Virus record (IMG/VR): IMGVR_UViG_3300025529_000020 | Coordinates: 1 to 37,835 of that record | Origin: a virus | Strand: one strand, 5' to 3' | Length of the DNA stretch: 37,835 nt | In this document: piece by piece, positions 1 through 37,835 of the stretch | Numbering within the stretch: the first letter of the stretch is position 1 | Layout of the letters: each line of letters begins with the position of its first letter | The notes under the pieces: generated by a model | Told to the model about the DNA's origin: nothing | The model's input: the letters and a program-made list of their open reading frames with translations, nothing else | Database searches by the model: none | Program-made: the position numbers and the translations under genes

Positions 1-127
1 GAGTCCCGATGTTGCCGGACGCGGTCTCGTGAACCACCCATCCCAGCCCCGCAGTCGGGAAATGCGCGACCCAGCGCACCTCGTTGATCCCGTGTCCCGC
101 TGCCTGCAGTCCCGGTGCCCACATGTA
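1..127. repeat. Terminal direct repeat: exact duplicate of 37709-37835 (circular-closure overlap)
   Basis: First 127 nt of the window are identical to the last 127 nt; the match ends at 128. Confidence 0.9.
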
Positions 128-385
128 GAACCGTGCCCACCAGGGACCGGACGAGGGCAGCGGTACGATCAGCCGCGGAGTGATACCGCGGTGGTGGCCC
201 GAGTCGATGCGTATCGTGTTCAGGTCGTGGACAGTGCGGGCGTCGTCATATACCGCTCGGCCGCCCACCGGTGGGTTCGCACTCTCAATGGTGACCTGAA
301 GGCGGGTAGAAGAGGTGGCAGCCAGGGATGCGTTGGTGGGGACCTCCTCAAGCGGCCCATACAAGCGGTTCTGGACCAACACCAT
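1..385 (-). CDS. 5' (N-terminal) part of junction-spanning tail protein gene; ATG at 385-383, continues into 37708-35982 (1-127 is the duplicated overlap)
   Basis: Manual translation of the minus strand from ATG at 385 is open through 122 (MVLVQNRLYGPLEEV...WWARFYM) and in frame with ORF 35982..37832; AAGGGGG Shine-Dalgarno upstream of the ATG. Confidence 0.6.
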   Translation of the reverse strand, partial: MVLVQNRLYGPLEEVPTNASLAATSSTRLQVTIESANPPVGGRAVYDDARTVHDLNTIRIDSGHHRGITPRLIVPLPSSGPWWARFYMWAPGLQAAGHGINEVRWVAHFPTAGLGWVVHETASGNIGT

Positions 386-400
386 AGGTCCCCCTTCCCA

Positions 401-742
401 CTACGGATTATCGGCGTAAATGTGCAGCGTCGTCACCTCGAGCGTTCCCGGACTGGAGAACGTCTCCGGACTCTCCAAGGTAAGATAGCCAAGAAACGTG
501 GTCCCATCCCACAGTCCCACGTAGTGCACCGTGGTGTCCCCGGGAACATTGAACGTGACCGGGCTGGATGTCTCTACGATGCCACCACTCGCGGAGCCCC
601 ACGTGATGCTCTGCCTCGTGTACCCACCACCGCTCACCTCGTTGGTGCCAGTCGACCCCGGGTTACCGGTGTGCAGGCTCGCAGTGCCAGCGTGCGTTAC
701 TGCGCCGTCAAGCGCGTAGTCGAAAAACTCGTCGGTAAACAT
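401..742 (-). CDS. Minor tail protein (113 aa), function unknown
   Basis: ORF in late operon between distal tail protein and tail fibre-like gene; start overlaps upstream stop (TGATG). Confidence 0.5.
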   Translation of the reverse strand: MFTDEFFDYALDGAVTHAGTASLHTGNPGSTGTNEVSGGGYTRQSITWGSASGGIVETSSPVTFNVPGDTTVHYVGLWDGTTFLGYLTLESPETFSSPGTLEVTTLHIYADNP

Positions 743-2118
743 CAGTCCTCCTCTTCCAACAGTGCCCCACGGTTGTAGCGGGAACGCAGTGTGCGGTAGA
801 CGAGCTGCGCGGACTCGCGATCCTCATAGAGCACACCACCATCCACCGCGGCCGCCTGCTGGATCAGCTCAAGCGGAACAGTGGGCTCCTGTGGGCCCAC
901 GGGCTGGGTGTCATCCAGGTCACCGATGCCGCGGAACGGGATTCCCGCTTCTGCGCATACCCGTTCGATGCGGCGACCTGCAGCCTCCCCTGCATGGCCG
1001 CGAAACGCGGACATCAGTTCCCCCAAATCAGGGCCGTTACCGTTCCACACGGCAATGTGACCTAGTCCAGCGTGTGTGGCGATCTGGTCATCGGGAACCC
1101 ACCAGTTGTAAGTCACAGCGGTGATAGGTCGTAGCGGCACGTTATCCTGTACACTCCGCAACAGCTGCCCATCGCGGTAGACCCGCACTACTACGTTGCT
1201 CCCCGACTGGGATACCGCAAGACGGTACATGTGGGGAGTCTCCGTGAACGATTCAGGGTCCGAGAAGCCACCGATGATGCTCACCACGGAGCTCGTGGTG
1301 GCTCCCAGCGTGTAGTATGTCACGAACAGTTCTTGGTACGCGTGGTCAAACCCCAGGTGCCACGAAATGTAGGGATCCGCGTTGGTCCCCGCGCCACCGG
1401 TTTCTATCTCCAGCGAGTCGAATCCACCGGGACCTACGCGGATAAAGTCGACTGCCCACGATGTCGAGCCCTGGTCGTAGATTTGACCACGCCACACACC
1501 GCGCTCGGCATCGGTCACCTTTGCCACCGGTGCCAGCCACTCGGCGAGCTCCTGTTCCTGATACTGGGGGCGACGGGCCGAGTCCCCCACATACACGACG
1601 GGGATGAACCGTCCGCCGCGGCCACTCACGCACGGTGCCCACCATGTCTCGGGCCCGTCCGTGAGCGGCCAGTAGGCGCGCGGAGACTGAGCCAGCAGGT
1701 ACCGATACAGCGCGTCCCTCAGCGGCTCAGCTCCCGCACCTAGACGACGGAGCACACCGGACGCCTCGACAGGTACGTACACGTCCCGACCGGACAGGTC
1801 CCACCGCGGTGGCCACGCAGAGATTTCCCCGAAAAACCGGGGGATCCGCCTTCCGCCCCACTCCACTGATACGCGGATCGGGGTGTTGCGGCCGATTTTC
1901 CGGTAGTACGGGGAGCGCGGATTTCGCGGAGAGTACTTCCCGTCCCGGTTGTTGAGGACAAACGAGCAGCTCCCGGGGTCCGTGTCCGTACCCTCGTCAC
2001 GTCGCCCCCGGGAGATCACGATGTCCTCACGGGTGTACACGTCTGAGGTGATGTCTACCCATTGCCCGTCTACGTAGATTTCCACGTGGACTGGTAGTGG
2101 TGTTGCCGGAAACGTCAT
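742..2118 (-). CDS. Minor/distal tail protein (about 458 aa)
   Basis: Large ORF directly downstream of tape measure gene; ATG at 2118 preceded by GGGGG RBS (ORF-track start at 2205 lies inside the tape measure gene). Confidence 0.55.
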   Translation of the reverse strand: MTFPATPLPVHVEIYVDGQWVDITSDVYTREDIVISRGRRDEGTDTDPGSCSFVLNNRDGKYSPRNPRSPYYRKIGRNTPIRVSVEWGGRRIPRFFGEISAWPPRWDLSGRDVYVPVEASGVLRRLGAGAEPLRDALYRYLLAQSPRAYWPLTDGPETWWAPCVSGRGGRFIPVVYVGDSARRPQYQEQELAEWLAPVAKVTDAERGVWRGQIYDQGSTSWAVDFIRVGPGGFDSLEIETGGAGTNADPYISWHLGFDHAYQELFVTYYTLGATTSSVVSIIGGFSDPESFTETPHMYRLAVSQSGSNVVVRVYRDGQLLRSVQDNVPLRPITAVTYNWWVPDDQIATHAGLGHIAVWNGNGPDLGELMSAFRGHAGEAAGRRIERVCAEAGIPFRGIGDLDDTQPVGPQEPTVPLELIQQAAAVDGGVLYEDRESAQLVYRTLRSRYNRGALLEEED

Positions 2119-2119
2119 G

Positions 2120-4291
2120 TCAACCCCCAAACGCGCGCTGAACGTCGCCGCGGCCACGCACGCGCACCATCTTCCGGATGAGACGTGCCATTTCCTCGTC
2201 CGCACCGGTCACGTTGATTTCCAGCGTGTGTGTCGTGGCACCAGCGTGCGAGACACTAGCCCGAACGTTGTGCGGGATTTCGTTGGTGACATCCCTCAGC
2301 GTGGAGCGTAGTCCGGGCAGCCCTGCAGTAATACCGTGTTCGAGACCGCCCATAATGGTGCGGCCGGTGTCAAACAGGAGCTGTCGGTCTACACGTTCCG
2401 GACCCTTCCAGTCCGGGATCATGTTGGTGACTTTATTGAACGTGGATTTGAGCGAGCCGATCATATTGTTGATGCCGTTAATTAGACCCCGGATAATGTT
2501 TTTACCTGCGGAGACGAGGAGGTTTTTCAGATTACCCACCGCGGACTTGATCTGACTGGGCAGTCTGCGCACACGTGCGATCAGCTGCTGAATCTGGTTA
2601 GCCGCGGCGGTCACCATGTTGCGGAAGAACGTTCCGACGCGACCTGGGATGGTTTTGAGGTTGTTGATGAAGCCCAAGACCTTTTGGATCCCGGAATTCA
2701 CGATGTTCTTCGCCCAGTCCATCGCGGACCGGAATGCAGCCACAATCGTGTCCCAGTGCTTGATAACCAGCCCGATCAGAGTCCAGTTCAGGAAGAGCTG
2801 TACAATCCAGTCCAACACGGACTTCAGGAAATTGACCAGCCAATCCCATGCGGCTTTCGCAGAATCCACGATCCAGTCCCACGCTGCGGACGCCGCGGCT
2901 TTGATTTCGTCCCAGTACATGATGCACAGCACGATCACCGCGATGAGCGCGATAATCGCCAGCACGATCCACGTAATGGGACTCGCCCACAGTGCAGCGT
3001 TAAACAGCATTTTCGCGGCCGCAGCGGCACGAAATATCGGTGCCAGGACTTTCAACACGGTCGCGATCTGCGAAATGGAGGAAATCAGCACTCCAGCCAC
3101 CACGAGGAGGGGACCGATCGCGGCCACAACCGCGGCGATGAGCGTCCCCCATTTGAGCAGCTCAGGGTTGGTTTCCCCCAGTTCCTGAACCCACTCTGCC
3201 ACCTTCTGGACCGCGGCGGTGACCCATTCAAGAAGCCCGGAGTTCGCCACCGCCAGTGCGAGACCTTCCATGGCGGACTCAAGGGTTTTGAGTGCACCGT
3301 TGAGACCCTCCATCTGAACGGATGCGATCTCTTCCGCGGTACCACCAGCGTTTTCCAACTCTGTGGTCAGTCCGGTGAGAGCCTCATGACCCTGATCAAG
3401 CAGTGCCTGCATACCGGGACCAGCCTCGACACCGAAAATGGTGATCATGTCGGCCGTGTCCGCACCTGCCTCTTCCAGTTGGCGAAGGATATCCGCCAAC
3501 GGAAGCATCTTTCCTGCAGAGTCCTGGACTTCAACCCCGAGACGCTCCAGAGTTTCCTGTACTTCACCGGTAGGCTTGATAAGGCGAGAAATCGCGCCAC
3601 GCAAGACCGTACCTGCCTGCTCACCCTGAATACCAGCGTTACCCAACAAACCGATCGCCGCTGAGACTTCCTCGAACTGCAGGCCAGCGCTGGCAGCGAC
3701 CGGGCCCACATATTTGAAGGAGTATCCCAGCATGTTCAGGTCTGTGTTGGTGCTGGTAAACGTCTTGGCCAGTACGTCGTTAACGCGGGCGAGATCCTCG
3801 ACTTCCATCCCGTACCCGGACATGATGTTGGTGACAATGTCCGCGGCATCCCCCAGCTCAAGTGCGCCTGCTGCAGCCAGGTTCAGAGTGTGGGGCAGGG
3901 CACCCATGATCTCGTCAGTTTCCATACCCGCCATGGCCAGGAAACCCATGGCATCGGCGGCTTCTGATGCACTGAATTGGGTAGTACGCCCCAACTCCAT
4001 GGCTAGGGCTTCCAGCTGCTCGAATTCCGCGCCTGTAGCACCGGACACCGCGCGGACACGGTTCATCCCAGCCTCGAAATCCCCAGCGGTTTTCAATACC
4101 GCGGCACCCATGCCTACGACGGGAGTCGTCACTCCCATCGTCAACGATTTACCGACACTGGTGAGCTGTTCTCCGGTGCGGGCAAGGCGTTGCATCGAAG
4201 AATTCGTTTTCTCCGCAACGCCCTCCAACCCCTTGTCTAGTGATTTCGTGTCGACACCGATGCTGACTAGCAGTTCTGCCAGTGTGGCCAT
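2120..4291 (-). CDS. Tape measure protein (723 aa)
   Basis: Long Ala/Gly-rich protein with central hydrophobic segment, positioned after the tail chaperone genes; ATG with AAAGGGGGA RBS. Confidence 0.8.
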   Translation of the reverse strand: MATLAELLVSIGVDTKSLDKGLEGVAEKTNSSMQRLARTGEQLTSVGKSLTMGVTTPVVGMGAAVLKTAGDFEAGMNRVRAVSGATGAEFEQLEALAMELGRTTQFSASEAADAMGFLAMAGMETDEIMGALPHTLNLAAAGALELGDAADIVTNIMSGYGMEVEDLARVNDVLAKTFTSTNTDLNMLGYSFKYVGPVAASAGLQFEEVSAAIGLLGNAGIQGEQAGTVLRGAISRLIKPTGEVQETLERLGVEVQDSAGKMLPLADILRQLEEAGADTADMITIFGVEAGPGMQALLDQGHEALTGLTTELENAGGTAEEIASVQMEGLNGALKTLESAMEGLALAVANSGLLEWVTAAVQKVAEWVQELGETNPELLKWGTLIAAVVAAIGPLLVVAGVLISSISQIATVLKVLAPIFRAAAAAKMLFNAALWASPITWIVLAIIALIAVIVLCIMYWDEIKAAASAAWDWIVDSAKAAWDWLVNFLKSVLDWIVQLFLNWTLIGLVIKHWDTIVAAFRSAMDWAKNIVNSGIQKVLGFINNLKTIPGRVGTFFRNMVTAAANQIQQLIARVRRLPSQIKSAVGNLKNLLVSAGKNIIRGLINGINNMIGSLKSTFNKVTNMIPDWKGPERVDRQLLFDTGRTIMGGLEHGITAGLPGLRSTLRDVTNEIPHNVRASVSHAGATTHTLEINVTGADEEMARLIRKMVRVRGRGDVQRAFGG

Positions 4292-4309
4292 GCAGCATCC
4301 CCCTTTCTG

Positions 4310-5010
4310 CTAGTCAGCGCTTTTCCCGCGCGAAGAACCTCCTAGGGACGTATTAATCGCACGCACCACAGCCAATTGTTCTTCCCACGTCTGGGATTTT
4401 CGAGCATCCCACTGTGGCAAATAGTCTTTGGGAGTTACGCGCTTGCCCTTCTTTGTCTGCGCAGCATTGTGCACTGTGGAGGCAATCATCGCGGCCAGAA
4501 CATCATCACGAGGTCCGCCGAGTGGGCCCTCTACCTGTTCGTAAGCAGCCCACTCCGCCAACTCGCGAGAGTCGATCCGCTCCAGCAGTTCGCGCACAGT
4601 CATTCCCAAGTGCGCTGCCAAGCGGAAATAGAATCTCCGTTCTGGCCTTACTCGGAATTTTTTACGTATGTCTCCACGTCTTGCCGAGTCAAACCGGAAA
4701 GCCGCTGCGCAACCTCAAACAAGCGGGCTAGCACATCCCCGGATTTTTCGCCGAGTGCCTTAATGTCCGCGTCGGAAAACAGACGCTCACCCTGCTCGTT
4801 CACGAGCGTTTGCGCAAGCAGTCGAGCGCGGAAATTCCGGAACCGTTGCGGGGAAGGTTTTCCATCCGGGCCAATCATGGAGGCCTCAAACGCGTCCCGT
4901 TCCGCGCCAGACAGGCCGCGGATGCGAACGCGGCCGCCCCATTCGGGGACTTCCACATCCTCATACGGCCGGTCCTGTGCGGCAAGAATTTGGTCTTTAG
5001 TGAGCAGCAT
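4310..5010 (-). CDS. Tail assembly chaperone -1 frameshift fusion product (G-T-like)
   Basis: The -1 frame is open from 4714 to 4310 and overlaps the last 22 codons of the chaperone; slippery heptamer at 4657-4663. Confidence 0.55.
4648..5010 (-). CDS. Tail assembly chaperone (G-like)
   Basis: 120-aa ORF between major tail protein and tape measure; ends just after an AAAAAAT slippery run. Confidence 0.65.
   Translation of the reverse strand: MLLTKDQILAAQDRPYEDVEVPEWGGRVRIRGLSGAERDAFEASMIGPDGKPSPQRFRNFRARLLAQTLVNEQGERLFSDADIKALGEKSGDVLARLFEVAQRLSGLTRQDVETYVKNSE
4657..4663 (-). other. Putative -1 programmed ribosomal frameshift slippery heptamer A_AAA_AAT
   Basis: Minus-strand sequence GTA AAA AAT TCC GAG TAA; a shift by -1 gives KKFRVRPERRFYFR continuing into ORF 4310..4621. 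Confidence 0.55.
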
Positions 5011-5038
5011 ACTGCCTCCTTATTCGAAATTCTCCCTA

Positions 5039-5488
5039 TCAGCCAATCACGGCGGGCGGCTCTTCGAACTCCGATGCAGGCCCAAACACCGGCTTACCGG
5101 TGAGTCGGAACGTGAGAGATGCCTCAGCCTTGTCATCAAATGGGGCTTCCACCTCAAATCCCGACAGGAACGCTTCGAACTCCCACGTGGTGTTGTCGGG
5201 GTCCGGGAACACGATGCGGTATCGCCGCACCGAGTCGTTGAAATCGTCAAACAGGGGATTGTGAACCCCAGGCACATAGTTCACGTCAATAGAGACTTCA
5301 CCGGGGTCTTTCAGACCGCCGATGAATTCTCGCCAACCATCCGCAGAGTCGTGGCTTGTTACCTCGATCTCTTCACGTTCCGCACTCGGACCGGAAATCG
5401 ACGTAACATTTGCCACGTGCTCAAACTCATCGGTGAGGTCGTTGAACCGCAGAAACTTGGTCCCGTGCGCATCCATACCACTAGCCAT
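5039..5488 (-). CDS. Major tail (tube) protein
   Basis: 149-aa ORF immediately upstream of the chaperone pair in canonical siphovirus order. Confidence 0.6.
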   Translation of the reverse strand: MASGMDAHGTKFLRFNDLTDEFEHVANVTSISGPSAEREEIEVTSHDSADGWREFIGGLKDPGEVSIDVNYVPGVHNPLFDDFNDSVRRYRIVFPDPDNTTWEFEAFLSGFEVEAPFDDKAEASLTFRLTGKPVFGPASEFEEPPAVIG

Positions 5489-5501
5489 GGCTTGTCCTCC
5501 T

Positions 5502-5903
5502 TTAGCGAGCCACGATCACGGAAAACTGAATAGGGACATGTCGCAGACTAGGATCCGGATCATGCAACATCTCCACGAGCTCCAGGCGTGTTGCGATATG
5601 CTCCCATCCGTCAACCACTAGCGGTTGATGATCCAGCAGCTGACACACGCGGTCGGCAATCTCCAGTGCTTCCGCGAAACCGCGGTACCGGGACCACACG
5701 TGAAGCGTTACACGGACCTCGCGGCCGAAGCCGGTCAGGTAGTTGTCAGGGAGCAGCGTGCCTTCCCCGATCACCACATACGGAAACTCGGTACCCTCAG
5801 GAACGTCGTCAAACACCCCGGAAACGAGCGCTTGTAATTCGGCATCCTCAACCAGCGTGCGGTATATCGCACGCTGAACAGCCAGTGCAGGAAGCATGGC
5901 CAC
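5502..5903 (-). CDS. Tail terminator / tail completion protein
   Basis: Position between HK97 gp10-like gene and major tail gene; size typical. Confidence 0.5.
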   Translation of the reverse strand: MAMLPALAVQRAIYRTLVEDAELQALVSGVFDDVPEGTEFPYVVIGEGTLLPDNYLTGFGREVRVTLHVWSRYRGFAEALEIADRVCQLLDHQPLVVDGWEHIATRLELVEMLHDPDPSLRHVPIQFSVIVAR

Positions 5904-5907
5904 TCCC

Positions 5908-6291
5908 TCACTTAGGCAACGCCTTCTTTATCGCCTTACGCAGTCGCTGAGGGAATTTCTCCCTCTCCTTGTCCGCAGCGGGACGTGCGAAAGGCTGGGC
6001 TCTCATTTTCGAGGTCCCGAATTCCTGCCAATAACCGTAGTGGGCCTTATTGCCGGAACGGGGACCAACGTCCGCGATAATGTTGTGCTTGTCGGAACGC
6101 GAAGTGATCACCGATTTCAAGTGCCCAGTATTCACGGGGACCCGCTTCAACATTTCCGATTTCACAGCGCGCGCTGATGCGCGCACCGCATTCAACGCCT
6201 CCTCACGAGCGTCACCCTTCAATTTGCGGCACGCGGCATACAGGTCGTCAATGCCTTCGACCACCACGTGAAAACCCTTCTTCTTGGCCAC
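5908..6291 (-). CDS. HK97 gp10-like tail-component protein
   Basis: Position and size; lysine-rich termini typical of the family. Confidence 0.45.
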   Translation of the reverse strand: MAKKKGFHVVVEGIDDLYAACRKLKGDAREEALNAVRASARAVKSEMLKRVPVNTGHLKSVITSRSDKHNIIADVGPRSGNKAHYGYWQEFGTSKMRAQPFARPAADKEREKFPQRLRKAIKKALPK

Positions 6292-6632
6292 TACATACCC
6301 CCTTCAGCCTCCACCTGGTGACAGTCCGCGCGCAGATACACCGCCACTGAAGGGCGTACCGTGGCCACTACGCGGAGACGCTGCCCTGTATCCGGATCCC
6401 GCAACTCATCCCCACGCCGCACGTCCGCATCGGGAGCGCAGTACACCGGGGTCGGTGCTTCTGCTCCCATCTGCATGGCGATCGCACGTTCCGTAGGCCG
6501 TGGCTGAGAAACGCGGCAAGGGACTGTGGCCACGTATTCCCACGTGGTCACACGTCCCCCTGCACCATCGTCCACCAGGCGTTTGCGGTACACCTCCCGC
6601 CGAGACACCAACAGCTGCCCTACCGCCACCAT
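6291..6632 (-). CDS. Head-tail joining (head closure) protein
   Basis: 113-aa ORF in connector region; start overlaps upstream stop. Confidence 0.5.
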   Translation of the reverse strand: MVAVGQLLVSRREVYRKRLVDDGAGGRVTTWEYVATVPCRVSQPRPTERAIAMQMGAEAPTPVYCAPDADVRRGDELRDPDTGQRLRVVATVRPSVAVYLRADCHQVEAEGGM

Positions 6633-7048
6633 GGGACCTCATCCCCTCGTCGACGTTCTGGGGGAGGGCCGTACGCAGACAGCCTGCTCCGGTCACGCGC
6701 TGTCCAGTGTTGGCGTATCGGCACCGTCATCACCCCACCGTGTCCCATCACACGCGCGATCTCCGCGCGCTCGTCCGGGGACAACACGGTGCCGACCGGG
6801 CGACCATCCGCACGCCACGTGTAGTCCCCGATGGTTTCCGATGAAACCCCCAGCGGGTTAGCGAACGTGCGTATGGCGACACGAAGCACGATAGGCTCCA
6901 ACGCGGCGGGAAGCGGGGCATCGACTGACAGCCCCGCTTCCACACGCACCGCGGTCTCGGCGTCTTCCAACGCCGCTTGGACACGCTCGTGCTCCGTGTC
7001 AGGCACCGGTTGGGGATACCGCGCGAGAAACTGCTGTACAGTTGGCAC
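6620..7048 (-). CDS. Head-tail connector protein (gp6-like)
   Basis: 142-aa ORF directly downstream of major capsid gene. Confidence 0.5.
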   Translation of the reverse strand: MPTVQQFLARYPQPVPDTEHERVQAALEDAETAVRVEAGLSVDAPLPAALEPIVLRVAIRTFANPLGVSSETIGDYTWRADGRPVGTVLSPDERAEIARVMGHGGVMTVPIRQHWTARDRSRLSAYGPPPERRRGDEVPWWR

Positions 7049-7064
7049 GGTATCTCACCACCTA

Positions 7065-8084
7065 TCAGTCGTTGCTTCCGCCGTTACCGTTACCGTTACC
7101 AGGGTCACCAGGGTCACCAGGGTCTTCATCTTCCTGGATCACGGCCGCGACCGCGCGCAGCATGGTCGGGTTCTCCATGTCCACAGTTTTGGCACCGTCA
7201 GCGTCATACGTGATCTCGGGGTCGAGAGTCTCTCCCACGCCGACAAACGTGGACAAAACCGACCGGTCGCGAGCTGTTGCGCTGTTGTAGTCGCGCAGAG
7301 CACGCATGGCCACGCCAGCGTAGGAAATACTGGAGCCAGAAACTGCGCCCTCAGGAACACGCGGTGCCCGAGTCACCAGCGTGTACGCGCTGGGATGCAG
7401 TGCCACCATGCGGTCGGGGTCGATCGCTGGGGACACCACCACGCGGAAGCCGTACAGGTTCCCCAGTTCCGCGGCCCGCAGCGCACTCGCATCGCCCGCA
7501 TAGCTGGCGCGAGTCAGGTTCGGATCTTGGAGAAGGTAGCCCTCGACATCCACACCAACAACAAGCACGCGGCCAGTCATCGGCACGCTACGCGCGTTCA
7601 GGATCTTGCGCAGTTCGGTGATAGCCCTACGGACCTTGCCACCGCCCAGATCGTCCGGGGTACCGCTCACCGTAAACGCCGGTGTCAGTCCGTTGAATTT
7701 CGCGGCGATCAGCGATTCAACACGGTCAGCAATCGCGCGAGTCTGCGGAGCCAGCACCTGAGCACCAAAATCCACGATGTCAAGAGTCAGCTCCGCATCA
7801 GTCAGGTCCACCGCCGAGTAAATGTGGTGCTGCAGCGAGACCGAAATACTACCTTCCTCCAGATCCTCAGTCTGGAGCTGGTAGCTCGAGCCCTGCATGT
7901 CCCGCAGAGCTTCGATGGTACCCGACAGCAACGACGGTCGCTTGATGTTGACAGTATCGCCGCGGGCACCGGTGAACTCTGCCCCAGCGTCGCGGCCAAC
8001 CAGCGCGGTCAGAACCAGCTCACGTTCAAGCAGGCCAACTGCGGCCGACGCCCACTTCTCAGCTTTCACAATATTATGAGCCAT
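7065..8084 (-). CDS. Major capsid protein (HK97-fold type) with Gly/Asp/Pro/Asn-rich C-terminal tail
   Basis: 339-aa ORF after the scaffold gene; C-terminus DPGDPGDPGNGNGNGG encoded by short tandem DNA repeats. Confidence 0.75.
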   Translation of the reverse strand: MAHNIVKAEKWASAAVGLLERELVLTALVGRDAGAEFTGARGDTVNIKRPSLLSGTIEALRDMQGSSYQLQTEDLEEGSISVSLQHHIYSAVDLTDAELTLDIVDFGAQVLAPQTRAIADRVESLIAAKFNGLTPAFTVSGTPDDLGGGKVRRAITELRKILNARSVPMTGRVLVVGVDVEGYLLQDPNLTRASYAGDASALRAAELGNLYGFRVVVSPAIDPDRMVALHPSAYTLVTRAPRVPEGAVSGSSISYAGVAMRALRDYNSATARDRSVLSTFVGVGETLDPEITYDADGAKTVDMENPTMLRAVAAVIQEDEDPGDPGDPGNGNGNGGSND

Positions 8085-8101
8085 GTGTTAGCTCCCCCTT
8101 C

Positions 8102-8659
8102 CTAGTACGGAAGCCGCTTACGAATGGCTTCCGCCAACTCGGCGGGACTCGGGTTGGAGCCCACACCGCCACGTCCCGGCGCATCTCCCTGTGCCGGTTT
8201 CGGACGAGTCACCAGTGCGGGTTTCTGCCTTTCGGCCAGTGCCTCAGCGACCGCGGCAGCAGCGTCCCGCAACTCTTCCTCACTGTCACCGCTCAGCCGC
8301 TCCACTACGGCAAGCGGAACCCCGGTTTGTTCGGCCACTCGGGCACGCACAGCCGTCATGCGCTCCTGATGCCACCGTTCTTCCAACTCGGCGATCCGTT
8401 GCAACGCCTGCTGCAACGGATCCTTGGCATCCTGTTCCTCAGGATTCTTCCGGTCCTCATCGGAGCGAGACTCCGGTGACGTGTTCGCGCTCGTCTTTTG
8501 CTGCAGCTCAGCCAGCCGCCGTTTCAGCGTGGCAATCTCCACATCACGGGGATCCGGACGACGCGGAGCGGCCTCCTTCTGAGGGACCTCCTCAGCAGGC
8601 GCGTCACCGCTAGCATCCCGAGTAGGTTCCCTGGTAGTGGTGGTGTCCTCAGACATCAT
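8102..8659 (-). CDS. Scaffolding protein
   Basis: Acidic, coiled-coil-like 185-aa protein between head morphogenesis and capsid genes. Confidence 0.6.
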   Translation of the reverse strand: MMSEDTTTTREPTRDASGDAPAEEVPQKEAAPRRPDPRDVEIATLKRRLAELQQKTSANTSPESRSDEDRKNPEEQDAKDPLQQALQRIAELEERWHQERMTAVRARVAEQTGVPLAVVERLSGDSEEELRDAAAAVAEALAERQKPALVTRPKPAQGDAPGRGGVGSNPSPAELAEAIRKRLPY

Positions 8660-9414
8660 GCATCACCTTCTCCTGCCTCGTCTTCCTTACGCCGCTGCTG
8701 TTCCAACTCACGGCGAAACGCGTTCAGGTTGGCATATTCAAGGTTGTCCCACATTGTCGCGTACTGCTGGGACGTTGGATGCAACCGGTAGCGACCCCTG
8801 CCAAAATACGGCTCAACAGTGCACTTGCAACCACGGTGCCAATGCCGCCCTGCCCCTGCAGCCCACGCGGACGAGTACACGGGACCGCGGGATGCCAACA
8901 TTGCGCAGAACGCACAACAGCGCGCACGCGCGATCCTTGCCCACCTCACTCGGCGTGGCTCCGCCTGCATGAGCGCGGCCAACGCGGTACGGCCACCCGC
9001 CATGGACGTGCGCGTAGCATCCAGACTCAGCGCTACAAGTGAACGCCGAGCAGCAGCCTCTTCAGCAAGCCCATCCTCCACGAGCGCGGTGACATACGCC
9101 GGACCCCAACGCGTCACCGACTCGCTCCATGCCCACGGATCCAGCTGATCCAGGATCACGGACGTGAACGGGTCTTGCACACCCTCGGCCGCACGAAACC
9201 GCTCATAGTACCTTTGCGCTGTTTCCGCGGACAACCGATACGCGGACGCTACCTCAGGAGCCTGCTCCGCCACCCATGAAGCGAACGCTGCAGGATCAAA
9301 CGCAACCTCGTCAGTCCACTCCGCCTCAAATGAACGGAGCAGGCTCTCCAGAATACCTAACTGAGCGGTGCGATGCGCTTCAGTGAGCACCGCACCAGCC
9401 TCAGTCACCGCCAC
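8656..9414 (-). CDS. Head morphogenesis / minor capsid protein (SPP1 gp7 / Mu F-like)
   Basis: Position immediately after portal; conserved His/Cys cluster (HWHRGCKC). Confidence 0.55.
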   Translation of the reverse strand: MAVTEAGAVLTEAHRTAQLGILESLLRSFEAEWTDEVAFDPAAFASWVAEQAPEVASAYRLSAETAQRYYERFRAAEGVQDPFTSVILDQLDPWAWSESVTRWGPAYVTALVEDGLAEEAAARRSLVALSLDATRTSMAGGRTALAALMQAEPRRVRWARIARARCCAFCAMLASRGPVYSSAWAAGAGRHWHRGCKCTVEPYFGRGRYRLHPTSQQYATMWDNLEYANLNAFRRELEQQRRKEDEAGEGDA

Positions 9415-10846
9415 CAGGATCCCCCTCCTCGACAGACAGAGAACCCCCGGAGGCCTCTACAGGAAGCGAAGTTTCGTCACCGCGGAGCAGCGTCGCGGCA
9501 ACCTCCGCAACATCCGTAGCCATATCCCGCTGTTTCAGCCGTTTCCACCTGCGAATCTGGAACGGCGTAACACCCGGGATCAGTTCCCACAACGCCTCTG
9601 CAGGGATGCCCAACATGGTGGCCAGTTTGCCGAGAGCATCCGCGGAAGCAGCGAGAGATCGTGCTTCTGTGTCGCGCCACACAACACGAGCACGGGTGTT
9701 CTCCGCATCCTCGAATTGTCCTGCAGCAAACGCCAAAAGACGGAATACACGCGACCATGCTTCTCCGAAAACCGCCTTTCTTTCCGAGACTTTTCTTGAC
9801 AGCCCCGCTTCCGCGGCTGCCAGCGCTTCCGCGCTAATGTTGACCAGCCCACCGAGAAGATAGTGTGGCGGCACTTGCGCAATAGTCGCCATGTGTTTAA
9901 TGGCAGATTCTTGCGACGCAAGATACCCCGTCAAATCCGTTTCCGTGAACTCACCGAATCTTGCGTCTTTAGACGCGGTAGTCCACAGTCGGTTCACCGC
10001 GGCCTCGAACGGCTCAATCGGCCGCCCGGTTTCCGGATCGCGGGGAATCTCCACACCGGTAGCCCATTTCTGCTTAAACGCCGCATACTGCTGAGCGATC
10101 AGCAAGCCCAACGTTGTATCGTTCAGGCGATCCTGCAGCGGGATAAGCGGCCACACCTCGCCGAGCTCCGCGATCCGCACATCCGGATCATCAGTCCACT
10201 GATTGCGGAAAACCACCACGGGACACACACCGAACGGGTGAGTCCAAGAATCCAACAGCCTGTATTCCTGGACGTTCCCGTAATCTCCGGACGGAACCCA
10301 GAATGACCACACACCCTCAGCGTCCACGAGGTCCCACACATCGCCCACAAGTCCGAGTTCGTTTTTCACTCGGGATCGCGAGCGACGGATCGCATAGTCC
10401 GGATATTCCGCATCCGGATCCTCCTGAACCACATACATGGCCAGCGGGGAATACACGCGCGCCACGGGACCTGGATCGCCAGGCCACACCATCACGTACC
10501 CGTGTCCATACGTCAACGCGGACCGGTACACATGCATTTGGCGTGACAGCATCCCGTTAGCCACCCAATATTCCCACACGTTGAGGTTATCGGGATGCTC
10601 ATCATCACGGTAACCCTCGACATAGAGGTTTTGCGCCACCGTGGTGACGATCAAAGGAAGCCAATTCCCGATTGCTTCTTGGCGGAATCCCGAGAATTCA
10701 CCCTCGTGGGAGCGCGGCATGTACGAGGGATCGTGGAGACCCCGCATATACCTACGCACGCGGTCCAGCGCTTGTTCCTCGTCCACACGAGATCGCAGCG
10801 CGTGCGCCAACCGCTCCTCCGCAGTCACTGGACCGCCTCCTTTCAC
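9401..10846 (-). CDS. Portal protein
   Basis: 481-aa ORF directly downstream of terminase large subunit; acidic C-terminus. Confidence 0.8.
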   Translation of the reverse strand: MKGGGPVTAEERLAHALRSRVDEEQALDRVRRYMRGLHDPSYMPRSHEGEFSGFRQEAIGNWLPLIVTTVAQNLYVEGYRDDEHPDNLNVWEYWVANGMLSRQMHVYRSALTYGHGYVMVWPGDPGPVARVYSPLAMYVVQEDPDAEYPDYAIRRSRSRVKNELGLVGDVWDLVDAEGVWSFWVPSGDYGNVQEYRLLDSWTHPFGVCPVVVFRNQWTDDPDVRIAELGEVWPLIPLQDRLNDTTLGLLIAQQYAAFKQKWATGVEIPRDPETGRPIEPFEAAVNRLWTTASKDARFGEFTETDLTGYLASQESAIKHMATIAQVPPHYLLGGLVNISAEALAAAEAGLSRKVSERKAVFGEAWSRVFRLLAFAAGQFEDAENTRARVVWRDTEARSLAASADALGKLATMLGIPAEALWELIPGVTPFQIRRWKRLKQRDMATDVAEVAATLLRGDETSLPVEASGGSLSVEEGDPGGGD

Positions 10847-12549
10847 TATCCAAACCCGAACAGAATTCCAGGCTGCTCATCATCGCCACGGTTCCGCTCA
10901 GACAAACGGCCACGCTCAATCGCCATACGACGTGCCTCACGAGCCAACACCATGGCTACCGCGGCATCGACTTTTCGTTCCGACTCCCTCGACTCTTTCC
11001 CAAGGCCTACCCCGAACGCGTTCGGACGTCGCCGAGCGTTCTTGATGTGGCGGATTAGTCGCACGTCGTTGGCAATAGTGAACGTACGTTCCTCGATCGC
11101 GGCCCTCGTCGACTCAGCAGCGCGCGTGAAATCGCGGAGTCGACCACGCATATCGAACGCGACAGAATGTCTCGCGGAAGCGCGAACAGCAAGCCGATCC
11201 CGGTACTGTTCTGCCCACGTGTCCACGTACGATTGCCAATACGCCACGTCGGCGAAAAAGGCGACCACGTCCCAACGTTCGAACGCGGCACGCACCGCCT
11301 CAGTGACCTCATCCGTGGGCACCGACCATCCCTGAGCGTCCGGAGAGTCCGGGCGTTCCCAAATACCCAGTGGCCACACGTGACCGGTCTCAATGTCACA
11401 CGCGATAAGCGCGGTAGCGTCCACCGTTTTAGAACCGTCAAACCCGAGTGCGATCATCGCACCGTCCGGGATTTCCCGGTCCTCAACGATGGCATCCACC
11501 TGGTCCGGACGGACCCATGCATCCGACGCGGCCACGATTTGGTTGAAGAAGAAGCGACGCGCCTCCTCGACAGGCTGCCGCGGATCGTAAACTTCGGCCA
11601 CAATCCGGTCAAAATCAACCCACGTCGAATCCCCGTACGCAACGCGGAGTGCGCGGCGCAAATCCTGCTCGTCCGCAATGTCCACGTCCGCTGGGGCTTC
11701 TCGGCAGTCATACAGATAGGGAACGCGATACCCCGGGTCTTCAGCGGCACGCTGCTGCATGGCTAGGTACATCTCGTATGTGCTCTGCGCCACCGAGTGG
11801 CGGCTAGGATCGTGAGCGTTGGTGATCTCCACCGCCCTGGCACCGCCACCAGCGATTTTGCCTAGGTTTCTCCGCACCGTACGGGCAACATGGTGACCAC
11901 CAGACGATTCAGTCCAGTGGTGCGTTTCCTCAAAAATCGCGAAAGTCGGACGACCACCTTCCAGCGACTGGCTGGAAGACGTCACGGGCTCAATCTTCCC
12001 AGGTCGGCCCGATGCGAACTGGACCATGGTTTTTCCCACGTCCAACCCGTAGTCAGCCACCGCGGGACTCGCCACCACCATGCCGCGGATCATCTGAAAC
12101 GTGTTCGCGGTCTGCGCATAGCTGGTTGCCGCAATCTGAACCCACGGAGAATGGACGCGTTTCCCAATGGGATGTAGCGCATCCCCCGAATGCGGACCCA
12201 CGCACGTGGCGCAGAATTCACCCTGACGAGCCCAGTGAGAAAACCTCACCGGACCCAAAAACTCCGCCAAACACAAAAGTGCGGCAAGCGGGGATTTTCC
12301 CCAGCCTTTCGCACGGCGAAGTGTTGCGCCGTTAAACACAAATCTGCCGCGGTCGTCTACGGCGTAGAGCCACAGCACAAACCTGACCTGCTCTGGCGTA
12401 AACCGCCACTGTGTCCCTGCACGCTCCCCATCAGGCTGCACAATGTAGCGCGTAGCCCACAGCAAAACCCCCCAGCCCAGCGTACAATCCGGAAGATCAT
12501 GAGGCAGGTTGCCGGTCTGTCCCCCAGACGAGCCCATCAACGCTCCCAA
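10846..12549 (-). CDS. Terminase large subunit
   Basis: 567-aa ORF with Walker A-like GWGKSPLAA motif, between terminase small subunit and portal. Confidence 0.8.
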   Translation of the reverse strand: MGALMGSSGGQTGNLPHDLPDCTLGWGVLLWATRYIVQPDGERAGTQWRFTPEQVRFVLWLYAVDDRGRFVFNGATLRRAKGWGKSPLAALLCLAEFLGPVRFSHWARQGEFCATCVGPHSGDALHPIGKRVHSPWVQIAATSYAQTANTFQMIRGMVVASPAVADYGLDVGKTMVQFASGRPGKIEPVTSSSQSLEGGRPTFAIFEETHHWTESSGGHHVARTVRRNLGKIAGGGARAVEITNAHDPSRHSVAQSTYEMYLAMQQRAAEDPGYRVPYLYDCREAPADVDIADEQDLRRALRVAYGDSTWVDFDRIVAEVYDPRQPVEEARRFFFNQIVAASDAWVRPDQVDAIVEDREIPDGAMIALGFDGSKTVDATALIACDIETGHVWPLGIWERPDSPDAQGWSVPTDEVTEAVRAAFERWDVVAFFADVAYWQSYVDTWAEQYRDRLAVRASARHSVAFDMRGRLRDFTRAAESTRAAIEERTFTIANDVRLIRHIKNARRRPNAFGVGLGKESRESERKVDAAVAMVLAREARRMAIERGRLSERNRGDDEQPGILFGFG

Positions 12550-12620
12550 TCGTCCACGCGCGTCCGGGAACGCTGACCGGTGGGCACTTAGCCAGCGACT
12601 AAACCCGCTCGGCGACCATC

Positions 12621-13199
12621 TCAGCCCTCCTGAGCCAGCATTTCCCGGTACTCGGCCAACACCGCAACATTGTCCGGAGATGCTTCCGGACCAGAGTTCG
12701 CGGCAGCGGCAGCAGCGCTCGCACCACCATCCGACACACTCCCAACGCGACCCCGAAGGCGCTCCATGTGGGTACCGCCCAATGCACGCTCCGCGCGGAA
12801 CACGATCTCAAAAATCCGAGCTTTCCGCATCGCGTCCTTTTCCCGATGCATGGCATCCACCAGCGGCAGCAGGCTCTTCAGCACCTCCCAGTCAGAAGGT
12901 TCGAAGTGCGCCACCTGAGCGGAGTGGCACCACGCGGTCCACCACTCCCGGGTCGCGGACAGCCAGCGCTTGGGATTGGGCAGTTCGGGAATTTCTCTCG
13001 CGGAAGTCCCCAGCGGAGCGCCACGAACAGAGTCCGCGGTAGGCTGGGAACTGTCCGGAGCACCGCACGAGGGGCACGCACGGCCGTCCGCATCCCGCAG
13101 AGAACCACAACTCACACACTGTCTACGCCGGACCCCAGTGAAGGGATCCGGGTTGCGTCGTCTACGATTAGGGTTAGGAGGTGGTCCCATACCAGCCAT
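12621..13199 (-). CDS. Putative terminase small subunit (with CxxC...CxxC zinc ribbon)
   Basis: Position between HNH and terminase large subunit; ATG with GGGAGGGA RBS; Arg-rich N-terminus. Confidence 0.5.
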   Translation of the reverse strand: MAGMGPPPNPNRRRRNPDPFTGVRRRQCVSCGSLRDADGRACPSCGAPDSSQPTADSVRGAPLGTSAREIPELPNPKRWLSATREWWTAWCHSAQVAHFEPSDWEVLKSLLPLVDAMHREKDAMRKARIFEIVFRAERALGGTHMERLRGRVGSVSDGGASAAAAAANSGPEASPDNVAVLAEYREMLAQEG

Positions 13200-13382
13200 G
13201 CGATATCCCTCCCTGCCACACCTGACCGAACCCGTGTTCGCGGCCCCGCGCGCACGCGCACGCGCGCGTAGAGGGCGCGTTTGCGCAGGTCAGAGCGCTA
13301 AAGCGTTTTACCAGACCCGTACACGGAGAAAAAAGTGCTATCCGCACGCGCTCTCCGCTCCTCCCGGGTCCGGGGGTACCCC

Positions 13383-13700
13383 CTAGGTCACTTTTTTGTA
13401 ACACCAAAATGGGTGTTGCTCTGCCTCACGAACGCGGCGACGACGTGTCCTCGCTGCTGCTGCAGCACCTTCACGTGAGCTCTTCTTCGCGTGGTGGTAG
13501 CGACACAGTGCCTGCAGGTTGTTCAGCGAGTGGTCATCGCCTGCAATGATGTGGTCTACTTCTGTCGCTACCTCAGTACACCGCGTACCAGTATCGACCC
13601 TGATCCACTCGCAGCGATACCCAGCGCGCTCAAGAACGGTAACGCGAATGCGTCTCCAGTTTCGCGGCAGACGGTCGCCGCGGTTGCTTGTACTCCACAT
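13383..13700 (-). CDS. HNH endonuclease (terminase-associated)
   Basis: CxxC ... EVDHII ... NLQALCRYHH motifs; ATG at 13700 with GGAGGGG RBS (ORF-track start at 13712 is an upstream GTG). Confidence 0.8.
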   Translation of the reverse strand: MWSTSNRGDRLPRNWRRIRVTVLERAGYRCEWIRVDTGTRCTEVATEVDHIIAGDDHSLNNLQALCRYHHAKKSSREGAAAAARTRRRRVREAEQHPFWCYKKVT

Positions 13701-13723
13701 ACACCCCTCCACATGAATGGAGG

Positions 13724-13800
13724 GCTGGGGGATCTTATATGGGGGATCCCTTTCCTACGCGGGGATCCCTATAGGGGGATCCATATCGGGGATGGCGTTT
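13724..13800. repeat. Four to five direct GGGGATC(C) repeats interleaved with CCTACGCGG, in the leader of the HNH/terminase operon
   Basis: GGGGATC at about 13727, 13742, 13761, 13777 and 13788; CCTACGCGG at 13754 and 13802. Confidence 0.6.
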
Positions 13801-13836
13801 CCCTACGCGGCCCTCCTTAGACGGTCACCGCAAAAC

Positions 13837-13879
13837 GCGGAGTACAGCTCCCGGTCTGCCCCAGGGCACTGTACTCCGC
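13837..13879 (-). promoter_or_regulatory. Leader hairpin (11-bp stem GCGGAGTACAG/CTGTACTCCGC) followed by GUUUUG on the minus strand
   Basis: Perfect 11-bp inverted repeat with 21-nt loop between promoter-like motif and HNH gene. Confidence 0.5.
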
Positions 13880-13884
13880 TACAT

Positions 13885-13910
13885 AGTGTTACAGGTCCCG
13901 GTGCGCGCTC
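13885..13910 (-). promoter_or_regulatory. Conserved motif site 1 (GTTACAGGTCC ... GCGCGC), candidate phage promoter/operator
   Basis: One of five copies of the same motif, all in intergenic DNA upstream of minus-strand operons. Confidence 0.5.
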
Positions 13911-13917
13911 TCCTAGA

Positions 13918-14018
13918 GGGTGACGAGTGACGAGTTTTTTCGTAGTTTTAGATTGTTCTATATGTATGTATATAGAGCAATATAAAACTAATGTTTAAAT
14001 CGTCATTCGTCATCACTC
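13918..14018. repeat. AT-rich island A, bounded by inverted repeats GTGACGAGTGACGAG / TCGTCATTCGTCATCAC
   Basis: About 65 bp of AT-rich DNA with nested palindrome CTATAT...ATATAG in an otherwise GC-rich genome, flanked by imperfect 15-bp inverted arms. Confidence 0.6.
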
Positions 14019-14030
14019 ACCCCATCTCCT

Positions 14031-15635
14031 CTACTCCGCGTAGACCGCTCCCTCACTCTCCGCGCTCTCCCCAGCGTCTGCCCATTCGATCCGCAGTCGG
14101 TGCGGACCAACGGTGCGTGGCTGTCCGAGTCTTACCGGGTAGATGATGACCCTGTTGATCGCGAGGTGGAGTAGGTCCCGCACCAGCGCTCGCTGTCCGC
14201 GTTCCACTGCGTCCCGCATCGCATCTGCCAGCGTTTCCGGATCGTCCACGAACCCCAAGTCCAACGTTGCTTGTGACCGCGCGATAGCGGCCTGCAGCTC
14301 TCGGAGTTCCGCGGACAGTGACCGCATCTCCGAGACGAACAGCTCCGGAGCGTCCTCGTAGGCTCCTGCCCTGAACGCGTCGTGGAGTCTTTGACGTACG
14401 GTCTCGATTTCTTGGATCCGTGCGCGCTTCGCCGCGATTTCTTCGGACTCGCTTGGTTGTTGTCGAGCTGTCCACCGCTCAGCGATGATCAGTGCGAGCA
14501 TGTCCGTGGGTTCAAGCGCGGTTATTCGGTTGAGCCACTCGGCGATCACGAGCTGCTCTGCGCGTTCTCTGGTGATCCGCGCTGGTGCGGGACATGTGGC
14601 TATCGCGGACGTGACGGATGCGCACACCTGTTGCACACCGGATGCTGGTGCGGAGCGTCCGCATGTGCCACACACCGCGATCCCGGTCAGGATGTGTTTT
14701 CTGTGTCTCGCAGTGGGGCGTACGATGCGGCGACGTGTAGAAAACGTGGTGATGTTCTTTGTGAGCCTTTCGAGGAGCTGCTCTCGCTCGTCCGGCGTGA
14801 GCACACCTTCCCCGATGCTGACGAGTCGACCTTCCTCGTCACGGTAAGGTTCTACCAGGTGGGATTTGCCGTTGTTTGCGCGGCCCGCTACCTGCAGCCC
14901 TGCGATTGCGGGGTTGGTGATCAGGCTGATGTAGGTCGTGACGTACCAGATGCCTCCACTGGGGCCGCGGATGCCGAGTTCGTTCTGTTCAGCAACCACG
15001 CTACGCGCTGAGCGTCCGCCGAGAATCTGTTCCGCTCCCCAACGCAGGACCTGGGCACGCGTTCGACCGTCTTCGGTCGGTGTGGTGTAGTCGGGACGTA
15101 CCTTCCGTGTTTTCGGATCTAAGAGGAGTCCCCACGGCACGCTTCCCCCGATCCATTCTCCGTCTCGGCGTTGCCGGGCCTTGCTGATGTGGATTCTGTG
15201 GGATAGGTCAACGCTGTACTGTCGAGCACGCTCCGCCTCATCGATGATGTGGCGACGGTCATGCTCGTCCAGCGTGTCGTAGCGGTCCCAGTAGAAGATG
15301 ACCCGGTGCTTGCCCAGCATGGGGAGTACGTCTTCTGCGCCTCGACGAGTAAGGCGGTCCAGCCTGAAAACCCACAGTGCCTCGACTTCTCCGCGTTGTA
15401 GTGCGGCAAGTGCCTTTCGGAACACCGGCCGTTCCCGGTCCGCGTATGCGGAGCCTAATTCTCGCCACACGTGCCGTACTTGGCTGCCTACCTGTGCTGC
15501 CCAGTGCCGGCCGATTTCCTCCTGTTCCCGGATGGAGACTTCGCGTAGGCGGTCGCCTTCGGAGAGAACCCGGGATTTCCTCACGTACAGGTCCACCGTT
15601 TTTGGTGGTGGGAGTAGTTGGGAGTGGGGGAACAC
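14031..15635 (-). CDS. Large serine recombinase (phage integrase)
   Basis: N-terminal resolvase-type catalytic motif VDLYVRKSRVLSEG...RLDRLTRR, central recombinase domain, Cys-rich zinc ribbon (CGTCGR...C...C) and coiled-coil C-terminus; GTG at 15635 with GGAGG RBS. Confidence 0.8.
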   Translation of the reverse strand: MFPHSQLLPPPKTVDLYVRKSRVLSEGDRLREVSIREQEEIGRHWAAQVGSQVRHVWRELGSAYADRERPVFRKALAALQRGEVEALWVFRLDRLTRRGAEDVLPMLGKHRVIFYWDRYDTLDEHDRRHIIDEAERARQYSVDLSHRIHISKARQRRDGEWIGGSVPWGLLLDPKTRKVRPDYTTPTEDGRTRAQVLRWGAEQILGGRSARSVVAEQNELGIRGPSGGIWYVTTYISLITNPAIAGLQVAGRANNGKSHLVEPYRDEEGRLVSIGEGVLTPDEREQLLERLTKNITTFSTRRRIVRPTARHRKHILTGIAVCGTCGRSAPASGVQQVCASVTSAIATCPAPARITRERAEQLVIAEWLNRITALEPTDMLALIIAERWTARQQPSESEEIAAKRARIQEIETVRQRLHDAFRAGAYEDAPELFVSEMRSLSAELRELQAAIARSQATLDLGFVDDPETLADAMRDAVERGQRALVRDLLHLAINRVIIYPVRLGQPRTVGPHRLRIEWADAGESAESEGAVYAE

Positions 15636-15668
15636 GAACGCCTCCAAGTGTGTGCTGATGTGCGTAGG

Positions 15669-15674
15669 AGTATA
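15669..15674 (-). promoter_or_regulatory. -10-like hexamer TATACT upstream of integrase start
   Basis: TATACT about 27 nt upstream of the GGAGG RBS, downstream of a terminator. Confidence 0.35.
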
Positions 15675-15705
15675 GCGACCTTGTGGAGTGTTCGTGTTTG
15701 GGCAT

Positions 15706-15744
15706 GAAAAAAGACCCGTTCGCCGTTGGTTGGTGAACGGGTCT
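15706..15744 (-). terminator. Intrinsic terminator (GACCCGTTC...GAACGGGTC stem followed by TTTTTT)
   Basis: 9-bp GC-rich stem and U6 tract on the minus strand; lies inside the over-extended ORF-track integrase ORF. Confidence 0.7.
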
Positions 15745-15762
15745 TGGTCCGCTGATTGGTGC

Positions 15763-15853
15763 GGGACCATCCCCACATGCGTGGGGAGCAGGTTTTGAGG
15801 TCCGTCTAGAGTAAATCCAGGCCGGGACCATCCCCACATGCGTGGGGAGCAGG
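15763..15853. repeat. Two 30-bp direct repeats GGGACCATCCCCACATGCGTGGGGAGCAGG (15763-15792 and 15824-15853), each with an internal hairpin
   Basis: Exact 30-bp duplication with 61-bp period; each copy contains palindrome CCCCAC-ATGC-GTGGGG. Confidence 0.8.
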
Positions 15854-15922
15854 ATGTTTGGATCCTGATACCCGCAGTTGCGGGAGCACGTGCCCTACTG
15901 TACTGGAGTGTGGGGGCGTTGT

Positions 15923-16537
15923 CTACTCGGAGTCGTCTTCCTGGAGCTCTTCCCGGAGCTCATCCCGGTAGCTCGTCAGGCGTTCCAGGATGTCTTCGTA
16001 GGCCTCGTCTGGCAGCACACCGCTGGGAACGCCCTTCTCGAGGTCTACCACGGTCCTACGTGCCAGCTCTTCCAGCTGTTCATCGGTGGTGTCGGTGTCC
16101 ACCTCGTCCCGAACGTAGGGGAACCAGTCGTCCTCGTCGAGGGGGAAGACTTCGTCTTCCGGGAACCACCGGCCGGGGTCTTCCACCAGCTCCGAGATCT
16201 TTTCCTGAGCGCGGAAACCTTCAGGCAGGAGGTAAGCGCGCCAGTCGTTACCATCCCATTCCTCGTCCCAGTGGTCCAGCATGGTTTCCACCAGCGGCTT
16301 GATCTTCTCCATGGTGGCGTTGGCCACGTCCGCGGTGAGCGGGGGGATCCGGAAACGGCGGACGTATCCGGCCCAAACCGACTTGGGGATAGCTCCCCCG
16401 ATTTCCGGGTCGTAGGTGGCGGAGATGGTGCCCCTCTCAAGGTCTACCTCGATGTAGCAGGGCTGTGGCTGGTGGCCCTGGATGTGGCAGTAGAGCTCAC
16501 CGGGGGTTTCCACCTTGATGATGGTTGCCTTCGCCAT
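15923..16537 (-). CDS. Highly acidic hypothetical protein (204 aa)
   Basis: ORF with Asp/Glu-rich C-terminal two-thirds (DEEWDGNDW, EDEVFPLDEDDWFPYVRDEVDTDTTDEQLEE); first gene of the minus-strand early region, divergent from the Xis-like gene. Confidence 0.5.
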   Translation of the reverse strand: MAKATIIKVETPGELYCHIQGHQPQPCYIEVDLERGTISATYDPEIGGAIPKSVWAGYVRRFRIPPLTADVANATMEKIKPLVETMLDHWDEEWDGNDWRAYLLPEGFRAQEKISELVEDPGRWFPEDEVFPLDEDDWFPYVRDEVDTDTTDEQLEELARRTVVDLEKGVPSGVLPDEAYEDILERLTSYRDELREELQEDDSE

Positions 16538-16643
16538 GGTGGTGCTCCTTTCTAGTTGGTACCGCAGTAGTGGTTGATGCGGTTTCTGTCGACCTGATGC
16601 CTACAGCATACCCGGTTGTCGCTTTGTTGTCTACACTGGTGCC

Positions 16644-16844
16644 ATGATTTCTCGATCCGATGACGAGTACGTGGACATGCAGGAGCTGGCACAGATGCTG
16701 GGGGTTCAGTACGCCACCATCCGCCAGCAGCGGTATCGAGGTCGTCTCCCAAAGCCGGACCGGGTGTTCGGGCGTTCCCCGGTGTGGCGGATGGGGACGC
16801 TCAGGCAGTGGGCACGTGAGGCTGGGAAAACCTTGGACGAGTAG
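16644..16844 (+). CDS. Helix-turn-helix DNA-binding protein, excisionase/AlpA-like (66 aa)
   Basis: Plus-strand ORF with HTH-like segment ELAQMLGVQYATIRQQRYRGRLP; followed by a canonical terminator. Confidence 0.6.
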   Translation: MISRSDDEYVDMQELAQMLGVQYATIRQQRYRGRLPKPDRVFGRSPVWRMGTLRQWAREAGKTLDE

Positions 16845-16855
16845 GAGGGATCAAG

Positions 16856-16890
16856 GGCCCCGGGTGTAGTGTCCGGGGCCTTCTTTTTTG
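16856..16890 (+). terminator. Intrinsic terminator after the Xis-like gene
   Basis: GGCCCCGGG-tgtagtgt-CCGGGGCC hairpin followed by TTCTTTTTTG. Confidence 0.75.
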
Positions 16891-17078
16891 TGGGCATGTG
16901 CGGTGTATGCGCTGTTCAGCGTCGGTGTGCGCATGTGTATGTAGTATGAGCATGCTGTGAACACATGCGTGTGCCGGTGGGGCCGTGTTTGTCGTGGAGG
17001 AAATGCGTCGCGGACGTGGTAGAGTGGATGCGGTCATTGTCTCCTGAGTGTGTGCGTGGATGAGTGGACTATGACCAG

Positions 17079-17108
17079 CCCCGGGGTTGGTGCCCCGGGG
17101 TTCTTTTA
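17079..17108 (+). terminator. Plus-strand terminator-like hairpin with no annotated upstream gene
   Basis: CCCCGGGG-ttggtg-CCCCGGGG followed by TTCTTTTAT; no T-tract in the minus orientation. Confidence 0.5.
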
Positions 17109-17323
17109 TGTCCAGACACACAGAGAGCCCCGGTACTGGGTAGCACCGGGGCTCGTGCGGTATGTGGTTATGGTGCTAGACGGTGGTCGGTGTCGACACG
17201 GTCACTCGGCCTCGGTGACCGGGTAGCCGACATGCCCGAGTCTCCGTTCTGAGTTGTGGTTGTGGTTGGGTGGTGCGGCCGCTGGGGCCGCACCGGTTCT
17301 ACTCGACTAGCGGAAACCGCTGG

Positions 17324-18034
17324 CTAGGCGACCTGTTCCCGGCCGGTGCCACCGCACTCACCGCACGCGATCGGCGGGGTGGCATCGTCCACCGGGAGTT
17401 CCCCATATCCGCCGCACGGGCGGCAGGACGGGGGGTTGGCCTGCACGTCCGCCTTGTAGGCGGACTCCAGCCCCTTCAGGGCCGAGAGCGCGGCCCGGGT
17501 CTCCGCCCGGAGCCGAGCGGAGATGAACTGCATCTGTTCCAGGACGGTGAGCTTCCGCACCCCATCCCGGAACGCGTTCACGCTGCCTCGGCGAACCTCG
17601 GCGGCGGCCTCCAACAGCTCCGAGGCTCCCCGACGATCCCGGTCTTCGGTGATCGCCGTTTCTGCGACTCGGATGAACATATCAGCGGCCGTGGTGCGCG
17701 GGGAGGCTGCCATTACCCGCGCGAGGGCGCGGGCCCGCACAGGCTTCCCGTTGACCCGCTCCACGTTAGTGGGGACGACCAGGTCAGTCCGGTGACTGGC
17801 GCGCTCCGCCACGGGGCGAGCGACCACATAAACCACACCGGGCTGAGGGGAGGGGAGAACGTCGTCCGCGTCTCCCAACGCCTCCCGGACCACGGGGATT
17901 CCGTTGATCTCCCCGTCCGGGTAGGTCTCGGCGGGGAGCCGAACCGGGGTCGCCTCCGGCTGGATTACCACCTCGTCCCCGTTCGCGGTGACGAGCGTGA
18001 CGGGGTGCGGGGTGAGGTTGACGATTCTGGTCAT
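17324..18034 (-). CDS. Hypothetical protein with C-terminal DnaJ-type CxxCxGxG zinc-finger pair
   Basis: ATG at 18034 with GGAGG RBS; C-terminus CRPCGGYG...CGECGGTG. Confidence 0.5.
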   Translation of the reverse strand: MTRIVNLTPHPVTLVTANGDEVVIQPEATPVRLPAETYPDGEINGIPVVREALGDADDVLPSPQPGVVYVVARPVAERASHRTDLVVPTNVERVNGKPVRARALARVMAASPRTTAADMFIRVAETAITEDRDRRGASELLEAAAEVRRGSVNAFRDGVRKLTVLEQMQFISARLRAETRAALSALKGLESAYKADVQANPPSCRPCGGYGELPVDDATPPIACGECGGTGREQVA

Positions 18035-18065
18035 TGGAACCTCCAGGGGTTTCGTTGTGGTTTCC

Positions 18066-18095
18066 ACATTAGCATGATTGAGCAGTGCTGAGCAA
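18066..18095 (-). promoter_or_regulatory. Sigma-70-like promoter (TTGCTC - 18 nt - TAATGT) for gene 17324..18034
   Basis: Hexamers with 18-nt spacer read on the minus strand; spacer AGCACTGCTCAA resembles the two other promoters. Confidence 0.45.
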
Positions 18096-18149
18096 GTGTT
18101 GTGAGGGAAGTGCCGGAGAATTTGTTCCCCGGCACTTCCTCAAGTGCCG

Positions 18150-18461
18150 CTAGAACAGCTTGGCGGCTTTCTCCATCTCCGCCCACATCTGAGCGGCGTA
18201 GTCTTCGTCGCGCATGGCGTCCGCGCAGATGTTGATGACGTGGCTACGCCACACTTCCGCACGCTCCTTAGCGGTAGCGTCCCCGGACTCCTCAGCAGCC
18301 AGCATGTCCTGAGTGAGGGTGGTAATCAGCTGCTGCAGCAGGGTACGGGTGGCAGCAGCGGGGTTCTCCGGGGCTGCGGTCAGTCCCAGCGCGGCAGTGG
18401 GAGAAACGCGGAGCAGGGCGATGATGACACCAGCGGCGAAGGCGGGGAGGAAGACGGGCAT
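18150..18461 (-). CDS. Small membrane protein (about 104 aa)
   Basis: ATG at 18461 with AAAGGAGA RBS; N-terminal hydrophobic helix MPVFLPAFAAGVIIALLRV. Confidence 0.5.
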   Translation of the reverse strand: MPVFLPAFAAGVIIALLRVSPTAALGLTAAPENPAAATRTLLQQLITTLTQDMLAAEESGDATAKERAEVWRSHVINICADAMRDEDYAAQMWAEMEKAAKLF

Positions 18462-18495
18462 TTGTTTATCTCCTTTCTGTCTGACTGACACTTCT

Positions 18496-18524
18496 ACTAT
18501 ACCCCATTGCTCAGTACTGCGCAA
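18496..18524 (-). promoter_or_regulatory. Sigma-70-like promoter (TTGCGC - 17 nt - TATAGT)
   Basis: Minus-strand TTGCGC AGTACTGAGCAATGGGG TATAGT immediately after a terminator and upstream of the RBS/ATG at 18461. Confidence 0.6.
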
Positions 18525-18531
18525 GCCATTG

Positions 18532-18562
18532 GAGAAAAATCCCCGGGGCTCTCCCCGGGGCA
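18532..18562 (-). terminator. Intrinsic terminator (CCCCGGGG-agag-CCCCGGGG followed by ATTTTTCTCC)
   Basis: GC hairpin and T-tract on the minus strand after the stop of gene 18566..18796. Confidence 0.65.
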
Positions 18563-18565
18563 GTG

Positions 18566-18796
18566 TCAGTCAAGACATGGCTTCTCTGTGTCCATGCGGT
18601 CGTTCAGCCAGTGCAGCAGGCTGTTGATGTGGGGTCGTGGGTCTACGTGCGTTAGGGGGCCGAGTGCAGCCTCTACCCGTTCACGCTCGATAGCGACGCT
18701 GGTAGTGCCTCGTTGGTAACGCCGCAGATAACCCGGTGGATCCTCAACCCACAGTTCCCCGTCATCGTCCCGCCACAGTGTGGGCTCGTCTGACAT
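18566..18796 (-). CDS. Hypothetical protein (76 aa)
   Basis: ORF in early region, followed by terminator. Confidence 0.4.
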   Translation of the reverse strand: MSDEPTLWRDDDGELWVEDPPGYLRRYQRGTTSVAIERERVEAALGPLTHVDPRPHINSLLHWLNDRMDTEKPCLD

Positions 18797-18928
18797 GTGT
18801 TCTCCCTACCGTGTAGACATAGCCAGTTGGAGCAAAGAGGAGGGACTCTCCGGTGGAGTACCAGAGAGTCCCGGGATCAGGTTTATGCGCGGTGTGCAGA
18901 GCCGCTGGGCGTTAGCGGCCCGTAGTGG

Positions 18929-19213
18929 TTACGGAACGACCTCCCAAGAACGGCCCTTCCAAACGACGTTGTAGCCTTCCCCAAGGTGCTTTTCCACCAG
19001 TCGCGCCGCCACGTCCGGTTCAATGAGGCGCGCAGTCCGCATCGGTTCACACATCGTGGTGTACCGCGCGTAGGTGGTCACGGAGTCTACGGGCTCTTCA
19101 CCGCGGTACAGGGTGAGGATGGTGCGGTCCGGGTGTTCTTCGCGGCGAACCTCCCACAACTTCCATTCCCATTTGTACATGTCTTCTCCTTCGTCCACAG
19201 TTCCGTGAGTCAT
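18929..19213 (-). CDS. Hypothetical protein (94 aa)
   Basis: ORF in early region. Confidence 0.4.
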   Translation of the reverse strand: MTHGTVDEGEDMYKWEWKLWEVRREEHPDRTILTLYRGEEPVDSVTTYARYTTMCEPMRTARLIEPDVAARLVEKHLGEGYNVVWKGRSWEVVP

Positions 19214-19310
19214 TCACGCTACTGCGTGGCGACTCGCTTCGCGGTACACCTCCACAGTACACCACTCGCGCTCATCGAGCAACCGGTAACGCGCGCTCCA
19301 ATTCGTAGAC

Positions 19311-19514
19311 CTACAGCGGGATGCGCAACCGCCCACGTGCCACGGTGGTGCGGTGGCGTGTTTCCATTGCGTCCCGCAGTTCCCGGAACGCTACGCGAGT
19401 GTGGTGGGTCGTTGATACAACGTCGTTTTCTTCGTTGTAGAGAACGACCTCGTATCCGTCGCGGTGTGAGTACACCACTGCCTTGTAGCCACGTGGGAGT
19501 GCGTACGCCTCCAT
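19311..19514 (-). CDS. Hypothetical protein (67 aa)
   Basis: ATG at 19514 with GGGAG RBS, directly downstream of motif site 2. Confidence 0.45.
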   Translation of the reverse strand: MEAYALPRGYKAVVYSHRDGYEVVLYNEENDVVSTTHHTRVAFRELRDAMETRHRTTVARGRLRIPL

Positions 19515-19539
19515 AGAAGTCTCCCTTCGTGTGTGCGTA

Positions 19540-19580
19540 CCTATTGGGGTTACAGGTCCTGGTCTCCGGTAGCGCGCGGG
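19540..19580 (-). promoter_or_regulatory. Conserved motif site 2 (GTTACAGGTCC ... GCGCGC)
   Basis: GTTACAGGTCC at 19549-19559 and GCGCGC at 19572-19577, between sigma gene stop and next gene start. Confidence 0.5.
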
Positions 19581-19602
19581 AGAACCGGGAATTTGTGGGT
19601 GT

Positions 19603-20556
19603 TTACGCGGCTGCCAGCTCGACTACTACCCGCCTCAGCTTTCTCAGCGCAGCGGCCTTGAGGGAACGTACACGTCCGGGATCGATTCCCATGATGTGCG
19701 CGGTCTCGGCGACACTGAGTTCCGGACCGCCCAGTCCGGTCAGGTGTACCAGTGCCTCACGCTCCCGGGGGGACACGTGATCGAGCAGACGATGCACGAG
19801 GTCCCGAGTTTCCACACTGGCTAGTGCAGCGGCCGAGCGGTGGCACTCCGCCGTGTCCCCGATGGTCTGCGTGGCGCTCTCGTCACACAGTTCCGACACC
19901 GGGGTATCCACGGACACATAATGTAGGGCTTCGTGGATGGCATCGAACTGTGCGTAGGACAGACCACGTGCGGTTTTGTCGTCTAGCTGCTGTGCCACAT
20001 CTAGCCCTTCCCGCTCCCAGCGTTCAATACGGCGGTCCAGGATGGCGGCAGCCATGTCATCTCCGGAGTCCGCCATGTCCTGCAGTTCTCGGCCGGTCAA
20101 CCCCTCACGGTGGGCCCATTCGCGTGCGAGTACCGGGTCGTGTCCACACGCTTCCATGGCTCTCCAGTAGCGGTGCTGTGCGGACGAGGAGATGCGGAAC
20201 GGGGAGCTGGCTACAGCGGCCTCCCTCACAGCGTTCTGGATGTGGCGATACGCCACGGTCATAGGTTCTGCAGAACCATCCGGGTCGTAGTCTCGCAGAA
20301 CCTCCACCAGCGCCATTAGCGCGGCCTGGTAGAGGTCCGCGTACTCCGCACTACGCTGGTAGTTTCTGACCAGGTGGTGGATCTGGTCTTCGTAACGTGC
20401 GGCAAGGATGACAAGCCCTTCGTCTCCGTACGCGGGGAGCTGACGGTTGGGGACGTGATCAAGGCCCAGACGTTCTTCGTAGGCACGTGCGGCGGTGCGG
20501 ACTGTGGCACGGACGATGTGTGCGGGGGATCTGGTGGCGATCAGTTCATCCAACAT
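19603..20556 (-). CDS. Phage-encoded sigma-70 family RNA polymerase sigma factor
   Basis: Region 2-like segment DLYQAALMALVEVLRDYDP and region 4-like HTH LSVAETAHIMGIDPGRVRSLKAAALRKLRR. Confidence 0.75.
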   Translation of the reverse strand: MLDELIATRSPAHIVRATVRTAARAYEERLGLDHVPNRQLPAYGDEGLVILAARYEDQIHHLVRNYQRSAEYADLYQAALMALVEVLRDYDPDGSAEPMTVAYRHIQNAVREAAVASSPFRISSSAQHRYWRAMEACGHDPVLAREWAHREGLTGRELQDMADSGDDMAAAILDRRIERWEREGLDVAQQLDDKTARGLSYAQFDAIHEALHYVSVDTPVSELCDESATQTIGDTAECHRSAAALASVETRDLVHRLLDHVSPREREALVHLTGLGGPELSVAETAHIMGIDPGRVRSLKAAALRKLRRVVVELAAA

Positions 20557-20633
20557 GGCGACTCCGTGAGTTGATTCACGGGCCCTGGACTACGCCACGT
20601 CCAGGGCCCACATTGTGGCGGTGGGGGTAGCGG

Positions 20634-20948
20634 TTAGGCAGTGGGGTCATCCCAAGAGTGGATGACCTGAGTTAGGCGGTTGGTGGCCTGCTGCAAGACG
20701 GTGATCGCGTGGCGCACGTCCGGATCCCGGGTGATGCGACGCAGCTCGTCTGCCACACGTTGTCTACGTGGGCAGAGAACCGCCTCCTCTACCGGACGAG
20801 GGACTCCATCAGTGGCCATAGTGCCGCTCCTTGGGGATAGCGGGCTACGCAACACAGACAGTTCGTCTGCCAGTGCCACCGCGCGGGAGAACGCGAGTGG
20901 TGTGGCGACCATGTGCGGGAGTGATTGACGTGGTTTCATAGTACACAC
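20634..20948 (-). CDS. Hypothetical protein (104 aa or shorter)
   Basis: ORF between endonuclease VII-like gene and sigma factor gene; start uncertain. Confidence 0.4.
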   Translation of the reverse strand: MCTMKPRQSLPHMVATPLAFSRAVALADELSVLRSPLSPRSGTMATDGVPRPVEEAVLCPRRQRVADELRRITRDPDVRHAITVLQQATNRLTQVIHSWDDPTA

Positions 20949-20967
20949 TCCGTTTCCGTTTTACCAG

Positions 20968-21456
20968 CTAGTCCGTTTGTGGTCCGTCCGTTACTGTGGG
21001 GGATGGTGTGTTTGTGTCCGCAGAGAGCTGACGTAGGTATTGCGCGGCTCTCTCGAGACGTTCGGGATGGTCCCCCATGAGGCCGAGTGCGGCGTTGCAG
21101 GTGTGGCAGAGCAGCCCACGCACCCGGTGAGTCCGGTGGCAGTGGTCGACCACTAGCCTGCTCCCCGGGGGGTACGGGGGACGTGCACAGATCGCGCACC
21201 GCCACCGTTGTGCCCTAGCCATAGCGGTGTAGTCGGCACTCGTGATCCCGTATCTACGCCGCAGTTTGCGGTCACGTTCGACAGTGCGCTGTTTCCGGGT
21301 TCTGCGCTTGCGGTACGCAGACTCGCAGTCGCGGCAGCGCGTGCCACGGCGGTTCCCTCGAGTGCGGGGGAACCTTCCCAGTGGGAGCGTCTGTCCGCAC
21401 GTGCGACAGTCCCGCACATAGGGGTTCACGCCGTGTATTTCCGGTCGTCCGGACAT
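20968..21456 (-). CDS. Endonuclease VII-family (HNH-like) nuclease, probable Holliday junction resolvase
   Basis: Cys clusters CRTCG...CRDC and VVDHCH...GLLCHTCN motif. Confidence 0.65.
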   Translation of the reverse strand: MSGRPEIHGVNPYVRDCRTCGQTLPLGRFPRTRGNRRGTRCRDCESAYRKRRTRKQRTVERDRKLRRRYGITSADYTAMARAQRWRCAICARPPYPPGSRLVVDHCHRTHRVRGLLCHTCNAALGLMGDHPERLERAAQYLRQLSADTNTPSPTVTDGPQTD

Positions 21457-23306
21457 CCGTACCCATCTCCCCAGCTAGTGCCGTAGATTTCGGGTTCGGA
21501 TTCGATCTGAACCCCGAAAAACGGCATCCGCATCCTCTCCCCCACTGCGTTGATCACGTCCTGAGCCTCGTGGCGTGGGGCTTCAACCAGGATTTCGTCA
21601 TGGACCACACCGATGACATAGGGCAGTAGTCCATCAGCGTCCAGATCCACTAGCGCTTGCCCTAGGACATCGCGCGCGGTGGATTGGCACAGGTAGGCGA
21701 TCGCCGTGTACGTTTTGTCGCGGTCCAGGCGCAGCAGCCGACCGGACGGGGTACGCACGGTCATCCCTTGCTGCTGTGCCATACGGGTGAGGTAGCGGGA
21801 GAACCGTGCGATTTCCGGCAACGCGCGGTCGTACTTGGTCACCGCTGCCTGAACCTGCCGCAGTGGGAGTCCAGTTTGCCGCGCCAACGTACGCGCTCCA
21901 CCGGCGTAGGCCTTCCCCAACGAGATCGTCTTGCACAATGACCGCTGATCTTTGGGGACTGGCTCGTTCTCAGGGATGTTGAACACCAGCCTTGTGGTGT
22001 AGGAGTGCAGGTCCTGTCCTTGGTTGATCGCCTCGATGAGGCGTTCGGCTCCTGCCAGCGCTACGAGCACTCGCAGTTCTACCTGAGCTAGGTCACTTGC
22101 GGCGATGAGGTGTCCGGGCTCTGCCACGACACAGCGACGCACTCGCCAGTCCGATGACGGTAGCTGCTGCAGTGGCGGGTTGGACATCGACCACCGGCCG
22201 GTGCGAGCACCTAGCGTGTTGATGTCGGGGTGAATCCTGCCACTGGGGTCTACAAGCTGCAGCATGGCGTGACCGTAGCTGGCAGCCCATTTCTGCGCAC
22301 GCTTCGCGCGGAGAACAGCATCGGCAAGCGGGTTGGGTTCACGGGCTCCCACTCTCCGCCACTGTGTGTCCAGGTCCGCCATAGGCAGAAGCACTTCTTT
22401 ACCCACCGCCAACTGTCCCGTGGCGGTTGTCTCAGTCAGCGTTTCCCCCATGGCCTGCAGTGCAGCAGCCACTTGGGCAGTAGCGTGCACAGACGTCACC
22501 CCGTACCGCCTAGCCACCGCAGTGTAATGGGCAGCCTCGTTTTCCAGCTCATCCACCAGCGACTTTGTGTAGTTGAGGTCCAGCCGCATCCCCTTACGGC
22601 GGATAATGGTCCCAATACGGGCAATGCGGTGTTCGTACTCCGCCAATGTTGCCGGGATGGCAGCGTCCTCACACGCGCGAAGCAGGTGAGGCAGCAGCCG
22701 AGTTACCAACACCACGTCCGCACCTGCATACGTGAGGAACGCCGGAGTATCCAGCGGGAGTTGAGCCCAACCACTCTCCCGGGTGAGCCCATGCTCACGA
22801 AACACTGCAGCCAGTTCCCGCTGACCATCAGTAGCATGCGGATCCACATAGTGCGCTGCCAGGTTTTTGAGGGCATGCCCAGTGCCGCCCTCATACTCCC
22901 GACGAGGGTCATACAAGTGCGCGTAAATGCGGGTATCCCGGATACGCGGCCACAGTTCCTCTACCGGAATGCCCAGGTGGCGGTCTATGACCAGCGTGTC
23001 ATAGGACGCATTGTGGATGACCAGCTTCGGCAGCGTGCGGAGCGCGTATCGAGCAGCGTGAGCGAACACCTCCCCGTACTCAACTGGCAACAGCCACGCC
23101 TCTTCCGGAGTGCCGAACTGGATCAGACGTAGCCGGTGCGAGTGTAGGAACACGTTCAAGCCGGTGGTCTCGGTGTCGACTCCCACCGGTGTACCACGTT
23201 GGGTCATGCGGTCAACCCAGTCGCGAAACACGTGGATGTCATCAGGATGGTCGACCACATACTGTGTCCACCTGATGTTCCCCATACGTTCGTGTGTGAT
23301 GCGCAT
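21426..23306 (-). CDS. DNA polymerase I (family A) with 3'-5' exonuclease domain
   Basis: Exo motif VGVDTETTGL, polymerase motifs DLAQVELRVLVALAG, KTISLGKAYAGG, VHDEILVE; ATG at 23306 with AGGAGAGG RBS (ORF-track start lies inside the primase gene). Confidence 0.85.
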   Translation of the reverse strand: MRITHERMGNIRWTQYVVDHPDDIHVFRDWVDRMTQRGTPVGVDTETTGLNVFLHSHRLRLIQFGTPEEAWLLPVEYGEVFAHAARYALRTLPKLVIHNASYDTLVIDRHLGIPVEELWPRIRDTRIYAHLYDPRREYEGGTGHALKNLAAHYVDPHATDGQRELAAVFREHGLTRESGWAQLPLDTPAFLTYAGADVVLVTRLLPHLLRACEDAAIPATLAEYEHRIARIGTIIRRKGMRLDLNYTKSLVDELENEAAHYTAVARRYGVTSVHATAQVAAALQAMGETLTETTATGQLAVGKEVLLPMADLDTQWRRVGAREPNPLADAVLRAKRAQKWAASYGHAMLQLVDPSGRIHPDINTLGARTGRWSMSNPPLQQLPSSDWRVRRCVVAEPGHLIAASDLAQVELRVLVALAGAERLIEAINQGQDLHSYTTRLVFNIPENEPVPKDQRSLCKTISLGKAYAGGARTLARQTGLPLRQVQAAVTKYDRALPEIARFSRYLTRMAQQQGMTVRTPSGRLLRLDRDKTYTAIAYLCQSTARDVLGQALVDLDADGLLPYVIGVVHDEILVEAPRHEAQDVINAVGERMRMPFFGVQIESEPEIYGTSWGDGYGCPDDRKYTA

Positions 23307-23367
23307 GCCTCTCCTAACGGACAAAGCGGCCCCCACGCAGTGAGCGCAGGGGCCGTACCCAGTGTAC

Positions 23368-25830
23368 CTAGCGTACCTGACCGAACACGTCACGGTTCCC
23401 ACTCTGCGGGGATGGGTGATCCGCCGCAGTGGGGGAGTTCGCGACCAGCCGCACTCCGATGAGTGTCTGACCACGCTTGGTTTTGACGCGGTCAATACCG
23501 CGTTCCTCTAGGGCCCTGTAGAACGTTTGTCGTTTCCACCGTTCCCGCGGAGGCAGGTTTTCCGCCTCACACCAGTCCATGTAGGCGTTGAACGCGGCGT
23601 TACCCAAAACGCGGTCCTCAGGGTTGCCGGTCTTCTCGAGAACGCCGGGTAGAAAACCCGACAGGGCATCCGAGATCTCTCGGTACTCCCTGGTCGCTTT
23701 ACGCACCACTCCCGGATCCTGCAGACCATTCCGGTACCACTCCACAGCCCCGCGGACTGCCCAAGCCAGAATACCTTCGGCTTCCGCACGGAGCTTATCG
23801 GTCAGCTCATAGTCGCGTTCGTGTGGCTCAAACTTCCTCCTAAACGGGATCATCTTCACCCGACGCCACAAACCATCGTCCTGACCACGGAACAGGGGCT
23901 TGTGGTTAGTGTCCATCAACAGCAGGAACGTGGGCACGAACTCGAAGAACTCCTGCCGCAGGAAGCGGGCCACCAGCACGTTTCCACCGGTGGCTTGCTT
24001 GAGCACTCCTTCCGCCATGGGCTTGTCACGGTCGCCTTCAGAAGCCCGGACAATTCGAGCGCCGCGTAGGGCAGCCAAGTCGTTGGGGATACCCCCCGAG
24101 CGCTCCTCGAAAGTACTGAACGGTGTAGTGCGGGAAATAGCAGAAAACACAGACGTGATCGTGTCCATGAACACGCTTTTCCCGTTCGCACCTTTACCCC
24201 ACAGCACAGCGAAGCATTGTTCGGCGGTGCTCCCTGTGATCCCGTACCCGATGAGCCGCTGCATGTACGCGGGCAATTCCGGGTTGTACGGGAAAATCTC
24301 CTCCAAGAATTTTTCCCAGCGCGGGCACTTGGCGTCCGGCCGGTAGTCCACGTCCACGTAGCGGGTGATCATGTCCTCACGGCGGTGGGGACGCAGCATT
24401 CCCGTACGCAGATCGATGGTGCCGTTTCGGACAGCCAACAGGTCCGCACGTGCGTCGAAATCGCTAGCGCGGACGCGCACACCAGGGACGCTTTGCAACT
24501 CGCGAATGATGTGGTCAATACTCCTGGTCATGAGGAAGCTTCGAGCTTCCTTGGCCTTCCCTACAAGAGCGAGTGCCGCACCAATGCGGTAAACCTCCTG
24601 TCGCACATGGGACTCGGACGGTACCCAGCAGCGTCCATCCCACACGAAAAAGCCCAGCCCAGGCGCGTAGCGGATACGGTTGTCCGCGAACGCCACCAGT
24701 ACGTGAGCCCGCATAACGTCCGTATCCGACTCTGAGAACCGGTCGTGGTACGCACGGTACAACTCGGCGGCGCGTTCCCCATCCTCACGAGTGACCGCAT
24801 CCAGCCCGGTGCGGCTCAGCGCTTCCTTAGCGTCGATGCGCCGTTCCTCGTCCGGAGTGCGGACAGGGCGGGCGGCGCGTACCGCTTCGTGGAGTTTCCC
24901 CGCGAACCCTGCAGGGTCGCGTTCCCGCCAGTCGGTGAGGTCGTCTCCGGCGTTGGGGATGACCAGGTGCCGAACCTCAACCCCGTGGTTACGGAGCGCG
25001 GTGGAGATAGTCTGAGTGAACCGCTGCCCCGCCTCGTCCGCGTCCCCCGCTACCACGACGAGGGAGTCCTTCAGCGCTTCCGCCAGTTCACGTGCGAGTG
25101 CCTCACTCGACATCGCTGCACCGCGGACCGCCACAGCGTCATAACCTGCAGCGACCGCGGTGAGCGCGTCCCCAGGCCCTTCCGTGATGACCACTACGCC
25201 GTAGGATCCGCCGCCGCGCAAAAATCCGTATCGTTGCCACACCTTCCCCTGGGGGTTGCTCAGGCTCACCCACCGGGCTTGACACTTCCCAGTCAGGTCC
25301 CTGCCCTGCAGGCCGCGCACAGTACCGTGGCGGTCGTAGAGAGGGACCACCAGTCGCGGAAACGCGCGGTACGTGCGGGACAGATACGGCAACGTGAACA
25401 CGTCACCGCCCGGGTCAACGCCCACACCGAGATCCGCGGCCTGGTCAACGGTCAACCCGAACCGCCGCTCCACATACTCGGCGGCTAGACGGGCATCGTC
25501 GGTGTACTGTTCCCGAAGCCGCTTGGACGTAGCGTCCACGTATGCGGCGACCGCGGCGATCTCTGCAGGGCCCACCTGGTCAGGCTGGGTGGTGATGAGC
25601 TGTTCCGGTGCGGTCCACTGAAACAGGTCGCGTTCCTGCATGCCGAGTCGTTTCAGAACGTCCTTGGTCTCGCATCCAGCGCGGCAAGTCATCAGCAGCC
25701 TTCCTTCGTTAGTCACCGCCAGCGCGAGTGACGGCCGCTGGTCATCATGTGCAGGACAGTGCACCACCATGTTGCGGCCCTCGTTGACAACGTGCGGAAA
25801 ACGCTCCAGGAACTTGTTGAAGTCGCGCAT
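23368..25830 (-). CDS. Bifunctional primase / D5-like helicase (zinc-binding, Toprim, P-loop NTPase)
   Basis: HCPAHDD...CRAGC zinc motif, Toprim-like ITEGPGDALT, Walker A GKGANGKS; ATG at 25830 with GAGGGGAAG RBS. Confidence 0.75.
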   Translation of the reverse strand: MRDFNKFLERFPHVVNEGRNMVVHCPAHDDQRPSLALAVTNEGRLLMTCRAGCETKDVLKRLGMQERDLFQWTAPEQLITTQPDQVGPAEIAAVAAYVDATSKRLREQYTDDARLAAEYVERRFGLTVDQAADLGVGVDPGGDVFTLPYLSRTYRAFPRLVVPLYDRHGTVRGLQGRDLTGKCQARWVSLSNPQGKVWQRYGFLRGGGSYGVVVITEGPGDALTAVAAGYDAVAVRGAAMSSEALARELAEALKDSLVVVAGDADEAGQRFTQTISTALRNHGVEVRHLVIPNAGDDLTDWRERDPAGFAGKLHEAVRAARPVRTPDEERRIDAKEALSRTGLDAVTREDGERAAELYRAYHDRFSESDTDVMRAHVLVAFADNRIRYAPGLGFFVWDGRCWVPSESHVRQEVYRIGAALALVGKAKEARSFLMTRSIDHIIRELQSVPGVRVRASDFDARADLLAVRNGTIDLRTGMLRPHRREDMITRYVDVDYRPDAKCPRWEKFLEEIFPYNPELPAYMQRLIGYGITGSTAEQCFAVLWGKGANGKSVFMDTITSVFSAISRTTPFSTFEERSGGIPNDLAALRGARIVRASEGDRDKPMAEGVLKQATGGNVLVARFLRQEFFEFVPTFLLLMDTNHKPLFRGQDDGLWRRVKMIPFRRKFEPHERDYELTDKLRAEAEGILAWAVRGAVEWYRNGLQDPGVVRKATREYREISDALSGFLPGVLEKTGNPEDRVLGNAAFNAYMDWCEAENLPPRERWKRQTFYRALEERGIDRVKTKRGQTLIGVRLVANSPTAADHPSPQSGNRDVFGQVR

Positions 25831-25889
25831 ACTTCCCCTCGCAGTGTGCTTACCTGAGAAACCGGTTCCGCGCTTGCGGTGTAACGGGC

Positions 25890-26267
25890 TTATTGCCGGA
25901 GCTCTTTGACCACGCGCACGAACGTCGCACCGGACATGACCACCAAGCACTCGTGGGGACCGCGACCACGAACTTTCACCGCGGCCACACCGAAAGGCAG
26001 TCCAGCGTTCCGCGCTTCCTGTTCGGCTTGGCGAACGTACGCGGGCAGCTCGTGACGTGCCGTGTTTTTACACTCCACGACAAACGGGACTACCCACAGA
26101 TCCCCTACGTCGTGTATCCCCTGCTGTGCTTGGCGACGTGCGTTCAGTGGGGATGTGGGATCTAGGAACTCGTCTCCATCAGGGGTCACGAGCCCCAGTT
26201 CTCGGTTGAGGTAGCGTGCGAACTCGGTTTCCCACCGAGTCCCACGTCTTTTATTCGGGTTAGCCAC
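25890..26267 (-). CDS. PD-(D/E)xK family nuclease, possible Holliday junction resolvase (VRR-NUC-like)
   Basis: E...D(VGD)...ExK (VVECK) arrangement in a 125-aa protein next to replication genes. Confidence 0.45.
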   Translation of the reverse strand: MANPNKRRGTRWETEFARYLNRELGLVTPDGDEFLDPTSPLNARRQAQQGIHDVGDLWVVPFVVECKNTARHELPAYVRQAEQEARNAGLPFGVAAVKVRGRGPHECLVVMSGATFVRVVKELRQ

Positions 26268-26457
26268 GCGCCCCGCCCTCCTCTTGCAACAGCCTCACAT
26301 CAGCACCGCGCGCGTACGCGGTCATAACCGCCTGAGAGAGATCAGCCCAGTCGACTCTGCGGAGCGCGGACCGGTACACGTCCACACGATCGTCCGGACC
26401 CAAAAACCGCAAAACCCCACCGGTGGGAGCGCGGTTCTCCGACACCACGAAATGCAA
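26260..26457 (-). CDS. Hypothetical protein (about 65 aa)
   Basis: TTG start 5 nt after GGAGG within a conserved terminator-RBS cassette. Confidence 0.35.
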   Translation of the reverse strand: MHFVVSENRAPTGGVLRFLGPDDRVDVYRSALRRVDWADLSQAVMTAYARGADVRLLQEEGGARG

Positions 26458-26470
26458 GGTGACCTCCACA

Positions 26471-26512
26471 TAGAAAAGGGGAACCCCGGGATAGTTCCCG
26501 GGGCCGATCGGC
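26471..26512 (-). terminator. Conserved terminator-RBS cassette H1 (CCCCGGGA..TCCCGGGG hairpin + CCCCUUUUCU + GUGGAGG)
   Basis: GC hairpin followed by T-tract on the minus strand, then an SD-like sequence; shares about 40 nt with H2 and the hairpin with H3. Confidence 0.6.
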
Positions 26513-26514
26513 GT

Positions 26515-26985
26515 TTAGTTGCTAGCGGCCACCGCTTCCACCACGTGAGCAGCAGGAGCGGTGACGGTCCACAGGACGTACTCGTCCGTGCTGCCCACAA
26601 CCTCCGCCGTGCGGTTGCCGGTCAGTCCCGGTTCCCCGTGCGGAACGTGGACCAAGAACCGGATGCGGTCCCGAGAGATGTGACCCACGACCTGACACCG
26701 AAGGCCGTGGTACGTGAACCACGTGCCCGGAGTCACGGCCTGACGGTCGTACGCCACGGCCGGGCGGCCGAGACGCGTCTTCGTGGGACGGATAGGAGGC
26801 TTCGTGCGGTGACGCGCGCGGTTCTCCTGGAAGTGCTTCGGATGCGCTTCCTTCACGTGTCGTTCGAACTCCGCCCACGAGGCGAACGGGAGGTCACACC
26901 GCGGCCGGAGTCCCCACGGGATGTCCAACGCCTCTGGAGTTTCCAACTGCAGCCTGCAGTGGGCGCGAAACGTCTCGATGCTCAC
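26515..26985 (-). CDS. Hypothetical Cys/His-containing protein (about 157 aa), moron-like
   Basis: GTG at 26985 with GGAGGA RBS; bracketed by the two related terminator cassettes; ORF-track N-terminus overlaps the upstream HTH gene and is rejected. Confidence 0.45.
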   Translation of the reverse strand: MSIETFRAHCRLQLETPEALDIPWGLRPRCDLPFASWAEFERHVKEAHPKHFQENRARHRTKPPIRPTKTRLGRPAVAYDRQAVTPGTWFTYHGLRCQVVGHISRDRIRFLVHVPHGEPGLTGNRTAEVVGSTDEYVLWTVTAPAAHVVEAVAASN

Positions 26986-26997
26986 GTGTCCTCCACC

Positions 26998-27035
26998 TAG
27001 AAAAGGGGGACCCCGGGAGTTGACTCCCGGAGTCC
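26998..27035 (-). terminator. Conserved terminator-RBS cassette H2
   Basis: CCGGGAG...CTCCCGG hairpin followed by CCCCCTTTTCTAGGTGGAGGA on the minus strand. Confidence 0.6.
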
Positions 27036-27049
27036 CATGGTGAGCGGGG

Positions 27050-27259
27050 CTAGTCGACGTGTCGCCACGTAGTTCGCTGGACCACATGGCGTGCCGCGCG
27101 CTCACTGATACCGAACGCCCTAGCGAGAGAAGAGAGTTGCGCACCAGCGGCATGAGCAGCGCGCAGCGCGCGGACCTTATCCGCAGTGAGCAGCGCTGCC
27201 GGGTTACGCTCCCCGACACTCGGCGGTAGTTCGCGTTGAGTCATCGTCGGTGTGCTCAT
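27050..27259 (-). CDS. Small helix-turn-helix DNA-binding protein (69 aa)
   Basis: ATG overlaps upstream stop (TGATG) with GGGGAGA RBS; HTH-like LSSLARAFGISERAARHVV. Confidence 0.5.
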   Translation of the reverse strand: MSTPTMTQRELPPSVGERNPAALLTADKVRALRAAHAAGAQLSSLARAFGISERAARHVVQRTTWRHVD

Positions 27260-27771
27260 CAGCTGTCTCCCCATAGTTCCCTCAGCGCACGTTCGGTGCG
27301 CGCGCGGATCTCTTCACGCTTCTTGTCGGTCTTACGCCGCACTCGGCTCAGCGCGTTCTGGGTACGACGCACCACGGACTTAACGCGGCTACGGCTAAGT
27401 GTCAGCGACTCGCCTTGCGTACGCTCCACAGCGTCCCGCAACGCGCCGAGGAGCCCGGTCAGGTGCGCGCGCATATCCCGCTCCTGATCCAACTCCGCCT
27501 CTAGGAGCTCAGCGCGCTCACGCAAATAGACGATCTCGCGACCATGCTCAGCACAGTCGGCGGAACGTGCGTGCGCTTCCGCGATACTGCGCTGAGCGTG
27601 GTTGGTCACGGCAGCCCATTGGGCTTGCCAGCGCCCCACTTCCTCGAGCGCGCGAGCGTACCGCTCCTCGAGCCGATCCAAATGCTGGAGAATGTGACGT
27701 GGTACATCCGGGACATTGTGGAGCGCTTCCCGGATAGGTGCGAACTCTCTGGCAGACCGCTTTGCGCTCAT
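27259..27771 (-). CDS. Hypothetical coiled-coil protein (170 aa)
   Basis: Arg/Glu-rich helical ORF, translationally coupled to the downstream HTH gene. Confidence 0.45.
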   Translation of the reverse strand: MSAKRSAREFAPIREALHNVPDVPRHILQHLDRLEERYARALEEVGRWQAQWAAVTNHAQRSIAEAHARSADCAEHGREIVYLRERAELLEAELDQERDMRAHLTGLLGALRDAVERTQGESLTLSRSRVKSVVRRTQNALSRVRRKTDKKREEIRARTERALRELWGDS

Positions 27772-27844
27772 CTGTACGTCCTTACGTGAGTGTTTACGGG
27801 GAAAACGGGCCCGGGACAGTCAGTGACCATCCCGGGCACGCTCG

Positions 27845-28540
27845 TTACTGCGACGCTGCTCCCAGAACACGGAGTACCGGGCGACGGTAGCTCACTGTAC
27901 GCCCCGCCATCTCTCCGCTTTTAGGCACAAAAGACACGTTCTCCAACACGAGGTCGCACCTTGCGGGACCACCCACCGCCGCAAGATCTTCCTGGTAGAG
28001 GTGGAGATAGCTCAGGAAATCCCAGCTCGCGGAGTGGAACCGGAACTCGCCGAGCTCCGGATCATCCGCCAGCCGGAACCGGATCTGCACATCCGGCTTG
28101 GGACCTCGACCTGCTTTTGCCGCGGCCTTCCGCTCAGCCAGCAGCTCCGGACACCCACACGGTTGACCGCGGCGATCCTCGTCCAGGAACGTGACCCCAT
28201 CGCACTCGTGAATACGAACACCGCCCAGTCCCCACAGAACGAGGCGAGCAGAGATAACGTCCGGGCTGGAGATGATCACCGGCAGCGTGTCGGTCTCAGT
28301 GATCACCTCCAGATTGTCTTCTTTAGCGGTGTCCCACTCGGCGACCTCTCCCCCGTACGCGCTCGCCACGGCGTTAGCGACTTCCGGGTCACCGGTGGTG
28401 ATACGCCACGTGGACAGACTCACCGGACGACCGTTGACGGACTTCCCCGAACGAACGCGGCCCACCACGTCGTCCGGGAACGTCATGCGCTTCTTAGGAG
28501 CCGCGTCGGGGTCAGTCTCGAAAATCCTAACTTTCACCAT
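27845..28540 (-). CDS. Hypothetical protein (231 aa), possible recombination partner of the adjacent exonuclease
   Basis: ORF two genes downstream of the RecB-like exonuclease; no recognisable motif. Confidence 0.4.
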   Translation of the reverse strand: MVKVRIFETDPDAAPKKRMTFPDDVVGRVRSGKSVNGRPVSLSTWRITTGDPEVANAVASAYGGEVAEWDTAKEDNLEVITETDTLPVIISSPDVISARLVLWGLGGVRIHECDGVTFLDEDRRGQPCGCPELLAERKAAAKAGRGPKPDVQIRFRLADDPELGEFRFHSASWDFLSYLHLYQEDLAAVGGPARCDLVLENVSFVPKSGEMAGRTVSYRRPVLRVLGAASQ

Positions 28541-28552
28541 TAGTAACTCCTA

Positions 28553-28777
28553 CTACTCGGTGCCTTCCTCGTCTTCGTCTTCCCGGATGCCCAACAGTTC
28601 AGCGATCAGCTCGTCCATGGGCGCGGTACCGTGAAAGACCACTTCACGCGCCAGCTCTACCGCCTCGTCACGTCCGATAAGCGGGACCGCGGCGGACAGC
28701 ACCTGCAGGCGTGCCACAGCCACTGCAGCACGCTCCAGGTCGTATCTAGCAGCATGTGACATGTGTTCAAATGACAT
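28553..28777 (-). CDS. Small acidic hypothetical protein (74 aa)
   Basis: ORF with acidic C-terminus EDEDEEGTE. Confidence 0.4.
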   Translation of the reverse strand: MSFEHMSHAARYDLERAAVAVARLQVLSAAVPLIGRDEAVELAREVVFHGTAPMDELIAELLGIREDEDEEGTE

Positions 28778-28786
28778 CTCGTTCTC

Positions 28787-29614
28787 CTAGGTTCGCCGCT
28801 GTGTGCCAGTCAACAACTGTCCGCCAGTCGCCAACGGGGATCCCAACACTGCCCGTGCCTCCTCACGCTGCCACGTGAGTGCCTCACGGAGCGCCAGAAA
28901 CACCTGATGCATTTCTGCATCCACTCGGACCGGTACCAGTGACCACCGCTCCGGGGTCACGTGGAGCACTGCGCCGCCATCCACACGCGGCATGTCCCGG
29001 GAAGTACCGTCTACGCCGATCAGGCGATCTGCGTACGCGTACGCGGACAACTGCAACGCAACAGTGGGATACACGTCACGGGACGTTTTCCAGTCCACGA
29101 TGATCAGATGCGGAGTCCCTGATCTGTCCGGGGTGGGGGTACGGTCCGGAGCCAGCCAGACACGCAGCAGAGCATCAAAGCTGCCTGCGTACCGAAACCT
29201 GTCCGACCACACCACCTCCTCAGCTGCCACGAGCTCAGGACGTACCGTGTCCAGAAACTCCGCAAAATGATTGCGGTACGGGACGAGGTCGTGCTCCACG
29301 TAACGCGGAGACTCCCCCCTGAGCATGCGCTCAAACAGATCGTGAGCTTTGCTGCCCAGCTCAGCTCGTGCTTGCGTATACCGCCGTGGCGCGGCCTTGA
29401 GCAGGTCTATCGCGGCGGTGGGGTCTGTCTGGACCAGGCCTTGTACCGTATTCCAGTTCTCCACCGCGTACGTTGCCACAGTTTTCGCGGCCCACGGTGG
29501 TAAGAAAGGCTTGTCCAGGACGCTGATGATAGAGGTTACCCCAGGCACTTTGGTGCCAGTGTCGGGGTCCACATACCAGCGCGCTCCCCCACGGGTGAGG
29601 GTTCGGATGGTCAT
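28787..29614 (-). CDS. PD-(D/E)xK (RecB/Cas4-like) exonuclease
   Basis: Motifs D...LIIVDWKTSR and QLSAYAYA (QxxxY); ATG at 29614 with AAAGGAGC RBS. Confidence 0.6.
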   Translation of the reverse strand: MTIRTLTRGGARWYVDPDTGTKVPGVTSIISVLDKPFLPPWAAKTVATYAVENWNTVQGLVQTDPTAAIDLLKAAPRRYTQARAELGSKAHDLFERMLRGESPRYVEHDLVPYRNHFAEFLDTVRPELVAAEEVVWSDRFRYAGSFDALLRVWLAPDRTPTPDRSGTPHLIIVDWKTSRDVYPTVALQLSAYAYADRLIGVDGTSRDMPRVDGGAVLHVTPERWSLVPVRVDAEMHQVFLALREALTWQREEARAVLGSPLATGGQLLTGTQRRT

Positions 29615-29635
29615 ATGTCGCTCCTTTCGCTGTAT

Positions 29636-29672
29636 TCCTAGTTACAGGTCCGCAGCGTGGGGAGCGCGCGTA
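29636..29672 (-). promoter_or_regulatory. Conserved motif site 3 (GTTACAGGTCC ... GGGGAGCGCGCG) with adjacent A5T5 tract
   Basis: First copy of a tandemly duplicated ~117-bp promoter-like unit upstream of the exonuclease gene. Confidence 0.5.
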
Positions 29673-29752
29673 CCGTGGCAGAAAAATTTTTGGTCGACGT
29701 GCTCCGCACCTGGTGAGGGTTCGGATCGCCACGTCGCCCCTTCCGGATCTGT

Positions 29753-29790
29753 CTCTAGTTACAGGTCCGCGGCGGTGGGAGCGCGCGGGT
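29753..29790 (-). promoter_or_regulatory. Conserved motif site 4 (tandem duplicate of site 3)
   Basis: Second copy: GTTACAGGTCC at 29758-29768, GCGCGC at 29781-29786, A4T4 tract at 29798-29808. Confidence 0.5.
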
Positions 29791-29883
29791 CGCGGCAGAA
29801 AATTTTCTGACCGACGTAGCTGCAGCGGGATGGGCACGGAGAGTGAGGGCATGCCCTACGCGGAGTAGAGGAGATGGGGGAGT

Positions 29884-29977
29884 GGTGACGAGTGACGATT
29901 TAGACCTTGTTTTTGTAGTGCTATAGGAGAACCCATAGAACAATGCAAAAACAGGGTCTACATCGTCACTCGTCACC
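29884..29977. repeat. AT-rich island B, bounded by perfect 16-bp inverted repeats GGTGACGAGTGACGAT / ATCGTCACTCGTCACC
   Basis: Perfect 16-bp inverted arms, inner inverted repeat AGACCTTGTTTTTG/CAAAAACAGGGTCT, AT-rich centre. Confidence 0.7.
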
Positions 29978-30048
29978 CCTGGACGAAGAAACCCCGCCAT
30001 CCGTGTCCGGACAGCGGGGCTTCTACGTCGTGTTACTACACCGCGTCG

Positions 30049-30732
30049 CTACCCCAGCGCGGAGCGCAGTACGGCCACGCTTTCTTCAAGCGACACTATC
30101 GCGGCCTGGATCGTTTCCCGCGGCTTACCGGTCAGCGCCACGGTGGCAGACACCGCATCCCTTGCCGCGGTCACGTTCCGTACGTCCTCAGCCAGCTGGC
30201 TCACCGCGCGCACCACATCCTCCGGTGGGCTGTCGGGGTGTACTGTGATGGCCTCTAGTCGACGTAGCGCAGTTTCCGCGCGCTGCCGCTGGCGCTCTCG
30301 GCGTTCCGCCTGCCGTTCTTTCGGCGGTGTCGGGGTGATGCCGTAGTGCGCCAGCGCTTCCGGCGTGTACAGTCCGTTAGCGCGCATGTAGTCGATCCGC
30401 AGCGCTGCCACGTGGTATCTGATCAGCGACTGTAGAGACGCTTCGGAGTCGCTGGGGATGCCGGCTTTCTCATACAGCTGCTGGACTGCTTCCCGGTATC
30501 CCGGGGACGTGCCGCACAGATCTGGCCAACCATCCTTATCCCGGTAGCGTGCCCGCAGATGCAGCACTACCAGCGCTAGGTTGCGTGCTGTTTGTGTCGC
30601 ACGGCCCTGCAGTCTCACATAGTCGCGCACCAGTTTTGCGCCACGGTCGATGAGCTCGTGTACAGGTGCGTCATCCTGGAACACCGTGGCCTCGTCATCT
30701 CGCGGTGGAGTTACCAGCTGTAGTTGTGTCAT
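30049..30732 (-). CDS. Hypothetical protein (227 aa)
   Basis: ATG at 30732; Arg/Glu-rich helical segment ERQAERRERQRQRAE. Confidence 0.45.
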   Translation of the reverse strand: MTQLQLVTPPRDDEATVFQDDAPVHELIDRGAKLVRDYVRLQGRATQTARNLALVVLHLRARYRDKDGWPDLCGTSPGYREAVQQLYEKAGIPSDSEASLQSLIRYHVAALRIDYMRANGLYTPEALAHYGITPTPPKERQAERRERQRQRAETALRRLEAITVHPDSPPEDVVRAVSQLAEDVRNVTAARDAVSATVALTGKPRETIQAAIVSLEESVAVLRSALG

Positions 30733-30760
30733 ACGTCTAGCATACCGGGTGGATACACAA

Positions 30761-30795
30761 GAAAGACCCCGTGACGAGATTCACGGGGTCTTTCG
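30761..30795. terminator. Terminator-like hairpin (GACCCCGTG...CACGGGGTC flanked by T-rich runs on both strands)
   Basis: 9-bp GC stem with AAAG/CTTTCG flanks, just after the stop of the HExxH peptidase gene. Confidence 0.55.
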
Positions 30796-30804
30796 TCCGT
30801 GTTG

Positions 30805-31464
30805 TCATAGGTCGTCTGCGGAACGGTACAGCTCCCCACACTGCGTACATGCCACGGTCTGCGCGTTCAGCACAGTGCGGGACAGCCATAGTGGTCGTTC
30901 CGGAACACAGCGGCACACCGCCTTCGGGCGACGGTTGCTGCTGTGCGGGGTACGTTTCGTTCCGGTGTTCCGTTCCGCGTTCCGTTCCGGATCGGCGTTC
31001 TCCCACTCGCTGCGGCCCACTGCGGCTTCCGCCACGCACGCGGCCCACTCCCCGATCTCGGTGGGGAGCCTCATGTCCGCGTACCCCACATCTTGAGGGG
31101 GGTTGCCACCGCGCCACTCCAGTCCCATGTGTTCCGCTAGTGCGCGGAACCGCGAGTTATGATATCGGCCGCGCTTGGAGGTGTCCGCAACCCCGAGAGC
31201 GTGTGCAAGGGCATGTGCCGCTTCATGGGCAACTTGGCACACCACCTCACGAGGGGGGCGAGCTAGCGCATCGGGGAGTGTCTGCAGCACGTGTGTGTCG
31301 CCAAGAGAAGGCGTGAACCGCAACCACGCGTTCGTGCGTCCGATGGTGGGGACTACGTTCACGGTGACTGCGGGTAGTTGTGGTTCTCGTTCTCGCAGCA
31401 GGTCCCAGATGCGGCGTAGGGTGCGCGCGGTGACTTGCTCTGGGCTCATCTGTGTGGTTGACAT
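30805..31464 (-). CDS. HExxH zinc metallopeptidase (SprT-like or ImmA/IrrE-like) with C-terminal Cys-rich zinc ribbon
   Basis: VAHEAAHALAHALG (HExxH) and C-terminal CRCVPERP...CTQCGELY; ATG at 31464 with GGGGGA RBS (start uncertain, the ORF extends to 31524). Confidence 0.5.
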   Translation of the reverse strand: MSTTQMSPEQVTARTLRRIWDLLREREPQLPAVTVNVVPTIGRTNAWLRFTPSLGDTHVLQTLPDALARPPREVVCQVAHEAAHALAHALGVADTSKRGRYHNSRFRALAEHMGLEWRGGNPPQDVGYADMRLPTEIGEWAACVAEAAVGRSEWENADPERNAERNTGTKRTPHSSNRRPKAVCRCVPERPLWLSRTVLNAQTVACTQCGELYRSADDL

Positions 31465-31561
31465 GCTGACATCCCCCATTCCTATGTGTGGAGTACAGTC
31501 TATCGGTTGCGCAGTATGGGGCAACGGCCCCGGGAAGCGTTACCCGGGGCCGCTGTCGACG

Positions 31562-32401
31562 TTACGCCGGAACTGTCGTGGCCAGTTTCCGTCGCGCGTC
31601 GCGTAGCACGTTCCTTCCCCAGCGGTCCGTGCGTCCGTAGCGGGTCCCGATTTCCGCTCCGGTGAGCGTGGTTCCGTTCCGGAGCTGTTCCGCGACCCAT
31701 TCGACAGCGGAACGGCGTTCCGCGCTGTGCGGGGGTACCACGGACACCGGAACGGTCGTAGGGGCTCCCTCCTCCACTACCGGAACGCGGACATTCCGTT
31801 CCTCGTCCCGCTGTTGTTCCTCGTTCCGCTCTTCGTTCCGCGCTGTTCCGCTCTTCGTTCCGCTGCTGTTCCGTTCCTCGTTCCGTTCCTCGTCCCCCGG
31901 TTGTTCCGTGTTCCGTTCCTCGTCCCGTTCCCCATTCCGCTGTTGTTCCTCGTCCCGTTCCTCGTTCCGCTCTTCGTTCCGTTCCTCGTTCCGCTGCTGT
32001 TCCGCCCTGTTCCGTCTACCTGCAGCAAGGGCCACCGACGCAACGACCACTAGTCCATCTACAGACAGTGGCAGCAGGATGGCCACAAGCTCCGACTCCC
32101 CGTACTGGAGCAGGAGCCCGCGCATGTGACCGTAGGAGACCACGGCCGCGGCCAGCGCTACGAGGAAAGCTCCCACCCACTCAACTGCGGACAGCAGTCC
32201 ACGCGGACGCTGTCCACGAACCATCATCTCTGCGACCAACAGCAGCGCTACCGGTGCCCATGCCGCAAACAGCATGGCACCGATGTCTGTTCCGTCCGCG
32301 TTCCGTTCCGCGGCGTGTGCCACGTTCGCGGCGATGCTGGCTCCTGCGCCGAGTAGGAACGCTGTCCAGGGGATGGCGTTTGATCTCGGTTTTCCGCTCA
32401 C
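31562..32401 (-). CDS. Membrane protein with central EERN tandem-repeat low-complexity region (start uncertain)
   Basis: Three or more hydrophobic helices, then (EERN)n repeats, then Arg-rich C-terminus; first possible start after the upstream gene stop is GTG at 32401. Confidence 0.45.
   Translation of the reverse strand: MSGKPRSNAIPWTAFLLGAGASIAANVAHAAERNADGTDIGAMLFAAWAPVALLLVAEMMVRGQRPRGLLSAVEWVGAFLVALAAAVVSYGHMRGLLLQYGESELVAILLPLSVDGLVVVASVALAAGRRNRAEQQRNEERNEERNEERDEEQQRNGERDEERNTEQPGDEERNEERNSSGTKSGTARNEERNEEQQRDEERNVRVPVVEEGAPTTVPVSVVPPHSAERRSAVEWVAEQLRNGTTLTGAEIGTRYGRTDRWGRNVLRDARRKLATTVPA
31790..32015. repeat. Imperfect tandem array of GTTCC(G/T)-containing units (about 12-bp period) encoding EERN repeats
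   Basis: Plus strand reads TTCCGTTCCTCGTTCCGCT... repeatedly; translates as EERNEERNEERDEE on the minus strand. Confidence 0.8.
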
Positions 32402-32514
32402 TCGTGGGTTCTCCGTTCCGTTCCGCTGTTTCCGTTCCGGGGCTTCCGTTCCGCCAGCGGTCCGGGAATTCCGTTCCGCTGGCGTTCCTCTACTTCCGTT
32501 CCGCTGGTGTTCCT
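32402..32514. repeat. Iteron-like array: five direct copies of TTCCGTTCCGC(T/C)(G/A)G (minus-strand CCAGCGGAACGGAA) in intergenic DNA
   Basis: Copies at about 32414, 32431, 32445, 32470 and 32494 between the stop of gene 32515..32937 and the start of the membrane protein gene. Confidence 0.7.
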
Positions 32515-32937
32515 CTACTCCCGCTCCGCCACTCGGTGACCGTGTTCCGTGGCCTCCACGTAAACCGCTCCAGCCTTCCGAAACGCCCTCAGCATCCCCC
32601 GCTCCAAGAGCGCAGTGATATGGCGTGCGGTTACTCCTGCAGCGCGGCACGCACTCGGCGACATGTGCAGCGCTCCGTTCTTGATGATGGTGCGCAGTGC
32701 GTTCCGCTGCTTCGCCGAGAGTGTGCGCGCGTTGAGCCGTCGTCCGCGACGCACTGCTTCCGCGGCCTGTTCGGGGGTTGTATACCGGAACGATAGATAA
32801 CCCACCCCCAACAGGTAGGCCCTCCACGGCCGAGCGGGGTTGTCGCCACGCCAAGAGACCAGGCCGATGATCTCGGGGCCGTTCTCACTGAGAACCACGC
32901 GCTCTGGGCGGGACGGGCGGTTGTTCTGTGTGGTCAT
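32515..32937 (-). CDS. Hypothetical protein (140 aa), possibly DNA-binding
   Basis: ATG at 32937 with GGAGG RBS downstream of terminator H3; Arg/Lys-rich. Confidence 0.45.
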   Translation of the reverse strand: MTTQNNRPSRPERVVLSENGPEIIGLVSWRGDNPARPWRAYLLGVGYLSFRYTTPEQAAEAVRRGRRLNARTLSAKQRNALRTIIKNGALHMSPSACRAAGVTARHITALLERGMLRAFRKAGAVYVEATEHGHRVAERE

Positions 32938-32967
32938 AATGTCCTCCTGTACGTCTGGTGGTGTGTA

Positions 32968-33006
32968 TGAAAAAGCCCCGGGATTTCCCCGGGGCCGATC
33001 GGCCGG
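32968..33006 (-). terminator. Conserved terminator H3 (GCCCCGGGA..TCCCCGGGGC hairpin + CUUUUUCAU) with adjacent GGCCGATCGGCC palindrome
   Basis: Same hairpin core and CCGATCGG element as H1. Confidence 0.6.
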
Positions 33007-33300
33007 TCAGGGCCGACGACGGCGGTTGATCACCACCATGTCGGTCTCGTCCTCACCCAGGAACAGGGCGAAGATCTGCCATTCGGCAATGGAGTCGTTG
33101 AAGCCCTCCATCTCATCGTTTTCATCGAACGCGATGAAGTGGCGGCCGTTGCCCAGCGGGCGGATGTAGCGCGCGAAGCGCTCCTCTCCGGAGATGGATT
33201 CGCGGAAGCCGATCAGGGTTCCAGCAGCCACGTCGTGGCCGTGAATGGTGTGGATGGGGAAGGAGCGGGCGGCGGCGTTGGCGGCGGCGAAGCTGGTCAT
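33007..33300 (-). CDS. Hypothetical acidic protein (97 aa)
   Basis: ATG at 33300 with AAGGAGGA RBS downstream of a sigma-70-like promoter. Confidence 0.5.
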   Translation of the reverse strand: MTSFAAANAAARSFPIHTIHGHDVAAGTLIGFRESISGEERFARYIRPLGNGRHFIAFDENDEMEGFNDSIAEWQIFALFLGEDETDMVVINRRRRP

Positions 33301-33353
33301 TGGATCCTCCTTGTGTGTGCGTTGGTGGGGTGTTTCCCCCTTCGTGTGATTCC

Positions 33354-33383
33354 AATATAGCAGACTTGCTCAGTACTGCGCAA
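33354..33383 (-). promoter_or_regulatory. Sigma-70-like promoter (TTGCGC - 18 nt - TATATT)
   Basis: Minus-strand TTGCGC AGTACTGAGCAAGTCTGC TATATT; spacer nearly identical to the promoter at 18496-18524. Confidence 0.6.
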
Positions 33384-33393
33384 CCAATAGGGC

Positions 33394-33428
33394 AGAAAAA
33401 GTGTGGCCAACGGAAACCCGCTGGCCAT
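33394..33428 (-). terminator. Intrinsic terminator after the kinase gene
   Basis: GGCCAGCGG-gttt-CCGTTGGCC hairpin followed by ACACTTTTTCT on the minus strand. Confidence 0.6.
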
Positions 33429-33435
33429 CCACTAC

Positions 33436-33975
33436 CTATCCACCACGCAACAGCGCATCCACCGCCTCGTAGAGTTCCGGGATGTCTCCGGAGTTGGGCA
33501 GTACGGCGTCCGCGAGATCCGCGGGAATAGCGGTCTCGGACGGATGCGTGTTCGCAGGGCCCACACCAGGACGCTGTACCCACACGAGGGAGAACCCTCG
33601 ACTTCGCAGCGCAAGTGCTTCGTTGCGGTACCGCACATCGGTCACCACCACGGGACCGGACAGTGCATCCAGTCGGCGTAGCGCGTGCTCCACCCACACC
33701 GATTCGCCGAGTGAGTCCCGGACTCCCGCACCTAGGCCTTGGAGAAGTTCGCGCACTTCCGGGATCGTCCTCTTCACACGGTCCCAGCCGTACGCCTCGA
33801 CTGCGTCTCGCAGGCGTAGCCCATCCCTCGTGATGAGTGGGTTCGTACTCAGCAGCACACTTCGGACGGGATCCGCGAACGCTACACGCGTGTATCCGCG
33901 GCACGCTAGGTACTCGGCGATGGTGTCCTTGCCGCTGCCTGCATATCCGATGAGGCCGATTTTTGACCGGTTCAC
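33436..33975 (-). CDS. P-loop nucleotide kinase, dNMP kinase-like
   Basis: Walker A GLIGYAGSGKDT near the N-terminus (phage dNMP kinases carry SGKDT); GTG start with GGAGGTG RBS. Confidence 0.55.
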   Translation of the reverse strand: MNRSKIGLIGYAGSGKDTIAEYLACRGYTRVAFADPVRSVLLSTNPLITRDGLRLRDAVEAYGWDRVKRTIPEVRELLQGLGAGVRDSLGESVWVEHALRRLDALSGPVVVTDVRYRNEALALRSRGFSLVWVQRPGVGPANTHPSETAIPADLADAVLPNSGDIPELYEAVDALLRGG

Positions 33976-33989
33976 GTCACCTCCCCGGT

Positions 33990-34036
33990 GTAGGACCTAT
34001 AGGTGTTACAGGTCCCAGCACCGGGGAGTGCGCGTA
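33990..34036 (-). promoter_or_regulatory. Conserved motif site 5 (GTTACAGGTCC ... GGGGAGTGCGCG) with GGACCT...AGGTCC inverted repeat
   Basis: GTTACAGGTCC at 34005-34015; overlaps the stop codon of the upstream holin-like gene. Confidence 0.5.
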
Positions 34037-34037
34037 G

Positions 34038-34253
34038 CTATTCGCTCTCGTTATCGTCGTGGTTCCGCGAAGTGTCCTTGGTCTGGTCCCAGCCCAGAAC
34101 GATCGCCATCAGCGCCATGATGCCGCCGATCAGTGCATCGTTGGTCTCGATCCCCGCCAGTCCCGGAACGGCCACTCCCAGCAGCGTCAGCACTGCCAGA
34201 ATGACCGCCCGTGCGCGGACCGGGTTGCGTAGCTGAGACACAATGTGCCGCAT
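34038..34253 (-). CDS. Holin-like small membrane protein (two predicted transmembrane helices, charged C-terminus)
   Basis: 71 aa, hydrophobic segments AVILAVLTLLGVAVPGLAG and LIGGIMALMAIVLGW, C-terminus RNHDDNESE; adjacent to endolysin. Confidence 0.55.
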   Translation of the reverse strand: MRHIVSQLRNPVRARAVILAVLTLLGVAVPGLAGIETNDALIGGIMALMAIVLGWDQTKDTSRNHDDNESE

Positions 34254-34266
34254 CGATCATCCCCCT

Positions 34267-34551
34267 TCACTCACGGGTTGTTAGCGCATGCTCTGTGGCA
34301 TGCACTATCTGCCACTCCCGCACGGCAGCCACCTCACCGCGCAGGAGATGGACATCGTCCGCCACCGCATCCACTCGCGCGCGGAGCGCGGCGATGGCCT
34401 CACGGGTCGCTGTCCCTTCTCGGGTTGCAGTGCGGCCCGATTTGCGCGCAGTCATATACGCGGGACCTGCGGTGATCGCTGCCGCCAAGATGGCAGCGGT
34501 CCCGGCAATCAGCTCCGGTCCCATGCGGATCACGTCCCCCACACCTGGCAC
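34267..34551 (-). CDS. Lysis-associated membrane protein (holin-like, one transmembrane helix)
   Basis: 94 aa with N-terminal hydrophobic helix LIAGTAAILAAAITAGPAY; overlaps the endolysin 3' end. Confidence 0.45.
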   Translation of the reverse strand: MPGVGDVIRMGPELIAGTAAILAAAITAGPAYMTARKSGRTATREGTATREAIAALRARVDAVADDVHLLRGEVAAVREWQIVHATEHALTTRE

Positions 34552-35642
34552 GTGGTCTTAGCGCTGCGCAGCGGTACCGGAGCTGGGCCGTAGTGCACCA
34601 CGCGGACCCGTGCCACATGGCTCTTGGACAGCCGCTCGGCGATGGCGTAGGTCATGTGGTGGTCGCCCCCGCCGTGCCGAGTGGTGTGGATGGGACCAGC
34701 CATTGTTTGGGTCACGGACGTTGGCAGTCGAGCACTCAGCGCGGCACGAGTCTGTGGCCCATACACCCCGTCCGCGTCGATCCCCAGAGCGTGCTGACAG
34801 GCCACCAGACCGGCCGTGGTGTTCGCACCCCACACACCGTCCGCACCATCAGGACCGACCGAAAACCCGAGTGCGATCAGCGCTTCCTGAATTTGGCGCA
34901 CCGCTGGTCCCGTCGCGCCTTGGCGGTACACACCGGTAGGGAGCACGTAGCTGTCTCTGCGGTAATGACTGACCCGCATTTGCACCTCACAGCCCTCGGG
35001 CAGCGCTTTACCGTCCAGAACCACGCCGGCCGAGAGCATGTAATGTGCCGGGCCCTTTACCACGTCGCGGAAGGTGCCAGTTTTGCCGGACGTTCGGGTA
35101 AACGGAATGGTCGTCCATTTCCCGGGCTCAAGGATCAGTTCCTCATTCCGCGTAAACCATACAAACTCGGGCATGTCATCCCCCACATTGCTGTACACCG
35201 GCCGAACATATCCATACGCCGCGGACGCGGAACGGGTCTTTTTATATACCCCGTCGCCATTCCAATAATTGCCACCCCACGAGCCGGACGTGTTGCCGCC
35301 AATCGTGGTCACCGTGTCCCCGTTGACGGCCACTACGATTTCGACGTGCGTCCCGCCATTAGGGCCGTACATAGCCAAATCGCCCACCTGGGGAGTGGAG
35401 TGGAAACGTCCACGGCTACGCCCCCATGCCACTTGTTGCAGGCATGATGCAGTAAGGGGGAAGTCCTTGTCCGGCCTCCCGCCTGCCTGCAGAAACACCC
35501 AACAGGTGAATGTCGCGCACCATGGTTGACCCTGGGACCATTCGAGCCCGGGAACCGCAGGGGAGTACTTCTGGATGTTGTTCCCGGTTTCGCGGTACCC
35601 CAACTCGCCGTGCGCGATTTCGATCACACGCTTAACGTCCAT
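34530..35642 (-). CDS. Endolysin: N-terminal CHAP-type cysteine peptidase with C-terminal peptidoglycan-binding domain
   Basis: Cys region QPWCATFTCWVF, GDLAMYGPNGGTHVEIVVA (Cys/His pattern), C-terminal PG-binding repeat GPAVRQIQEALIALGF...GVYGPQTRAAL. Confidence 0.65.
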   Translation of the reverse strand: MDVKRVIEIAHGELGYRETGNNIQKYSPAVPGLEWSQGQPWCATFTCWVFLQAGGRPDKDFPLTASCLQQVAWGRSRGRFHSTPQVGDLAMYGPNGGTHVEIVVAVNGDTVTTIGGNTSGSWGGNYWNGDGVYKKTRSASAAYGYVRPVYSNVGDDMPEFVWFTRNEELILEPGKWTTIPFTRTSGKTGTFRDVVKGPAHYMLSAGVVLDGKALPEGCEVQMRVSHYRRDSYVLPTGVYRQGATGPAVRQIQEALIALGFSVGPDGADGVWGANTTAGLVACQHALGIDADGVYGPQTRAALSARLPTSVTQTMAGPIHTTRHGGGDHHMTYAIAERLSKSHVARVRVVHYGPAPVPLRSAKTTCQVWGT

Positions 35643-35652
35643 ACAAAACCCC

Positions 35653-35967
35653 TCACATGCCGGGTACCTGAATCGCCATCCAGTCGATCCACGTCGCGGT
35701 AGTGGTATACCGTGCCGCGTAGATAGAAAAGCCGTTCACCGACTTGGCGGAATACGCCACCGTGATGAACGTACCTGGGACCGTGGTACGCGGAGTCAAC
35801 ATCACCATGGGGGTTTCTGTGAAGAACCCCTGTGGAAATGTGATTGTGGCCTCACCACGGTAATAGTCAGAAACCGGTTGATTGAACTGAATGAGCACCT
35901 CACCAGCGAGAATTTTGGGAGACAGTTTCTCCGCGGTGATCAACTCGCCAGCTTTCCACATGTACAT
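35653..35967 (-). CDS. Hypothetical protein (104 aa) between tail fibre-like gene and endolysin
   Basis: ORF with intercistronic spacing of about 10 nt on both sides. Confidence 0.45.
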   Translation of the reverse strand: MYMWKAGELITAEKLSPKILAGEVLIQFNQPVSDYYRGEATITFPQGFFTETPMVMLTPRTTVPGTFITVAYSAKSVNGFSIYAARYTTTATWIDWMAIQVPGM

Positions 35968-35981
35968 GTGGTTCCTACCTC

Positions 35982-37835
35982 CTATAGTCCGACAATCGCT
36001 CCGCGGAACAGTCGAATCTCCGTTCCCGCCGTATGGGGTTTGTGGATCCCGTTGGTAGCGCGCTGCACAGTGAACGTCTGCGTGGTGCCTGTTCCGGAGA
36101 TCGAGGCCACGCGTACAAGCTCCCCACCAACGAACATGTCCACAGGAAACGCCTGCGGCTCTTCTTCCGTGGTCACCCAGCGCGGTCCCCGAGTGGTGCG
36201 CACCGTGAACGTGGTTTGGACGCTGTCAACGTCCTCGTCCAGCTCCGCACCGGCAGTGTCAGCGCGGCACTGATCCTGCGGACCCACGTCCCCATCCGGA
36301 TCCGCGATCACCCCAATGAGCAGCGGTCCACCGGACGAGGCATTGAACGTCACCTCCCACGTGTGCGGGCCTAGACGCTCCTCATAGCCCTCGATCTGCA
36401 GTTCGATGGGCTCTGGTGGTAGCCACGGCGGTGGGTTGATGATCTGCAGGGCATCCCCCGAGTCGCGCACAGCCACGATGTCGACGAGGCCAGGGTTGCG
36501 TGCCAGGTTGATCGTGACCGTGGGGTACCGGGCATCGTCCCACGTGCCCAGGTGCAGCCGCCAATGCGCTAGGTCCCACAATTGACGTTCGTGGGCTGCA
36601 TGTAACGTCTCGGACTGCTCGTAGCGTCCCACGCCCAGTGGAGGCGGCTGCACTGATAGTGCGCCTTCCTCCAGCACCGCGCGGTACTCCGTACCCCGTG
36701 GCATGCTCACGGTCACATCATTAGCTAGCCGCTGGTCATCCTCGATAGGCTCCCACGGCTCGCTGATGTGTCCCGCACTGTAGTCCAGCACCACGGACAC
36801 CGCGGTATCGGTACGCGCTCGGCCACGGAACACCAGTCCCCCACGTGCCGCACACGTGCCGTGTTTGCGTGCTGTGGCGAACTCCCCCACGGTCATGCCG
36901 CCGAGAGCACTCCCACGGCCGTGGTGGAGCACATCAACGTGGTGGGATCCCACATGCATCCCGCCGAGCGCATCCGTGACCGCGGTGCGAGAACCCGCAA
37001 CTGCAGCACCGTCCACCGTGAAACGGCTCACGGCCGCACCCTGCGGTACCGCGTACCCTGATGCATGACCACCAAAGCTCAGGCCACCGGACGCTGTCGC
37101 GCCAGCTCGACGAGCCTCAGCGTGACCGCCCATGGTCAGCCAGTGCATCGCCCACGTCCAGCGTGGCGGTGGTGCGGGGCCGAGTGGACCGTCATCGGCG
37201 ACAGCTACGTGGGACACCCACAGTGAGGGTGGGTAGCCCTGGCCGCGGTGAAGACGTAGCGCAAGGTCGATTGCCGCCAACGTTTCAGGACCGACAACAC
37301 CATCGACTGGTAGCCCGTAGTCAGCCTGAAACGCTTGGACCGCTGTGACCGTTTCCCCACCATAGTCGCCATCCGCACCGTACAGCGGCAGCGGATACCC
37401 CAGCTCGAGCAGGGCTTCCTGCATGGCGGTGATTTCCGTATCCCCACGCGAAGCATCCGACTGGCCAGGGAGCAAGATGATACCGCGGCGGTAGCGGTAC
37501 CCGGTCAGCACCAGCTGGCCATGGAACGTGTACCCATTCCAACGGTGGATCCGTGTACGGTCACCAGCGGGGTTTGTCACCCGAGACTCGAAGAAGGCAC
37601 TTCCATCAGTATGGAATTCGACCAACCACCACTGGCCGATGGGGACCGCGTTACCTGTCTCTTCTGTCCAGTTGATAGCTGTTGCGGCCAGATCGTCAGG
37701 CTGGAGCCGAGTCCCGATGTTGCCGGACGCGGTCTCGTGAACCACCCATCCCAGCCCCGCAGTCGGGAAATGCGCGACCCAGCGCACCTCGTTGATCCCG
37801 TGTCCCGCTGCCTGCAGTCCCGGTGCCCACATGTA
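35982..37835 (-). CDS. Tail protein with peptidoglycan-binding domain (3' portion; N-terminus wraps to 385-1)
   Basis: 616-aa ORF reaching the window edge; PG-binding-like segment ITAMQEALLELGYPLPLYGADGDYGGETVTAVQAFQADYGLPVDGVVGPETLAAI; in frame with the upstream ATG at 385. Confidence 0.6.
   Translation of the reverse strand, partial: YMWAPGLQAAGHGINEVRWVAHFPTAGLGWVVHETASGNIGTRLQPDDLAATAINWTEETGNAVPIGQWWLVEFHTDGSAFFESRVTNPAGDRTRIHRWNGYTFHGQLVLTGYRYRRGIILLPGQSDASRGDTEITAMQEALLELGYPLPLYGADGDYGGETVTAVQAFQADYGLPVDGVVGPETLAAIDLALRLHRGQGYPPSLWVSHVAVADDGPLGPAPPPRWTWAMHWLTMGGHAEARRAGATASGGLSFGGHASGYAVPQGAAVSRFTVDGAAVAGSRTAVTDALGGMHVGSHHVDVLHHGRGSALGGMTVGEFATARKHGTCAARGGLVFRGRARTDTAVSVVLDYSAGHISEPWEPIEDDQRLANDVTVSMPRGTEYRAVLEEGALSVQPPPLGVGRYEQSETLHAAHERQLWDLAHWRLHLGTWDDARYPTVTINLARNPGLVDIVAVRDSGDALQIINPPPWLPPEPIELQIEGYEERLGPHTWEVTFNASSGGPLLIGVIADPDGDVGPQDQCRADTAGAELDEDVDSVQTTFTVRTTRGPRWVTTEEEPQAFPVDMFVGGELVRVASISGTGTTQTFTVQRATNGIHKPHTAGTEIRLFRGAIVGL
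37709..37835. repeat. Terminal direct repeat: exact duplicate of 1-127
   Basis: Identical to window start; an ORF reads through the junction in frame. Confidence 0.9.

Follow-up and report, generated by a model that had tools for sequence, protein, structure and literature searches.

The integrase and the repressor of the φC31 group are widely used tools, and the early region of φC31 reportedly contains intrinsic terminators. In the φC31 early-region sequence itself, hairpins are followed by promoter boxes. The moron concept, associated with Juhala and Hendrix, comes from lambdoid phages.

PeSLs (promoter-early stem-loops) are mobile regulatory cassettes of the T4-type phages RB49 and phi1 (Arbiol et al., 2010; PMC2839356). 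These short repeated intergenic cassettes comprise a terminator stem-loop, often polyG/polyC, always together with a strong sigma70 promoter, and extend to the SD and start codon of the gene that follows; experiments demonstrated that PeSLs terminate transcription, act as promoters and form mini-circles (PMC2839356). The stoperators of cluster A mycobacteriophages and R4-like phages are dispersed intergenic operators of the repressor (PMC10276819).

The window analysed here is a whole stretch of 37,835 nucleotides (IMG/VR record IMGVR_UViG_3300025529_000020) from a distant φC31-like phage, with φC31-like gene order and a primase about 52% identical to those of φC31 and TG1. The phage is temperate and encodes a repressor-c-like protein, and the minus strand is the coding strand of its early genes. 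The locus studied comprises an early gene, ORF156, and the hairpins H2 and H1 that flank it; H3 is a related element. A megablast search of 50,697 phage records with the 3 kb surrounding the locus gave no match, tblastn with ORF156 and the 65-aa protein encoded downstream gave none, and no ORF156 homolog was found among GenBank phages. Since these searches of phage records gave nothing, relatives were taken from contigs of IMG/VR, Logan, ENA and JGI, about 20 contigs being compared (designated L002, L003 and so on). Relative L004, with a Gp3 55% identical, was too divergent and was excluded from the interval alignment. A search of the whole window with Rfam returned nothing at the gathering threshold, the sole match being a sub-threshold anti-hemB over H1 (20 bits vs 49.5).

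Anatomy of the H1, H2 and H3 hairpins

The sequence-only reading had reported repeated look-alike elements in this region, and all three proved to be real and correctly placed, with their sensible reading on the minus strand. H2 (27036-27007, minus strand) begins 13 nt past the stop codon of a 74-aa HTH gene (27274-27050, minus strand). Its sequence, GGGACTCCGGGAG-tcaa-CTCCCGGGGTCCC, is predicted to form a 13-bp stem with one G·U pair and the loop UCAA, at about -27 kcal/mol; together with its flanks, the element has a fold z of -4.25. The tail (27006-26986) consists of the U-tract CCTTTTCTAG and then GTGGAGGACAC, the U-tract abutting the stem as CCUUUUCU. It contains the SD GGAGG (26994-26990) and ACAC, which is followed by the GTG start codon of ORF156 at 26985. 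About 11 nt separate the T-tract from this SD in the window.

H1 (stem-loop 26505-26482, minus strand) begins 9 nt past a stop codon and is preceded by the palindrome CCGATCGG at 26512-26505. It comprises GGCCCCGGGA-acta-TCCCGGGGTT, with 9-10 bp and a predicted stability of about -18 kcal/mol. The tail (26481-26458) reads CCCCTTTTCTAT, then GTGGAGGTCACC, and includes the SD GGAGG (26467-26463) and TCACC before the TTG start of the 65-aa gene at 26457. In the window allele CCCC intervenes between the main stem and the UUUU, a less than optimal arrangement for an intrinsic terminator; better U-tracts are present in the H1 alleles of relatives, for example CCUUUUUCU in L002 and UCUUUUCUUCU in L009.

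H3 (33004-32966, minus strand; stem-loop 32996-32974) is a terminator-type hairpin behind a 97-aa gene (33007-33300), 10 nt past its stop codon. It consists of CCGATCGG, the stem-loop GGCCCCGGG-gaaat-CCCGGGGCT with 9 bp (about -20 kcal/mol), and TTTTCAT, its U-tract being CUUUUUCAU. The SD of the next gene, AGGAGG, lies about 24 nt further on, with the ATG at 32937. As noticed earlier from the letters, H3 carries the hairpin core and the CCGATCGG prefix in common with H1; it lacks the T-tract/SD block and has a tail of its own, CTTTTTCAT.

H2, H1 and H3 are among the top minus-strand matches of a terminator scan, and each has a stable GC-rich stem-loop just past a stop codon with a U-rich tract on its 3' side, as in intrinsic terminators. 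The proposed order of terminator and then SD holds for H1 and H2, where stem-loop, U-tract, GGAGG and start codon follow one another. Sequestration of the SD was considered as well, since the predicted folds of H2 and the L009 H1 allele allow the pyrimidine tract to pair with GGAGG. This pairing amounts to a weak 5 bp with G·U, is missing from the prediction for the window H1 and was rejected as incidental. In L002, the outer GCUCAC/GUGAGC stem enclosing H2 is not conserved.

ORF156 and its place among the early genes

ORF156 (26985-26515, minus strand) occupies the interval between H2 and H1. Gene calling by GC3 is unreliable at the GC content of the window, and length-greedy calling chose shadow ORFs; the frame of ORF156 was settled by substitution counts per codon position. 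In five relatives substitutions fall 123:137:343 by codon position, and the frame is therefore a true coding frame, the 238-aa ORF on the opposite strand being a shadow. The GTG at 26985, read earlier as the start of a 157-aa ORF, is confirmed as the start codon because relatives have ATG at the same codon; the length had to be corrected to 156 aa. Past H1, the first gene is the 65-aa gene (26457-26260, minus strand; phrog_15072); relatives have TTG or GTG at the same start position. Next come a RusA-like gene (25890-26267, minus strand) and the primase gene.

The Cys/His character of the small protein, noted before as well, is borne out by a C..C..H-x4-H pattern. At its N-terminus the protein has a zinc-finger-like motif (C10/C30/H43/H48), which a basic GRPAV linker connects to a beta domain at the C-terminus. 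Within the family, little or no variation occurs at C30-x12-H43-x4-H48 and F34, while C10 sits 19 residues from the next Cys, versus 2-4 in a C2H2 zinc finger. ORF156 has no Pfam match and no PHROG family; one homolog matches zf-C2H2_6 at E = 0.006, below the cut-off, and residues 24-57 of the family profile match repeatedly in large C2H2 arrays. The AlphaFold2 model has a mean pLDDT of 69, with low confidence in the region of the Cys/His motif, and no Foldseek match with E < 0.04 was obtained for the fold in PDB or BFVD.

ORF156 with its flanking cassettes had been regarded as a moron-like unit, that is, an independently acquired transcription unit between the HTH and 65-aa genes. The gene does look self-contained in most relatives, where a terminator and a sigma70-like promoter (TTGTGT-17-TAGTGT) precede it and a terminator follows; as a small gene of unknown function between a promoter-like site and a terminator, it there resembles the lambdoid morons. 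In addition, the promoter upstream of ORF156 bears an operator palindrome in L005 and L034, the order of ORF156 and a methylase module differs between L034 and L003, and GenBank phages offered no homolog. However, every relative recovered has ORF156, even the ones reached via the neighbouring Gp3, 170-aa and HTH genes, and in none of them are the HTH and 65-aa genes side by side. No relative from which ORF156 had been deleted, as by H1-H2 recombination, was found among the about 20 contigs. Homologs with 39-42% identity (L022/L023 and L025) occupy the same syntenic slot, before a ~64-aa gene, a RusA-like gene and the primase. The composition of the gene is not deviant (GC 0.636 at 26001-27000 vs 0.62-0.64 in the neighbouring kilobases). 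In the window the gene has a terminator downstream, H1, and no promoter in its cassette. Unlike lambdoid morons, ORF156 is thus a syntenic gene conserved to about 39% identity, without deviant composition or a promoter of its own in the window, and it is located in the early region rather than in a late operon.

The moron reading is already largely refuted, and an independent insertion of ORF156 must be considered very unlikely. As judged from the comparison of contigs, ORF156 is not an insertion; this early gene is conserved and encodes a small zinc-finger-like protein. Comparison with relatives had been proposed as a check: there the gene is syntenic, and the cassettes are conserved in part. 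A small gene flanked by terminators should not be called a moron before its synteny has been checked.

The CCCCGGG-core family and its probable role in transcription

H1, H2 and H3 belong to a family with at least seven intergenic CCCCGGG-core hairpins in the window phage. The pattern CCCGGG-N3-8-CCCGGGG alone occurs at 5 sites of the window, compared with 0.06 expected. Further copies, absent from the sequence-only reading, were located on the minus strand. The CCCGGG-core hairpin at 27837-27809, with the tail CCGTTTTCCCC and a predicted -30 kcal/mol, lies in the gap between the Gp3-like and 170-aa genes and adjoins recurrent homology breakpoints at 27810/27767. The CCCCGGG-core hairpin at 31555-31522 has a stem of 13 bp and abuts an operator/promoter-like site. 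Two CCCCGGGG hairpins were found, one at 18560-18541 with the tail ATTTTTCT and then an operator/promoter-like site (TTGCGCAGTACTGAGCAA ... TATAGT), the other at 17100-17079 with an SD and ATG downstream. Any U-tract is missing at 31555-31522, 17100-17079 and 20610-20579. In the window as in relatives, most copies are followed by a U-rich tract, which is kept across different junctions.

The 7-bp core is invariant across 17 copies, whose loops measure 3 to 8 nt, and compensatory changes occur at two basal pairs. The upstream hairpins of type A and type B also differ by compensatory changes of the arms (GAG...CTC vs GGGA...TCCC), and the G·U pair of H2 is replaced by A-U in L036. The core itself provides little covariation support, because it is invariant across paralogous copies. 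Such invariance across paralogs could reflect a sequence-specific role. A role as restriction sites, suggested by the CCCGGG of each arm and by the methylase genes that hop around the junctions, was dropped because the window has 34 CCCGGG sites where 28 are expected, which indicates neither avoidance nor enrichment; other palindromes tested were unremarkable.

The promoter-like part is a separable module, as seen at the window hairpins 33427 and 18560 and in relatives. An 18-bp palindrome of fixed length, TTGCGCAGTACTG(A/C)GCAA, overlaps promoter-like sites at four positions of the window and, by its arrangement, appears a better operator candidate than the CCCCGGG hairpins.

The H1-H3 family probably represents leaky terminators or attenuators of early operons, with the cassettes placed at module boundaries and ORF156 as a conserved early gene between two of them. 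Stem-loops with a CCCCGGG/CCCGGGG core would punctuate the early minus-strand operons, acting as leaky intrinsic terminators or attenuators directly before the RBS of the next gene, and possibly also as stabilisers of 3' ends. The downstream gene would then be translated only from read-through transcripts. Termination at H2 and H1 would have to be partial, because the RusA-like, primase and DNA polymerase genes are located downstream of both with no recognisable promoter between; no hairpin-free promoter candidate was found between H1 and the primase or polymerase gene. The idea of a shared attenuation or processing element, already put forward for the cassettes, fits these data, since the elements are repeated and conserved, L002 keeps both of them and H1-type elements occur in most close relatives. 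As transcription signals they would be ordinary terminator hairpins between phage early genes, of a kind already described for φC31. Members of the family are candidates for compact terminators in actinobacterial synthetic biology.

Other roles of the same hairpins can be weighed against partial termination. The long and perfectly paired stems might be RNase III/E sites or blocks to 3'-exonucleases that set mRNA half-lives in a polycistronic early transcript. This would suit the members lacking a U-tract, and efficient termination is implausible with essential replication genes downstream. A pure processing site, however, has no need of the U-rich tract that most copies conserve across junctions, and processing would still leave attenuation possible; elements that serve processing and stability are an unlikely explanation of the family. 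Less probable still is a role of the CCCCGGG...CCCGGGG palindromes as binding sites in DNA, either for the repressor, in the manner of stoperators or CIRs, or for the adjacent HTH or zinc-finger proteins. The core is invariant in all 17 copies, paralogous ones included, the sites are intergenic in a temperate φC31-like phage with a repressor-c-like protein, and HTH and zinc-finger-like proteins are encoded alongside. On the other hand, operators have a fixed spacing, whereas the half-sites of these hairpins are separated by loops of 3 to 13 nt, which makes them unsuited as dimeric operators; the compensatory changes at the basal pairs keep pairing and not sequence, and the 18-bp palindrome at the promoter-like sites fits an operator better. 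Binding of such proteins to the CCCCGGG arms is therefore highly improbable, and leaky termination is retained as the probable function of the hairpins.

Variation at the junctions and comparison with known systems

The cassettes differ among relatives. H2 is identical in L002, which keeps both H1 and H2. H1 is present in L002, L006, L039, L009, L027, L005 and L003 and is absent from L036 and the distant L023. No hairpin was found at these junctions in the distant relatives L025 and, for the downstream junction, L023; together with the loss of H1 from L036, this indicates that the elements are dispensable. In most relatives, a module of about 75 nt that resembles a promoter is placed between the upstream hairpin and the ORF156 SD; this module is missing in the window, L002 and L036, and the TTGTGT-17-TAGTGT site occurs only in type-B relatives.

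H1 and H2 share more than the family core. Both continue with CCCCTTTTCTA-N-GTGGAGG and a start codon, a gapped alignment of the two gives 46/61 identical positions, and the window contains exactly two copies of the 19-mer CCCCTTTTCTANGTGGAGG (0.02 expected). Over the 33 nt past the right arm they are identical at 24/33 positions, compared with 4-14/33 for every other pair of window hairpins. The extra similarity in T-tract and SD is best explained by a sequence exchange between the two junctions, which would have taken place in the lineage common to the window, L002 and L036. The exchange may have replaced the ~75-nt promoter-like module, or this lineage may never have acquired it. The window H2 tail is almost identical to the H1 tail of L002, being closer to that allele than to the orthologous type-B junction of relatives. 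Functional convergence would dispense with exchange and shared descent, any terminator beside an SD in this genome looking alike, and GCCCC...GGGGC stems, U-tracts and GGAGG are indeed generic in actinophage intergenic regions, including those of φC31. Yet the other terminator-plus-SD junctions of the window genome fall far below the H1-H2 match after the stem, the 19-mer is repeated exactly, and the H2 tail is nearer to another junction's allele than to its own orthologous junction, so that convergence alone is extremely unlikely to account for the resemblance.

Other modules are gained, lost or moved at the same junctions. L003 lacks exactly the 97-aa gene plus H3, and L002 has a 65-nt operator/promoter insert directly after the H3 T-tract. 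In L009 and L027, a Dam methylase gene is inserted between the H1 T-tract and the SD of the 65-aa gene. An N6/N4 methylase module, homologous from hairpin to hairpin with unrelated flanks, precedes ORF156 in L034 and follows it in L003; methylase genes (Dam, N6/N4) thus occur at these junctions in L009, L027 and L003. The gains and losses of promoter/operator units and methylase genes fall exactly at the 3' edge of the hairpin. The suggestion that the cassettes mark acquired DNA therefore applies to the methylase genes and to the 97-aa gene plus H3, and fails for ORF156. In comparisons that are not phylogenetically independent, 21/56 homology breakpoints have a hairpin no more than 40 nt away, compared with 8% at random. 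Breakpoints are also found in intergenic gaps without hairpins, e.g. at 29963-29826 and 29698-29629. Selection that keeps genes intact would by itself leave the surviving recombination joints in intergenic DNA, with no role for hairpins.

Since the cassettes vary and modules are gained or moved at their junctions, the hairpins also mark module shuffling and may mediate it. At the DNA level, the repeated 25-40-nt cassettes coincide with points of module gain, loss and relocation; recombination between cassettes could be the cause of the exchanges. It is a tentative proposal that CCCCGGG cassettes are active recombination substrates, a counterpart of PeSLs in the φC31 lineage, that relocate modules and rewrite junctions while the same hairpins tune read-through. 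The modules relocated would be the methylases, the 97-aa gene and the promoter/operator units, with the window H2 as a promoter-less copy of the H1 tail. In temperate actinophages, a single short element would then link the attenuation of transcription to genome plasticity, and mosaic boundaries in the φC31 group would receive a testable account. The useful part is the comparative picture, with a hairpin of about 25 nt at nearly every variable junction of a small uncultured φC31-like clade.

The early terminators of φC31 are the closest counterpart, as they belong to the same lineage and genome region and consist of GCCCC...GGGGC stem-loops between small early genes. U tails are present on some φC31 early-region hairpins and absent from others, and these hairpins are often located just upstream of early promoters. 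Nucleotide homology to the window hairpins is absent beyond the generic stem design. Unlike φC31, the window phage reuses a single CCCCGGG core at at least seven sites, and its H1, H2 and H3 hairpins abut the SD with no promoter between. The φC31 early-promoter box (GGGTTGCCGAC.CCTTA) is absent from the window phage; in its place, the window clade seems to use sigma70-like promoters with the 18-bp palindrome. The CIRs of φC31 and the stoperators are likewise repeated intergenic inverted repeats in temperate actinophages. These operators, however, are of fixed length and spacing, whereas the window hairpins have variable loops and U-tracts.

Like PeSLs, the window cassettes are repeated intergenic stem-loops that end at an SD and start codon and are concentrated beside variable genes of unknown function, and boundaries of indels and replacements between close relatives fall at the cassettes. 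They differ in that H1, H2 and H3 of the window are promoter-less, the promoter being a separable module in relatives, and in the unrelated phage lineage and host phylum. If recombination between the cassettes is real, the mechanism of the mobile regulatory cassette would extend from T4-type coliphages to temperate actinophages.

Hairpin cassettes flanking ORF156

The genes around H1 and H2, two terminator-type hairpins, are encoded on the minus strand: a 74-aa HTH gene (27274-27050), H2, ORF156 (26985-26515), H1 and a 65-aa gene (26457-26260), followed by a RusA-like gene and the primase gene. H2 (27036-27007) is a 13-bp stem-loop, GGGACTCCGGGAG-tcaa-CTCCCGGGGTCCC, continued by CCTTTTCTAG-GTGGAGG-ACAC-GTG; H1 (26505-26482), GGCCCCGGGA-acta-TCCCGGGGTT, has CCGATCGG on its 5' side and runs on into CCCCTTTTCTAT-GTGGAGG-TCACC-TTG. 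Both hairpins and H3 (32996-32974, minus) were picked out by a terminator scan, with predicted stem energies of about -27 (H2), -18 (H1) and -20 kcal/mol (H3). A U-tract lies directly 3' of the stem in H2 and H3, while the UUUU of H1 is set off from the stem by CCCC in the window. H1 and H2 have the Shine-Dalgarno (SD) sequence of the next gene no more than about 10 nt away, and H3 has it at about 24 nt. For the primase, the most likely start is the ATG at 25830 (minus; MRDFNKF..., the start seen in relatives) rather than the GTG upstream of it (25950); this leaves 59 nt after the stop of the RusA-like gene (25890), a gap that might hide an unrecognised promoter.

The sequence-only reading had described repeated elements combining a hairpin with an SD, and these are real: H1 and H2 are identical at 46 of 61 positions in a gapped alignment, and CCCCTTTTCTANGTGGAGG occurs twice in the window against 0.02 expected occurrences. 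The common block is not due to chance. Several details had to be amended, since the coding strand is minus, the bracketed gene encodes 156 and not 157 residues, and the hairpin family has further members. H3 matches H1 and H2 in nothing more than the core of the hairpin and the prefix CCGATCGG.

About 13 strong intergenic hairpins are present on the coding strand of the window, at least seven of them with a CCCGGG or CCCCGGGG core: H3, 31555-31522, 27837-27809, H2, H1, 18560-18541 and 17100-17079 (all minus). The hairpin at 27837-27809 (-30 kcal/mol) has a long loop and fell outside the initial hairpin scan. The pattern CCCGGG-N3-8-CCCGGGG is found at five sites, compared to 0.06 expected. CCCGGG itself occurs at the expected frequency in the window, and a restriction-site link was rejected. 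A U-rich tract stands 3' of most family copies but is missing from a few. When 17 copies, taken from the window and from relatives, were aligned, all had an identical core of 7 bp; the loops differ in sequence and length (3-8 nt), and compensatory changes occur at two basal pairs. The arms of the two hairpin variants found upstream of ORF156 are co-ordinately changed (GAG...CTC versus GGGA...TCCC), and in the related contig L036 the sole G·U pair of H2 is replaced by A-U. No matching family was found in Rfam.

These compensatory and co-ordinated arm changes, together with the variable spacing of the arms, speak for a hairpin that folds rather than for a protein operator, which is an unlikely role for elements of variable arm spacing. 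A better operator candidate is the 18-bp near-palindrome TTGCGCAGTACTG(A/C)GCAA, found at four promoter-like sites of the window (33366-33383, 18507-18524, 31507-31524 and 18078-18095), compared to 0.03 expected, and in relatives (L005:1-20, L034:3683-3700 and L002:~1607-1625). Its copies overlap the -35 element and the spacer of promoters of sigma70-like type (TTGCGC ... TATAGT or TATATT) located just downstream of terminator hairpins, and the palindrome looks like the repressor operator of the clade. Pure convergence of H1 and H2 is likewise unlikely, because they agree at 24 of 33 post-stem positions, whereas all other hairpin pairs of the window agree at just 4-14.

ORF156 and its protein family

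By its sequence ORF156 is truly coding, with substitutions by codon position among five relatives of 123:137:343. No family was assigned by Pfam or PHROG. Close homologs are just a handful among 5.8 billion proteins, and a profile run against 1.8 billion representatives yielded about 10 further clusters with 32-42% identity. ORF156 and its homologs P0006-P0014 form an uncharacterised phage protein family, in which C10, C30, H43 and H48 are invariant or nearly so, along with F34. The motif, C-x12-H-x4-H, resembles one half of a C2H2 finger whose first Cys lies far away, and residues 24-57 gave repeated profile matches within large C2H2 arrays. A basic GRPAV linker and a conserved C-terminal domain of five beta-strands plus a helix (AlphaFold2 pLDDT of about 80-88 there, 69 overall) complete the protein; a structural search with this model revealed no significant neighbour. 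In φC31-like contigs the family members are always located just upstream of the primase block.

ORF156 had been proposed to be a moron-like acquired insertion. All close relatives, however, carry the gene, even those recovered independently of it via the Gp3, 170-aa and HTH genes (L002, L003, L027, L028, L036, L038 and L039). Its distant homologs occupy a matching position: P0007 (42% identical; L022/L023) in the order Gp3, two small genes, homolog, 63-aa gene, 126-aa gene, primase and polymerase, and P0008 (39% identical; L025) in the order N6/N4 methylase, homolog, 64-aa, 50-aa and 134-aa genes and primase. Its GC content is not deviant, and none of the recovered relatives has the HTH gene adjoining the 65-aa gene. 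Presence in all recovered relatives, synteny and ordinary composition thus speak strongly against a moron. For the cassettes the idea of insertion was sound in essence, since they bound modules that are gained, lost or relocated.

Variable modules at hairpin junctions

The variable part of the locus is the cassettes, not ORF156. Upstream of the gene, the window, L002 and L036 share the short hairpin/T-tract/SD junction (type A). In type B (L003, L006, L008, L009, L010, L027, L037, L038 and L039) the GAGCCCCGGGAACTGTCCCGGGGCTC hairpin is followed by about 75 nt with TTGTGT-17-TAGTGT and then by the same GTGGAGGACAG-ATG. The spacer of L005 and L034 holds the palindrome TTGTGCAGTACTGCACAA, and a CCCCGGG hairpin with TTTT is also present at this junction in the distant relative L023. 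One member of type B, L008 (JAFIDK010000020.1), is a 5,259-bp contig in an Algoriphagus aestuarii (Bacteroidota) assembly, about 80% identical to the actinophage-like early region; the contig probably reflects contamination of the Bacteroidota assembly rather than pointing to a host.

Downstream, the 65-aa gene comes directly after an H1-type hairpin in the window, L002, L006, L039 and L005. In L009, L027 and L028 a Dam methylase separates the two, and this insert starts between T-tract and SD. L003 carries an H1-type hairpin, an N6/N4 methylase, a second hairpin and Dam. H1 is wholly absent in L036 (TAA-tGGAGGcagccTTG) and also absent in L023. The N6/N4 module is located downstream of ORF156 in L003 and upstream in L034 and L033; its homology between L003 and L034 (~75-85%; flanks unrelated) runs from the first base of the leading hairpin to the right arm of the trailing one. 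Elsewhere, L003 lacks exactly window positions 33345-32966, comprising a 97-aa gene and H3, and L002 has a 65-nt operator/promoter insert directly after the H3 T-tract that is absent from the window.

Cassettes and homology breakpoints coincide. Every intergenic hairpin from 34 kb to 26 kb falls at a breakpoint in at least one comparison, and 21 of 56 breakpoints lie no more than 40 nt from a hairpin, compared to 8% at random, in comparisons that are not independent; breakpoints also fall in some hairpin-less gaps. DNA methyltransferase genes, of the N6/N4 (PF01555) and Dam-type D12 (PF02086) classes, are the main cargo shifting among hairpin junctions in the clade (L003:8150-8990 versus L034:2838-3672; L009:980-1780; L027:5859-6659); neither is present at the ORF156 locus of the window.

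Probable early-region attenuation and relation to known phages

No nucleotide match to 3 kb around the locus was found among 50,697 deposited phage records. Protein comparisons show the window to be φC31-like in content and in the order of its genes, with lysins, a repressor-c-like protein, a PD-(D/E)XK nuclease, a Gp3-like recombination directionality factor, small genes, a RusA-like gene, a D5-type primase (sharing about 52% identity with those of TG1, φC31 and φBT1), PolA, a sigma-like protein, a large serine integrase, terminase and structural genes. The 317-aa sigma-like protein (19603-20556, minus), with sigma-70 region 2 and region 4 domains, appears to be a phage-encoded sigma factor; its gene is flanked by those for replication and for the integrase, and the protein may drive late transcription. 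At 30761-30732 (minus), after the hairpin at 30794-30761, a TATGCT hexamer lies 6 nt ahead of the ATG of the repressor-c-like 227-aa gene, which has no evident SD, so that its transcript may be leaderless. Off-diagonal BLAST matches point to a tandem duplication (period about 117 nt) at 29826-29595 (minus), in and near the 140 nt that separate the 81-aa gene from the 275-aa gene; it is conserved in L002:4710-4940. A low-complexity, Glu/Arg/Asn-rich coding stretch (...NEERNEERNEERDEEQQRNGERDEERN...; 31562-32515, minus), with internal BLAST repeats at 31916-31794, is a tentative gene model.

The anatomy of the hairpins points to leaky intrinsic terminators or attenuators. Since the SD of the next gene sits about 10-24 nt past the hairpin, only read-through RNA would allow translation of downstream genes. 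Among the genes beyond H2 and H1 are the RusA-like gene, primase and PolA; no recognisable promoter was found in between, and termination must therefore be partial or overridden. The likely outcome would be a graded decrease of transcripts along the early operon, possibly with stabilised 3' ends. Processing or stability elements acting without termination are a possible alternative that is compatible with attenuation.

Besides attenuation, the dispersed cassettes of about 25-40 nt could provide homology for recombination that shifts modules. The H2 tail of the window is nearly identical to the H1 tail, most of all to the H1 allele of L002, which is best explained by exchange between cassettes; such an exchange would have displaced the promoter-bearing spacer of type B relatives. 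The opposite direction, in which type B gained the promoter, is also conceivable.

The hairpins are genuine, do not arise by chance and belong to a known kind, namely phage early-region terminator hairpins adjoining ribosome-binding sites; what is new is their presence in an undescribed φC31-like clade. The early region of φC31 likewise contains intergenic gaps with hairpins followed by a repeated promoter box, and its terminators, with and without U tails, were reportedly demonstrated by experiment by Ingham and colleagues in 1995. The 18-bp near-palindrome would be an analogue of the φC31 CIRs in its candidate operator role, but differs in sequence from the φC31 early-promoter box. In module shuffling the cassettes resemble the PeSL elements (promoter-early stem-loop cassettes) of T4-type phages, for which terminator activity and cassette-mediated shuffling have been demonstrated (PMC2839356), whereas for the cassettes described here we infer the mechanism; a PeSL-like recombination role in actinophages is a tentative and rather doubtful extension of this parallel.

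Follow-up and report, generated by a model that had tools for sequence, protein, structure and literature searches.

Five copies of a conserved intergenic element as candidate phage-specific promoters in a distant relative of phage phiC31

Introduction

Five copies of one asymmetric 11-mer lie between the genes of the phage genome analysed here, and the question raised by these loci is what reads them. The analysed stretch of 37,835 nucleotides (IMG/VR record IMGVR_UViG_3300025529_000020, hereafter the window) contains the whole genome of a phage, ~37.7 kb in length. Its layout is temperate, with a serine integrase and a repressor-like gene, and its large ORFs, assigned or without assignment, include primase, polymerase, integrase, terminase, endolysin, and an ORF with endolysin-like and phosphodiesterase-like matches. 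The phage is a distant relative of phiC31: the primases are ~52% identical and the gene order is common to both, a tie that was reached via the primase only. Searches of cultured phages with the DNA and with the sigma protein returned no match, and a tRNA search of the window found none. A first-pass annotation of the window had proposed that the 11-mer copies form a dedicated middle/late promoter class for a sigma factor encoded by the phage itself. We examined this proposal together with its main alternatives.

Results

Copy number and placement of the 11-mer

The sequence GTTACAGGTCC occurs, just as annotated, in five exact copies (13888, 19549, 29641, 29758, and 34005); all are on the plus strand, and their number is far above chance. 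The coding strand is the minus strand, and in transcript orientation the element reads GGACCTGTAAC (Table 1). When one mismatch was allowed, 0.67 occurrences were expected and none of 100 shuffled sequences reached five; allowing two mismatches added merely chance-level extra matches (15 versus 9.5 expected). A PWM scan gave only the same five sites, which scored 19.9–21.6 with no other site above 11.2. All copies are intergenic, as had been stated, and all are co-oriented with the genes. Because only ~7.8% of the genome is non-coding, the chance of a fully intergenic set is ~3e-6; treating the paralogous pair as a single copy raises it to ~4e-5. The copies head four transcription units. The distance to the start codon, first given as 26–34 nt, is roughly right for S1, S4, S3, and S2 (29, 25, 26, and 34 nt, respectively) and wrong for S5 (187 nt).

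Scanning the whole collection for GGACCTGTAAYNNNNNTAGG gave matches in at least 120 stretches but was uninformative: two known relatives were among them, and the remainder were single chance hits or, in low-GC viruses, collagen-like Gly-X-Y repeats matched in antisense.

Table 1. Coordinates of the candidate promoters and neighbouring features in the window
Feature	Position	Strand	Description
Promoter-like S1	34005–34033	-	GCGCAC (34033–34028), 12 nt, GGACCTGTAAC (34015–34005)
Promoter-like S4, distal duplicate	29758–29786	-	GCGCGC (29786–29781), 12 nt, GGACCTGTAAC (29768–29758)
Promoter-like S3, proximal duplicate	29641–29669	-	GCGCGC (29669–29664), 12 nt, GGACCTGTAAC (29651–29641)
Promoter-like S2, directly after sigma gene	19549–19577	-	GCGCGC (19577–19572), 12 nt, GGACCTGTAAC (19559–19549)
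Promoter-like S5, ahead of late operon (HNH, terminase)	13888–13908	-	GGACCTGTAAC (13898–13888), GCGCGC (13908–13903), 4-nt gap
Tandem duplication, ~117-bp period	29580–29830	-	units ~80% identical, from alignment
Palindrome region A (~100 bp), upstream of S4/S3	29881–29980	.	outer arms GGTGACGAGTGACGAT / ATCGTCACTCGTCACC
Palindrome region B (~100 bp), paralogous to A, directly upstream of S5	13921–14012	.	outer arms as in A
Separate promoter class, 18-bp palindrome TTGCGCAGTACTGAGCAA	33366–33383	-	-35 hexamer and spacer of host-type promoter, TATATT as -10
Hairpin potential overlapping S2	19558–19589	-	fold z -1.4
Stable hairpin after S5, then GTTTTG	13837–13879	-	-45 kcal/mol over a 101-nt stretch, z -2.2
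Phage sigma-70-family gene, 317 aa	19603–20556	-	last gene of replication block

Bipartite architecture of the element

A second element, GCGC[G/A]C, lies exactly 12 nt upstream of the 11-mer in four of the five copies (P ~7e-11), which places it 17 nt from the hexamer TGTAAC; at S1 this partner reads GCGCAC. At S5, GCGCGC lies at 4 nt and none is found at the 12-nt offset. The -35/-10-like spacing of ~17 nt that had been annotated is confirmed for four copies and absent at S5. The annotated gap of 4–14 nt does not stand as a range: it is 4 nt at S5 and 12 nt at each of the others. A purine follows TGTAAC by 7–8 nt in all five copies. Further upstream, between ~20 and 47 nt from the 11-mer (positions -65 to -38 from the predicted start), the A+T content is 48–56%, compared with 38% for the genome.

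In 8 relatives whose sigma proteins are 70–94% identical to that of the window, the site directly after the sigma gene retains CGCGC, GGACyTGTAAy, and TAGG, the last invariant at the predicted start position, while the spacer, leader, and flanks vary. Among relatives the spacing shifts by one nucleotide, a variation also seen in sigma-70-family promoters. A -10 element of the sigma-70 family usually needs A at position 2 and T at position 6; TGTAAC has neither, which counts against the promoter reading. Nor do TGTAAC and GCGCGC fit the host housekeeping class (TTGACA-N16-18-TATAAT; actinobacterial TAnnnT). As an ECF-sigma promoter (GGAAC-N16-17-CGT/GTC) with GGACC as the -35 element, the motif was rejected: nothing is conserved 16–17 nt downstream, and the start would fall in the SD. 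A T7-like promoter, which the CACTATAG-like look of two copies might suggest, was likewise discarded since none of the large ORFs matches an RNAP family.

Units headed by the copies and the tandem duplication

The annotated placement of the copies at the starts of the HNH/terminase, post-sigma, exonuclease, and dNMP kinase units is correct for these four units, with the qualification that the start following copy 29758 opens an out-of-frame remnant. S1 precedes the GTG (33975) of the dNMP kinase gene (33436–33975; Pfam DNMK match), and S2 precedes a conserved 67-aa ORF (19311–19514). S3 is followed by the ATG (29614) of the exonuclease gene. Its product has a weak PD-(D/E)XK match, and by synteny the gene corresponds to phiC31 gp1 and to the Cas4 exonuclease of Shawty. 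S4 is followed by a duplicated SD and a GTG (29732); this start belongs to a copied piece of gene that enters the exonuclease gene in another frame. Between S5 and the HNH ATG (13700) are a hairpin and GGATCCCC repeats.

S3 and S4 belong to a tandem duplication with a ~117-bp period that includes an A/T tract; alignment bore out the first-pass annotation on this point. Each unit contains the palindrome CAGAAAA(A)(T)TTTTCTG, GCGCGC, the motif, the SD, and the first 12–13 exonuclease codons, and the repeat pairs within it span 63 nt at 83% and 34 nt at 79%. Tandem Repeats Finder did not report the duplication. It is kept copy for copy in L001 and is common to the window and an 87–92% identical relative (L001/L007), so that it predates the split from that relative. 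We attach very little probability to the view that the repeats as a whole have no regulatory role and merely remain from recombination or duplication events where modules meet. Two of the five copies do stem from the 117-bp duplication, which also copied a gene 5′ end, but the other three have just the 11-mer and GCGCGC in common, not the flanks; moreover, the core is kept in relatives with diverged flanks, and the placement matches that of the phiC31 motif (described below).

Host-type promoters, palindromes, and the regulator-site alternative

Promoters of the TTGCGC...TATAGT type, which had also been annotated, are indeed present in the window, and the motif is unlike them. In two regions covering three of the five sites, a scan with the E. 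coli-type sigma-70 consensus predicted no promoter. Palindrome region A has an AT-rich core with the host-type hexamers TTGCAT-N17-TATAGC, and the core of region B contains TTATAT-N17-TATAGA. The 18-bp palindrome TTGCGCAGTACTGAGCAA is found a second time at 18507–18524, with a variant at 18078–18095. As these separate host-type promoters carry palindromic operators, the asymmetric 11-mer represents a different class of element. It was also rejected as a phiC31-type CIR operator, a palindrome of 17–18 bp, being asymmetric, and the CIR-type core CTCACGTGAG is not enriched in the window (24 occurrences versus 26 expected).

The element could instead be an asymmetric, orientation-dependent site for a phage regulator, either a stoperator-type repressor as in mycobacteriophage L5 or an activator, rather than a sigma site. 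Like L5 stoperators, the copies are asymmetric, oriented with transcription, and intergenic; the phage has a repressor-c-like gene (30049–30732; product of 227 aa); the palindromes with host-type promoters lie a short way upstream of three copies; and a weak motif-complementary partner downstream of each copy could be a degenerate second half-site. We nevertheless consider this unlikely on the following grounds: (i) the repressor of the homologous phiC31 system has palindromic sites (CCTACTCACGTGAGTAGG, 16 copies) distinct from the asymmetric phiC31 motif; (ii) the window has palindromic operator candidates of its own; (iii) the fixed 12-nt partner and the purine/TAGG 7–8 nt downstream suit promoter geometry better; and (iv) there are just five copies, all of which head units.

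Hairpins and motif complementarity

Two hairpins adjoin the candidate promoters (Table 1). The left arm of the S2 hairpin lies after the sigma stop codon, GCGCGC is in the loop, and the right arm extends into GGAC. Across the 8 relatives, 93% of the cells are paired, with zero compensatory double changes and no covariation; this hairpin is possibly a terminator or stabiliser of the sigma transcript. The S5 hairpin begins ~10 nt past S5, near the predicted transcript 5′ end; its counterpart in L007 has one compensatory change, a broken T-run (TTCT), and a 3-nt deletion before the stem. S5 has no -35-like element at the right spacing and a strong hairpin directly after it, and both features count against the promoter reading. 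In addition, a stretch complementary to the motif lies 4–17 nt downstream of each copy (P ~0.002–0.005), which a plain promoter model leaves unexplained. In phiC31, complementarity to its own motif is weakly enriched downstream, and the motif can pair with an SD.

These features raise the alternative that the motif acts at the level of RNA or elongation in read-through transcripts: RNA could be processed there, the motif could form a hairpin that covers or frees the RBS, or a sigma-dependent pause or antitermination loading could take place at it. Every copy is on the transcribed strand and within possible read-through from upstream units, and both the enriched complementarity and the compensatory change in the S5 hairpin are in line with such a role. 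Yet an Rfam search gave no match, the motif-pairing stems are just 4–6 bp with a register that differs among copies, the S2 hairpin lacks covariation, and the fixed-distance GCGCGC and modest upstream A+T enrichment are DNA-level promoter features. We regard an RNA-level role as improbable. A further reading involves the phage sigma factor itself. The 11-mer might do more than signal initiation: as an RNA polymerase arrives from upstream, a -10-like sequence would be read in its non-template strand, and the sigma factor would engage the elongating polymerase in a pause/loading step that alters hairpin handling or RBS exposure. The polymerase could come from the host-type promoters of palindromes A and B or from the preceding operon, the RBS could be exposed via the short stems that pair with the motif, and the whole would amount to antitermination in the manner of Q or put, with a phage sigma factor as its basis. 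We give this reading little credence.

The phage sigma gene and its relatives

The annotated sigma-70-family gene stood up to profile searches. Its product passes Pfam Sigma70_r2 (PF04542; 25.9 bits, cutoff 24), Sigma70_r4 (PF04545; 34.4 bits, cutoff 24.1), and NCBIfam TIGR02937 (64.3 versus a cutoff of 42.9), and a PDB profile search matched SigA region 4. The protein consists of sigma2, a helical middle domain, a linker, and sigma4. As in members of the family, region 2, which binds core and recognises the -10 element, and region 4, whose HTH serves the -35 element, are both present. A Foldseek search of the PDB with the predicted model returned sigma factors for all of the top 50 matches over ~300 columns, with TM-scores of 0.2–0.3 from a weak model (pLDDT 60, pTM 0.37). 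Relatives of the protein in viral contigs, in genomes sampled one per species, in JGI metagenomes, and in a set of 5.8 billion proteins were close relatives on short contigs only; one 1.3-kb contig sits in an Algoriphagus assembly, and none of these searches identified a prophage or a host.

BLASTP detected no similarity between the window sigma protein and phiC31 gp12, whereas alignment of the two families by hhalign gave a probability of 95.9% (E 6e-9, 218 columns). Annotated in RefSeq as “RNA polymerase sigma factor”, gp12 scores 26.7 for Pfam r2 (cutoff 24) and 48.1 for TIGR02937 (cutoff 42.9). The phiC31 genome has a motif of its own, GGGTTGCCGACTCCCTTAC, in 11 co-oriented intergenic copies, 10 of which end 20–48 nt upstream of start codons. 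Copies lie 35 nt upstream of the dNMP kinase gene gp52, 40 nt upstream of gp1 (the exonuclease counterpart), 32 nt upstream of gp13 and directly after gp12, and between int and the tRNA and late genes. Copy layout, syntenic positions, and an accompanying gp12-like sigma gene are all found in the window, as in a phiC31-type promoter set. The sequences themselves show, by eye, only a loose GAC...TwAC resemblance that falls short of the phiC31 consensus. Neither motif matches in the other genome, and phiC31 likewise lacks close variants of the window motif.

A sigma-like ORF lies downstream of the polymerase in 24 of the related primase-bearing loci. Lineage motifs were taken from exact 10-mer repeats; a motif finder based on k-mers with one mismatch gave output dominated by terminator hairpins and operator palindromes in these loci. 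Other lineages each have their own version of the motif together with a sigma-like gene, which is present in every lineage in which a motif was found. In a distant group of 57–68-kb genomes, whose sigma-like proteins are closest to the window sigma, the repeats are operator-like palindromes, and an asymmetric promoter motif was not found. The motif differs even among lineages that infect the same host genus (Streptomyces), which argues for a specificity factor encoded by the phage and not by the host.

This bears on whether the promoters are instead read by a host alternative sigma factor, or by host RNAP modified by a small phage protein, with the phage sigma factor serving another purpose. 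The promoter-like geometry is in line with such a reader, and the sigma gene itself belongs to an operon with the motif at its head, which a host factor would start more simply. Against this, a host sigma factor of fixed specificity would not predict the clear motif differences among Streptomyces phages, a sigma-like gene accompanies the motif throughout, and matches in viral contigs beyond the close relatives are of the chance or collagen-repeat kind noted above. We judge a host factor to be quite an unlikely reader.

Discussion

From their layout and conservation, we favour, with some reserve, the reading that the five GGACCTGTAAC elements are phage-specific promoters, most likely recognised by host core RNAP carrying the phage sigma factor. 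The dedicated promoter class proposed at first pass is supported in so far as the elements are bipartite, co-oriented, unlike the host-type promoters and operators, and matched by phiC31 counterparts; the timing term “middle/late” is a guess, and the sigma factor probably belongs to the motif, a link that we infer from synteny and lineage-specific motif drift. The link is correlative, as motif and sigma divergence both track the overall phylogeny. The abstract of PMC4331800 describes promoters of phage-encoded sigma factors as typically highly conserved and low in copy number, and the few, highly conserved copies in the window count for the phage-sigma reading by that signature.

In the proposed promoter, GCGC[G/A]C would be the -35-like element, followed by a 17-bp spacer whose invariant last five bases, GGACC, may act as an extended -10, and TGTAAC would be the -10-like hexamer. 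Transcription would start at the purine 7–8 nt downstream of TGTAAC and yield 5′ leaders of ~18–27 nt with an SD. Host-type, operator-flanked promoters may fire first, with TTGCAT-N17-TATAGC inside palindrome A as a candidate, and would transcribe the replication block, of which the sigma gene is the last. The sigma factor could then activate the tandem copies before the exonuclease gene, which would reinforce its own operon, as well as three further units: the genes after the sigma gene, the unit of the dNMP kinase gene, and the late operon with the HNH, terminase, and structural genes. Since the sigma gene is inside an operon headed by the motif, a bootstrap via the host-type promoters must be assumed.

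If the pairing of sigma factor and motif is true, phiC31-like actinophages carry a sigma/promoter family whose specificity has been rewritten lineage by lineage, and the pair in the window (GCGCGC-N12-GGACCTGTAAC and a sigma factor that BLAST cannot link to gp12) is its most diverged example here. The pairing would also provide a testable candidate for the reader of the unusual conserved phiC31 promoters, offer natural, mutually orthogonal sigma/promoter sets for actinomycete genetics, and allow transcription units to be predicted from sequence alone in uncultured members of this phage group. The principle is not new: SPO1 and T4 were early cases of a phage sigma factor with promoters of its own.

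Comparison with known systems

Among phage-sigma promoter systems, the window may be likened to those of the lytic phages phiEco32 (gp36) and 7-11 (PMC4331800, PMC12276001) and to SPO1 gp28 with gp33/34 (PMC13401047). In these phages, a sigma factor redirects host core RNAP to a few conserved promoters that the host holoenzyme does not use, and host-type promoters act first, as is proposed for the window. The phages, hosts, and sigma lineages are unrelated, and the window differs from these lytic systems in its temperate layout.

The stoperators of L5 and other cluster A phages are 13-bp asymmetric repressor sites (GGTGGMTGTCAAG) that number ~20–30 per genome and block elongation. They resemble the 11-mer in being asymmetric sites of ~11–13 bp, oriented with transcription, in short intergenic gaps. 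By contrast, the window has five copies, all heading units, and each has an upstream partner element, at a 12-nt offset in four of the five.

The closest counterpart is phiC31, whose motifs Ingham et al. reportedly described in 1993 as novel early promoters. The differences are considerable: GGGTTGCCGACTCCCTTAC is one contiguous block of ~19 bp as opposed to the bipartite GCGCGC-N12-GGACCTGTAAC, and the two are unrelated at face value; phiC31 has 11 copies versus five, and the window has none directly before the primase, polymerase, or sigma gene; and the repressor-like proteins have 683 and 227 aa, respectively. In both genomes, nevertheless, an asymmetric motif recurs between genes in several near-identical copies, all co-oriented, and four positions are common to the two: before the dNMP kinase gene, before the exonuclease gene, after the sigma-like gene, and after int and before the late genes. 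Both keep their palindromic operators separate from the motif, and in both the DNA polymerase gene is followed by a sigma-70-family gene; these two sigma genes are syntenic and remotely homologous. The arrangement in the window is most likely a diverged version of the phiC31 arrangement of promoters and sigma factor.

Genome and gene content

Bases 1–127 of the window recurred exactly at 37709–37835 in a repeat search; therefore, the window is a complete phage genome, circularly closed or terminally redundant, of about 37.7 kb (about 37,708 bp). The G+C content is 61.6%, and the minus strand carries essentially all genes, which were assigned through family searches (table below). No match was found among cultured phages at the DNA level. 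The primase is about 52% identical to the primases of phiC31, phiBT1, TG1, and other Lomovskayavirus phages. Phages phiC31 and Shawty have the same gene order as the window. By its sequence, this uncultured phage belongs to the phiC31-like group as a distant member.

An exact 31-nt direct repeat, whose copies are 61 nt apart and each hold an ATG and a CCCCAC/GTGGGG palindrome, spans the annotated start of the serine integrase. Dense GTTCCG/CGGAAC repeats with 6-, 12-, and 25-nt periods lie within a long ORF, the product of which has a weak excisionase-like (HTH) match.

Features of the window (S1–S5, promoter-like copies of the 11-mer, in transcript orientation)
Feature	Position	Sequence	Distance to start codon (nt)
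Endolysin	34530–35642		
S1 (dNMP kinase)	34005	ACGCGCAC-TCCCCGGTGCTG-GGACCTGTAAC	29
dNMP kinase	33436–33975		
18-bp palindrome (one variant)	33366–33383, 18507–18524, 18078–18095	TTGCGCAGTACTGAGCAA	
Repeat-rich ORF region	31562–32937		
Short protein related to phiC31 repressor c	30049–30732		
About 100-bp palindromes (outer arms)	29881–29980, 13921–14012	GGTGACGAGTGACGAT / ATCGTCACTCGTCACC	
S4 (exonuclease)	29758	CCGCGCGC-TCCCACCGCCGC-GGACCTGTAAC	25
S3 (exonuclease)	29641	ACGCGCGC-TCCCCACGCTGC-GGACCTGTAAC	26
PD-(D/E)XK exonuclease	28787–29614		
Primase	23368–25950		
DNA polymerase	21426–23495		
Endonuclease VII			
Sigma-70-family protein	19603–20556		
S2 (post-sigma)	19549	CCGCGCGC-TACCGGAGACCA-GGACCTGTAAC	34
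31-nt direct repeat (gene orientation)	15762–15792, 15823–15853	CCTGCTCCCCACGCATGTGGGGATGGTCCCG	
Large serine integrase	14031–15839		
S5 (late operon)	13888	GGAGAGCGCGCACCG-GGACCTGTAAC	187
Hairpin after S5	13837–13879		
Repeats before HNH gene	about 13730–13790	3x GGATCCCC, 1x GATCCCCC	
HNH endonuclease, small and large terminase			

Five promoter-like elements

The 11-mer, which contains the −10-like TGTAAC preceded by GGACC, occurs exactly 5 times in the window and in a single orientation (0.67 matches expected at one mismatch), as the first-pass annotation had counted; looser searches and a weight-matrix scan of the window gave no further credible sites. All 5 copies are indeed intergenic, in a genome with a noncoding share of 7.8%. 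The GCGCGC element had been placed within a range of 4–14 nt from the 11-mer; the range gives way to an exact 12-nt offset of GCGC[G/A]C upstream of the 11-mer in 4 of the 5 copies (P about 7e-11), that is, 17 nt from GCGC[G/A]C to TGTAAC. In S5, GCGCGC is 8 nt nearer, and a −35-like element is absent at the right spacing; this copy may need an extra factor or work differently. The proposed start-codon distance of 26–34 nt likewise describes S1–S4, approximately in the case of S4, and not S5. Apart from these two details, the first-pass description holds. A purine lies 7–8 nt past the TGTAAC hexamer at 5/5 copies. Between about 20 and 47 nt before the 11-mer, which corresponds to −65 to −38 as counted from the predicted start, the A+T content is 48–56%, compared with 38% for the genome. 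No E. coli-type promoter was predicted in the 2 regions scanned, which take in S3, S4, and S5.

The tandem duplication at S3/S4 proved real by repeat search and alignment. Each unit comprises an A/T palindrome, GCGCGC, the motif, a Shine–Dalgarno (SD) sequence, and 12–13 exonuclease codons, and the distal copy opens an out-of-frame remnant only. S2 is overlapped by a hairpin 3′ of the sigma stop codon.

A viral contig 87–92% identical to the window keeps 5/5 copies, both duplicated units included, and short metagenomic contigs supplied 7 more versions of the post-sigma spacer, with encoded sigmas 70–83% identical to that of the window. The 8-sequence alignment of this spacer kept CGCGC, GGAC[C/T]TGTAA[C/T], TAGG 6–7 nt further on, and the SD sequence, the remainder being variable; GCGCGC and GGACC are 11 or 12 nt apart. 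If TGTAAC is placed at −12 to −7, position +1 falls within the conserved TAGG. In its predicted geometry the element matches a sigma-70-family promoter; its sequence is unusual.

A 1.3-kb contig (JAFIDK010000045.1), with a sigma 83% identical to that of the window, comes from an assembly of Algoriphagus aestuarii (Bacteroidota); it is probably a contaminant and no pointer to the host. The sequence GGACCTGTAA, present dozens of times in L083, L084, L121, and other low-GC viral contigs, was rejected as a relative of the window element: in those contigs it lies antisense to coding repeats of the collagen-like Gly-X-Y type.

A strong hairpin follows S5, where the late transcript is predicted to begin. 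The 87–92% identical relative has one compensatory change in this hairpin and 3 nt deleted before the stem; since it does not keep the T-run, a terminator and a stem that stabilises the 5′ end are equally likely. The compensatory change would also suit an 11-mer acting at the RNA or elongation level, as would a 4–6-nt stretch complementary to part of the motif 4–17 nt downstream of each copy (summed complementarity 24 versus 17.2 ± 1.8, P about 0.002–0.005, 2 copies being paralogues) and a weak version of this effect in phiC31, motif/SD pairing included (P = 0.04); we consider such a role very unlikely. The repeats between the hairpin and the HNH start codon are candidates for cos-proximal repeats or for binding sites of the small terminase.

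Host-type promoters and candidate palindromic operators

The separate TTGCGC...TATAGT-type promoters of the first-pass annotation were recovered as a second class (TTGCGC-N17/18-TATATT, TATAGT, or TAATGT; n = 3), each directly 3′ of an intrinsic terminator. The 18-bp palindromes, which overlie the −35 hexamer and spacer of these promoters, are a candidate operator set; they differ from the phiC31 CIR core, for which the window shows no enrichment. Two paralogous palindromes of about 100 bp, whose AT-rich cores have host-type hexamers on both strands, form the largest inverted repeats in the genome. One is situated upstream of S4/S3, and its paralogue immediately precedes S5. Operator-flanked divergent promoters are one possible role for them, replication/packaging elements another. 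With their own promoter class and palindromes, the host-type, operator-like elements are therefore separate from the asymmetric 11-mer. The 11-mer might instead be an asymmetric, stoperator-like regulator site; this is unlikely, since a promoter fits the geometry better and palindromic operators are separate in both the window and phiC31.

Comparison with phiC31

The comparison with phiC31 is the strongest evidence for the promoter reading. phiC31 has 2 repeat families: the palindrome CCTACTCACGTGAGTAGG (16 copies), which we take to be the CIR operators of the repressor, and an asymmetric motif, cc-GGGTTGCCGACTCCCTTAC. Scanning phiC31 with a weight matrix of the latter gave 11 strong intergenic copies, 11/11 on the coding strand and none on the opposite strand; in 10/11 the motif ends 20–48 nt upstream of a start codon. 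These copies include those (i) before gp52 (dNMP kinase), (ii) before gp1 (exonuclease), (iii) before gp13, directly after gp12, and (iv) after int, ahead of the tRNA/late genes, which are the same 4 genome positions as those of the window motif.

The phiC31 protein gp12 (29958–31148) is encoded after the DNA polymerase, as is the window sigma, and passes Pfam Sigma70_r2 and NCBIfam TIGR02937. BLASTP revealed no similarity between gp12 and the window sigma; profile–profile comparison aligned them from region 2 to region 4 (95.9%, E 6e-9, 218 columns). The annotation of gp12 is inconsistent: "RNA polymerase sigma factor" in RefSeq, "gp12" in GenBank, and "DNA binding protein" for the Shawty homologue (gene 34; SEA-PHAGES annotators).

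The motif and gp12 arrangement of phiC31 is the nearest relative of the window element, with position, orientation, synteny, and a homologous sigma in common. By contrast, the consensus is different, and the window element is bipartite whereas that of phiC31 is one contiguous block; by sequence, the window element does not fall within the phiC31 type.

Motif versions in other lineages

Of the related primase-bearing loci, 24 were found to have a sigma-like ORF downstream of the polymerase, and several lineages have their own motif version (GGTCACCGACTCCCTTC, AGGTAACCGACTCGCTAG, GGTAACCGACyCsCT, AGGCGTTCGAACCGCTCA, and AGAGTyyvACTCGTAAGCAC). The drift of the motif among phages of one host genus, together with the constant sigma-like gene, points to a phage-encoded reader, with motif/sigma co-variation not separable from general divergence. 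The same lineage-specific drift disfavours promoters read by a host alternative sigma, which we hold to be quite unlikely.

In the most distant group, only palindromic repeats were found. These 57–68-kb viral contigs (L025, L027–L031, and L033; primase about 45% identical) carry 20–22-bp palindromes (CTCCGTGAGTCGACTCACGGAG or CGCGTAAAACGACTCACGCG, for example) immediately 3′ of stop codons; several are 25–35 nt upstream of start codons, and single half-sites adjoin the SD sequence. Their host-type promoters are overlapped by the TGTGTCGGCCGACACA palindrome.

Proposed regulation and known systems

With modest confidence, we favour the 5 elements as candidate phage-specific promoters read by the phage sigma, and support comes mainly from comparative evidence that the first-pass annotation did not have. 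Its dedicated promoter class is reasonable; its "middle/late" label is not established. First transcripts would come from the host-type, operator-flanked promoters and run as far as the sigma gene, which closes the replication block. The sigma would then drive the 2 tandem copies before the exonuclease gene, the post-sigma genes, the dNMP kinase unit, and the late operon. Temporal switches are usually built in this way, with host-type and phage-type promoters in tandem before one set of genes.

The motif and sigma arrangement of the window introduces no new principle. Promoters of phage-encoded sigma factors are reported to be well conserved and few in number (PMC4331800), and the window element would work like the dedicated promoters of the sigma factors of phiEco32, 7-11, and SPO1.

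Follow-up and report, generated by a model that had tools for sequence, protein, structure and literature searches.

What are the two strongly AT-rich islands, each bracketed by inverted repeats, that lie at operon boundaries in the viral sequence IMGVR_UViG_3300025529_000020? The window that we analyzed, by which we mean the whole 37,835-nucleotide stretch of that IMG/VR record, contains one such island at 13918–14014 (L1) and another at 29884–29977 (L2), and an initial annotation had offered three candidate functions for them: a replication origin or unwinding element, a binding platform for a dimeric regulator, or a cruciform-forming recombination site. Bases 1–127 of the window form a perfect 127-nt terminal direct repeat with bases 37709–37835. 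We interpret this identity as an assembly overlap, and the window is therefore treated as the map of a circularly closed genome of 37,708 bp. With the gene maps of phiC31 and phiBT1 as the basis for comparison, its gene content and order match those of phiC31-like (Lomovskayavirus-like) temperate Streptomyces phages:

30049–30732, minus strand: repressor-c-like gene.
28787–29614, minus strand: gp1, a Cas4-type exonuclease.
27845–28540, minus strand: gp3-like recombination directionality factor.
23368–25950, minus strand: primase-helicase (Toprim, D5_N, SF3 helicase and C-terminal winged helix), likely start ATG at 25833.
21426–23495, minus strand: family-A DNA polymerase.
Between the polymerase and sigma factor genes in minus-strand order: endonuclease VII.
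19603–20556, minus strand: sigma factor.
14031–15839, minus strand: large serine integrase.
13383–13712, minus strand: HNH endonuclease, followed by the small and large terminase and structural genes.

An Rfam scan of the whole window gave zero matches at the gathering threshold, and a scan of the window for tRNA and tmRNA genes found none. A perfect 31-nt direct repeat (15762–15792 and 15823–15853), which includes the palindrome CCCCACGCATGTGGGG and spans the annotated start codon of the integrase, may be attP or a site that regulates int.

The inverted arms that the initial annotation had described at both loci, perfect at the second, are borne out by closer inspection. At L2, GGTGACGAGTGACGAT (29884–29899) pairs with ATCGTCACTCGTCACC (29962–29977) at 16 of 16 bp, and the inverted repeat reaches 45-nt arms with 84% complementarity (29881–29925 and 29936–29980); at L1, GGTGACGAGTGACGA (13918–13933) faces TCGTCATTCGTCATC (14000–14014) with two G-to-A differences. 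Two points had been overlooked: each arm is made of two tandem heptamers GTGACGA, and the L1 and L2 elements duplicate one another. The window holds three exact copies of a 14-mer and one more copy with two mismatches, all four of them at L1 and L2, and the heptamer GTGACGA shows no enrichment in the genome outside the two loci. The strongly AT-rich interior was also described correctly, as the L1 and L2 cores are the two most AT-rich 60-nt segments of the genome (GC 0.22 and 0.37, compared with about 0.61 overall). The parts of the two elements are as follows:

29884–29899, plus strand: L2 left arm, tandem iterons GTGACGA at 29885–29891 and 29892–29898.
29900–29961: L2 AT-rich, internally palindromic core; candidate DNA unwinding element.
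29962–29977, minus strand: L2 right arm, iterons GTGACGA at 29963–29969 and 29970–29976.
13918–13933, plus strand: L1 left arm, tandem iterons GTGACGA at 13920–13926 and 13927–13933.
13934–13999: L1 AT-rich palindromic core, GC 0.22, the genome minimum.
14000–14014, minus strand: L1 right arm, degenerate iterons ATGACGA at 14000–14006 and 14007–14013.
29979–30029, minus strand: GC-rich terminator-type hairpin that ends the repressor-like gene, directly before L2 (−39.3 kcal/mol, z −8.5).
29758–29768, minus strand: promoter-like GGACCTGTAAC downstream of L2, heading gp1; a second copy lies at 29641–29651.
13888–13898, minus strand: promoter-like GGACCTGTAAC, 20 nt downstream of L1, heading HNH/terminase, named by analogy with the mapped phiC31 late promoter.

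Both loci had been placed at operon boundaries, immediately upstream of a recurring motif, which is true in the direction of transcription, the flanking genes lying on the minus strand. In minus-strand order, the repressor-c-like gene is followed by the GC-rich terminator hairpin, L2, two GGACCTGTAAC motifs and gp1, and the serine integrase is followed by L1, GGACCTGTAAC, HNH and terminase. The motif, which reads GTTACAGGTCC on the plus strand, has five exact copies in the window (at 13888, 19549, 29641, 29758 and 34005 in plus-strand coordinates); all five are oriented with transcription and have GCGCGC ahead of them, and the motif is probably a promoter class read by the phage sigma factor (19603–20556). 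L1 and L2 precede only the copies that head gp1 and HNH/terminase, not those at 19549 and 34005. Directly downstream of the HNH/terminase promoter motif, at 13829–13879 on the minus strand, a stable hairpin followed by GUUUUG (−33 kcal/mol, z −4.1) has the look of an attenuator, or of an anti-termination site, where the late operon begins. Cumulative GC-skew minima lie near L1 and L2; we left them out of the evidence because gene strand and composition confound them.

A BLAST search of GenBank phages with the window element gave zero matches, and relatives were therefore reached through proteins. An exact 15-mer scan of IMG/VR returned the element in 2 of 50 matches, both of them 100% identical fragments of the window phage; a metagenome search with gp1 added short contigs only, and HNH-anchored loci, mostly from unrelated phages, were no help toward L1-type copies. 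The gp1-anchored sample comprised 60 viral-contig loci and 24 prophage loci. Of the 60 viral loci, 56 carry an element no more than 330 nt upstream of gp1, just past the terminator of the preceding gene (11 of 360 random control windows scored as well), and prophages in Streptomyces and Kitasatospora genomes also carry it. The layout is constant and consists of two to three tandem repeats of 7–9 bp, an AT-rich core of 45–65 bp, and two to three inverted copies of the same repeat. The repeat itself varies by lineage: it is GTGACGA or GTGAYGNN in the window, phiC31, phiBT1 and many others, GTGTAGAA in the Rowa group and GTGCAGAW in the Sebastisaurus group, and GGACGTTC, GTGGTGAA, GTGTCGAA and GGTCAAAA are further lineage-specific types. 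Conservation of the arms in related genomes, the check proposed in the initial annotation, thus extends across the family as regards architecture and position and breaks down as regards the arm sequence. At one locus (L137) the repeat spacing is 7 nt on one side of the element and 8 nt on the other, which argues that it is the motif, and not base pairing, that is kept.

The window, phiC31, phiBT1, Rowa and Sebastisaurus each contain two copies of the element, with the same iteron type and at the same two positions. In complete genomes one copy lies before gp1 and the other in the interval that separates the integrase from the start of the late operon (tRNA/HNH/cos); the phiC31 copies (21664–21754 and 40446–40538) form a 120-nt repeat with 76% identity.

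Several features of individual loci were recorded alongside the survey. AT-rich cores in many loci often hold two CTATAG-, CTAAGG- or CATAGA-like heptamers 10–12 nt apart (for example, 22984–23010 in L352, 21700–21730 in L057 and 29918–29945 in the window), which might serve as a further recognition motif or as a site of priming or melting. Relatives of 44–49 kb (L258, L259, L263, L272–L274 and L279) have larger versions of the element, with two direct GTGACGAA iterons and an inward-facing GTCAC in each arm and a CTCCTCCTCC polypyrimidine run in the core. Elsewhere in the window, dense 12-nt-periodic GTTCCGTTCC repeats occupy 31790–32010, 32433–32529 and 30962–30995, in or near a 430-aa ORF (31562–32854; DUF2637 plus an excisionase-like segment), and similar CGGAACGG arrays lie upstream of the element in relative L056.

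Which protein might read the iterons? The 860-aa ORF at 23368–25950 matches the Pfam families Toprim, D5_N and DUF5906 and the PHROG category DNA primase, and its best PDB sequence match is the PriRep protein of SaPI5 (7OLA). We predicted the structure of its last 135 residues with AF2; modelled residues 40–111 are confident (pLDDT 80–88) and have the fold of a winged helix:

23443–23658, minus strand: predicted winged-helix domain of the primase-helicase, whose wing hairpin holds the covarying residue described below.

When the modelled winged helix was compared with known structures by Foldseek, the RFX DNA-binding domain ranked first. The entry 1KA8, the P4 alpha structure reportedly solved by Yeo et al. 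(2002), was found by fold comparison of the winged helix only; a profile search of the winged helix against PDB sequences missed it and thus gave no sequence-level homology to the P4 origin-binding domain. Because of its Toprim/D5_N/SF3 make-up and its C-terminal winged helix, we assign the protein to the P4 alpha/SaPI Rep architecture.

We then compared the primases with the iterons. A set of 29 complete primases was typed by iteron before alignment (17 G, 8 T, 2 C and 2 W). Of 791 alignment columns, one separates all four iteron types (I/M/N/V, purity at least 0.88), in a sample of few independent lineages in which the C and W types have two sequences each and the sequences within a type are related. 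The same column has the highest mutual information (1.50 bits vs 1.26 for the next), and in the control, the adjacent gene gp1, none of 271 columns separates the types and the maximum mutual information is 1.21. The covarying position, residue 789 in the 821-aa form, opens the second strand of the wing hairpin and lies next to a stretch of basic residues. Isoleucine is found here in the D type (GGACGTTC) as well, but with an insertion in the wing; in the window clade, the "G-type" position is occupied by glutamine (Q). In a comparison of domain-wise identity with iteron type, divergence of the winged helix was matched by divergence of the Toprim domain.

On balance we lean toward the interpretation that L1 and L2 are initiator-binding elements of the origin type used by self-loading SF3 primase-helicases, and are hence candidate replication origins. 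An origin or unwinding element was among the functions first put forward for these loci, and the combination of iterons with an AT-rich core, a primase-helicase of the P4 alpha/SaPI Rep type, and the covariation of iterons with the wing favours it, to a degree that we would place a little above even. In the mechanism that we propose, the C-terminal winged-helix domain of the primase-helicase (23368–25950, minus strand) would bind the opposed tandem pairs of GTGACGA iterons, and hexamers would assemble on both flanks of the 62–66-bp AT-rich core. The core, predicted to be the easiest-melting DNA of the genome, would act as the unwinding element; the helicase would then unwind the duplex, and its own Toprim domain would prime synthesis for the phage family-A polymerase. 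Each copy lies directly upstream of a putative outward-firing phage promoter, at the heads of the early and late operons, so that negative supercoiling behind RNA polymerase could aid opening. The second copy may serve either as an additional origin or as a helper site similar to crr. A simple origin model does not call for two copies per genome, and both copies lie at about −20 to −130 from the operon-start promoters, which is also the expected place for an upstream regulatory site.

The last point leads to the strongest of the alternatives, which we nevertheless regard as unlikely: that L1 and L2 are upstream regulatory or architectural elements. The iterons would bind either an early protein of the phage or the initiator in the role of transcription factor, and the element would activate, insulate or time the early gp1 promoter and the late promoter, with a core that is bendable or UP-like; late transcription, for example, could be coupled to replication. 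Each copy lies just upstream of a phage-specific promoter motif. This motif differs by lineage (GGACCTGTAAC in the window, its analogue, the "ep" motif GGGTTGCCGACTCCCTTAC, in phiC31, and GGCATTCGACTCACTAGA in Rowa), and it begins 5–25 nt from the end of the element in phiC31 and 20–116 nt from it in the window. The motif that follows phiC31 copy B, at 40565–40585, is annotated in GenBank X91149 as the experimentally mapped "late lytic" promoter, and the element is confined to the promoters that start the two large operons. However, one and the same element stands before early and late promoters alike and therefore cannot alone set their timing. A 60-bp core of 22–37% GC between opposed sets of iterons resembles an origin more than an activator site, a residue in the wing of the primase-helicase varies with iteron type, and no conserved small DNA-binding gene accompanies the element (phiC31 gp54 and Rowa gp27–29 have no counterpart in the window). 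A sigma-70-type promoter within the core was also considered and was rejected, there being a single weak match, in L1; phiC31-type cores inspected by eye contained no acceptable −10/−35 pair.

A dimeric regulator had been proposed as the protein that binds the islands. The arms do read as protein-binding repeats, which sustains part of that proposal, but they are not repressor operators, whose sequences differ in both phiC31 and Rowa. The phiC31 operator, CIR (CCTACTCACGTGAGTAGG), is annotated as repressor-bound in X91149, and the Rowa operator is CACCTCCGAAAATCCGGAGGTG, with about 15 copies; both are unlike the iterons of their own phages. GTGACG-type iterons coexist with the 683-aa phiC31 repressor and also with repressors that lack a tblastn match to it (in L285, L327 and the window). 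Because GTGA is common to CIR and the iterons, we considered whether the iteron is a repressor half-site; this was rejected, as the Rowa operator is unrelated to Rowa's own iterons and repressors vary independently of iteron type. A phiC31-type operator was rejected for similar reasons: the iteron sequence is unrelated, there are just two loci, and the same iteron type occurs with unrelated repressors. Like the elements, CIRs are inverted-repeat DNA found near phage promoters in the same phage family. In contrast to them, CIRs are contiguous palindromes of about 17 bp (CTACTCACGTGAGTAG) with at least nine copies in the scanned 23.5-kb stretch of phiC31, whereas elements of the L1/L2 type span about 95–120 bp, number two per genome, and persist across phages with unrelated repressors. 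In the window, the AT palindromes CAGAAAATTTTCTG and CAGAAAAATTTTTG at 29679–29692 and 29796–29809, beside both gp1 promoter repeats (2 observed vs 0.36 expected), are candidate operators of the short repressor-like protein.

The initial annotation had also drawn attention to the length of the stem and the size of the loop. Both are real in the window. RNA folding gave z scores on the plus and minus strands of −11.3 and −12.0 for L2 and −10.8 and −6.2 for L1, with 0 of 200 shuffled sequences folding as well, and DNA folding gave −11.6 for L2 and −8.8 for L1. DNA folding of the homologous elements gave z −2.0 for phiC31 and −1.1 for Rowa, no better than shuffles. Strong hairpin or cruciform potential is thus a trait of the window clade (the window, L053, L055 and L354) and not of the family, and because homologues outside this clade lack significant hairpin potential, we regard the long stem and large loop as a clade-specific detail and not the essence of the element. 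Among 48 distinct elements, the mismatches between the arms comprised 193 non-pairing combinations, 72 antisense wobbles and 55 sense wobbles, with no sense-strand G·U bias. On the mismatch types and the folding of the homologues, we rejected selection for an RNA hairpin.

These results bear on a second alternative, to which we give little credence: that the elements are bidirectional factor-independent terminators or insulators, in which a long hairpin keeps transcription of the repressor and integrase genes from running on into the early and late operons, respectively. Both loci lie directly downstream of genes and upstream of promoters, the RNA hairpins of the window are highly stable (−50 to −62 kcal/mol on the plus strand), and there is a likeness to the terminators without poly-U that Ingham and colleagues reportedly described in the phiC31 early region in 1995. 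With intrinsic terminators, including this poly-U-less type, L1 and L2 share the stable stem-loop potential (in the window phage) and the intergenic site after genes; they differ in being AT-rich inside, in having no U-tract, in having arms that are sequence-conserved tandem repeats, and in having a hairpin that is not conserved in relatives. Neither strand of L1 or L2 contains a U-tract or T-run, and no terminator-like match overlaps either element. L2 is already preceded by an ordinary GC-rich terminator hairpin, and the RNA transcribed from L1 (minus strand) folds far less stably than its antisense (−35.4 vs −50.4 kcal/mol). The phiC31 and Rowa elements would form outer stems of only about 13 bp around loops of 55–60 nt, most arm mismatches are non-compensable, and the arms are conserved as repeats with variable spacing. 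An intrinsic terminator in the strict sense was rejected on the lack of a U-tract and of a terminator match, the weak folding of the phiC31 and Rowa homologues, and the absence of sense G·U bias. Long AT-rich "hairpins" in phiC31-family phages should not be labelled terminators in annotation.

The two loci also share sequence beyond their arms, which had been overlooked:

14020–14072: L1 flank, comprising a spacer and the last 14 integrase codons.
29827–29879: inverted copy of the L1 flank, beside L2.

These 53-nt flanks are in inverted orientation and 83% identical, and the copy beside L2 would encode just a 12-codon ORF remnant. A copy of the L1 flank accompanies the L2-type element in relative L056 and is absent in L055 and L354, which indicates that the flank is dispensable; it is probably the footprint of gene conversion between the two palindromic elements. 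The element copies are direct repeats in phiC31, phiBT1, Rowa and Sebastisaurus, and their relative orientation is ambiguous in the window, where each copy is strongly palindromic. An apparent cassette swap of the element is seen in L127 (JAFIDK010000020.1), a 5.2-kb contig that is filed under Algoriphagus aestuarii, probably through contamination, and whose gp1 is 92% identical to that of the window phage. At 1860–2000 of this contig, within an upstream flank common with L060, the GTGACGA arms are replaced by a perfect inverted repeat of 24 nt, TATCACGTTTCTAGGATGTTAGTT, that encloses an AT-rich core; scans of viral and metagenome sequences found no longer contig with this deviant arm.

That L1 and L2 are a cruciform recombination site, a MITE-like small mobile palindromic element or a serine integrase site is very improbable: L1 and L2 are both inverted and direct relative to each other, the copied integrase-end flank points to sequence exchange between the loci, and the close relative L127 has a wholly different arm within the same flank, but the copies are just two and are fixed at two syntenic positions even in distant relatives, the homology past the arms is one-sided with no target-site duplications or duplicated flanks, the gene order between the copies is never inverted, and the attP of phiBT1 is annotated upstream of int, away from the element. 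The MITE-like form was discarded on the number, placement and flanks of the copies, and the cruciform-forming recombination site of the initial annotation finds no support, given the lack of cruciform potential in most relatives, including phiC31 and Rowa.

The preferred reading, a pair of candidate replication origins, so far draws on comparative and structural inference. None of the matched phiC31-family GenBank records (14 full-genome records among 16 matches) carries an annotation under the element. A full-text literature search found no description of it, in a search that did not reach older subscription papers on phiC31, in which an earlier mention is possible. For phiC31 and its relatives, model phages of Streptomyces from which widely used integrases derive, the comparison provides a testable origin candidate in the form of phiC31 21664–21754 and 40446–40538, together with a domain of the candidate initiator and one particular wing residue. 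If it is correct, the "self-loading SF3 helicase plus iteron" origin type of SaPI and P4 would extend to a large group of actinobacterial temperate phages, the conserved non-coding module at both operon heads would be accounted for, and swappable pairs of iteron and winged-helix specificity would become available for phage-derived Streptomyces replicons.

The closest known systems are the origins of SaPI and P4. The SaPI origin consists of iterons of 5–6 nt around an AT-rich center, with at least two opposed iterons on each side, which are read by the C-terminal winged helix of the SF3 Rep protein (PMC9371898). L1 and L2 resemble it in having short opposed iterons, at least two per side, around an AT-rich center, and the primase-helicase resembles Rep/PriRep, an SF3 helicase initiator that is fused to a primase in SaPI5 and whose C-terminal winged helix reads the iterons (PMC9371898). 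The iterons are fewer than in SaPI, two to three per side, and are 7–9 bp long. The SaPI origin is single and lies immediately 3′ of rep, whereas the window element has two copies, each abutting a phage-specific promoter. The SaPI rule that the origin adjoins the initiator gene does not hold at L1 or L2: L2 lies about 4 kb upstream of the primase start and L1 about 9.5 kb past the primase end, and the distance in relatives is 3.1–6 kb.

The ori and crr sites of P4 and its alpha protein were reportedly the subject of work by Ziegelin and colleagues in 1993 and by Flensburg and Calendar in 1987. The C-terminal winged helix of alpha reads the origin iterons, which are octamers, TGTTCACC (on the other strand, GGTGAACA). 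P4 ori and crr are separate cis sites, each bound by the initiator, that lie 4.5 kb apart and not at operon heads, and crr is made of repeats of about 120 bp. The iterons are alike (GGTGAACA in P4 and GGTGACGA in the window), as is the presence of two separated sites, and the repeats of about 120 bp in crr compare with the 120-nt repeat of phiC31; the difference is that the P4 sites lie away from operon heads and the window elements lie at them. A bolder version of the comparison, and in our judgment rather a long shot, is that L1 and L2, instead of being redundant origins, form a bipartite system like P4 ori plus crr, in which a hexameric primase-helicase would bridge the heads of the early and late operons through its six winged helices. 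Origin firing would then license the adjacent late promoter physically and topologically, as a replication-coupled early-to-late switch across the phiC31 family, and the lineage-specific iteron/wing pairs would be replication "incompatibility" types that separate co-infecting relatives. Elements of this kind are already known from SaPI and P4; their occurrence in actinobacterial phages, and their placement as two copies at operon heads, would be new.

Follow-up and report, generated by a model that had tools for sequence, protein, structure and literature searches.

Phages of actinobacteria are by now routinely annotated with SprT-like proteases, and the gene analysed here is therefore no surprise in itself. 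Its nearest described relatives are SAMYPH_31 of phage Samy and the SprT-like protease of Arthrobacter cluster AZ phages. In Samy, SAMYPH_31, a 'putative DNA dependent metalloprotease' whose annotation relates it to 6MDW, is followed by SAMYPH_32, a c-like putative immunity repressor, in the order dNMP kinase, small gene, SAMYPH_31, SAMYPH_32 and exonuclease. Both belong to a set of nine prophage genes that fall in the most-expressed class in 10 of 10 non- or poorly-inducing conditions (PMC11302927, S3 Table). Their read counts are alike and the upstream gene is almost silent, and morons are among the readings that the authors consider possible for prophage genes expressed in this way (PMC11302927). 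For the cluster AZ proteins, represented by Elezi gp44 and Lizalica gp46 ('SprT-like protease' in the SEA-PHAGES annotation), the top structural match is 4JIU, the same as for the protease studied here, and no immunity repressor has been identified in that cluster (bioRxiv 10.1101/2025.05.26.655371). Among the cellular enzymes, human SPRTN (Spartan) is activated by DNA that has both single- and double-stranded features, after which it cuts promiscuously (PMC7826251, PMC7534798).

The locus presented here belongs to a phiC31-like temperate siphophage, whose DNA forms the window (the whole stretch analysed, 37,835 nucleotides). Its protease shares with SAMYPH_31 the same phrog (phrog_6361, annotated as function unknown; E = 2.6e-14 for the window protein), the zinc ribbon and the position before a c-type repressor, with ~30% identity over 87% of the query, but SAMYPH_31 carries HDAAH where the window protein has HEAAH, and the window has three extra genes, one of them encoding a DUF2637 membrane protein, between kinase and protease. 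With Elezi gp44 and Lizalica gp46 it has in common the architecture, HExxH, His-x-x-F and a Cys-containing, putatively DNA-binding tail; hhalign against Elezi gp44 gave a probability of 95% (E = 3e-8), and the AZ phages share a temperate lifestyle, a serine integrase and a sigma factor with the window phage. The AZ protease is nevertheless a different sub-family (~19% identical), and its gene lies between sigma factor and integrase, not beside the c-like gene. Human SPRTN and yeast Wss1 are only ~10-17% identical to the window protease, which falls below the Pfam SprT-like cut-off and is without their ubiquitin, SUMO, p97 or PCNA modules.

The protease gene, its family and its predicted fold

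The protease ORF, stop codon included, lies exactly at 30805-31464, and its product is the same as that of a public gene call (P0001, 100% match) on a contig of 37,835 bp, all of which the window covers. Translation starts at ATG 31464, with a GGGGGA ribosome-binding site directly 5' of it and alternative in-frame ATGs 15 nt upstream and 15 nt downstream. The parts of the gene are the following.

30805..31464, minus strand: SprT-like zinc metalloprotease gene, 219 aa; the zincin domain (about residues 1-156) is followed by an ERN-rich, flexible linker and, at the C-terminus, by a zinc ribbon
31159..31227, minus strand: active-site codons, with H80-E81-A-A-H84 (31213-31227) and the candidate third zinc ligand H102 in YHNSRF (31159-31161)
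30925..30996, minus strand: low-confidence linker, residues 157-180, holding PERNAERNTGT; pLDDT 72 and 63 for blocks within 161-180
30838..30915, minus strand: zinc ribbon C184-x-C186 ... C206-x-x-C209, with near-invariant Cys and predicted short beta strands at 181-183 and 191-193

The sequence-only reading had taken an HExxH motif and a C-terminal Cys cluster as signs of a SprT-like or ImmA/IrrE-like zincin. Both motifs were found, the first as VAHEAAHALAHALG, in which HEAAH makes up residues 80-84, and the second as C184-R-C186 and C206-T-Q-C209 within CRCVPERP...CTQCGELY. In an alignment of 121 diverse homologues, ~25-40% identical to the query, H84, C186, C206 and C209 are kept in all 121, H102 in 120, H80 and C184 in 119 and E81 in 111, so that the conservation of HExxH, on which the zincin claim depended, is confirmed. 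The family signature reads LHEAAHALA-x6-DTSRxGRYHNxxF...KAxCxC-x19-CxxC; it thus combines the HExxH and downstream third His ligand of SprT-like proteins (H80, E81, H84, H102) with a C-terminal CxC-x19-CxxC module, in the place of the zinc- or DNA-binding sub-domain of SprT-like zincins. The catalytic Glu is replaced in 10 of the 121 (~8%), by Ala in six and by Met, Val, Asp and Thr once each. These ten, which include the nearest outgroups P0015 and P0016, keep the three His ligands and the four Cys, and part of the family role may therefore not need catalysis.

Closer to the window, every motif residue is kept in 12 relatives that are 77-100% identical, E81 being invariant in those window-clade relatives whose sequence spans the motif (P0012 is gapped at this point). 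The linker with its ERN segment differs in length among these close relatives, with indels in the alignment. Since the motifs are kept in the 12 relatives and pairwise dN/dS lies at 0.10-0.24 among six close orthologues with DNA sequence, the protease gene is real and under purifying selection.

Profile searches separated the two zincin types that had been proposed. The Pfam SprT-like model matched the protease below threshold (18.7 bits, E = 1.7e-3; cut-off 25.6 bits) and gave weak matches in 73 of the 121 homologues, and a precomputed PF10263 assignment stands on five members of the family. Peptidase_M78, the ImmA/IrrE model, matched neither the protease at E <= 1 nor any of the 121 homologues at E <= 0.01. 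The SprT-like half of the proposal is thus upheld, with a score under the Pfam cut-off, and the ImmA/IrrE half is not. The C-terminal zinc ribbon matched none of the curated zinc-ribbon and nucleic-acid-binding models; DNA binding by it is therefore something that we infer. Two further Pfam candidates, TetR_C_15 and PreAtp-grasp, were rejected, as both matches are below cut-off and overlap the HExxH helix, and the TetR_C match recurs in only 2 of the 121 homologues.

The family itself is large: an exhaustive profile search retrieved 1211 cluster representatives with E <= 1e-3, of which 279 reach E <= 1e-10, and in longer homologues (393 and 592 aa) a Pas42-like N-terminal region is fused to the protease. 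NCBIfam gave no match for the protease, and PDB sequence searches, with the single protein or with the 121-sequence profile, no meaningful relative. Against 50,697 phage records, megablast with 8 kb around the gene found no match, and tblastn found protease relatives only in phiAsp2, Samy and Attoomi. A scan with one genome per species found relatives of the protease in at least 502 genomes. The best 80 of these loci are nearly all from Actinomycetota, and 53 of the 80 represent a single chromosomal gene that Streptomyces and Streptacidiphilus conserve, located between an aminoacyl-tRNA-synthetase-like gene and rpsP-KH-rimM-trmD-rplS-lepB. This host paralogue is probably S. coelicolor SC2E1.07, cited in the phiAsp2 record, and our literature search found no paper on the function of the Streptomyces gene. 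The proteins encoded next to the protease in the window gave nothing in tblastn against the 80 genomic loci with family members; the neighbourhood is therefore not conserved outside phages.

The AlphaFold2 model computed from the 121-homologue alignment has a mean pLDDT of 92.8 and displays the alpha/beta fold expected of a zincin, built from an N-terminal helix, a three-stranded sheet, the HExxH helix (71-90), more helices, a linker and a small beta-rich C-terminal module. Structural comparison values were 7.7 for proabylysin (4jiu), 7.7 for Spartan (6mdx), 7.5 for projannalysin, 7.0 for HtpX, 6.8 for Wss1, 5.4 for CapP, 4.5 for ArdC and 4.4 for IrrE/PprI; the closest folds are therefore those of minigluzincins, human Spartan and Wss1, and not that of ImmA/IrrE. 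Foldseek against viral models (BFVD) retrieved the Attoomi 'Peptidase' and many phage 'SprT-like' proteins, and against the PDB marginal matches only. Minigluzincins are archaeal zymogens of ~105 aa with Glu as third ligand and no zinc ribbon. The window protein has only the core fold in common with them (4JIU, 4JIX), for it is 219 aa long with two domains and His102 as candidate ligand, and does not have the ~100-aa single domain, Glu third ligand and self-inhibiting tail that define the group. Nor does it show the arrangement of ArdC-type proteins, an N-terminal ssDNA-binding ArdC domain followed by a C-terminal protease. From the profiles and this model, we class the protein as a divergent zincin of the SprT type that carries a zinc ribbon, and not as an ImmA/IrrE protease; the family is a divergent branch of the SprT-like/Spartan/Wss1 zincins (Pfam PF10263 superfamily), and we consider the identity of the protein as a SprT-type metalloprotease highly probable.

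An accessory slot before a candidate phiC31 c-type repressor gene

All characterised genes of the window are on the minus strand, and no tRNAs were found in it. In the direction of transcription they are endolysin (34530-35642), dNMP kinase (33436-33975), a 97-aa gene, a 140-aa gene, the DUF2637 membrane protein, the protease, a 227-aa protein, exonuclease (28787-29614), primase, DNA polymerase, endonuclease VII, sigma factor (19603-20556), large serine integrase (14031-15839), HNH endonuclease, the small and large terminase subunits, portal and tape-measure protein. The features that surround the protease gene are as follows.

30049..30732, minus strand: phiC31 repressor c homologue, 227 aa, candidate immunity repressor, directly downstream of the protease
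30761..30794, minus strand: intrinsic-terminator-like hairpin with a 14-bp stem, between the protease and c-like genes, conserved in the related phages L006 and L007
31497..31551, minus strand: upstream control region of the protease, with a hairpin (31526-31551) after the membrane-protein gene, then promoter-like TTGCCC (31524-31519), 16 nt and TAGACT (31502-31497)
31562..32401, minus strand: DUF2637 membrane protein, upstream neighbour (Pfam DUF2637, E = 1.8e-10), whose linker is rich in E, R and N and whose C-terminus ends in an HTH-like tail
32402..32514, minus strand: array of AGCGGAACGGAA-type repeats outside coding sequence, where the non-coding GGAAC copies of the cluster are at their densest
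32515..32937, minus strand: 140-aa gene, first gene past a terminator-like hairpin (32974-32996)

The sequence-only reading had started from the premise that no canonical CI-type repressor is obvious in this DNA, and this premise proved wrong. Pfam PF25746, 'Streptomyces phage repressor protein c', scores 37.2 bits (cut-off 27) on the 227-aa protein over profile positions 85-163 of 352; the protein aligns pairwise to phiC31 c residues 390-515, and the orthologue in L102 carries a precomputed PF25746 assignment. Its genomic position is identical to that of phiC31 c, although it has 227 aa against 683. Since phiC31 shares this backbone (endolysin, gp51, dNMP kinase, c, gp54, exonuclease and, further on, primase), the protease and its three upstream neighbours fill an accessory slot with the dNMP kinase gene on one side and the c-like repressor gene on the other; in phiC31 this slot is empty. 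The N-terminal 305 residues of phiC31 c have no similarity to the protease. As separate observations, two homologous palindromic elements of ~120 bp each were seen, and the CAGAAAATTTTCTG palindrome is confined to the exonuclease leader, which is duplicated.

Hairpins lie on both sides of the protease gene. The promoter-like site was read by eye, and its agreement with 8 of 12 consensus positions is the reason why a consensus scan did not flag it; it is kept in L006 and deleted in L007, and we infer its promoter function from its sequence. Upstream of the gene there is also a 25-nt motif, a 12-mer of which shows no significant repetition beyond its two copies. For the membrane protein, an ORF of 430 aa was rejected: the real start is GTG 32401, relatives have out-of-frame indels upstream of it, and the ORF in L007 begins at the equivalent GTG. 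The 140-aa gene is 84-85% identical in L006 and L007 and offers a weak winged-helix hint only.

It had further been remarked from the sequence that the protease ORF contains ERN repeats and copies of CGGAACGGAAC. These are present, but they are the edge of a much larger, strand-specific cluster. PERNAERNTGT, at residues 159-169, is encoded by two coding-strand CGGAACGGAAC copies (plus-strand positions 30967-30977 and 30979-30989) within a tandem repeat at 30953-30989. GGAAC, read on the coding strand, occurs in ~50 copies between 30.9 and 32.7 kb against ~2 per kb elsewhere, is used in all three codon phases (ER, RN, GT), and its cluster is centred on the membrane-protein gene, to which it is mainly tied. 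The AGCGGAACGGAA array has indels of 11, 5 and 2 nt among relatives and is therefore not translated. L006 and L007 conserve the cluster, and the Samy, Attoomi and phiAsp2-like loci lack it; it is thus a DNA-level feature of the window's phage group.

Candidate functions of the protease

Our preferred reading combines a SprT-type protease, a nucleic-acid tether and the degradation of proteins stuck on or crosslinked to DNA, and as a combined statement we judge it slightly more probable than its negation. HExxH and the downstream His make up the metal site on the predicted zincin fold, and the flexible linker connects this domain to the four-cysteine zinc ribbon, which may tether the enzyme to nucleic acid; the protease would then degrade proteins stuck or crosslinked on DNA, as Spartan does. 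The gene would be transcribed from its own promoter and, like its Samy homologue, expressed in the lysogen. The likeliest targets would be DNA-bound or covalently trapped proteins in general, with the neighbouring repressor as a possible but not a required one; in the prophage, candidate substrates include the repressor as well as covalent adducts in which a recombinase or topoisomerase is trapped. The conserved chromosomal paralogue of Streptomyces supports a general role of the family. Its place among ribosome and RNA genes could point to RNA instead of DNA.

The autonomous layout of the locus, with a promoter-like site, the gene and a terminator in succession, in a variable accessory slot, would also suit a lysogeny-expressed moron whose protease degrades proteins that belong to a superinfecting phage or to a host defence system, and the lysogen expression in Samy, for which morons figure among its authors' possible readings, agrees with this. 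PADLOC had no match for the protease, its neighbours or two distant homologues, however, no counter-defence family matched, and a family that is also a core chromosomal gene in Streptomyces would be unusual for a defence gene. We consider the moron reading unlikely.

An anti-repressor role comparable to that of ImmA/IrrE had been raised from the sequence, as part of an unconventional immunity or anti-repressor module. ImmA/IrrE proteins (COG2856/Peptidase_M78) are anti-repressor proteases that are encoded beside the repressor and present before induction, and the locus resembles those of ImmA (ICEBs1, phage phi105) and IrrE/PprI in having an HExxH metalloprotease gene beside a repressor gene. 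The protease would here be made in the lysogen together with the c-type repressor and would cleave the DNA-bound repressor on a signal, for instance ssDNA. No induction mechanism is known for phiC31-type repressors, and the gene lies directly upstream of a c homologue in the window clade and in Samy, where the pair is co-expressed as described above; in Attoomi (dNMP kinase, small gene, the protease homologue gp24, gp25, exonuclease) it precedes gp25, a regulator with a GntR winged-helix domain.

The comparison of phages nevertheless weighs against this role. In the window's phage group, L006, L102 and L103 keep the c-like gene, but L007 and L099 share a common ancestral deletion that left a frameshifted remnant of it, and yet their protease is intact and under selection (dN/dS 0.22 over dS 0.37 between the two). 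Arthrobacter cluster AZ and Microbacterium phages have dNMP kinase, c-like gene and exonuclease with no protease between them, phiC31 likewise has c and no protease, and in phiAsp2-like phages (~60 kb) the protease follows a small divergent gene cluster and precedes an unrelated Pas44-like gene, with no c-like gene. The obligate pairing with a cognate repressor gene that characterises ImmA/IrrE is thus not seen. HExxH is altered to HDAAH in Samy and to HVATH in Attoomi, whose homologue also lacks the zinc ribbon, a 14-bp-stem terminator separates protease and c-like gene in the window, a core host paralogue exists, and the fold and HMM results are unlike M78/ImmA. An immunity region retains some support, from the expression of the Samy pair (PMC11302927), and the anti-repressor part of the idea is weakened by the loss of c, the phages with c-like genes and no protease beside them, the altered motifs, the terminator and the paralogue; we regard it as quite unlikely.

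In a related form of this idea the protease would be a DNA-activated, RecA-independent inducer of phiC31-type prophages, made beside the c repressor in the lysogen but silent until ssDNA/dsDNA junctions that arise after damage activate it, as they do Spartan, to strip the DNA-bound repressor. On our analysis this is very unlikely. If it were true, the protease would be an evolutionarily independent analogue of ImmA/IrrE, and the Glu-less variants of Samy and Attoomi would be derived binders or dampers of the switch.

A protein for which catalysis is not needed, a zinc scaffold acting as a DNA- or protein-binding regulator or as a decoy for the host paralogue, would account for the ten homologues that have replaced the catalytic Glu and retained three His and four Cys, and for the Glu-less state of the nearest outgroups and of the Samy and Attoomi proteins. 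E81 is, however, invariant in the close relatives that cover the motif and kept in 92% of the family, and purifying selection extends across the whole protein, which makes a purely binding role decidedly improbable. An RNA- or ribosome-associated protease, suggested by the position of the paralogue upstream of rpsP-KH-rimM-trmD-rplS in those 53 of the best 80 loci, appears extremely improbable, as conservation within a genus may reflect vertical inheritance and the phage copies are surrounded by genes for DNA metabolism and lysogeny.

To the existing annotation of SprT-like proteases in actinobacterial phages our analysis adds a large branch with a sharp signature, a core Streptomyces paralogue and the repeated loss of the catalytic glutamate alone, together with prophage-state expression alongside a c-type repressor in the one phage with transcriptome data, Samy. 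The c-like gene family also points to a candidate repressor in the Arthrobacter phages of cluster AZ, which may be a useful by-product. A substrate of the protease, if found, would explain why temperate serine-integrase phages carry it, and the possible classes are trapped recombinase or topoisomerase adducts, the repressor, or a competitor's protein.

Relatives and variants of the SprT-like protease

Among the best 80 loci, we found a conserved paralogue of the phage protease on Streptomyces and Streptacidiphilus chromosomes, located directly 5' of rpsP-KH-rimM-trmD-rplS-lepB (5815-6444 in the host locus L050, and 52 like loci: L028, L031, L035, L037-L091). This chromosomal protein carries the motifs HEAVH...DTSRAGRYHN...CDC...CGGC, and no literature was found on it. 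Within the protease family, loss of just the catalytic Glu has recurred (HDAAH, HVATH, HAAAH), as observed in Streptomyces phage Samy (L002 4959-5585), in Attoomi (L003 4962-5504), in the nearest outgroup proteins P0015 and P0016, and in P0020, P0024 and others. The three His ligands persist in these variants, most of which also still have the zinc ribbon, and they look like pseudo-protease forms.

Upstream of the protease, phiAsp2-like phages encode Pas42, which is without a recognisable domain and which in some relatives is fused to the protease, giving proteins of 393 and 592 aa. These fusions suggest that Pas42 and the protease are functionally linked.

Loci of Pas42 and its protease fusions
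L010 5001-6182
L011 5001-6779
L001 (phiAsp2-like) 4313-4903

Repeats and palindromes in the window

Repeated elements in the window
30897-32705, strand-specific GGAAC cluster, ~50 motifs in CGGAACGGAA units, peak density at 31790-32010 and 32402-32514
29865-29990, palindromic element 1, separating the c-like gene from the exonuclease operon
13900-14030, palindromic element 2, directly after the integrase stop, ahead of the HNH and terminase genes
29580-29817, tandem duplication of the exonuclease leader, ribosome-binding site and first codons
31500-31524 and 33366-33390, 25-nt sequence CTATYGGTTGCGCAGTA..., two copies in opposite orientation

The GGAAC motifs occur in all three codon phases and the cluster also includes an array in non-coding DNA 5' of the membrane-protein gene, which points to a repeat at the DNA level, not a protein repeat. 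Two related phages, L006 and L007, share the cluster, and it is absent from the compared loci of Samy, Attoomi and phiAsp2-like phages. It may be a binding-site array, or iterons. GGAAC resembles ECF-type -35 elements, and the phage encodes its own sigma factor (19603-20556), a candidate link.

The membrane-protein gene itself most likely starts at GTG 32401 and comprises 280 codons including the stop; a 430-aa ORF at 31562-32854, which has a 340-nt overlap with the 140-aa gene, was rejected as over-extended.

The two palindromic elements are homologous, each of ~120 bp, and consist, in this order, of GGTGACGAGTGACGA, an AT-rich palindromic core of ~65 nt and TCGTCACTCGTCACC. As candidate operators or promoters, they would be counterparts of the conserved inverted repeats of phiC31. 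The exonuclease-leader units are ~117 bp long with one CAGAAAATTTTCTG-type palindrome each, and L007 has this leader in single copy. As for the 25-nt sequence, the first copy overlaps a promoter-like site 5' of the protease gene and the second is located between the terminator of the dNMP kinase gene and the 97-aa gene.

Loss and wider distribution of the c-like repressor gene

The c-like gene is missing in a sister clade of the window's phage through one common deletion that left a frameshifted remnant (L007 6667-7124; L099 773-1356). These phages could be naturally repressor-less, perhaps virulent, derivatives, or may depend on another regulator.

Homologues of the c-like gene, annotated as 'hypothetical protein', also lie between the genes for dNMP kinase and exonuclease in Arthrobacter phages, including cluster AZ, and Microbacterium phages, in a set of 49 phage records.

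Examples of c-like homologues
L004 3411-3989, Arthrobacter phage Pixelle gp26
L005 3465-4061, Microbacterium phage Percival gp26

A preprint on cluster AZ (bioRxiv 10.1101/2025.05.26.655371) states that its phages have no identified immunity repressor; the c-like genes are candidates for this role.

What the first reader, a model, noticed from the sequence alone, without database searches (positions are those of the whole stretch)
31562..32401. Membrane protein with a tandem EERN repeat tract
The ORF combines several transmembrane helices with a long (EERN)n low-complexity region (EERNEERNEERDEEQQRNGERDEERN...) encoded by a 12-bp-period DNA tandem array. Such arrays are slippage-prone and could generate length variants. 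The start is ambiguous: the ORF-track N-terminus overlaps the upstream gene out of frame, and GTG at 32401 is the first start after its stop. Candidate roles are superinfection exclusion or a membrane-anchored regulator.
Basis: partly seen in the sequence, partly recalled or inferred. Interest (0 to 1): 0.5.

Follow-up and report, generated by a model that had tools for sequence, protein, structure and literature searches.

The report
Membrane-anchored DNA binder inside CGGAAC array
The ORF is a real phage gene for a four-helix membrane protein that carries a DNA-binding domain on a very length-variable charged linker, and its "EERN repeat" is only the densest part of a 1.7-kb, one-stranded array of the DNA word CGGAAC that is conserved for its own sake, probably as binding sites that tie the phage DNA to this protein at the membrane.

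Summary
Window 31562..32401 (-) is a conserved gene under purifying selection, of family DUF2637. It has four TM helices, an E/R/N-rich linker and a C-terminal three-helix HTH. GTG 32401 is the start. The linker varies greatly among 13 close alleles (49-103 aa), while the flanks are nearly invariant.

The main new result is that the EERN tract is a by-product of a DNA-level feature. The hexamer CGGAAC, consensus (G)CGGAAC(G), occurs 34 times on the coding strand in 30890-32550 and 6 times on the other strand. Twenty-one copies lie outside the tract (0.9 expected): in the non-coding spacer upstream, the TM and HTH coding parts, and the linker of the next gene.

Copies occur in all three reading frames. 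They exceed codon-resampling expectation (20 vs 4.0±1.8) and resist synonymous change. A 50%-identical lineage keeps them although its linker peptide is quite different.

Enrichment tracks one HTH recognition-helix type (DRWGR) in four lineages. One is a conjugative-element-like locus where the array follows an FtsK/TraB-like gene.

Best reading, inferred: a membrane-anchored site-specific DNA binder plus its cognate site array. The downstream role is unresolved: membrane tethering, translocase hand-over or autoregulation.

The parts
31562..32401 (-). DUF2637-family gene, 279 aa, GTG start, TAA stop
   Evidence: Pfam PF10935 E 1.8e-10, 41.4 bits against a cut-off of 22.8. 97 homologues were found. 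dN/dS is 0.02-0.16 at dS 0.15-0.6. The identical gene call appears in two other assemblies.
32017..32401 (-). N-terminal membrane domain (aa 1-128), four TM helices, N-in/C-in
   Evidence: AlphaFold2 helices 9-36, 40-62, 70-99 and 104-~127. Hydropathy and positive-inside charges agree. The domain is 95-98% identical in close relatives.
31786..32016 (-). Charged E/R/N/Q linker (aa 129-205) encoded by the imperfect 12-bp tandem array; hypervariable
   Evidence: TRF 31818-32014, period 12, score 121. Linker length is 49-103 aa in 13 alleles. The first ~35 residues are predicted as a continuation of TM4 as one long helix (pLDDT 86-93); the rest is disordered. The segment holds 13 CGGAAC copies.
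31565..31732 (-). C-terminal three-helix HTH DNA-binding domain (aa 224-279)
   Evidence: pLDDT 97 in the full model and 92 for the domain alone. A profile of the domain against PDB gives 2x48 at E 2.6e-4 and GerE at E 2e-3. The best fold matches are all DNA-binding HTH domains such as sigma region 4, LexA, MepR and DosR, but none is significant.
30890..32550 (-). Strand-biased array of (G)CGGAAC(G): 34 copies on the coding strand, 6 on the other
   Evidence: Outside the EERN tract there are 21 copies against 0.94 expected (Poisson P 2e-21). The strand bias has P 8e-6.
32402..32514 (-). Non-coding spacer between g140 and the DUF2637 gene. It consists of about 25-bp direct repeats carrying 6 CGGAAC copies, the last overlapping the GGAG ribosome-binding site (32411-32414)
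   Evidence: TRF period 25, 3.5 copies, score 104. Sequence. The frame is closed upstream in L001 and L004, so these copies are non-coding. Unit number and spacer length (74-154 nt) vary among relatives.
31707..31723 (.). Palindrome GCGGAACGCCGTTCCGC inside the HTH-coding part
   Evidence: Both half-sites are kept in all six close relatives; L002 differs only at the central base. Neighbouring synonymous sites vary.
30805..31524 (-). Downstream SprT-like Zn-metallopeptidase gene. Its inter-domain linker (ERNAERNTGT, 30959-30989) and other sites carry 7 forward and 3 reverse CGGAAC copies, including the palindrome GTTCCGGAAC at about 30897-30906
   Evidence: Pfam SprT-like E 0.002 and phrog_6361 E 2.6e-14. 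Motif count is 7 against 1.3±1.1 from codon resampling.
32515..32937 (-). Upstream gene g140 (140 aa, no family match), co-oriented; the array begins in its last codons
   Evidence: 81-91% identical in close relatives. It is replaced by an unrelated 143-aa gene in lineage L004.
31522..31555 (-). G+C-rich hairpin between the DUF2637 gene and the SprT-like gene (no T run)
   Evidence: Inverted repeat I4, 13-nt arms, 92% complementary.
32974..32996 (-). Terminator-like hairpin upstream of g140; it bounds the unit that holds the array on the 5' side
   Evidence: 10-pair stem followed by TTTTT.
30761..30794 (-). Terminator-like hairpin after the SprT-like gene; it bounds the unit on the 3' side
   Evidence: 14-pair perfect stem followed by a T-rich tail.
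33354..33383 (-). Promoter-like TTGCGC-18 nt-TATATT upstream of g97. The same TTGyGCAGTACTGA... motif sits directly upstream of the DUF2637 gene in lineage L004
   Evidence: Read from the sequence. It was not reported by the consensus scan, so it is an inference.

Best explanation
Shown:
- The ORF is a genuine early/immunity-region gene of a phiC31-like temperate actinophage.
- Its product is a DUF2637-family protein with four TM helices, a charged linker that is partly helical and partly disordered, and a cytoplasmic three-helix HTH.
- The linker-coding DNA expands and contracts rapidly.
- The EERN peptide is largely a read-out of a DNA word, (G)CGGAAC(G). Selection maintains about 35-55 mostly same-strand copies of this word across the upstream spacer, the whole gene and the next gene.

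Inferred, as the most likely mechanism:
- The array is a set of binding sites for the protein's own HTH, of the recognition-helix type T/S-D-R-W-G-R.
- The phage genome, or this locus, is thereby attached to the cytoplasmic membrane through a long spacer.
- The linker-coding region, which is free to vary in sequence, serves as the place to store sites. Precedents are the lambda ori iterons inside gene O and the sps site inside spdA2.
- The copies over the ribosome-binding site and the 5' end would also allow autoregulation.

What the tether is used for is not resolved. Options are replication organisation at the membrane, or hand-over to an FtsK/TraB-type translocase as in conjugative elements.
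For: Gene and architecture.

Length polymorphism.

The motif acts at the DNA level:
- There are 34 coding-strand and 6 opposite-strand copies in 1.66 kb. Twenty-one lie outside the tract against 0.94 expected.
- Six copies are in non-coding spacer.
- Copies occur in all three frames (f0 11, f1 5, f2 4).
- With the amino-acid sequence held fixed and codons resampled from this phage's usage, the gene has 20 copies against 4.0±1.8 expected, with a maximum of 10 in 2000 trials. The excess also holds for the TM part (3 vs 0.5), the C-terminus (4 vs 1.0, reverse copies 4 vs 0.3) and the SprT-like gene (7 vs 1.3).
- Lineage L004 is 50% identical in protein and has an AEPVPAE-type linker, yet it keeps 23 copies against 4.0 expected. 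It spells them as AEQ, ARN, GRNGT, AER and AEP.
- Relatives spell the word as ERN, ERK, TEQ, AEQ, PEQ and SPER.
- At codons with a conserved amino acid, third positions inside motif copies vary in 3 of 16 cases against 77 of 146 outside (Fisher P 0.016). A D-to-S replacement keeps the word.
- Reverse-orientation copies and palindromes are also enriched and conserved. This favours recognition of double-stranded DNA.

Link to the protein's own HTH:
- The only gene that always accompanies the array is the DUF2637 gene. g140 is replaced in L004, SprT and Rep are absent in L015, and Rep is absent in L010.
- CGGAAC enrichment is found in all four lineages whose HTH reads DRWGR: the window type, L004, L006 and L058. 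The last two give 8 vs 1.2, 10 vs 0.6 and 8 vs 1.6, with 0 of 500 simulations reaching the observed count.
- Enrichment is absent in nine loci with other recognition helices.
Against: - No binding experiment exists.
- The HTH-to-motif correlation rests on four lineages that are related to one another, so shared ancestry could explain it.
- Fold and sequence matches identify only a generic HTH, and no fold match is significant.
- The strong same-strand bias over 1.7 kb is not required for a simple double-stranded DNA binder. It would fit a directional process or an RNA-level role better.
- The codon-resampling excess inside the tract is inflated by recent tandem duplication, so those copies are not independent.
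- Many DUF2637 relatives with a similar HTH have no detectable site array within the few kb examined.
Confidence: 0.4

Rival explanations
1. The array is a clt/KOPS-like signal: oriented short repeats that load or direct an FtsK/TraB-type double-stranded DNA translocase supplied by the host or a resident conjugative element. The DUF2637 protein would be a Spd-like membrane partner rather than the sequence reader. The phage DNA could then be moved between mycelial compartments or cells.
For: - In L006 the DUF2637 homologue lies two genes upstream of a 767-aa FtsK/SpoIIIE-like gene (phrog_1358, E 1.3e-25). The 500-nt non-coding stretch right after that gene holds GCGGAACG x5 and CGGAAC x9 on one strand.
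- DUF2637 genes also neighbour TraB-like genes in L019 and L012. L012 has its own 8-mer repeats after traB.
- clt loci consist of direct 8-bp repeats recognised by TraB (PMC4447253, PMC4170104).
- The one-strand bias of 34:6 suits a directional motor.
- PMC4447253 notes that SpdB2 homologues exist in some actinophages and might assist spreading of phage DNA.
Against: - The window encodes no FtsK-like protein (tblastn; Pfam).
- L019 has a TraB 72% identical to that of L006, with an almost identical C-terminal region. It has no CGGAAC array but a different DUF2637 HTH. The motif therefore follows the DUF2637 HTH type rather than TraB.
- DUF2637 is not detectably homologous to pIJ101 SpdB.
- phiC31 has no DUF2637 gene.
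Confidence: 0.2
2. The array is an origin of replication, or an origin-associated iteron field embedded in coding DNA as in lambda O, SPP1 gene 38 or P4 ori/crr. It would be read by a phage replication protein such as the Toprim/D5_N primase-helicase.
For: - There is a single cluster in the genome, at the start of the early region.
- It consists of direct repeats sitting in a tolerant linker-coding region.
- The phage encodes a P4-alpha-like primase-helicase at 23368..25950.
Against: - No AT-rich unwinding element lies in or next to the array; the minimum GC in 40-nt windows is 0.45.
- The unit is 6-8 bp with irregular spacing (5, 7, 11-12 nt and more), not 17-22 bp iterons.
- A more conventional candidate, a 45-nt-arm AT-richer palindrome, lies at 29881-29980.
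- The same word occurs with a DUF2637 gene in a non-phage element (L006) that has different replication genes.
Confidence: 0.1
3. The motif works in the mRNA. Repeated GGAAC words on the transcript, including over the ribosome-binding site, would bind a protein or RNA that controls translation or stability of the g140-DUF2637-SprT message.
For: - The array is strongly one-stranded and lies wholly within a unit bracketed by terminator-like hairpins.
- Copies overlap the GGAG/AGGAG ribosome-binding site and the first codons in both lineages.
Against: - Reverse-complement copies and palindromes are themselves enriched and conserved.
- In L015 a forward copy is replaced by a reverse one at the same place.
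- In L004 seven copies lie upstream of the putative promoter and a hairpin.
- In L006 most linker copies are in reverse orientation, and a second cluster is in a different intergenic region.
- No Rfam family matches.
Confidence: 0.1
4. There is nothing beyond a low-complexity charged linker. The DNA word is a by-product of replication slippage and codon bias in an ER/K-like spacer, and the protein acts for example in superinfection exclusion.
For: - The tract is an imperfect tandem array with very variable length.
- E/R/K-rich helices are a known linker type, and part of the tract is predicted helical.
- Other DUF2637 proteins have unrelated low-complexity linkers.
- The gene is a membrane protein in an immunity region, next to a repressor-like gene.
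Against: - Twenty-one copies lie outside the tract (P 2e-21), six of them non-coding.
- Copies occur in all three frames.
- Copies are kept at synonymous sites in the conserved TM and HTH parts.
- A lineage whose linker is Pro/Ala-rich keeps the word.
- Arg is encoded by CGG almost throughout the array, although CGG is only 22% of Arg codons in this phage.
Confidence: 0.1

Closest known systems
Pfam PF10935 (DUF2637), actinobacterial membrane proteins of mobile elements
   Same: The N-terminal four-helix membrane domain matches above the curated threshold. The architecture of TM domain, long low-complexity linker and C-terminal HTH is shared by most of the relatives inspected.
   Different: The family has no assigned function, and only 2 incidental mentions were found in the searched literature. 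This phage lineage adds an E/R/N(K) tandem-repeat linker and a dense CGGAAC array in and around the gene. Most relatives examined lack that array.
clt loci / TRS repeats of Streptomyces conjugative plasmids (bound by the FtsK-like TraB), and FtsK KOPS
   Same: Both are short (8-bp class) direct repeats in one orientation, clustered in a cis-acting locus that may overlap coding DNA (PMC4447253, PMC4170104). In L006 the same word follows a TraB-like gene.
   Different: The phage has no translocase gene. It has 34-55 copies over 1.7 kb instead of a handful over tens of bp. The motif tracks the DUF2637 HTH type rather than the TraB C-terminus.
SpdB2/SpdB spread proteins of Streptomyces plasmids
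   Same: SpdB2 is an oligomeric four-TM membrane protein that binds double-stranded DNA and interacts with TraB. Homologues are reported in some actinophages (PMC4447253). The gene position next to traB in L006, L019 and L012 is like that of spd genes.
   Different: No detectable sequence relationship: pIJ101 SpdB has no Pfam match, and hhalign against the DUF2637 alignment gives probability 2.6%. SpdB2 binds DNA non-specifically and has an N-terminal coiled coil. phiC31 has no DUF2637 gene.
Binding sites stored inside the binder's own gene: lambda ori iterons in the linker-coding part of gene O (own knowledge); sps palindrome inside spdA2 of pIJ101 (PMC4170104)
   Same: Cis sites are embedded in coding DNA of a gene of the same module, preferentially where the protein tolerates sequence change.
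   Different: Here the unit is 6-8 bp, the copy number is tenfold higher, and the sites spill into the spacer and the next gene. The protein is membrane-bound and no replication role is shown.
Phage phi29 p16.7 (own knowledge)
   Same: It is an early phage protein with an N-terminal membrane anchor, a helical spacer and a C-terminal small helical DNA-binding domain that attaches phage DNA to the membrane.
   Different: p16.7 has one TM helix, binds DNA without sequence specificity and is unrelated in sequence. No comparison was run here.
ER/K-type charged single alpha-helix linkers (own knowledge)
   Same: The composition is E/R/K/Q-rich. Residues ~128-165 are predicted as one uninterrupted helix continuing TM4, with pLDDT 86-93.
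   Different: The EERN period does not give the classical i/i+4 E-K pattern. The second half of the linker is predicted disordered. A sister lineage uses a Pro/Ala-rich linker.

Membership tests
DUF2637 (PF10935) | Match to the family profile above the curated gathering score | tested here: met
   41.4 bits against a cut-off of 22.8, E 1.8e-10. Nearly all 97 homologues carry PF10935.
DUF2637 (PF10935) | Multi-pass membrane domain with conserved motifs (ANVxHA, WAPxALL, PLSVDG) | tested here: met
   The invariant columns N26, P50, A52, L53, P111, V114 and G116 are seen in 40 sequences. Four helices.
clt / TRS locus of actinomycete conjugative elements | Cluster of direct short (8-bp) repeats in one orientation | tested here: met
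   Consensus R-R-CGGAAC-R-G, 34:6 strand ratio. GCGGAACG x5 with no reverse copy in L006.
clt / TRS locus of actinomycete conjugative elements | Linked to a traB (FtsK-like translocase) gene on the same element | tested here: not met
   No FtsK-like gene in the 37.8-kb window. The feature is met only in the non-phage locus L006.
clt / TRS locus of actinomycete conjugative elements | Repeats bound by the TraB C-terminal winged helix; required in cis for transfer | not testable with these tools
   This needs EMSA and mating assays. Indirect evidence against: L019 has a near-identical TraB C-terminus but no array.
SpdB/SpdB2 spread proteins | Sequence homology to a characterised Spd protein | tested here: not met
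   pIJ101 SpdB has no Pfam family. hhalign probability is 2.6%. pSVH1 SpdB2 itself was not available.
Iteron-type replication origin inside an initiator gene (lambda O type) | Iterons adjoining an AT-rich unwinding element | tested here: not met
   Minimum GC of any 40-nt window in the array is 0.45. The local AT-rich spot is outside, at 29898-29937.
Iteron-type replication origin inside an initiator gene (lambda O type) | The host gene encodes the replication initiator | tested here: not met
   The product is a four-TM membrane protein with a small HTH and no replication-protein family match.
Sigma-70 region 4 / LuxR-GerE type HTH | Significant profile or fold match of the C-terminal domain | tested here: inconclusive
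   For the window domain, Pfam Sigma70_r4 gives only E 0.12. The family profile hits GerE at E 2e-3 and 2x48 at E 2.6e-4. The best Foldseek hits are sigma region 4 at 31-33% identity, but with E > 0.5.
Known anti-phage defence / exclusion systems | Match to a PADLOC model | tested here: not met
   Only a low-complexity hit at E 0.03.

The most novel reading that the evidence does not exclude
A temperate actinophage has taken over, from actinomycete conjugative elements, a two-part DNA-handling module. One part is a membrane protein with a site-specific HTH. The other is an amplified, oriented array of its 8-bp-class site, equivalent to a clt/KOPS signal. The phage genome would then be captured at the membrane or septum and passed to an FtsK/TraB-type motor. 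This would let phage or prophage DNA spread between compartments of the host mycelium, or be mobilised between cells, without virions.
Probability: 0.12. Interest if true: 0.85.

Novelty: new variant of a known kind. Interest (0 to 1): 0.58.

Why it matters
DUF2637 is a widespread family of actinobacterial mobile elements with no assigned function. This locus offers a concrete, testable handle: a candidate cognate DNA word, (G)CGGAAC(G), a candidate reader (the DRWGR-type HTH) and natural variants that differ in copy number.

It is also a clear example of a protein 'low-complexity repeat' that is really the translation of a selected DNA element. That matters for how repeat proteins in phage genomes are interpreted.

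If the link to TraB-type translocases is real, it would connect phage biology with the unusual double-stranded DNA conjugation and intramycelial spreading system of mycelial actinomycetes.

Tried and rejected
- Nucleotide and protein searches of the INPHARED phage set with the locus gave no match. tblastn of the TM domain against PLSDB plasmids also gave no match. BLAST's low-complexity filter may have masked the query in both protein searches. Of the first 25 kb of the window, only 17259-18022 matched, to two Thermobifida phages.
- Rfam at a permissive threshold found no family in 29500-34000.
- PADLOC found nothing. NCBIfam found nothing useful.
- Literature: DUF2637 is mentioned only incidentally in 2 papers. 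A search for GGAAC with 'actinophage' returned nothing that looked relevant from titles and abstracts. The phiC31 genome paper and Vogelmann 2011 are not held.
- g140 as the reader of the motif was rejected. The gene at that position in L004 is unrelated.
- The Rep-c-like repressor or the SprT-like protein as reader is unlikely. Both are absent from L015, and Rep from L010, yet these loci keep the array.
- DUF2637 = SpdB was rejected for pIJ101 SpdB. phiC31 has no DUF2637 homologue.
- A programmed frameshift or N-terminal extension from g140 was rejected. The upstream frame is closed in L001 and L004.
- I considered that GGAAC equals the -35 consensus of ECF sigma promoters (own knowledge) and that the phage encodes a sigma factor. 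The array has almost no T-containing -10-like partners on that strand, and isolated CGGAAC copies elsewhere are not placed at gene starts. I did not pursue this.
- Chi-like protection: AGCGG is embedded in many copies. This is not testable here, and one central cluster is an odd place for it.
- A scan of 2.9 million viral contigs for paired copies of the word found only this lineage plus unrelated cases, the one inspected (L025) being a Val-Pro repeat protein. The array is therefore lineage-specific.
- A further search for DRWGR-type HTH lineages found none.
Full report
**1. The observation.**

The minus-strand ORF 31562..32401 is present as described. Tandem Repeats Finder reports an imperfect array at 31818-32014 with period 12, 17.9 copies, 69% matches and score 121. 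Overlapping higher-order periods of 30 and 42 score 124 and 184. The array translates to (EERN)n-like sequence.

In the ORF's frame the possible starts are GTG 32401, GTG 32650, GTG 32827 and TTG 32854. All but the first lie inside the upstream gene g140, whose stop is at 32515-32517. GGAG lies 9 nt upstream of GTG 32401. All ten close homologues were called with the same MSGK/VSGK start. The identical 279-aa product was called in two other public assemblies. In relatives L001 and L004 the frame is closed by a stop 24 and 54 nt upstream of the start. The start is therefore GTG 32401.

**2. The gene product.**

Pfam places it in DUF2637 (PF10935), at 41.4 bits against a cut-off of 22.8.

AlphaFold2 with a 40-sequence alignment gives four long helices at 9-36, 40-62, 70-99 and 104-165. 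The last helix continues from the membrane into the first half of the EERN tract, with pLDDT 86-93 for residues 131-160. A low-confidence segment follows at 167-214. A three-helix bundle at 224-276 has pLDDT 97. Hydropathy and the distribution of K/R against D/E fit N-in/C-in topology, which puts the linker and C-terminal domain in the cytoplasm.

A profile of the C-terminal domain hits small HTH proteins in the PDB: 2x48 at E 2.6e-4 and GerE at E 2e-3, then LexA, a mycobacteriophage Xis and sigma factors. Relatives' C-termini match HTH_11, Sigma70_r4_2, GerE and HTH_23 significantly. The window's own domain only reaches Sigma70_r4 at E 0.12. Foldseek with the whole model and with the domain alone (pLDDT 92) returns only DNA-binding HTH domains at the top, led by sigma region 4, but none is significant. 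I therefore call it an HTH DNA-binding domain of unresolved subfamily.

The architecture of TM domain, long low-complexity linker and C-terminal HTH is the rule among the relatives inspected.

Between close relatives, dN/dS is 0.02-0.14 for the TM part and 0.10-0.16 for the C-terminus, at dS of about 0.15-0.6. The gene is therefore translated and constrained.

**3. Repeat-length polymorphism.**

Among 13 close alleles (72-94% identity overall) the flanks are almost invariant. The linker between AAGRRN and VRVPVVE is 49, 65, 69, 72, 73, 77, 79, 81, 81, 84, 85, 94 or 103 residues long. Its repeat units shift between ERN, ERK, TEQ, AEQ, PEQ and SPER.

**4. The repeat is part of a larger DNA-level array.**

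- *Distribution.* The hexamer CGGAAC on the coding (minus) strand occurs 56 times in the window, 34 of them within 30890-32550. Only 6 copies lie there on the other strand. Thirteen coding-strand copies are in the EERN tract and 21 are outside it, against 0.94 expected from the rest of the window (Poisson P 2e-21). Of those 21, six are in the non-coding spacer 32402-32514, three in the TM-coding part, four in the HTH-coding part, seven in the downstream SprT-like gene and one in the last codons of g140. The spacer is itself built of about 25-bp direct repeats. The HTH-coding part also has three reverse copies, and the SprT-like gene has three reverse copies, mostly in its inter-domain linker ERNAERNTGT.
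- *Consensus and spacing.* The flanking-base consensus is R-R-CGGAAC-R-G, that is about GCGGAACG. Preferred spacings are 5, 7 and 11-12 nt.
- *Reading frames.* Within the gene the word occurs in all three frames: 11, 5 and 4 copies.
- *Codon resampling.* I kept the amino-acid sequence and resampled codons from this phage's own usage, in which CGG is only 22% of Arg codons. The expected count is 4.0±1.8, with a maximum of 10 in 2000 trials, against 20 observed. The excess holds separately for the TM part (3 vs 0.5), the C-terminus (4 vs 1.0; reverse copies 4 vs 0.3) and the SprT-like gene (7 vs 1.3).
- *Relatives.* The same one-stranded cluster of 23-55 copies is present in every relative of the lineage for which DNA was fetched: L001-L005, L010, L015 and L041-L043. 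The L004/L005 lineage matters most. Its protein is only about 50% identical and its linker is AEPVPAE/ERH-like, yet it has 23 copies in the gene against 4.0 expected, spelled as AEQ, RN, ARN, GRNGT, AER and AEP. It has eight more in the spacer.
- *Synonymous sites.* In the conserved TM and HTH parts of six close relatives, third codon positions at codons with a conserved amino acid vary in 3 of 16 cases inside motif copies and in 77 of 146 outside (Fisher P 0.016). GCG GAA CGG AAC in the first loop is invariant. Where Asp is replaced by Ser (GAC GGA ACA to AGC GGA ACG) the word is retained.
- *Palindromes.* The palindrome GCGGAACGCCGTTCCGC (31707-31723) is kept in all six relatives. GTTCCGGAAC and GGAACGTTCC palindromes recur in the SprT-like gene. 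In L015 one forward copy is replaced by a reverse copy at the same position.

Together these results show that selection acts on the nucleic-acid word. The EERN peptide is largely its translation in a region where the protein tolerates it.

One caution applies. Copies inside the tract arose by duplication and are not independent. The argument therefore rests on the copies outside the tract, the non-coding copies and the cross-lineage comparison.

**5. Genomic context.**

Gene content and order match phiC31. The order runs from terminase, portal, coat, tape measure, lysins and dNMP kinase to exonuclease (gp1-like), gp3-like, Toprim/D5_N primase-helicase, PolA, endonuclease VII, a sigma-70-family factor and a serine integrase. 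All genes are on one strand.

Between dNMP kinase and gp1, phiC31 has only its large repressor gene c and gp54. This phage has g97, g140, the DUF2637 gene, a SprT-like metallopeptidase and a 227-aa Repressor_c-like gene in that slot. phiC31 itself has no DUF2637 homologue.

Terminator-like hairpins at 32974-32996 and 30761-30794 bracket g140, the DUF2637 gene and the SprT-like gene. The array lies inside this unit.

A promoter-like TTGCGC-18-TATATT lies upstream of g97. A near-identical element sits directly upstream of the DUF2637 gene in L004. There, seven motif copies precede it and about ten cover the ribosome-binding site and the first 18 codons.

**6. What reads the word?**

Neighbours are not conserved with the array. 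g140 is replaced by an unrelated gene in L004. L015 lacks both SprT and Rep, and L010 lacks Rep. The only constant companion is the DUF2637 gene.

Across DUF2637 loci, local density of CGGAAC plus GTTCCG separates cleanly by the start of the HTH recognition helix.

| Recognition helix | Loci | CGGAAC + GTTCCG density |
|---|---|---|
| T/S-D-R-W-G-R | window type, L004 type | 24-35 per kb |
| T/S-D-R-W-G-R | L006 | 8 vs 1.2 expected at the gene; 10 vs 0.6 in a second cluster |
| T/S-D-R-W-G-R | L058 | 8 vs 1.6 expected |
| SESWGRT, SASWGRT, SERWGRD, SQSWGRT, SPTWGRE, GERWGRD | nine loci | background |

For L006 and L058, none of 500 simulations reached the observed count. This is the main support for a cognate HTH-site pair. 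It is correlative, and the four positive lineages are related to one another.

**7. The link to conjugative elements.**

In L006 the gene order is DUF2637, a 142-aa ORF, then a 767-aa FtsK/SpoIIIE-like protein (phrog_1358, E 1.3e-25). A 500-nt non-coding stretch follows, with GCGGAACG x5 and CGGAAC x9 on one strand. TraB-like genes also follow DUF2637 genes in L019 (Streptomonospora chromosome) and L012. L012 has its own 8-mer, TGTCGCGG, repeated after traB.

In Streptomyces plasmids the clt locus consists of direct 8-bp repeats bound by the FtsK-like TraB. Four-TM DNA-binding Spd proteins cooperate with TraB in intramycelial spreading (PMC4447253, PMC4170104). The resemblance in kind is strong. 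Membership fails on several counts, however:
- The phage has no translocase gene.
- pIJ101 SpdB is not detectably related to DUF2637.
- L019 has a TraB C-terminus nearly identical to that of L006 but a different DUF2637 HTH, and it has no CGGAAC array.

I therefore keep 'signal for a translocase' as the main rival rather than the lead.

**8. Other rivals.**

- *Lambda-O-type origin.* This is not supported. No AT-rich element lies in the array (minimum GC over 40 nt is 0.45), the unit is short and irregularly spaced, and the product is not an initiator. A 45-nt-arm palindrome at 29881-29980 is a more conventional origin or operator candidate.
- *RNA-level role.* The strand bias, the confinement to one transcription unit and the overlap with the ribosome-binding site favour it. 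The enriched and conserved reverse copies and palindromes count against it, as do the copies upstream of the L004 promoter and the reverse-oriented copies in L006.
- *Pure protein low complexity.* This is excluded as the whole story by section 4.
- *Superinfection exclusion.* This remains untested. It is compatible with any of the above.

**9. Verdict.**

The finding is real, and it is more interesting than described. The gene is a new member of the uncharacterised DUF2637 family. Its repeat tract is a hypervariable linker.

The notable feature is the conserved, oriented CGGAAC array that spans coding and non-coding DNA. It is most likely a field of sites for the protein's own membrane-anchored HTH. 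I put this at about 0.4. A translocase-signal reading is at about 0.2.

That the gene is real, that the linker is polymorphic and that the word is selected at the nucleic-acid level are shown. Who binds it and what the binding achieves are inferred.

Noticed in passing
window 29881-29980: A 45-nt-arm inverted repeat (84% complementary, 10-nt loop). It is the most AT-rich spot of the region (GC 0.35 over 40 nt). It lies in the 430-nt gap between the Repressor_c-like gene and the exonuclease gene. It is a candidate operator, origin or terminator. It also produced spurious miRNA-family hits in Rfam.
   Followed up: partly
window 29590-29810 (minus strand): Two direct copies of about 100 nt, each with AAAATTTTCTGCC...GCGGACCTGTAACTAG...ATCCGAACCCTCACC. 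The second copy runs into the start of the exonuclease gene (ATG 29614). This looks like a duplicated promoter and 5' region.
   Followed up: no
window 30805-31524 and 30049-30732: A SprT-like HExxH metallopeptidase with a C-terminal Cys-rich ribbon sits immediately upstream of a short (227 aa) Repressor_c-like gene. The arrangement recalls protease/repressor pairs such as ImmA/ImmR (own knowledge). Both genes are missing from relative L015, and the repressor-like gene from L010.
   Followed up: partly
window 33354-33383; L004 about 5940-5975: A conserved promoter-like element TTGyGCAGTACTGA-N-TA(T/G)(A/T)(T/G)T. It lies upstream of g97 in the window, but directly upstream of the DUF2637 gene in lineage L004. 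In both it is followed by a CA-rich leader and AGGAG.
   Followed up: no
L002 5641-5714 and L003 1778-1851: In these relatives the spacer upstream of the DUF2637 gene is made of 3-4 tandem copies of the gene's own start region (CGAGTGAGYGG...). This creates in-frame upstream GTG codons (RVSG...RVSG...RVSGK), so N-terminally extended isoforms are possible there. They are not possible in the window or L001.
   Followed up: partly
window 17259-18022: The only stretch within the first 25 kb of the window (the rest was not queried in full) with nucleotide similarity (86-87%) to deposited phages, namely Thermobifida phages P318 and P1312 (hypothetical genes). GC is 0.68 here against about 0.61 around it, which suggests a recently exchanged gene and hints at the host range.
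   Followed up: no
window 19603-20556: The phage encodes a 317-aa sigma-70-family factor with regions 2 and 4. Its promoters were not sought.
   Followed up: no
L015 (JAFIDK010000020.1): A 5.3-kb contig deposited under Algoriphagus aestuarii (Bacteroidota) carries this actinophage module at 77-98% protein identity and 63% GC. It is probably a contaminant contig in that assembly.
   Followed up: no
L014/L021 4456-4618; L025: Other DUF2637 genes have unrelated repeat linkers, for example GCCGTTGCC repeats in an Actinoplanes prophage. The word GTTCCG also arises trivially from Val-Pro repeat proteins in unrelated low-GC phages.
   Followed up: yes
window 32452-32484: Within the spacer array, a 14-nt-arm inverted repeat (CGCCAGCGGTCCGG / CCGTTCCGCTGGCG, 86% complementary) overlaps two motif copies. 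It could be a hairpin in the transcript or a dyad site in DNA.
   Followed up: no

What the first reader, a model, noticed from the sequence alone, without database searches (positions are those of the whole stretch)
32402..32514. Iteron-like array of five CGGAACGGAA direct repeats in intergenic DNA, with the same motif echoed in adjacent coding sequence
The 113-bp gap upstream of the membrane-protein gene contains five copies of TTCCGTTCCGC(T/C)(G/A)G. Further copies occur at 30962-30985, 31670-31690 and 32296-32310, and the motif underlies the EERN coding repeats at 31790-32015. Direct-repeat arrays of this type are typical of replication-origin iterons or operator arrays. Flanking genes encode a possible DNA-binding protein (32515-32937) and a membrane protein with an Arg-rich C-terminus.
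Basis: seen in the sequence. Interest (0 to 1): 0.6.

Follow-up and report, generated by a model that had tools for sequence, protein, structure and literature searches.

The report
Binding-motif array fronting a membrane-anchored DNA-binding gene
The five repeats are real and are the densest part of a 1.6-kb patch of one short DNA word, written through a phage gene for a membrane-anchored DNA-binding protein and probably that protein's own docking site rather than a replication origin.

Summary
TTCCGTTCCG occurs 9 times in 37.8 kb (0.1 expected), always on one strand, always between 30968 and 32503; five copies lie in the 113-bp gap.

The array is the 5' edge of a 2.5-kb accessory cassette (30034-32524): a DUF2637 four-helix membrane protein with a C-terminal helix-turn-helix (HTH), an SprT-like protein and a repressor-c-like protein. 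A phage whose primase-helicase is 93.5% identical lacks both cassette and motif, so an origin for that enzyme is unlikely.

The core word CGGAAC occurs 35 times in the cassette (1.5 expected). It sits in all three reading frames and far exceeds synonymous-codon shuffles, so it is selected at the nucleic-acid level. It persists in a relative at 50% protein identity that has a different upstream gene.

Two unrelated elements whose DUF2637 proteins share the same recognition-helix type also carry CGGAAC clusters. Other helix types go with other CGGNNN words inside their own genes.

Best reading (about 0.45): these are cognate sites of the DUF2637 HTH, used for self-regulation and/or tethering the element's DNA to the membrane. 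Binding is inferred, not shown.

Rivals: an RNA leader element, a TraB/clt-like site, an operator for the upstream winged-helix protein, origin iterons, neutral slippage.

The parts
32402..32514 (-). Intergenic array. It holds five exact CGGAACGGAA copies on the coding strand (+ strand starts 32416, 32430, 32444, 32469, 32494) plus a one-mismatch copy at 32411. The last copy supplies the GGAG ribosome-binding site 9 nt before the GTG start. The stop codon of the upstream gene abuts the first unit.
32469..32518 (-). Two 25-bp tandem units (TTCCGTTCCGCTGGYGTTCCTCTAC on the + strand), a recent duplication within the array.
   Evidence: (D5)
32452..32484 (-). GC-rich hairpin or inverted repeat. 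The 9-bp arms are 32452-32460 and 32476-32484 (CGCCAGCGG / CCGCTGGCG) around a 15-nt loop that contains one motif copy. It is conserved in 8 of 9 close relatives and shows compensatory arm variants.
   Evidence: (I17)
31562..32401 (-). DUF2637 gene (279 aa, GTG start). It encodes four transmembrane helices (about 32021-32377), an EERN-type repeat linker (about 31790-32015) and a C-terminal 3-helix HTH (31562-31747). It carries 20 CGGAAC copies on the coding strand, spread over all three frames.
31790..32015 (-). Linker-coding repeats with 12-, 30- and 42-bp periods, built on GAGGAACGGAAC. They contain five of the GGAACGGAA copies.
30897..32503 (-). Span that holds 33 of the cassette's 35 coding-strand CGGAAC copies (1.5 expected for the cassette). 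Seven reverse-orientation copies also lie in the cassette (1.7 expected).
30805..31464 (-). SprT-like gene (HExxH motif plus zinc ribbon). Motif copies lie near its 3' end (30955-30989). There are 7 CGGAAC copies against 1.3 in codon shuffles. In relatives the copies are read in different frames (PERN versus TGTER).
30049..30732 (-). Last gene of the cassette, similar to Streptomyces phage repressor protein c (PF25746). It carries only 2 motif copies.
32515..32937 (-). Upstream 140-aa gene encoding an N-terminal sheet-plus-helix domain and a MarR-like winged helix. It lies outside the cassette and is present without the array in L014.
30034..32524 (-). Accessory cassette as delimited against the related phage L014: array, DUF2637, SprT-like and repressor-c-like genes.

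Best explanation
The five repeats are the non-coding, densest part of a field of about 35 same-strand copies of a short DNA word (core CGGAAC, extended GCGGAACGGAA). The field overlays the DUF2637 gene, the spacer in front of it and the 3' end of the next gene. I propose these are the cognate double-stranded DNA sites of the C-terminal HTH of the DUF2637 protein, whose four N-terminal helices anchor it in the cytoplasmic membrane and whose long flexible linker lets the HTH reach DNA. Many HTH copies would then load onto the phage DNA at their own gene. The array overlapping the ribbon-binding site and start would give self-regulation, and the whole field would tether the element's DNA to the membrane.

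Shown: the motif field, its selection at nucleic-acid level, its linkage to the cassette, and the protein architecture. Inferred: that the HTH is the binder, and what binding achieves.
For: 1. Localisation. 35 of the window's 56 coding-strand CGGAAC copies lie in the 2.5-kb cassette (expected 1.5, Poisson P = 2e-35). Reverse-orientation copies are also enriched (7 against 1.7, P = 0.002), which favours a duplex-DNA signal.

2. Selection below the protein level.
- CGGAAC falls in all three frames of the DUF2637 gene (11, 5 and 4 copies).
- Glu-Arg pairs use GAA CGG in 8 of 11 cases, against 5 of 62 elsewhere in the window.
- Synonymous permutation of the gene gives 10.0 +/- 2.0 copies (maximum 17 of 2000) against 20 observed.
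- The SprT-like gene has 7 against 1.3 +/- 1.0.
- In L008 the figures are 26 observed, 11.3 +/- 1.9 under permutation and 4.2 +/- 1.8 with background codon usage.

3. Conservation. Nine close relatives keep 3-6 perfect copies while linkers and copy numbers change. L008, at 50% protein identity and with an unrelated upstream gene, keeps 33 CGGAAC copies within 1 kb.

4. Linkage. The array starts exactly at the cassette boundary. L014 lacks both the cassette and any cluster.

5. Only DUF2637 is shared by all lineages with CGGAAC clusters. These are the window clade, L008, L010 and L200, and all have the helix [ST]DRW[GA]R[NK]. SprT-like and repressor-c-like genes are absent from L010 and L200.

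6. Family pattern. Other helix types go with other words inside their own genes.
- ...SWGRT and ERWGRDQ go with CGGCAG.
- ERWGRAR goes with CGGCAC.
- L213 has CGGCAAC/GTTGCCG, written with rare TTG Leu codons.
- ...RTVRR[HY]L goes with CGGACA, including a rare AGA Arg codon.
- DUF2637 genes show such clustering far more often than 409 neighbouring genes: 24% against 3% at P < 1e-5, Mann-Whitney P = 2e-7.

7. The C-terminal 61 aa fold confidently (pLDDT 89.6) into a three-helix bundle. Non-significant Foldseek matches are DNA-bound HTH domains, including sigma region 4 on -35 DNA at 31-33% identity. Some family members carry Pfam Sigma70_r4_2 or GerE hits.
Against: - No binding has been measured.
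- Helix type and motif type are inherited together, so their correlation would appear under any heritable cause. The classes were defined after seeing the data.
- Several WGR-type members show no clear cluster (L012, L206, L180, L182).
- In L010 the forward cluster lies 3 kb from the DUF2637 gene, behind a TraB-like gene.
- The strong strand bias and the covarying hairpin would also suit an RNA element.
- Unit spacings of 12, 14 and 25 bp are not helically phased.
Confidence: 0.45

Rival explanations
1. RNA-level element. The array is an intercistronic leader of the DUF2637 mRNA. Repeated single-stranded GGA-rich units and a conserved hairpin would control translation, processing or termination, or bind an RNA-binding protein.
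For: - Copies are overwhelmingly on the sense strand.
- The last unit forms the ribosome-binding site.
- No terminator separates the 140-aa gene from DUF2637, so the array is probably transcribed.
- Hairpin 32452-32484 pairs in 95.6% of cells, with 3 of 9 pairs changed on both sides and G-U wobbles in L001. Only 7 of 500 shuffles reach these values.
Against: - Reverse-complement copies are also enriched, and they dominate in L213 and L234. That makes no sense for an RNA signal.
- The motif extends 1.4 kb into and past the coding sequence.
- No Rfam family matches.
- The hairpin is absent from L007.
- Only five distinct hairpin haplotypes exist, and the arm swaps could come from shuffling of repeat units.
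Confidence: 0.12
2. clt-like locus. The repeats are recognition sequences for a TraB/FtsK-type DNA translocase supplied by a resident conjugative element, as with the 8-bp TRS clusters of Streptomyces plasmids. The phage cassette would have inherited or exploited them.
For: - DUF2637 genes lie within 5 kb of a TraB/FtsK-like gene in 32 of about 160 loci.
- In L010 nine CGGAAC copies lie just downstream of the TraB-like gene, the classical clt position.
- TraB is reported to recognise clusters of about four short repeats, GACCCGGA in pSVH1 (PMC5133688, PMC4170104).
- The family's words share a CGGA or CGGC core.
Against: - Pfam scans of the window's larger ORFs found no FtsK/TraB-like ATPase.
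- Clusters occur in many DUF2637 loci with no TraB-like gene nearby (L011, L181, L189, L200, L213, L228, L230, L241).
- The motif is maintained in a lytic/temperate siphophage cassette.
- A field of 35 copies over 1.6 kb is far larger than described clt loci.
Confidence: 0.12
3. Operator array for the upstream 140-aa winged-helix protein.
For: - The genes are adjacent, and the protein's stop codon abuts the first unit.
- The inverted repeat 32452-32484 could seat a dimer.
Against: - L014 keeps a 72%-identical protein with no array or cluster.
- L008 keeps the array with an unrelated upstream protein (BLASTP E = 0.52).
- The cassette boundary falls between this gene and the array.
Confidence: 0.08
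4. Iterons of the phage replication origin.
For: - It is a direct-repeat array in the early (replication) region.
- Repeats run into a protein-coding linker, as in lambda ori inside gene O (my knowledge).
- P4-type primase-helicases bind short repeated octamers (my knowledge).
Against: - A phage whose primase-helicase is 93.5% identical has no such cluster in the 20.4 kb read.
- The array belongs to a dispensable cassette.
- No AT-rich stretch lies beside it; the nearest is 2.5 kb away at 29886-29950.
- Units are 10-14 bp and not helically phased.
- No initiator-type protein was found in the cassette.
Confidence: 0.07
5. No function. A slippage-prone pentamer or 12-mer microsatellite expanded in the linker and spread to the spacer by gene conversion.
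For: - Copy number and unit arrangement differ in every relative, with obvious recent tandem duplications.
- The linker is low-complexity and tolerant of change.
- The spacer reads as EERN-like peptide in two frames.
Against: - Isolated, non-tandem copies occur in all three frames.
- Copies exceed synonymous shuffles.
- Copies occur in the transmembrane-domain and SprT-like coding regions.
- The same word persists at 50% protein divergence and in unrelated elements.
- Rare codons are used to spell the word in other family members.
Confidence: 0.08

Closest known systems
Lambda-type origin inside the initiator gene (ori iterons within gene O, whose interdomain linker is encoded by ori DNA) - from my knowledge
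   Same: Repeated binding sites are written into the coding sequence, especially the flexible linker, of the gene for the presumed binding protein. The cis site and the trans factor travel as one unit.
   Different: - The protein here is membrane-anchored and shows no similarity to initiators.
- The cassette is dispensable in a close relative.
- There is no AT-rich region.
- Sites are 6-11 bp, about 35 in number, and spread over 1.6 kb.
clt / TraB recognition sequences of Streptomyces conjugative plasmids (PMC5133688, PMC4170104)
   Same: - Both are clusters of short GC-rich direct repeats with a CGGA core on actinomycete mobile elements.
- DUF2637 genes often neighbour TraB-like genes.
- The membrane protein SpdB2, which binds DNA, is part of that machinery.
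   Different: - The window has no TraB.
- pIJ101 SpdB gave no Pfam hit at all, so no DUF2637 match.
- SpdB2 is reported to bind DNA non-specifically.
- The array here is much larger and lies inside a gene.
Centromere-like direct-repeat arrays bound by small DNA-binding proteins (parC/ParR, tubC/TubR, omega heptads) - from my knowledge
   Same: Several short same-orientation repeats lie upstream of an operon and would be bound cooperatively, giving both autoregulation and a handle on the DNA.
   Different: - Pfam scans of the window's larger ORFs found no partition NTPase.
- The proposed anchor is the membrane itself, through the binder's own transmembrane domain.
Membrane-anchored phage DNA-organising protein p16.7 of phi29 - from my knowledge
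   Same: A phage early protein with a membrane anchor and a DNA-binding domain that would hold phage DNA at the membrane.
   Different: - p16.7 has one transmembrane helix and binds without a repeated sequence motif.
- There is no homology between the two.
Sigma region 4 / LuxR-GerE type HTH recognising GGAAC-like -35 elements (ECF sigma factors) - from my knowledge
   Same: The core word contains GGAAC. The domain's best, non-significant Pfam and Foldseek matches include sigma region 4. Some family members carry Sigma70_r4_2 or GerE Pfam hits.
   Different: - The similarity is not significant.
- No -10 partner lies at promoter spacing: GGAAC-N15-19-CGTT is absent from the array.
- The protein has no sigma region 2.

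Membership tests
Replication-origin iterons | Array linked to, and conserved with, the replication initiator or helicase | tested here: not met
   L014 has a primase-helicase 93.5% identical to the window's but no array or CGGAAC cluster in the 20.4 kb read. The array lies in a dispensable cassette. About 6 kb of that contig was not read.
Replication-origin iterons | Adjacent AT-rich DNA-unwinding region | tested here: not met
   The lowest 40-bp GC near the array is 0.35 at 29886-29950, 2.5 kb away. The 1-kb bin that holds the array has 64% GC.
Replication-origin iterons | Initiation of replication at the site | not testable with these tools
   This needs origin mapping.
Operator array / autoregulated gene | Repeats overlap the promoter or translation start of the regulated gene | tested here: met
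   The last unit provides the GGAG sequence 9 nt before GTG 32401. The consensus scan found no sigma-70-type promoter in the gap.
Operator array / autoregulated gene | Sequence-specific binding by a cognate regulator | not testable with these tools
   Only indirect evidence exists: helix type and motif type co-occur.
clt / TraB recognition sequences | Cluster of four or more short direct repeats | tested here: met
   There are five exact 10-mers in 113 bp.
clt / TraB recognition sequences | Element encodes a TraB/FtsK-like translocase | tested here: not met
   Pfam scans of the window's larger ORFs found no such protein. One is present in L010 and in 31 other DUF2637 loci.
Partition centromere (parC, parS, tubC) | Adjacent partition NTPase (ParA, ParM or TubZ) | tested here: not met
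   Pfam found none among the window ORFs scanned. L200 does have a ParA-like ORF beside its DUF2637 gene, judged by eye.
Known RNA families (Rfam 15) | Covariance-model match | tested here: not met
   There is no match in 32402-32514 at E up to 1.
ECF-sigma promoters | GGAAC -35 element with a CGTT/GTT -10 element 15-19 nt downstream | tested here: not met
   There are four matches in the whole window against 1.8 expected, and none in the array on the coding strand.
DUF2637 (PF10935) membrane proteins | Pfam match above the gathering score, with a four-helix transmembrane domain | tested here: met
   PF10935 scores 40.3 bits against a cutoff of 22.8. The alignment with 10 homologues shows the conserved transmembrane core.

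The most novel reading that the evidence does not exclude
DUF2637-HTH proteins form a widespread, uncharacterised class of membrane tethers for actinobacterial mobile DNA (phages, integrative conjugative elements, plasmids). Each would recognise a lineage-specific hexamer (CGGAAC, CGGCAG, CGGCAC, CGGACA and others) that evolution has written, against codon preference, into the protein's own coding sequence and leader. The gene would thus double as the cis-acting membrane-attachment or hand-over site of the element.
Probability: 0.3. Interest if true: 0.8.

Novelty: new variant of a known kind. Interest (0 to 1): 0.62.

Why it matters
If the reading holds, it assigns a first function to a domain of unknown function that is common on actinomycete phages and conjugative elements: sequence-specific anchoring of element DNA to the membrane. 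It also gives a clear example of a binding-site array superimposed on all three reading frames of the binder's own gene.

The prediction is directly testable: helix type should determine hexamer preference. That bears on how DNA is recruited to the membrane for double-stranded DNA transfer, spreading, replication or exclusion in Actinobacteria.

It also warns annotators that low-complexity linkers such as the EERN repeats can be dictated by DNA signals rather than protein needs.

Tried and rejected
- **Known phages and plasmids.** DNA searches of GenBank phages with 30000-34000 found no near match. The distant search found only a 98-bp hit in the dNMP kinase gene. tblastn of the DUF2637 protein or its transmembrane domain against phages and plasmids found nothing.
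- **Scan for the 10-mer pair.** A viral-contig scan gave 84 loci, almost all unrelated microsatellites or coding repeats. Only the two known relatives were real.
- **Scan for the recognition helix.** A scan for DNA encoding DRWGR[NK] mostly found small-terminase motifs (WYLERKYPDRWGRK) and one known relative. A profile of the C-terminal domain could not be used for a locus search.
- **Family-wide CGGAA.** Pooled 5-mer counts over 156 distant DUF2637 loci showed only Ala/Pro-rich composition. The motif is lineage-specific.
- **Fold and sequence searches of the HTH domain.** All were non-significant.
- **pIJ101 SpdB as a DUF2637 member.** Rejected: it has no Pfam hit.
- **ECF-type promoters in the array.** Rejected.
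- **CRISPR-like array.** Rejected on sight: units of 10-25 bp with no spacers.
- **Longer DUF2637 ORF.** The ORF stays open from TTG 32854 through the array, and read-through of the upstream TAG would add an EERQRNG-like tail. No in-frame start lies in the gap, and all gene calls and relatives use the GTG at 32401, so I treat the gap as non-coding.

Full report
**Setting.** The window is a 61%-GC siphophage or prophage genome, distantly related to the phiC31 group. Its Toprim/D5 primase-helicase (23368-25950) is about 52% identical to those of TG1, phiBT1 and phiC31. It also carries a serine integrase, a Gp3-like recombination directionality factor, an exonuclease, a dNMP kinase and a sigma-70-family gene. 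Genes around the finding run on the minus strand, so the motif on the coding strand reads CGGAACGGAA.

- Exact TTCCGTTCCG occurs 9 times against 0.10 expected. No dinucleotide shuffle of 100 reached 9. All copies are on the + strand and all lie in 30968-32503. Five lie in the gap 32402-32514.
- The 9-mer occurs 14 times, and only in that stretch of the 37.8 kb.
- Tandem Repeats Finder reports 14-bp and 25-bp units in the gap, and 12-, 30- and 42-bp units in the EERN-coding stretch.
- The gap is non-coding. The upstream ORF ends with TAG at 32515-32517. The DUF2637 gene begins at GTG 32401 behind a GGAG that belongs to the last repeat. Gene calls and protein N-termini in relatives agree.

**What flanks the array.**
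- Downstream (31562-32401) is a 279-aa DUF2637 protein (PF10935, 40.3 bits). It has four transmembrane helices, a variable charged linker and a conserved C-terminal domain. AlphaFold2 folds that domain into a confident three-helix bundle (pLDDT 89.6).
- Fold searches of the domain are not significant. They are populated by DNA-bound HTH domains, including sigma region 4. Some family members carry Sigma70_r4_2 or GerE Pfam hits.
- Next come an SprT-like gene (30805-31464) and a gene resembling Streptomyces phage repressor c (30049-30732).

**The array belongs to an accessory cassette, not to the replication machinery.**
- Alignment with a related phage contig (L014) shows homology through the 140-aa gene. 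It then breaks at 32524 and resumes at 30033. The array, DUF2637, SprT-like and repressor-c-like genes thus form one 2.5-kb insertion.
- In L014 that slot holds non-coding DNA and a lipoprotein gene.
- L014's primase-helicase is 93.5% identical to the window's. Yet the 20.4 kb read, from the tail genes to past the primase, has no CGGAAC cluster and only a single GGAACGGAA.
- There is also no AT-rich stretch next to the array. Together these make origin iterons unlikely. About 6 kb of that contig was not read, so the point is not absolute.
- The same comparison weakens the 140-aa protein as the binder, because it is conserved without the array. Conversely L008, a phage whose DUF2637 protein is only 50% identical, keeps the motif array behind an unrelated upstream gene.

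**The gap array is the tip of a larger feature.**
- The hexamer CGGAAC occurs 35 times on the coding strand inside the cassette, against 1.5 expected from the rest of the window (P = 2e-35). The reverse orientation is also enriched (7 against 1.7, P = 0.002).
- The same concentration is seen in every relative that has the cassette, and in none that lacks it.
- Within the DUF2637 gene the hexamer sits in all three frames (11, 5 and 4 copies). Glu-Arg pairs are spelled GAA CGG in 8 of 11 cases, against 5 of 62 elsewhere.
- Shuffling synonymous codons within the gene gives 10.0 +/- 2.0 copies (maximum 17 of 2000) against 20 observed. The SprT-like gene has 7 against 1.3 +/- 1.0.
- In L008 the gene has 26 copies, against 11.3 +/- 1.9 under permutation and 4.2 +/- 1.8 under the locus's codon usage. 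CGG supplies 19 of its 23 Arg codons, against 36% in neighbouring genes.
- Near the 3' end of the SprT-like gene, relatives keep two CCGGAACGGAAC copies that are translated in different frames (PERN and TGTER) within one gene.

The word is therefore maintained at the nucleic-acid level. The EERN repeats are a consequence of it rather than its cause.

**Array dynamics.** Nine variants from the close clade each have 3-6 perfect 10-mers plus decayed copies. They are arranged as 14-nt (GTAGCGGAACGGAA) or 22-25-nt units that have clearly duplicated and been lost. Eight of the nine also carry a GC-rich hairpin (window 32452-32484) whose 9-bp arms vary in a compensatory way: CCAG/CTGG, CTGG/CCAG and TTGG/CCAA. 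Pairing is 95.6% and 3 of 9 pairs change on both sides, values reached by only 7 of 500 shuffles. With five distinct haplotypes, and with repeat-unit shuffling as a possible source, this is modest evidence. It keeps an RNA or cruciform component alive. No Rfam family matches. No terminator separates the 140-aa and DUF2637 genes.

**Who binds?**
- Among 159 distant DUF2637 loci from genomes and metagenomes, clustered hexamers are almost all GC-only words. CGGAAC clusters occur in exactly two loci. One is L010, a conjugative-element-like locus where the cluster follows a TraB/FtsK-like gene. The other is L200, a Kribbella contig where the cluster lies in the DUF2637 gene itself.
- Both encode DUF2637 proteins whose HTH recognition helix is of the same [ST]DRW[GA]R[NK] type as the window clade and L008. 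About 17 loci with WGR followed by D, A, T or E have no CGGAAC cluster.
- L010 and L200 lack the SprT-like and repressor-c-like genes. DUF2637 is therefore the only cassette protein shared by all four lineages that carry the motif.

**Other helix types have their own words inside their own genes.**
- ...SWGRT and ERWGRDQ go with CGGCAG (L011, L183, L181).
- ERWGRAR goes with CGGCAC (L189).
- L213 has CGGCAAC/GTTGCCG, spelled with repeated rare TTG Leu codons.
- ...[DK]RTVRR[HY]L goes with CGGACA in eight loci from several genera, where Ser is always AGC and one Arg is AGA.
- All of these exceed synonymous permutation.
- As a control, the best local hexamer enrichment reaches P < 1e-5 in 24% of 78 DUF2637 genes, against 3% of 409 neighbouring genes of similar length (Mann-Whitney P = 2e-7).
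- Caveats: the classes were drawn after inspection, helix and linker are co-inherited, and some members show no cluster.

**Mechanism proposed.** The DUF2637 protein is inserted in the membrane with both termini inside. This is inferred from four helices and the positions of basic residues. Its HTH reaches out on a flexible linker of 60-100 residues and binds CGGAAC words on duplex DNA. The gap array places the highest site density over the gene's own ribosome-binding site and start, which suggests feedback control of a membrane protein. The wider field would hold the element's DNA at the membrane. What that serves is not resolved. Candidates are replication organisation, hand-over to a translocase in conjugative elements (32 of about 160 DUF2637 loci have a TraB-like neighbour), or exclusion (the same slot holds a lipoprotein gene in L014). 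I put 0.45 on the HTH-site reading. Every binding step is inference.

**Rivals.**
- RNA leader element, 0.12. For: strand bias, hairpin covariation, overlap with the ribosome-binding site. Against: enrichment of reverse copies here, and their predominance in L213 and L234.
- clt-like TraB site, 0.12. For: L010's layout, the family's neighbourhood, and published TRS clusters (PMC5133688, PMC4170104). Against: the phage has no TraB, and many clustered loci lack one nearby.
- Operator for the 140-aa protein, 0.08.
- Origin iterons, 0.07.
- Neutral slippage, 0.08.

**Novelty.** The two papers in the library that mention DUF2637 each mention it once; I did not read them. A direct-repeat binding array is a known kind of thing. 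A membrane-anchored HTH family whose genes are saturated, against codon preference, with lineage-specific hexamers appears undescribed. I rate it a new variant of a known kind, with moderate to high interest because the helix-to-hexamer prediction is immediately testable.

Noticed in passing
window 29640-29840 (- strand); also L005/L014 (L005 6100-6300, 6700-6930): There are two tandem promoter-like units of about 100 bp. Each has an AAAATTTT palindrome, then CGCGCGCTCCC, then GGACCTGTAACTAG, then a ribosome-binding site. The second unit precedes the exonuclease gene. The first carries a truncated duplicate of that gene's first codons. The same unit recurs at least four times in the related phage. 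It is probably the early promoter/operator type of this phage group.
   Followed up: partly
window 29880-29985: This is the AT-richest stretch of the early region (40-bp GC 0.35). It forms a long imperfect palindrome, which gave chance Rfam hits to miRNA hairpins on both strands. It is homologous to L014 10738-11050, so it is not part of the cassette. It is a better candidate origin or regulatory hairpin than the array.
   Followed up: no
window 30034-32524 versus L014 10414-11931: The slot between the 140-aa gene and the exonuclease gene is a swap site. The window carries the DUF2637/SprT-like/repressor-c-like cassette there. L014 carries non-coding DNA and a 123-aa lipoprotein gene (lipobox LTVAGC), a typical exclusion-type moron.
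   Followed up: partly
L010 4690-4930: In a conjugative-element-like contig, nine CGGAAC copies lie in the intergenic region just downstream of a 767-aa FtsK/TraB-like gene, the classical clt position. The reverse word (CCGTTCCG, read as PVP) is clustered in that element's DUF2637 linker.
   Followed up: partly
L213 4830-5640; L251, L235, L240, L227 linker regions: Other DUF2637 genes carry their own words in their linkers, often at 12-bp spacing. Examples are CGGCAAC/GTTGCCG and CGGACA, spelled with rare codons (TTG Leu, AGA Arg, and AGC always used for Ser).
   Followed up: yes
window 19603-20556 (-): The phage encodes a 317-aa sigma-70-family protein (regions 2 and 4). As far as I know phiC31 does not. 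Its promoters were not sought.
   Followed up: no
window 13935-14000: This is the most AT-rich spot of the whole window (40-bp GC 0.18), immediately beside the serine integrase gene (14031-15839). It is possibly attP.
   Followed up: no
L008 4925-4960 and 5835-5870: An 18-bp palindrome, TTGT(G/T)CAGTACTG(A/C)ACAA, follows hairpin terminators before successive early genes. It is reminiscent of the conserved inverted repeats bound by the phiC31 repressor (my knowledge). It was not seen in the window.
   Followed up: no
L179 (JAFIDK010000020.1): A 5.3-kb contig of this phage clade is deposited in an Algoriphagus aestuarii (Bacteroidota) assembly. This is probably contamination rather than a host clue. 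The host of the window remains unknown.
   Followed up: no
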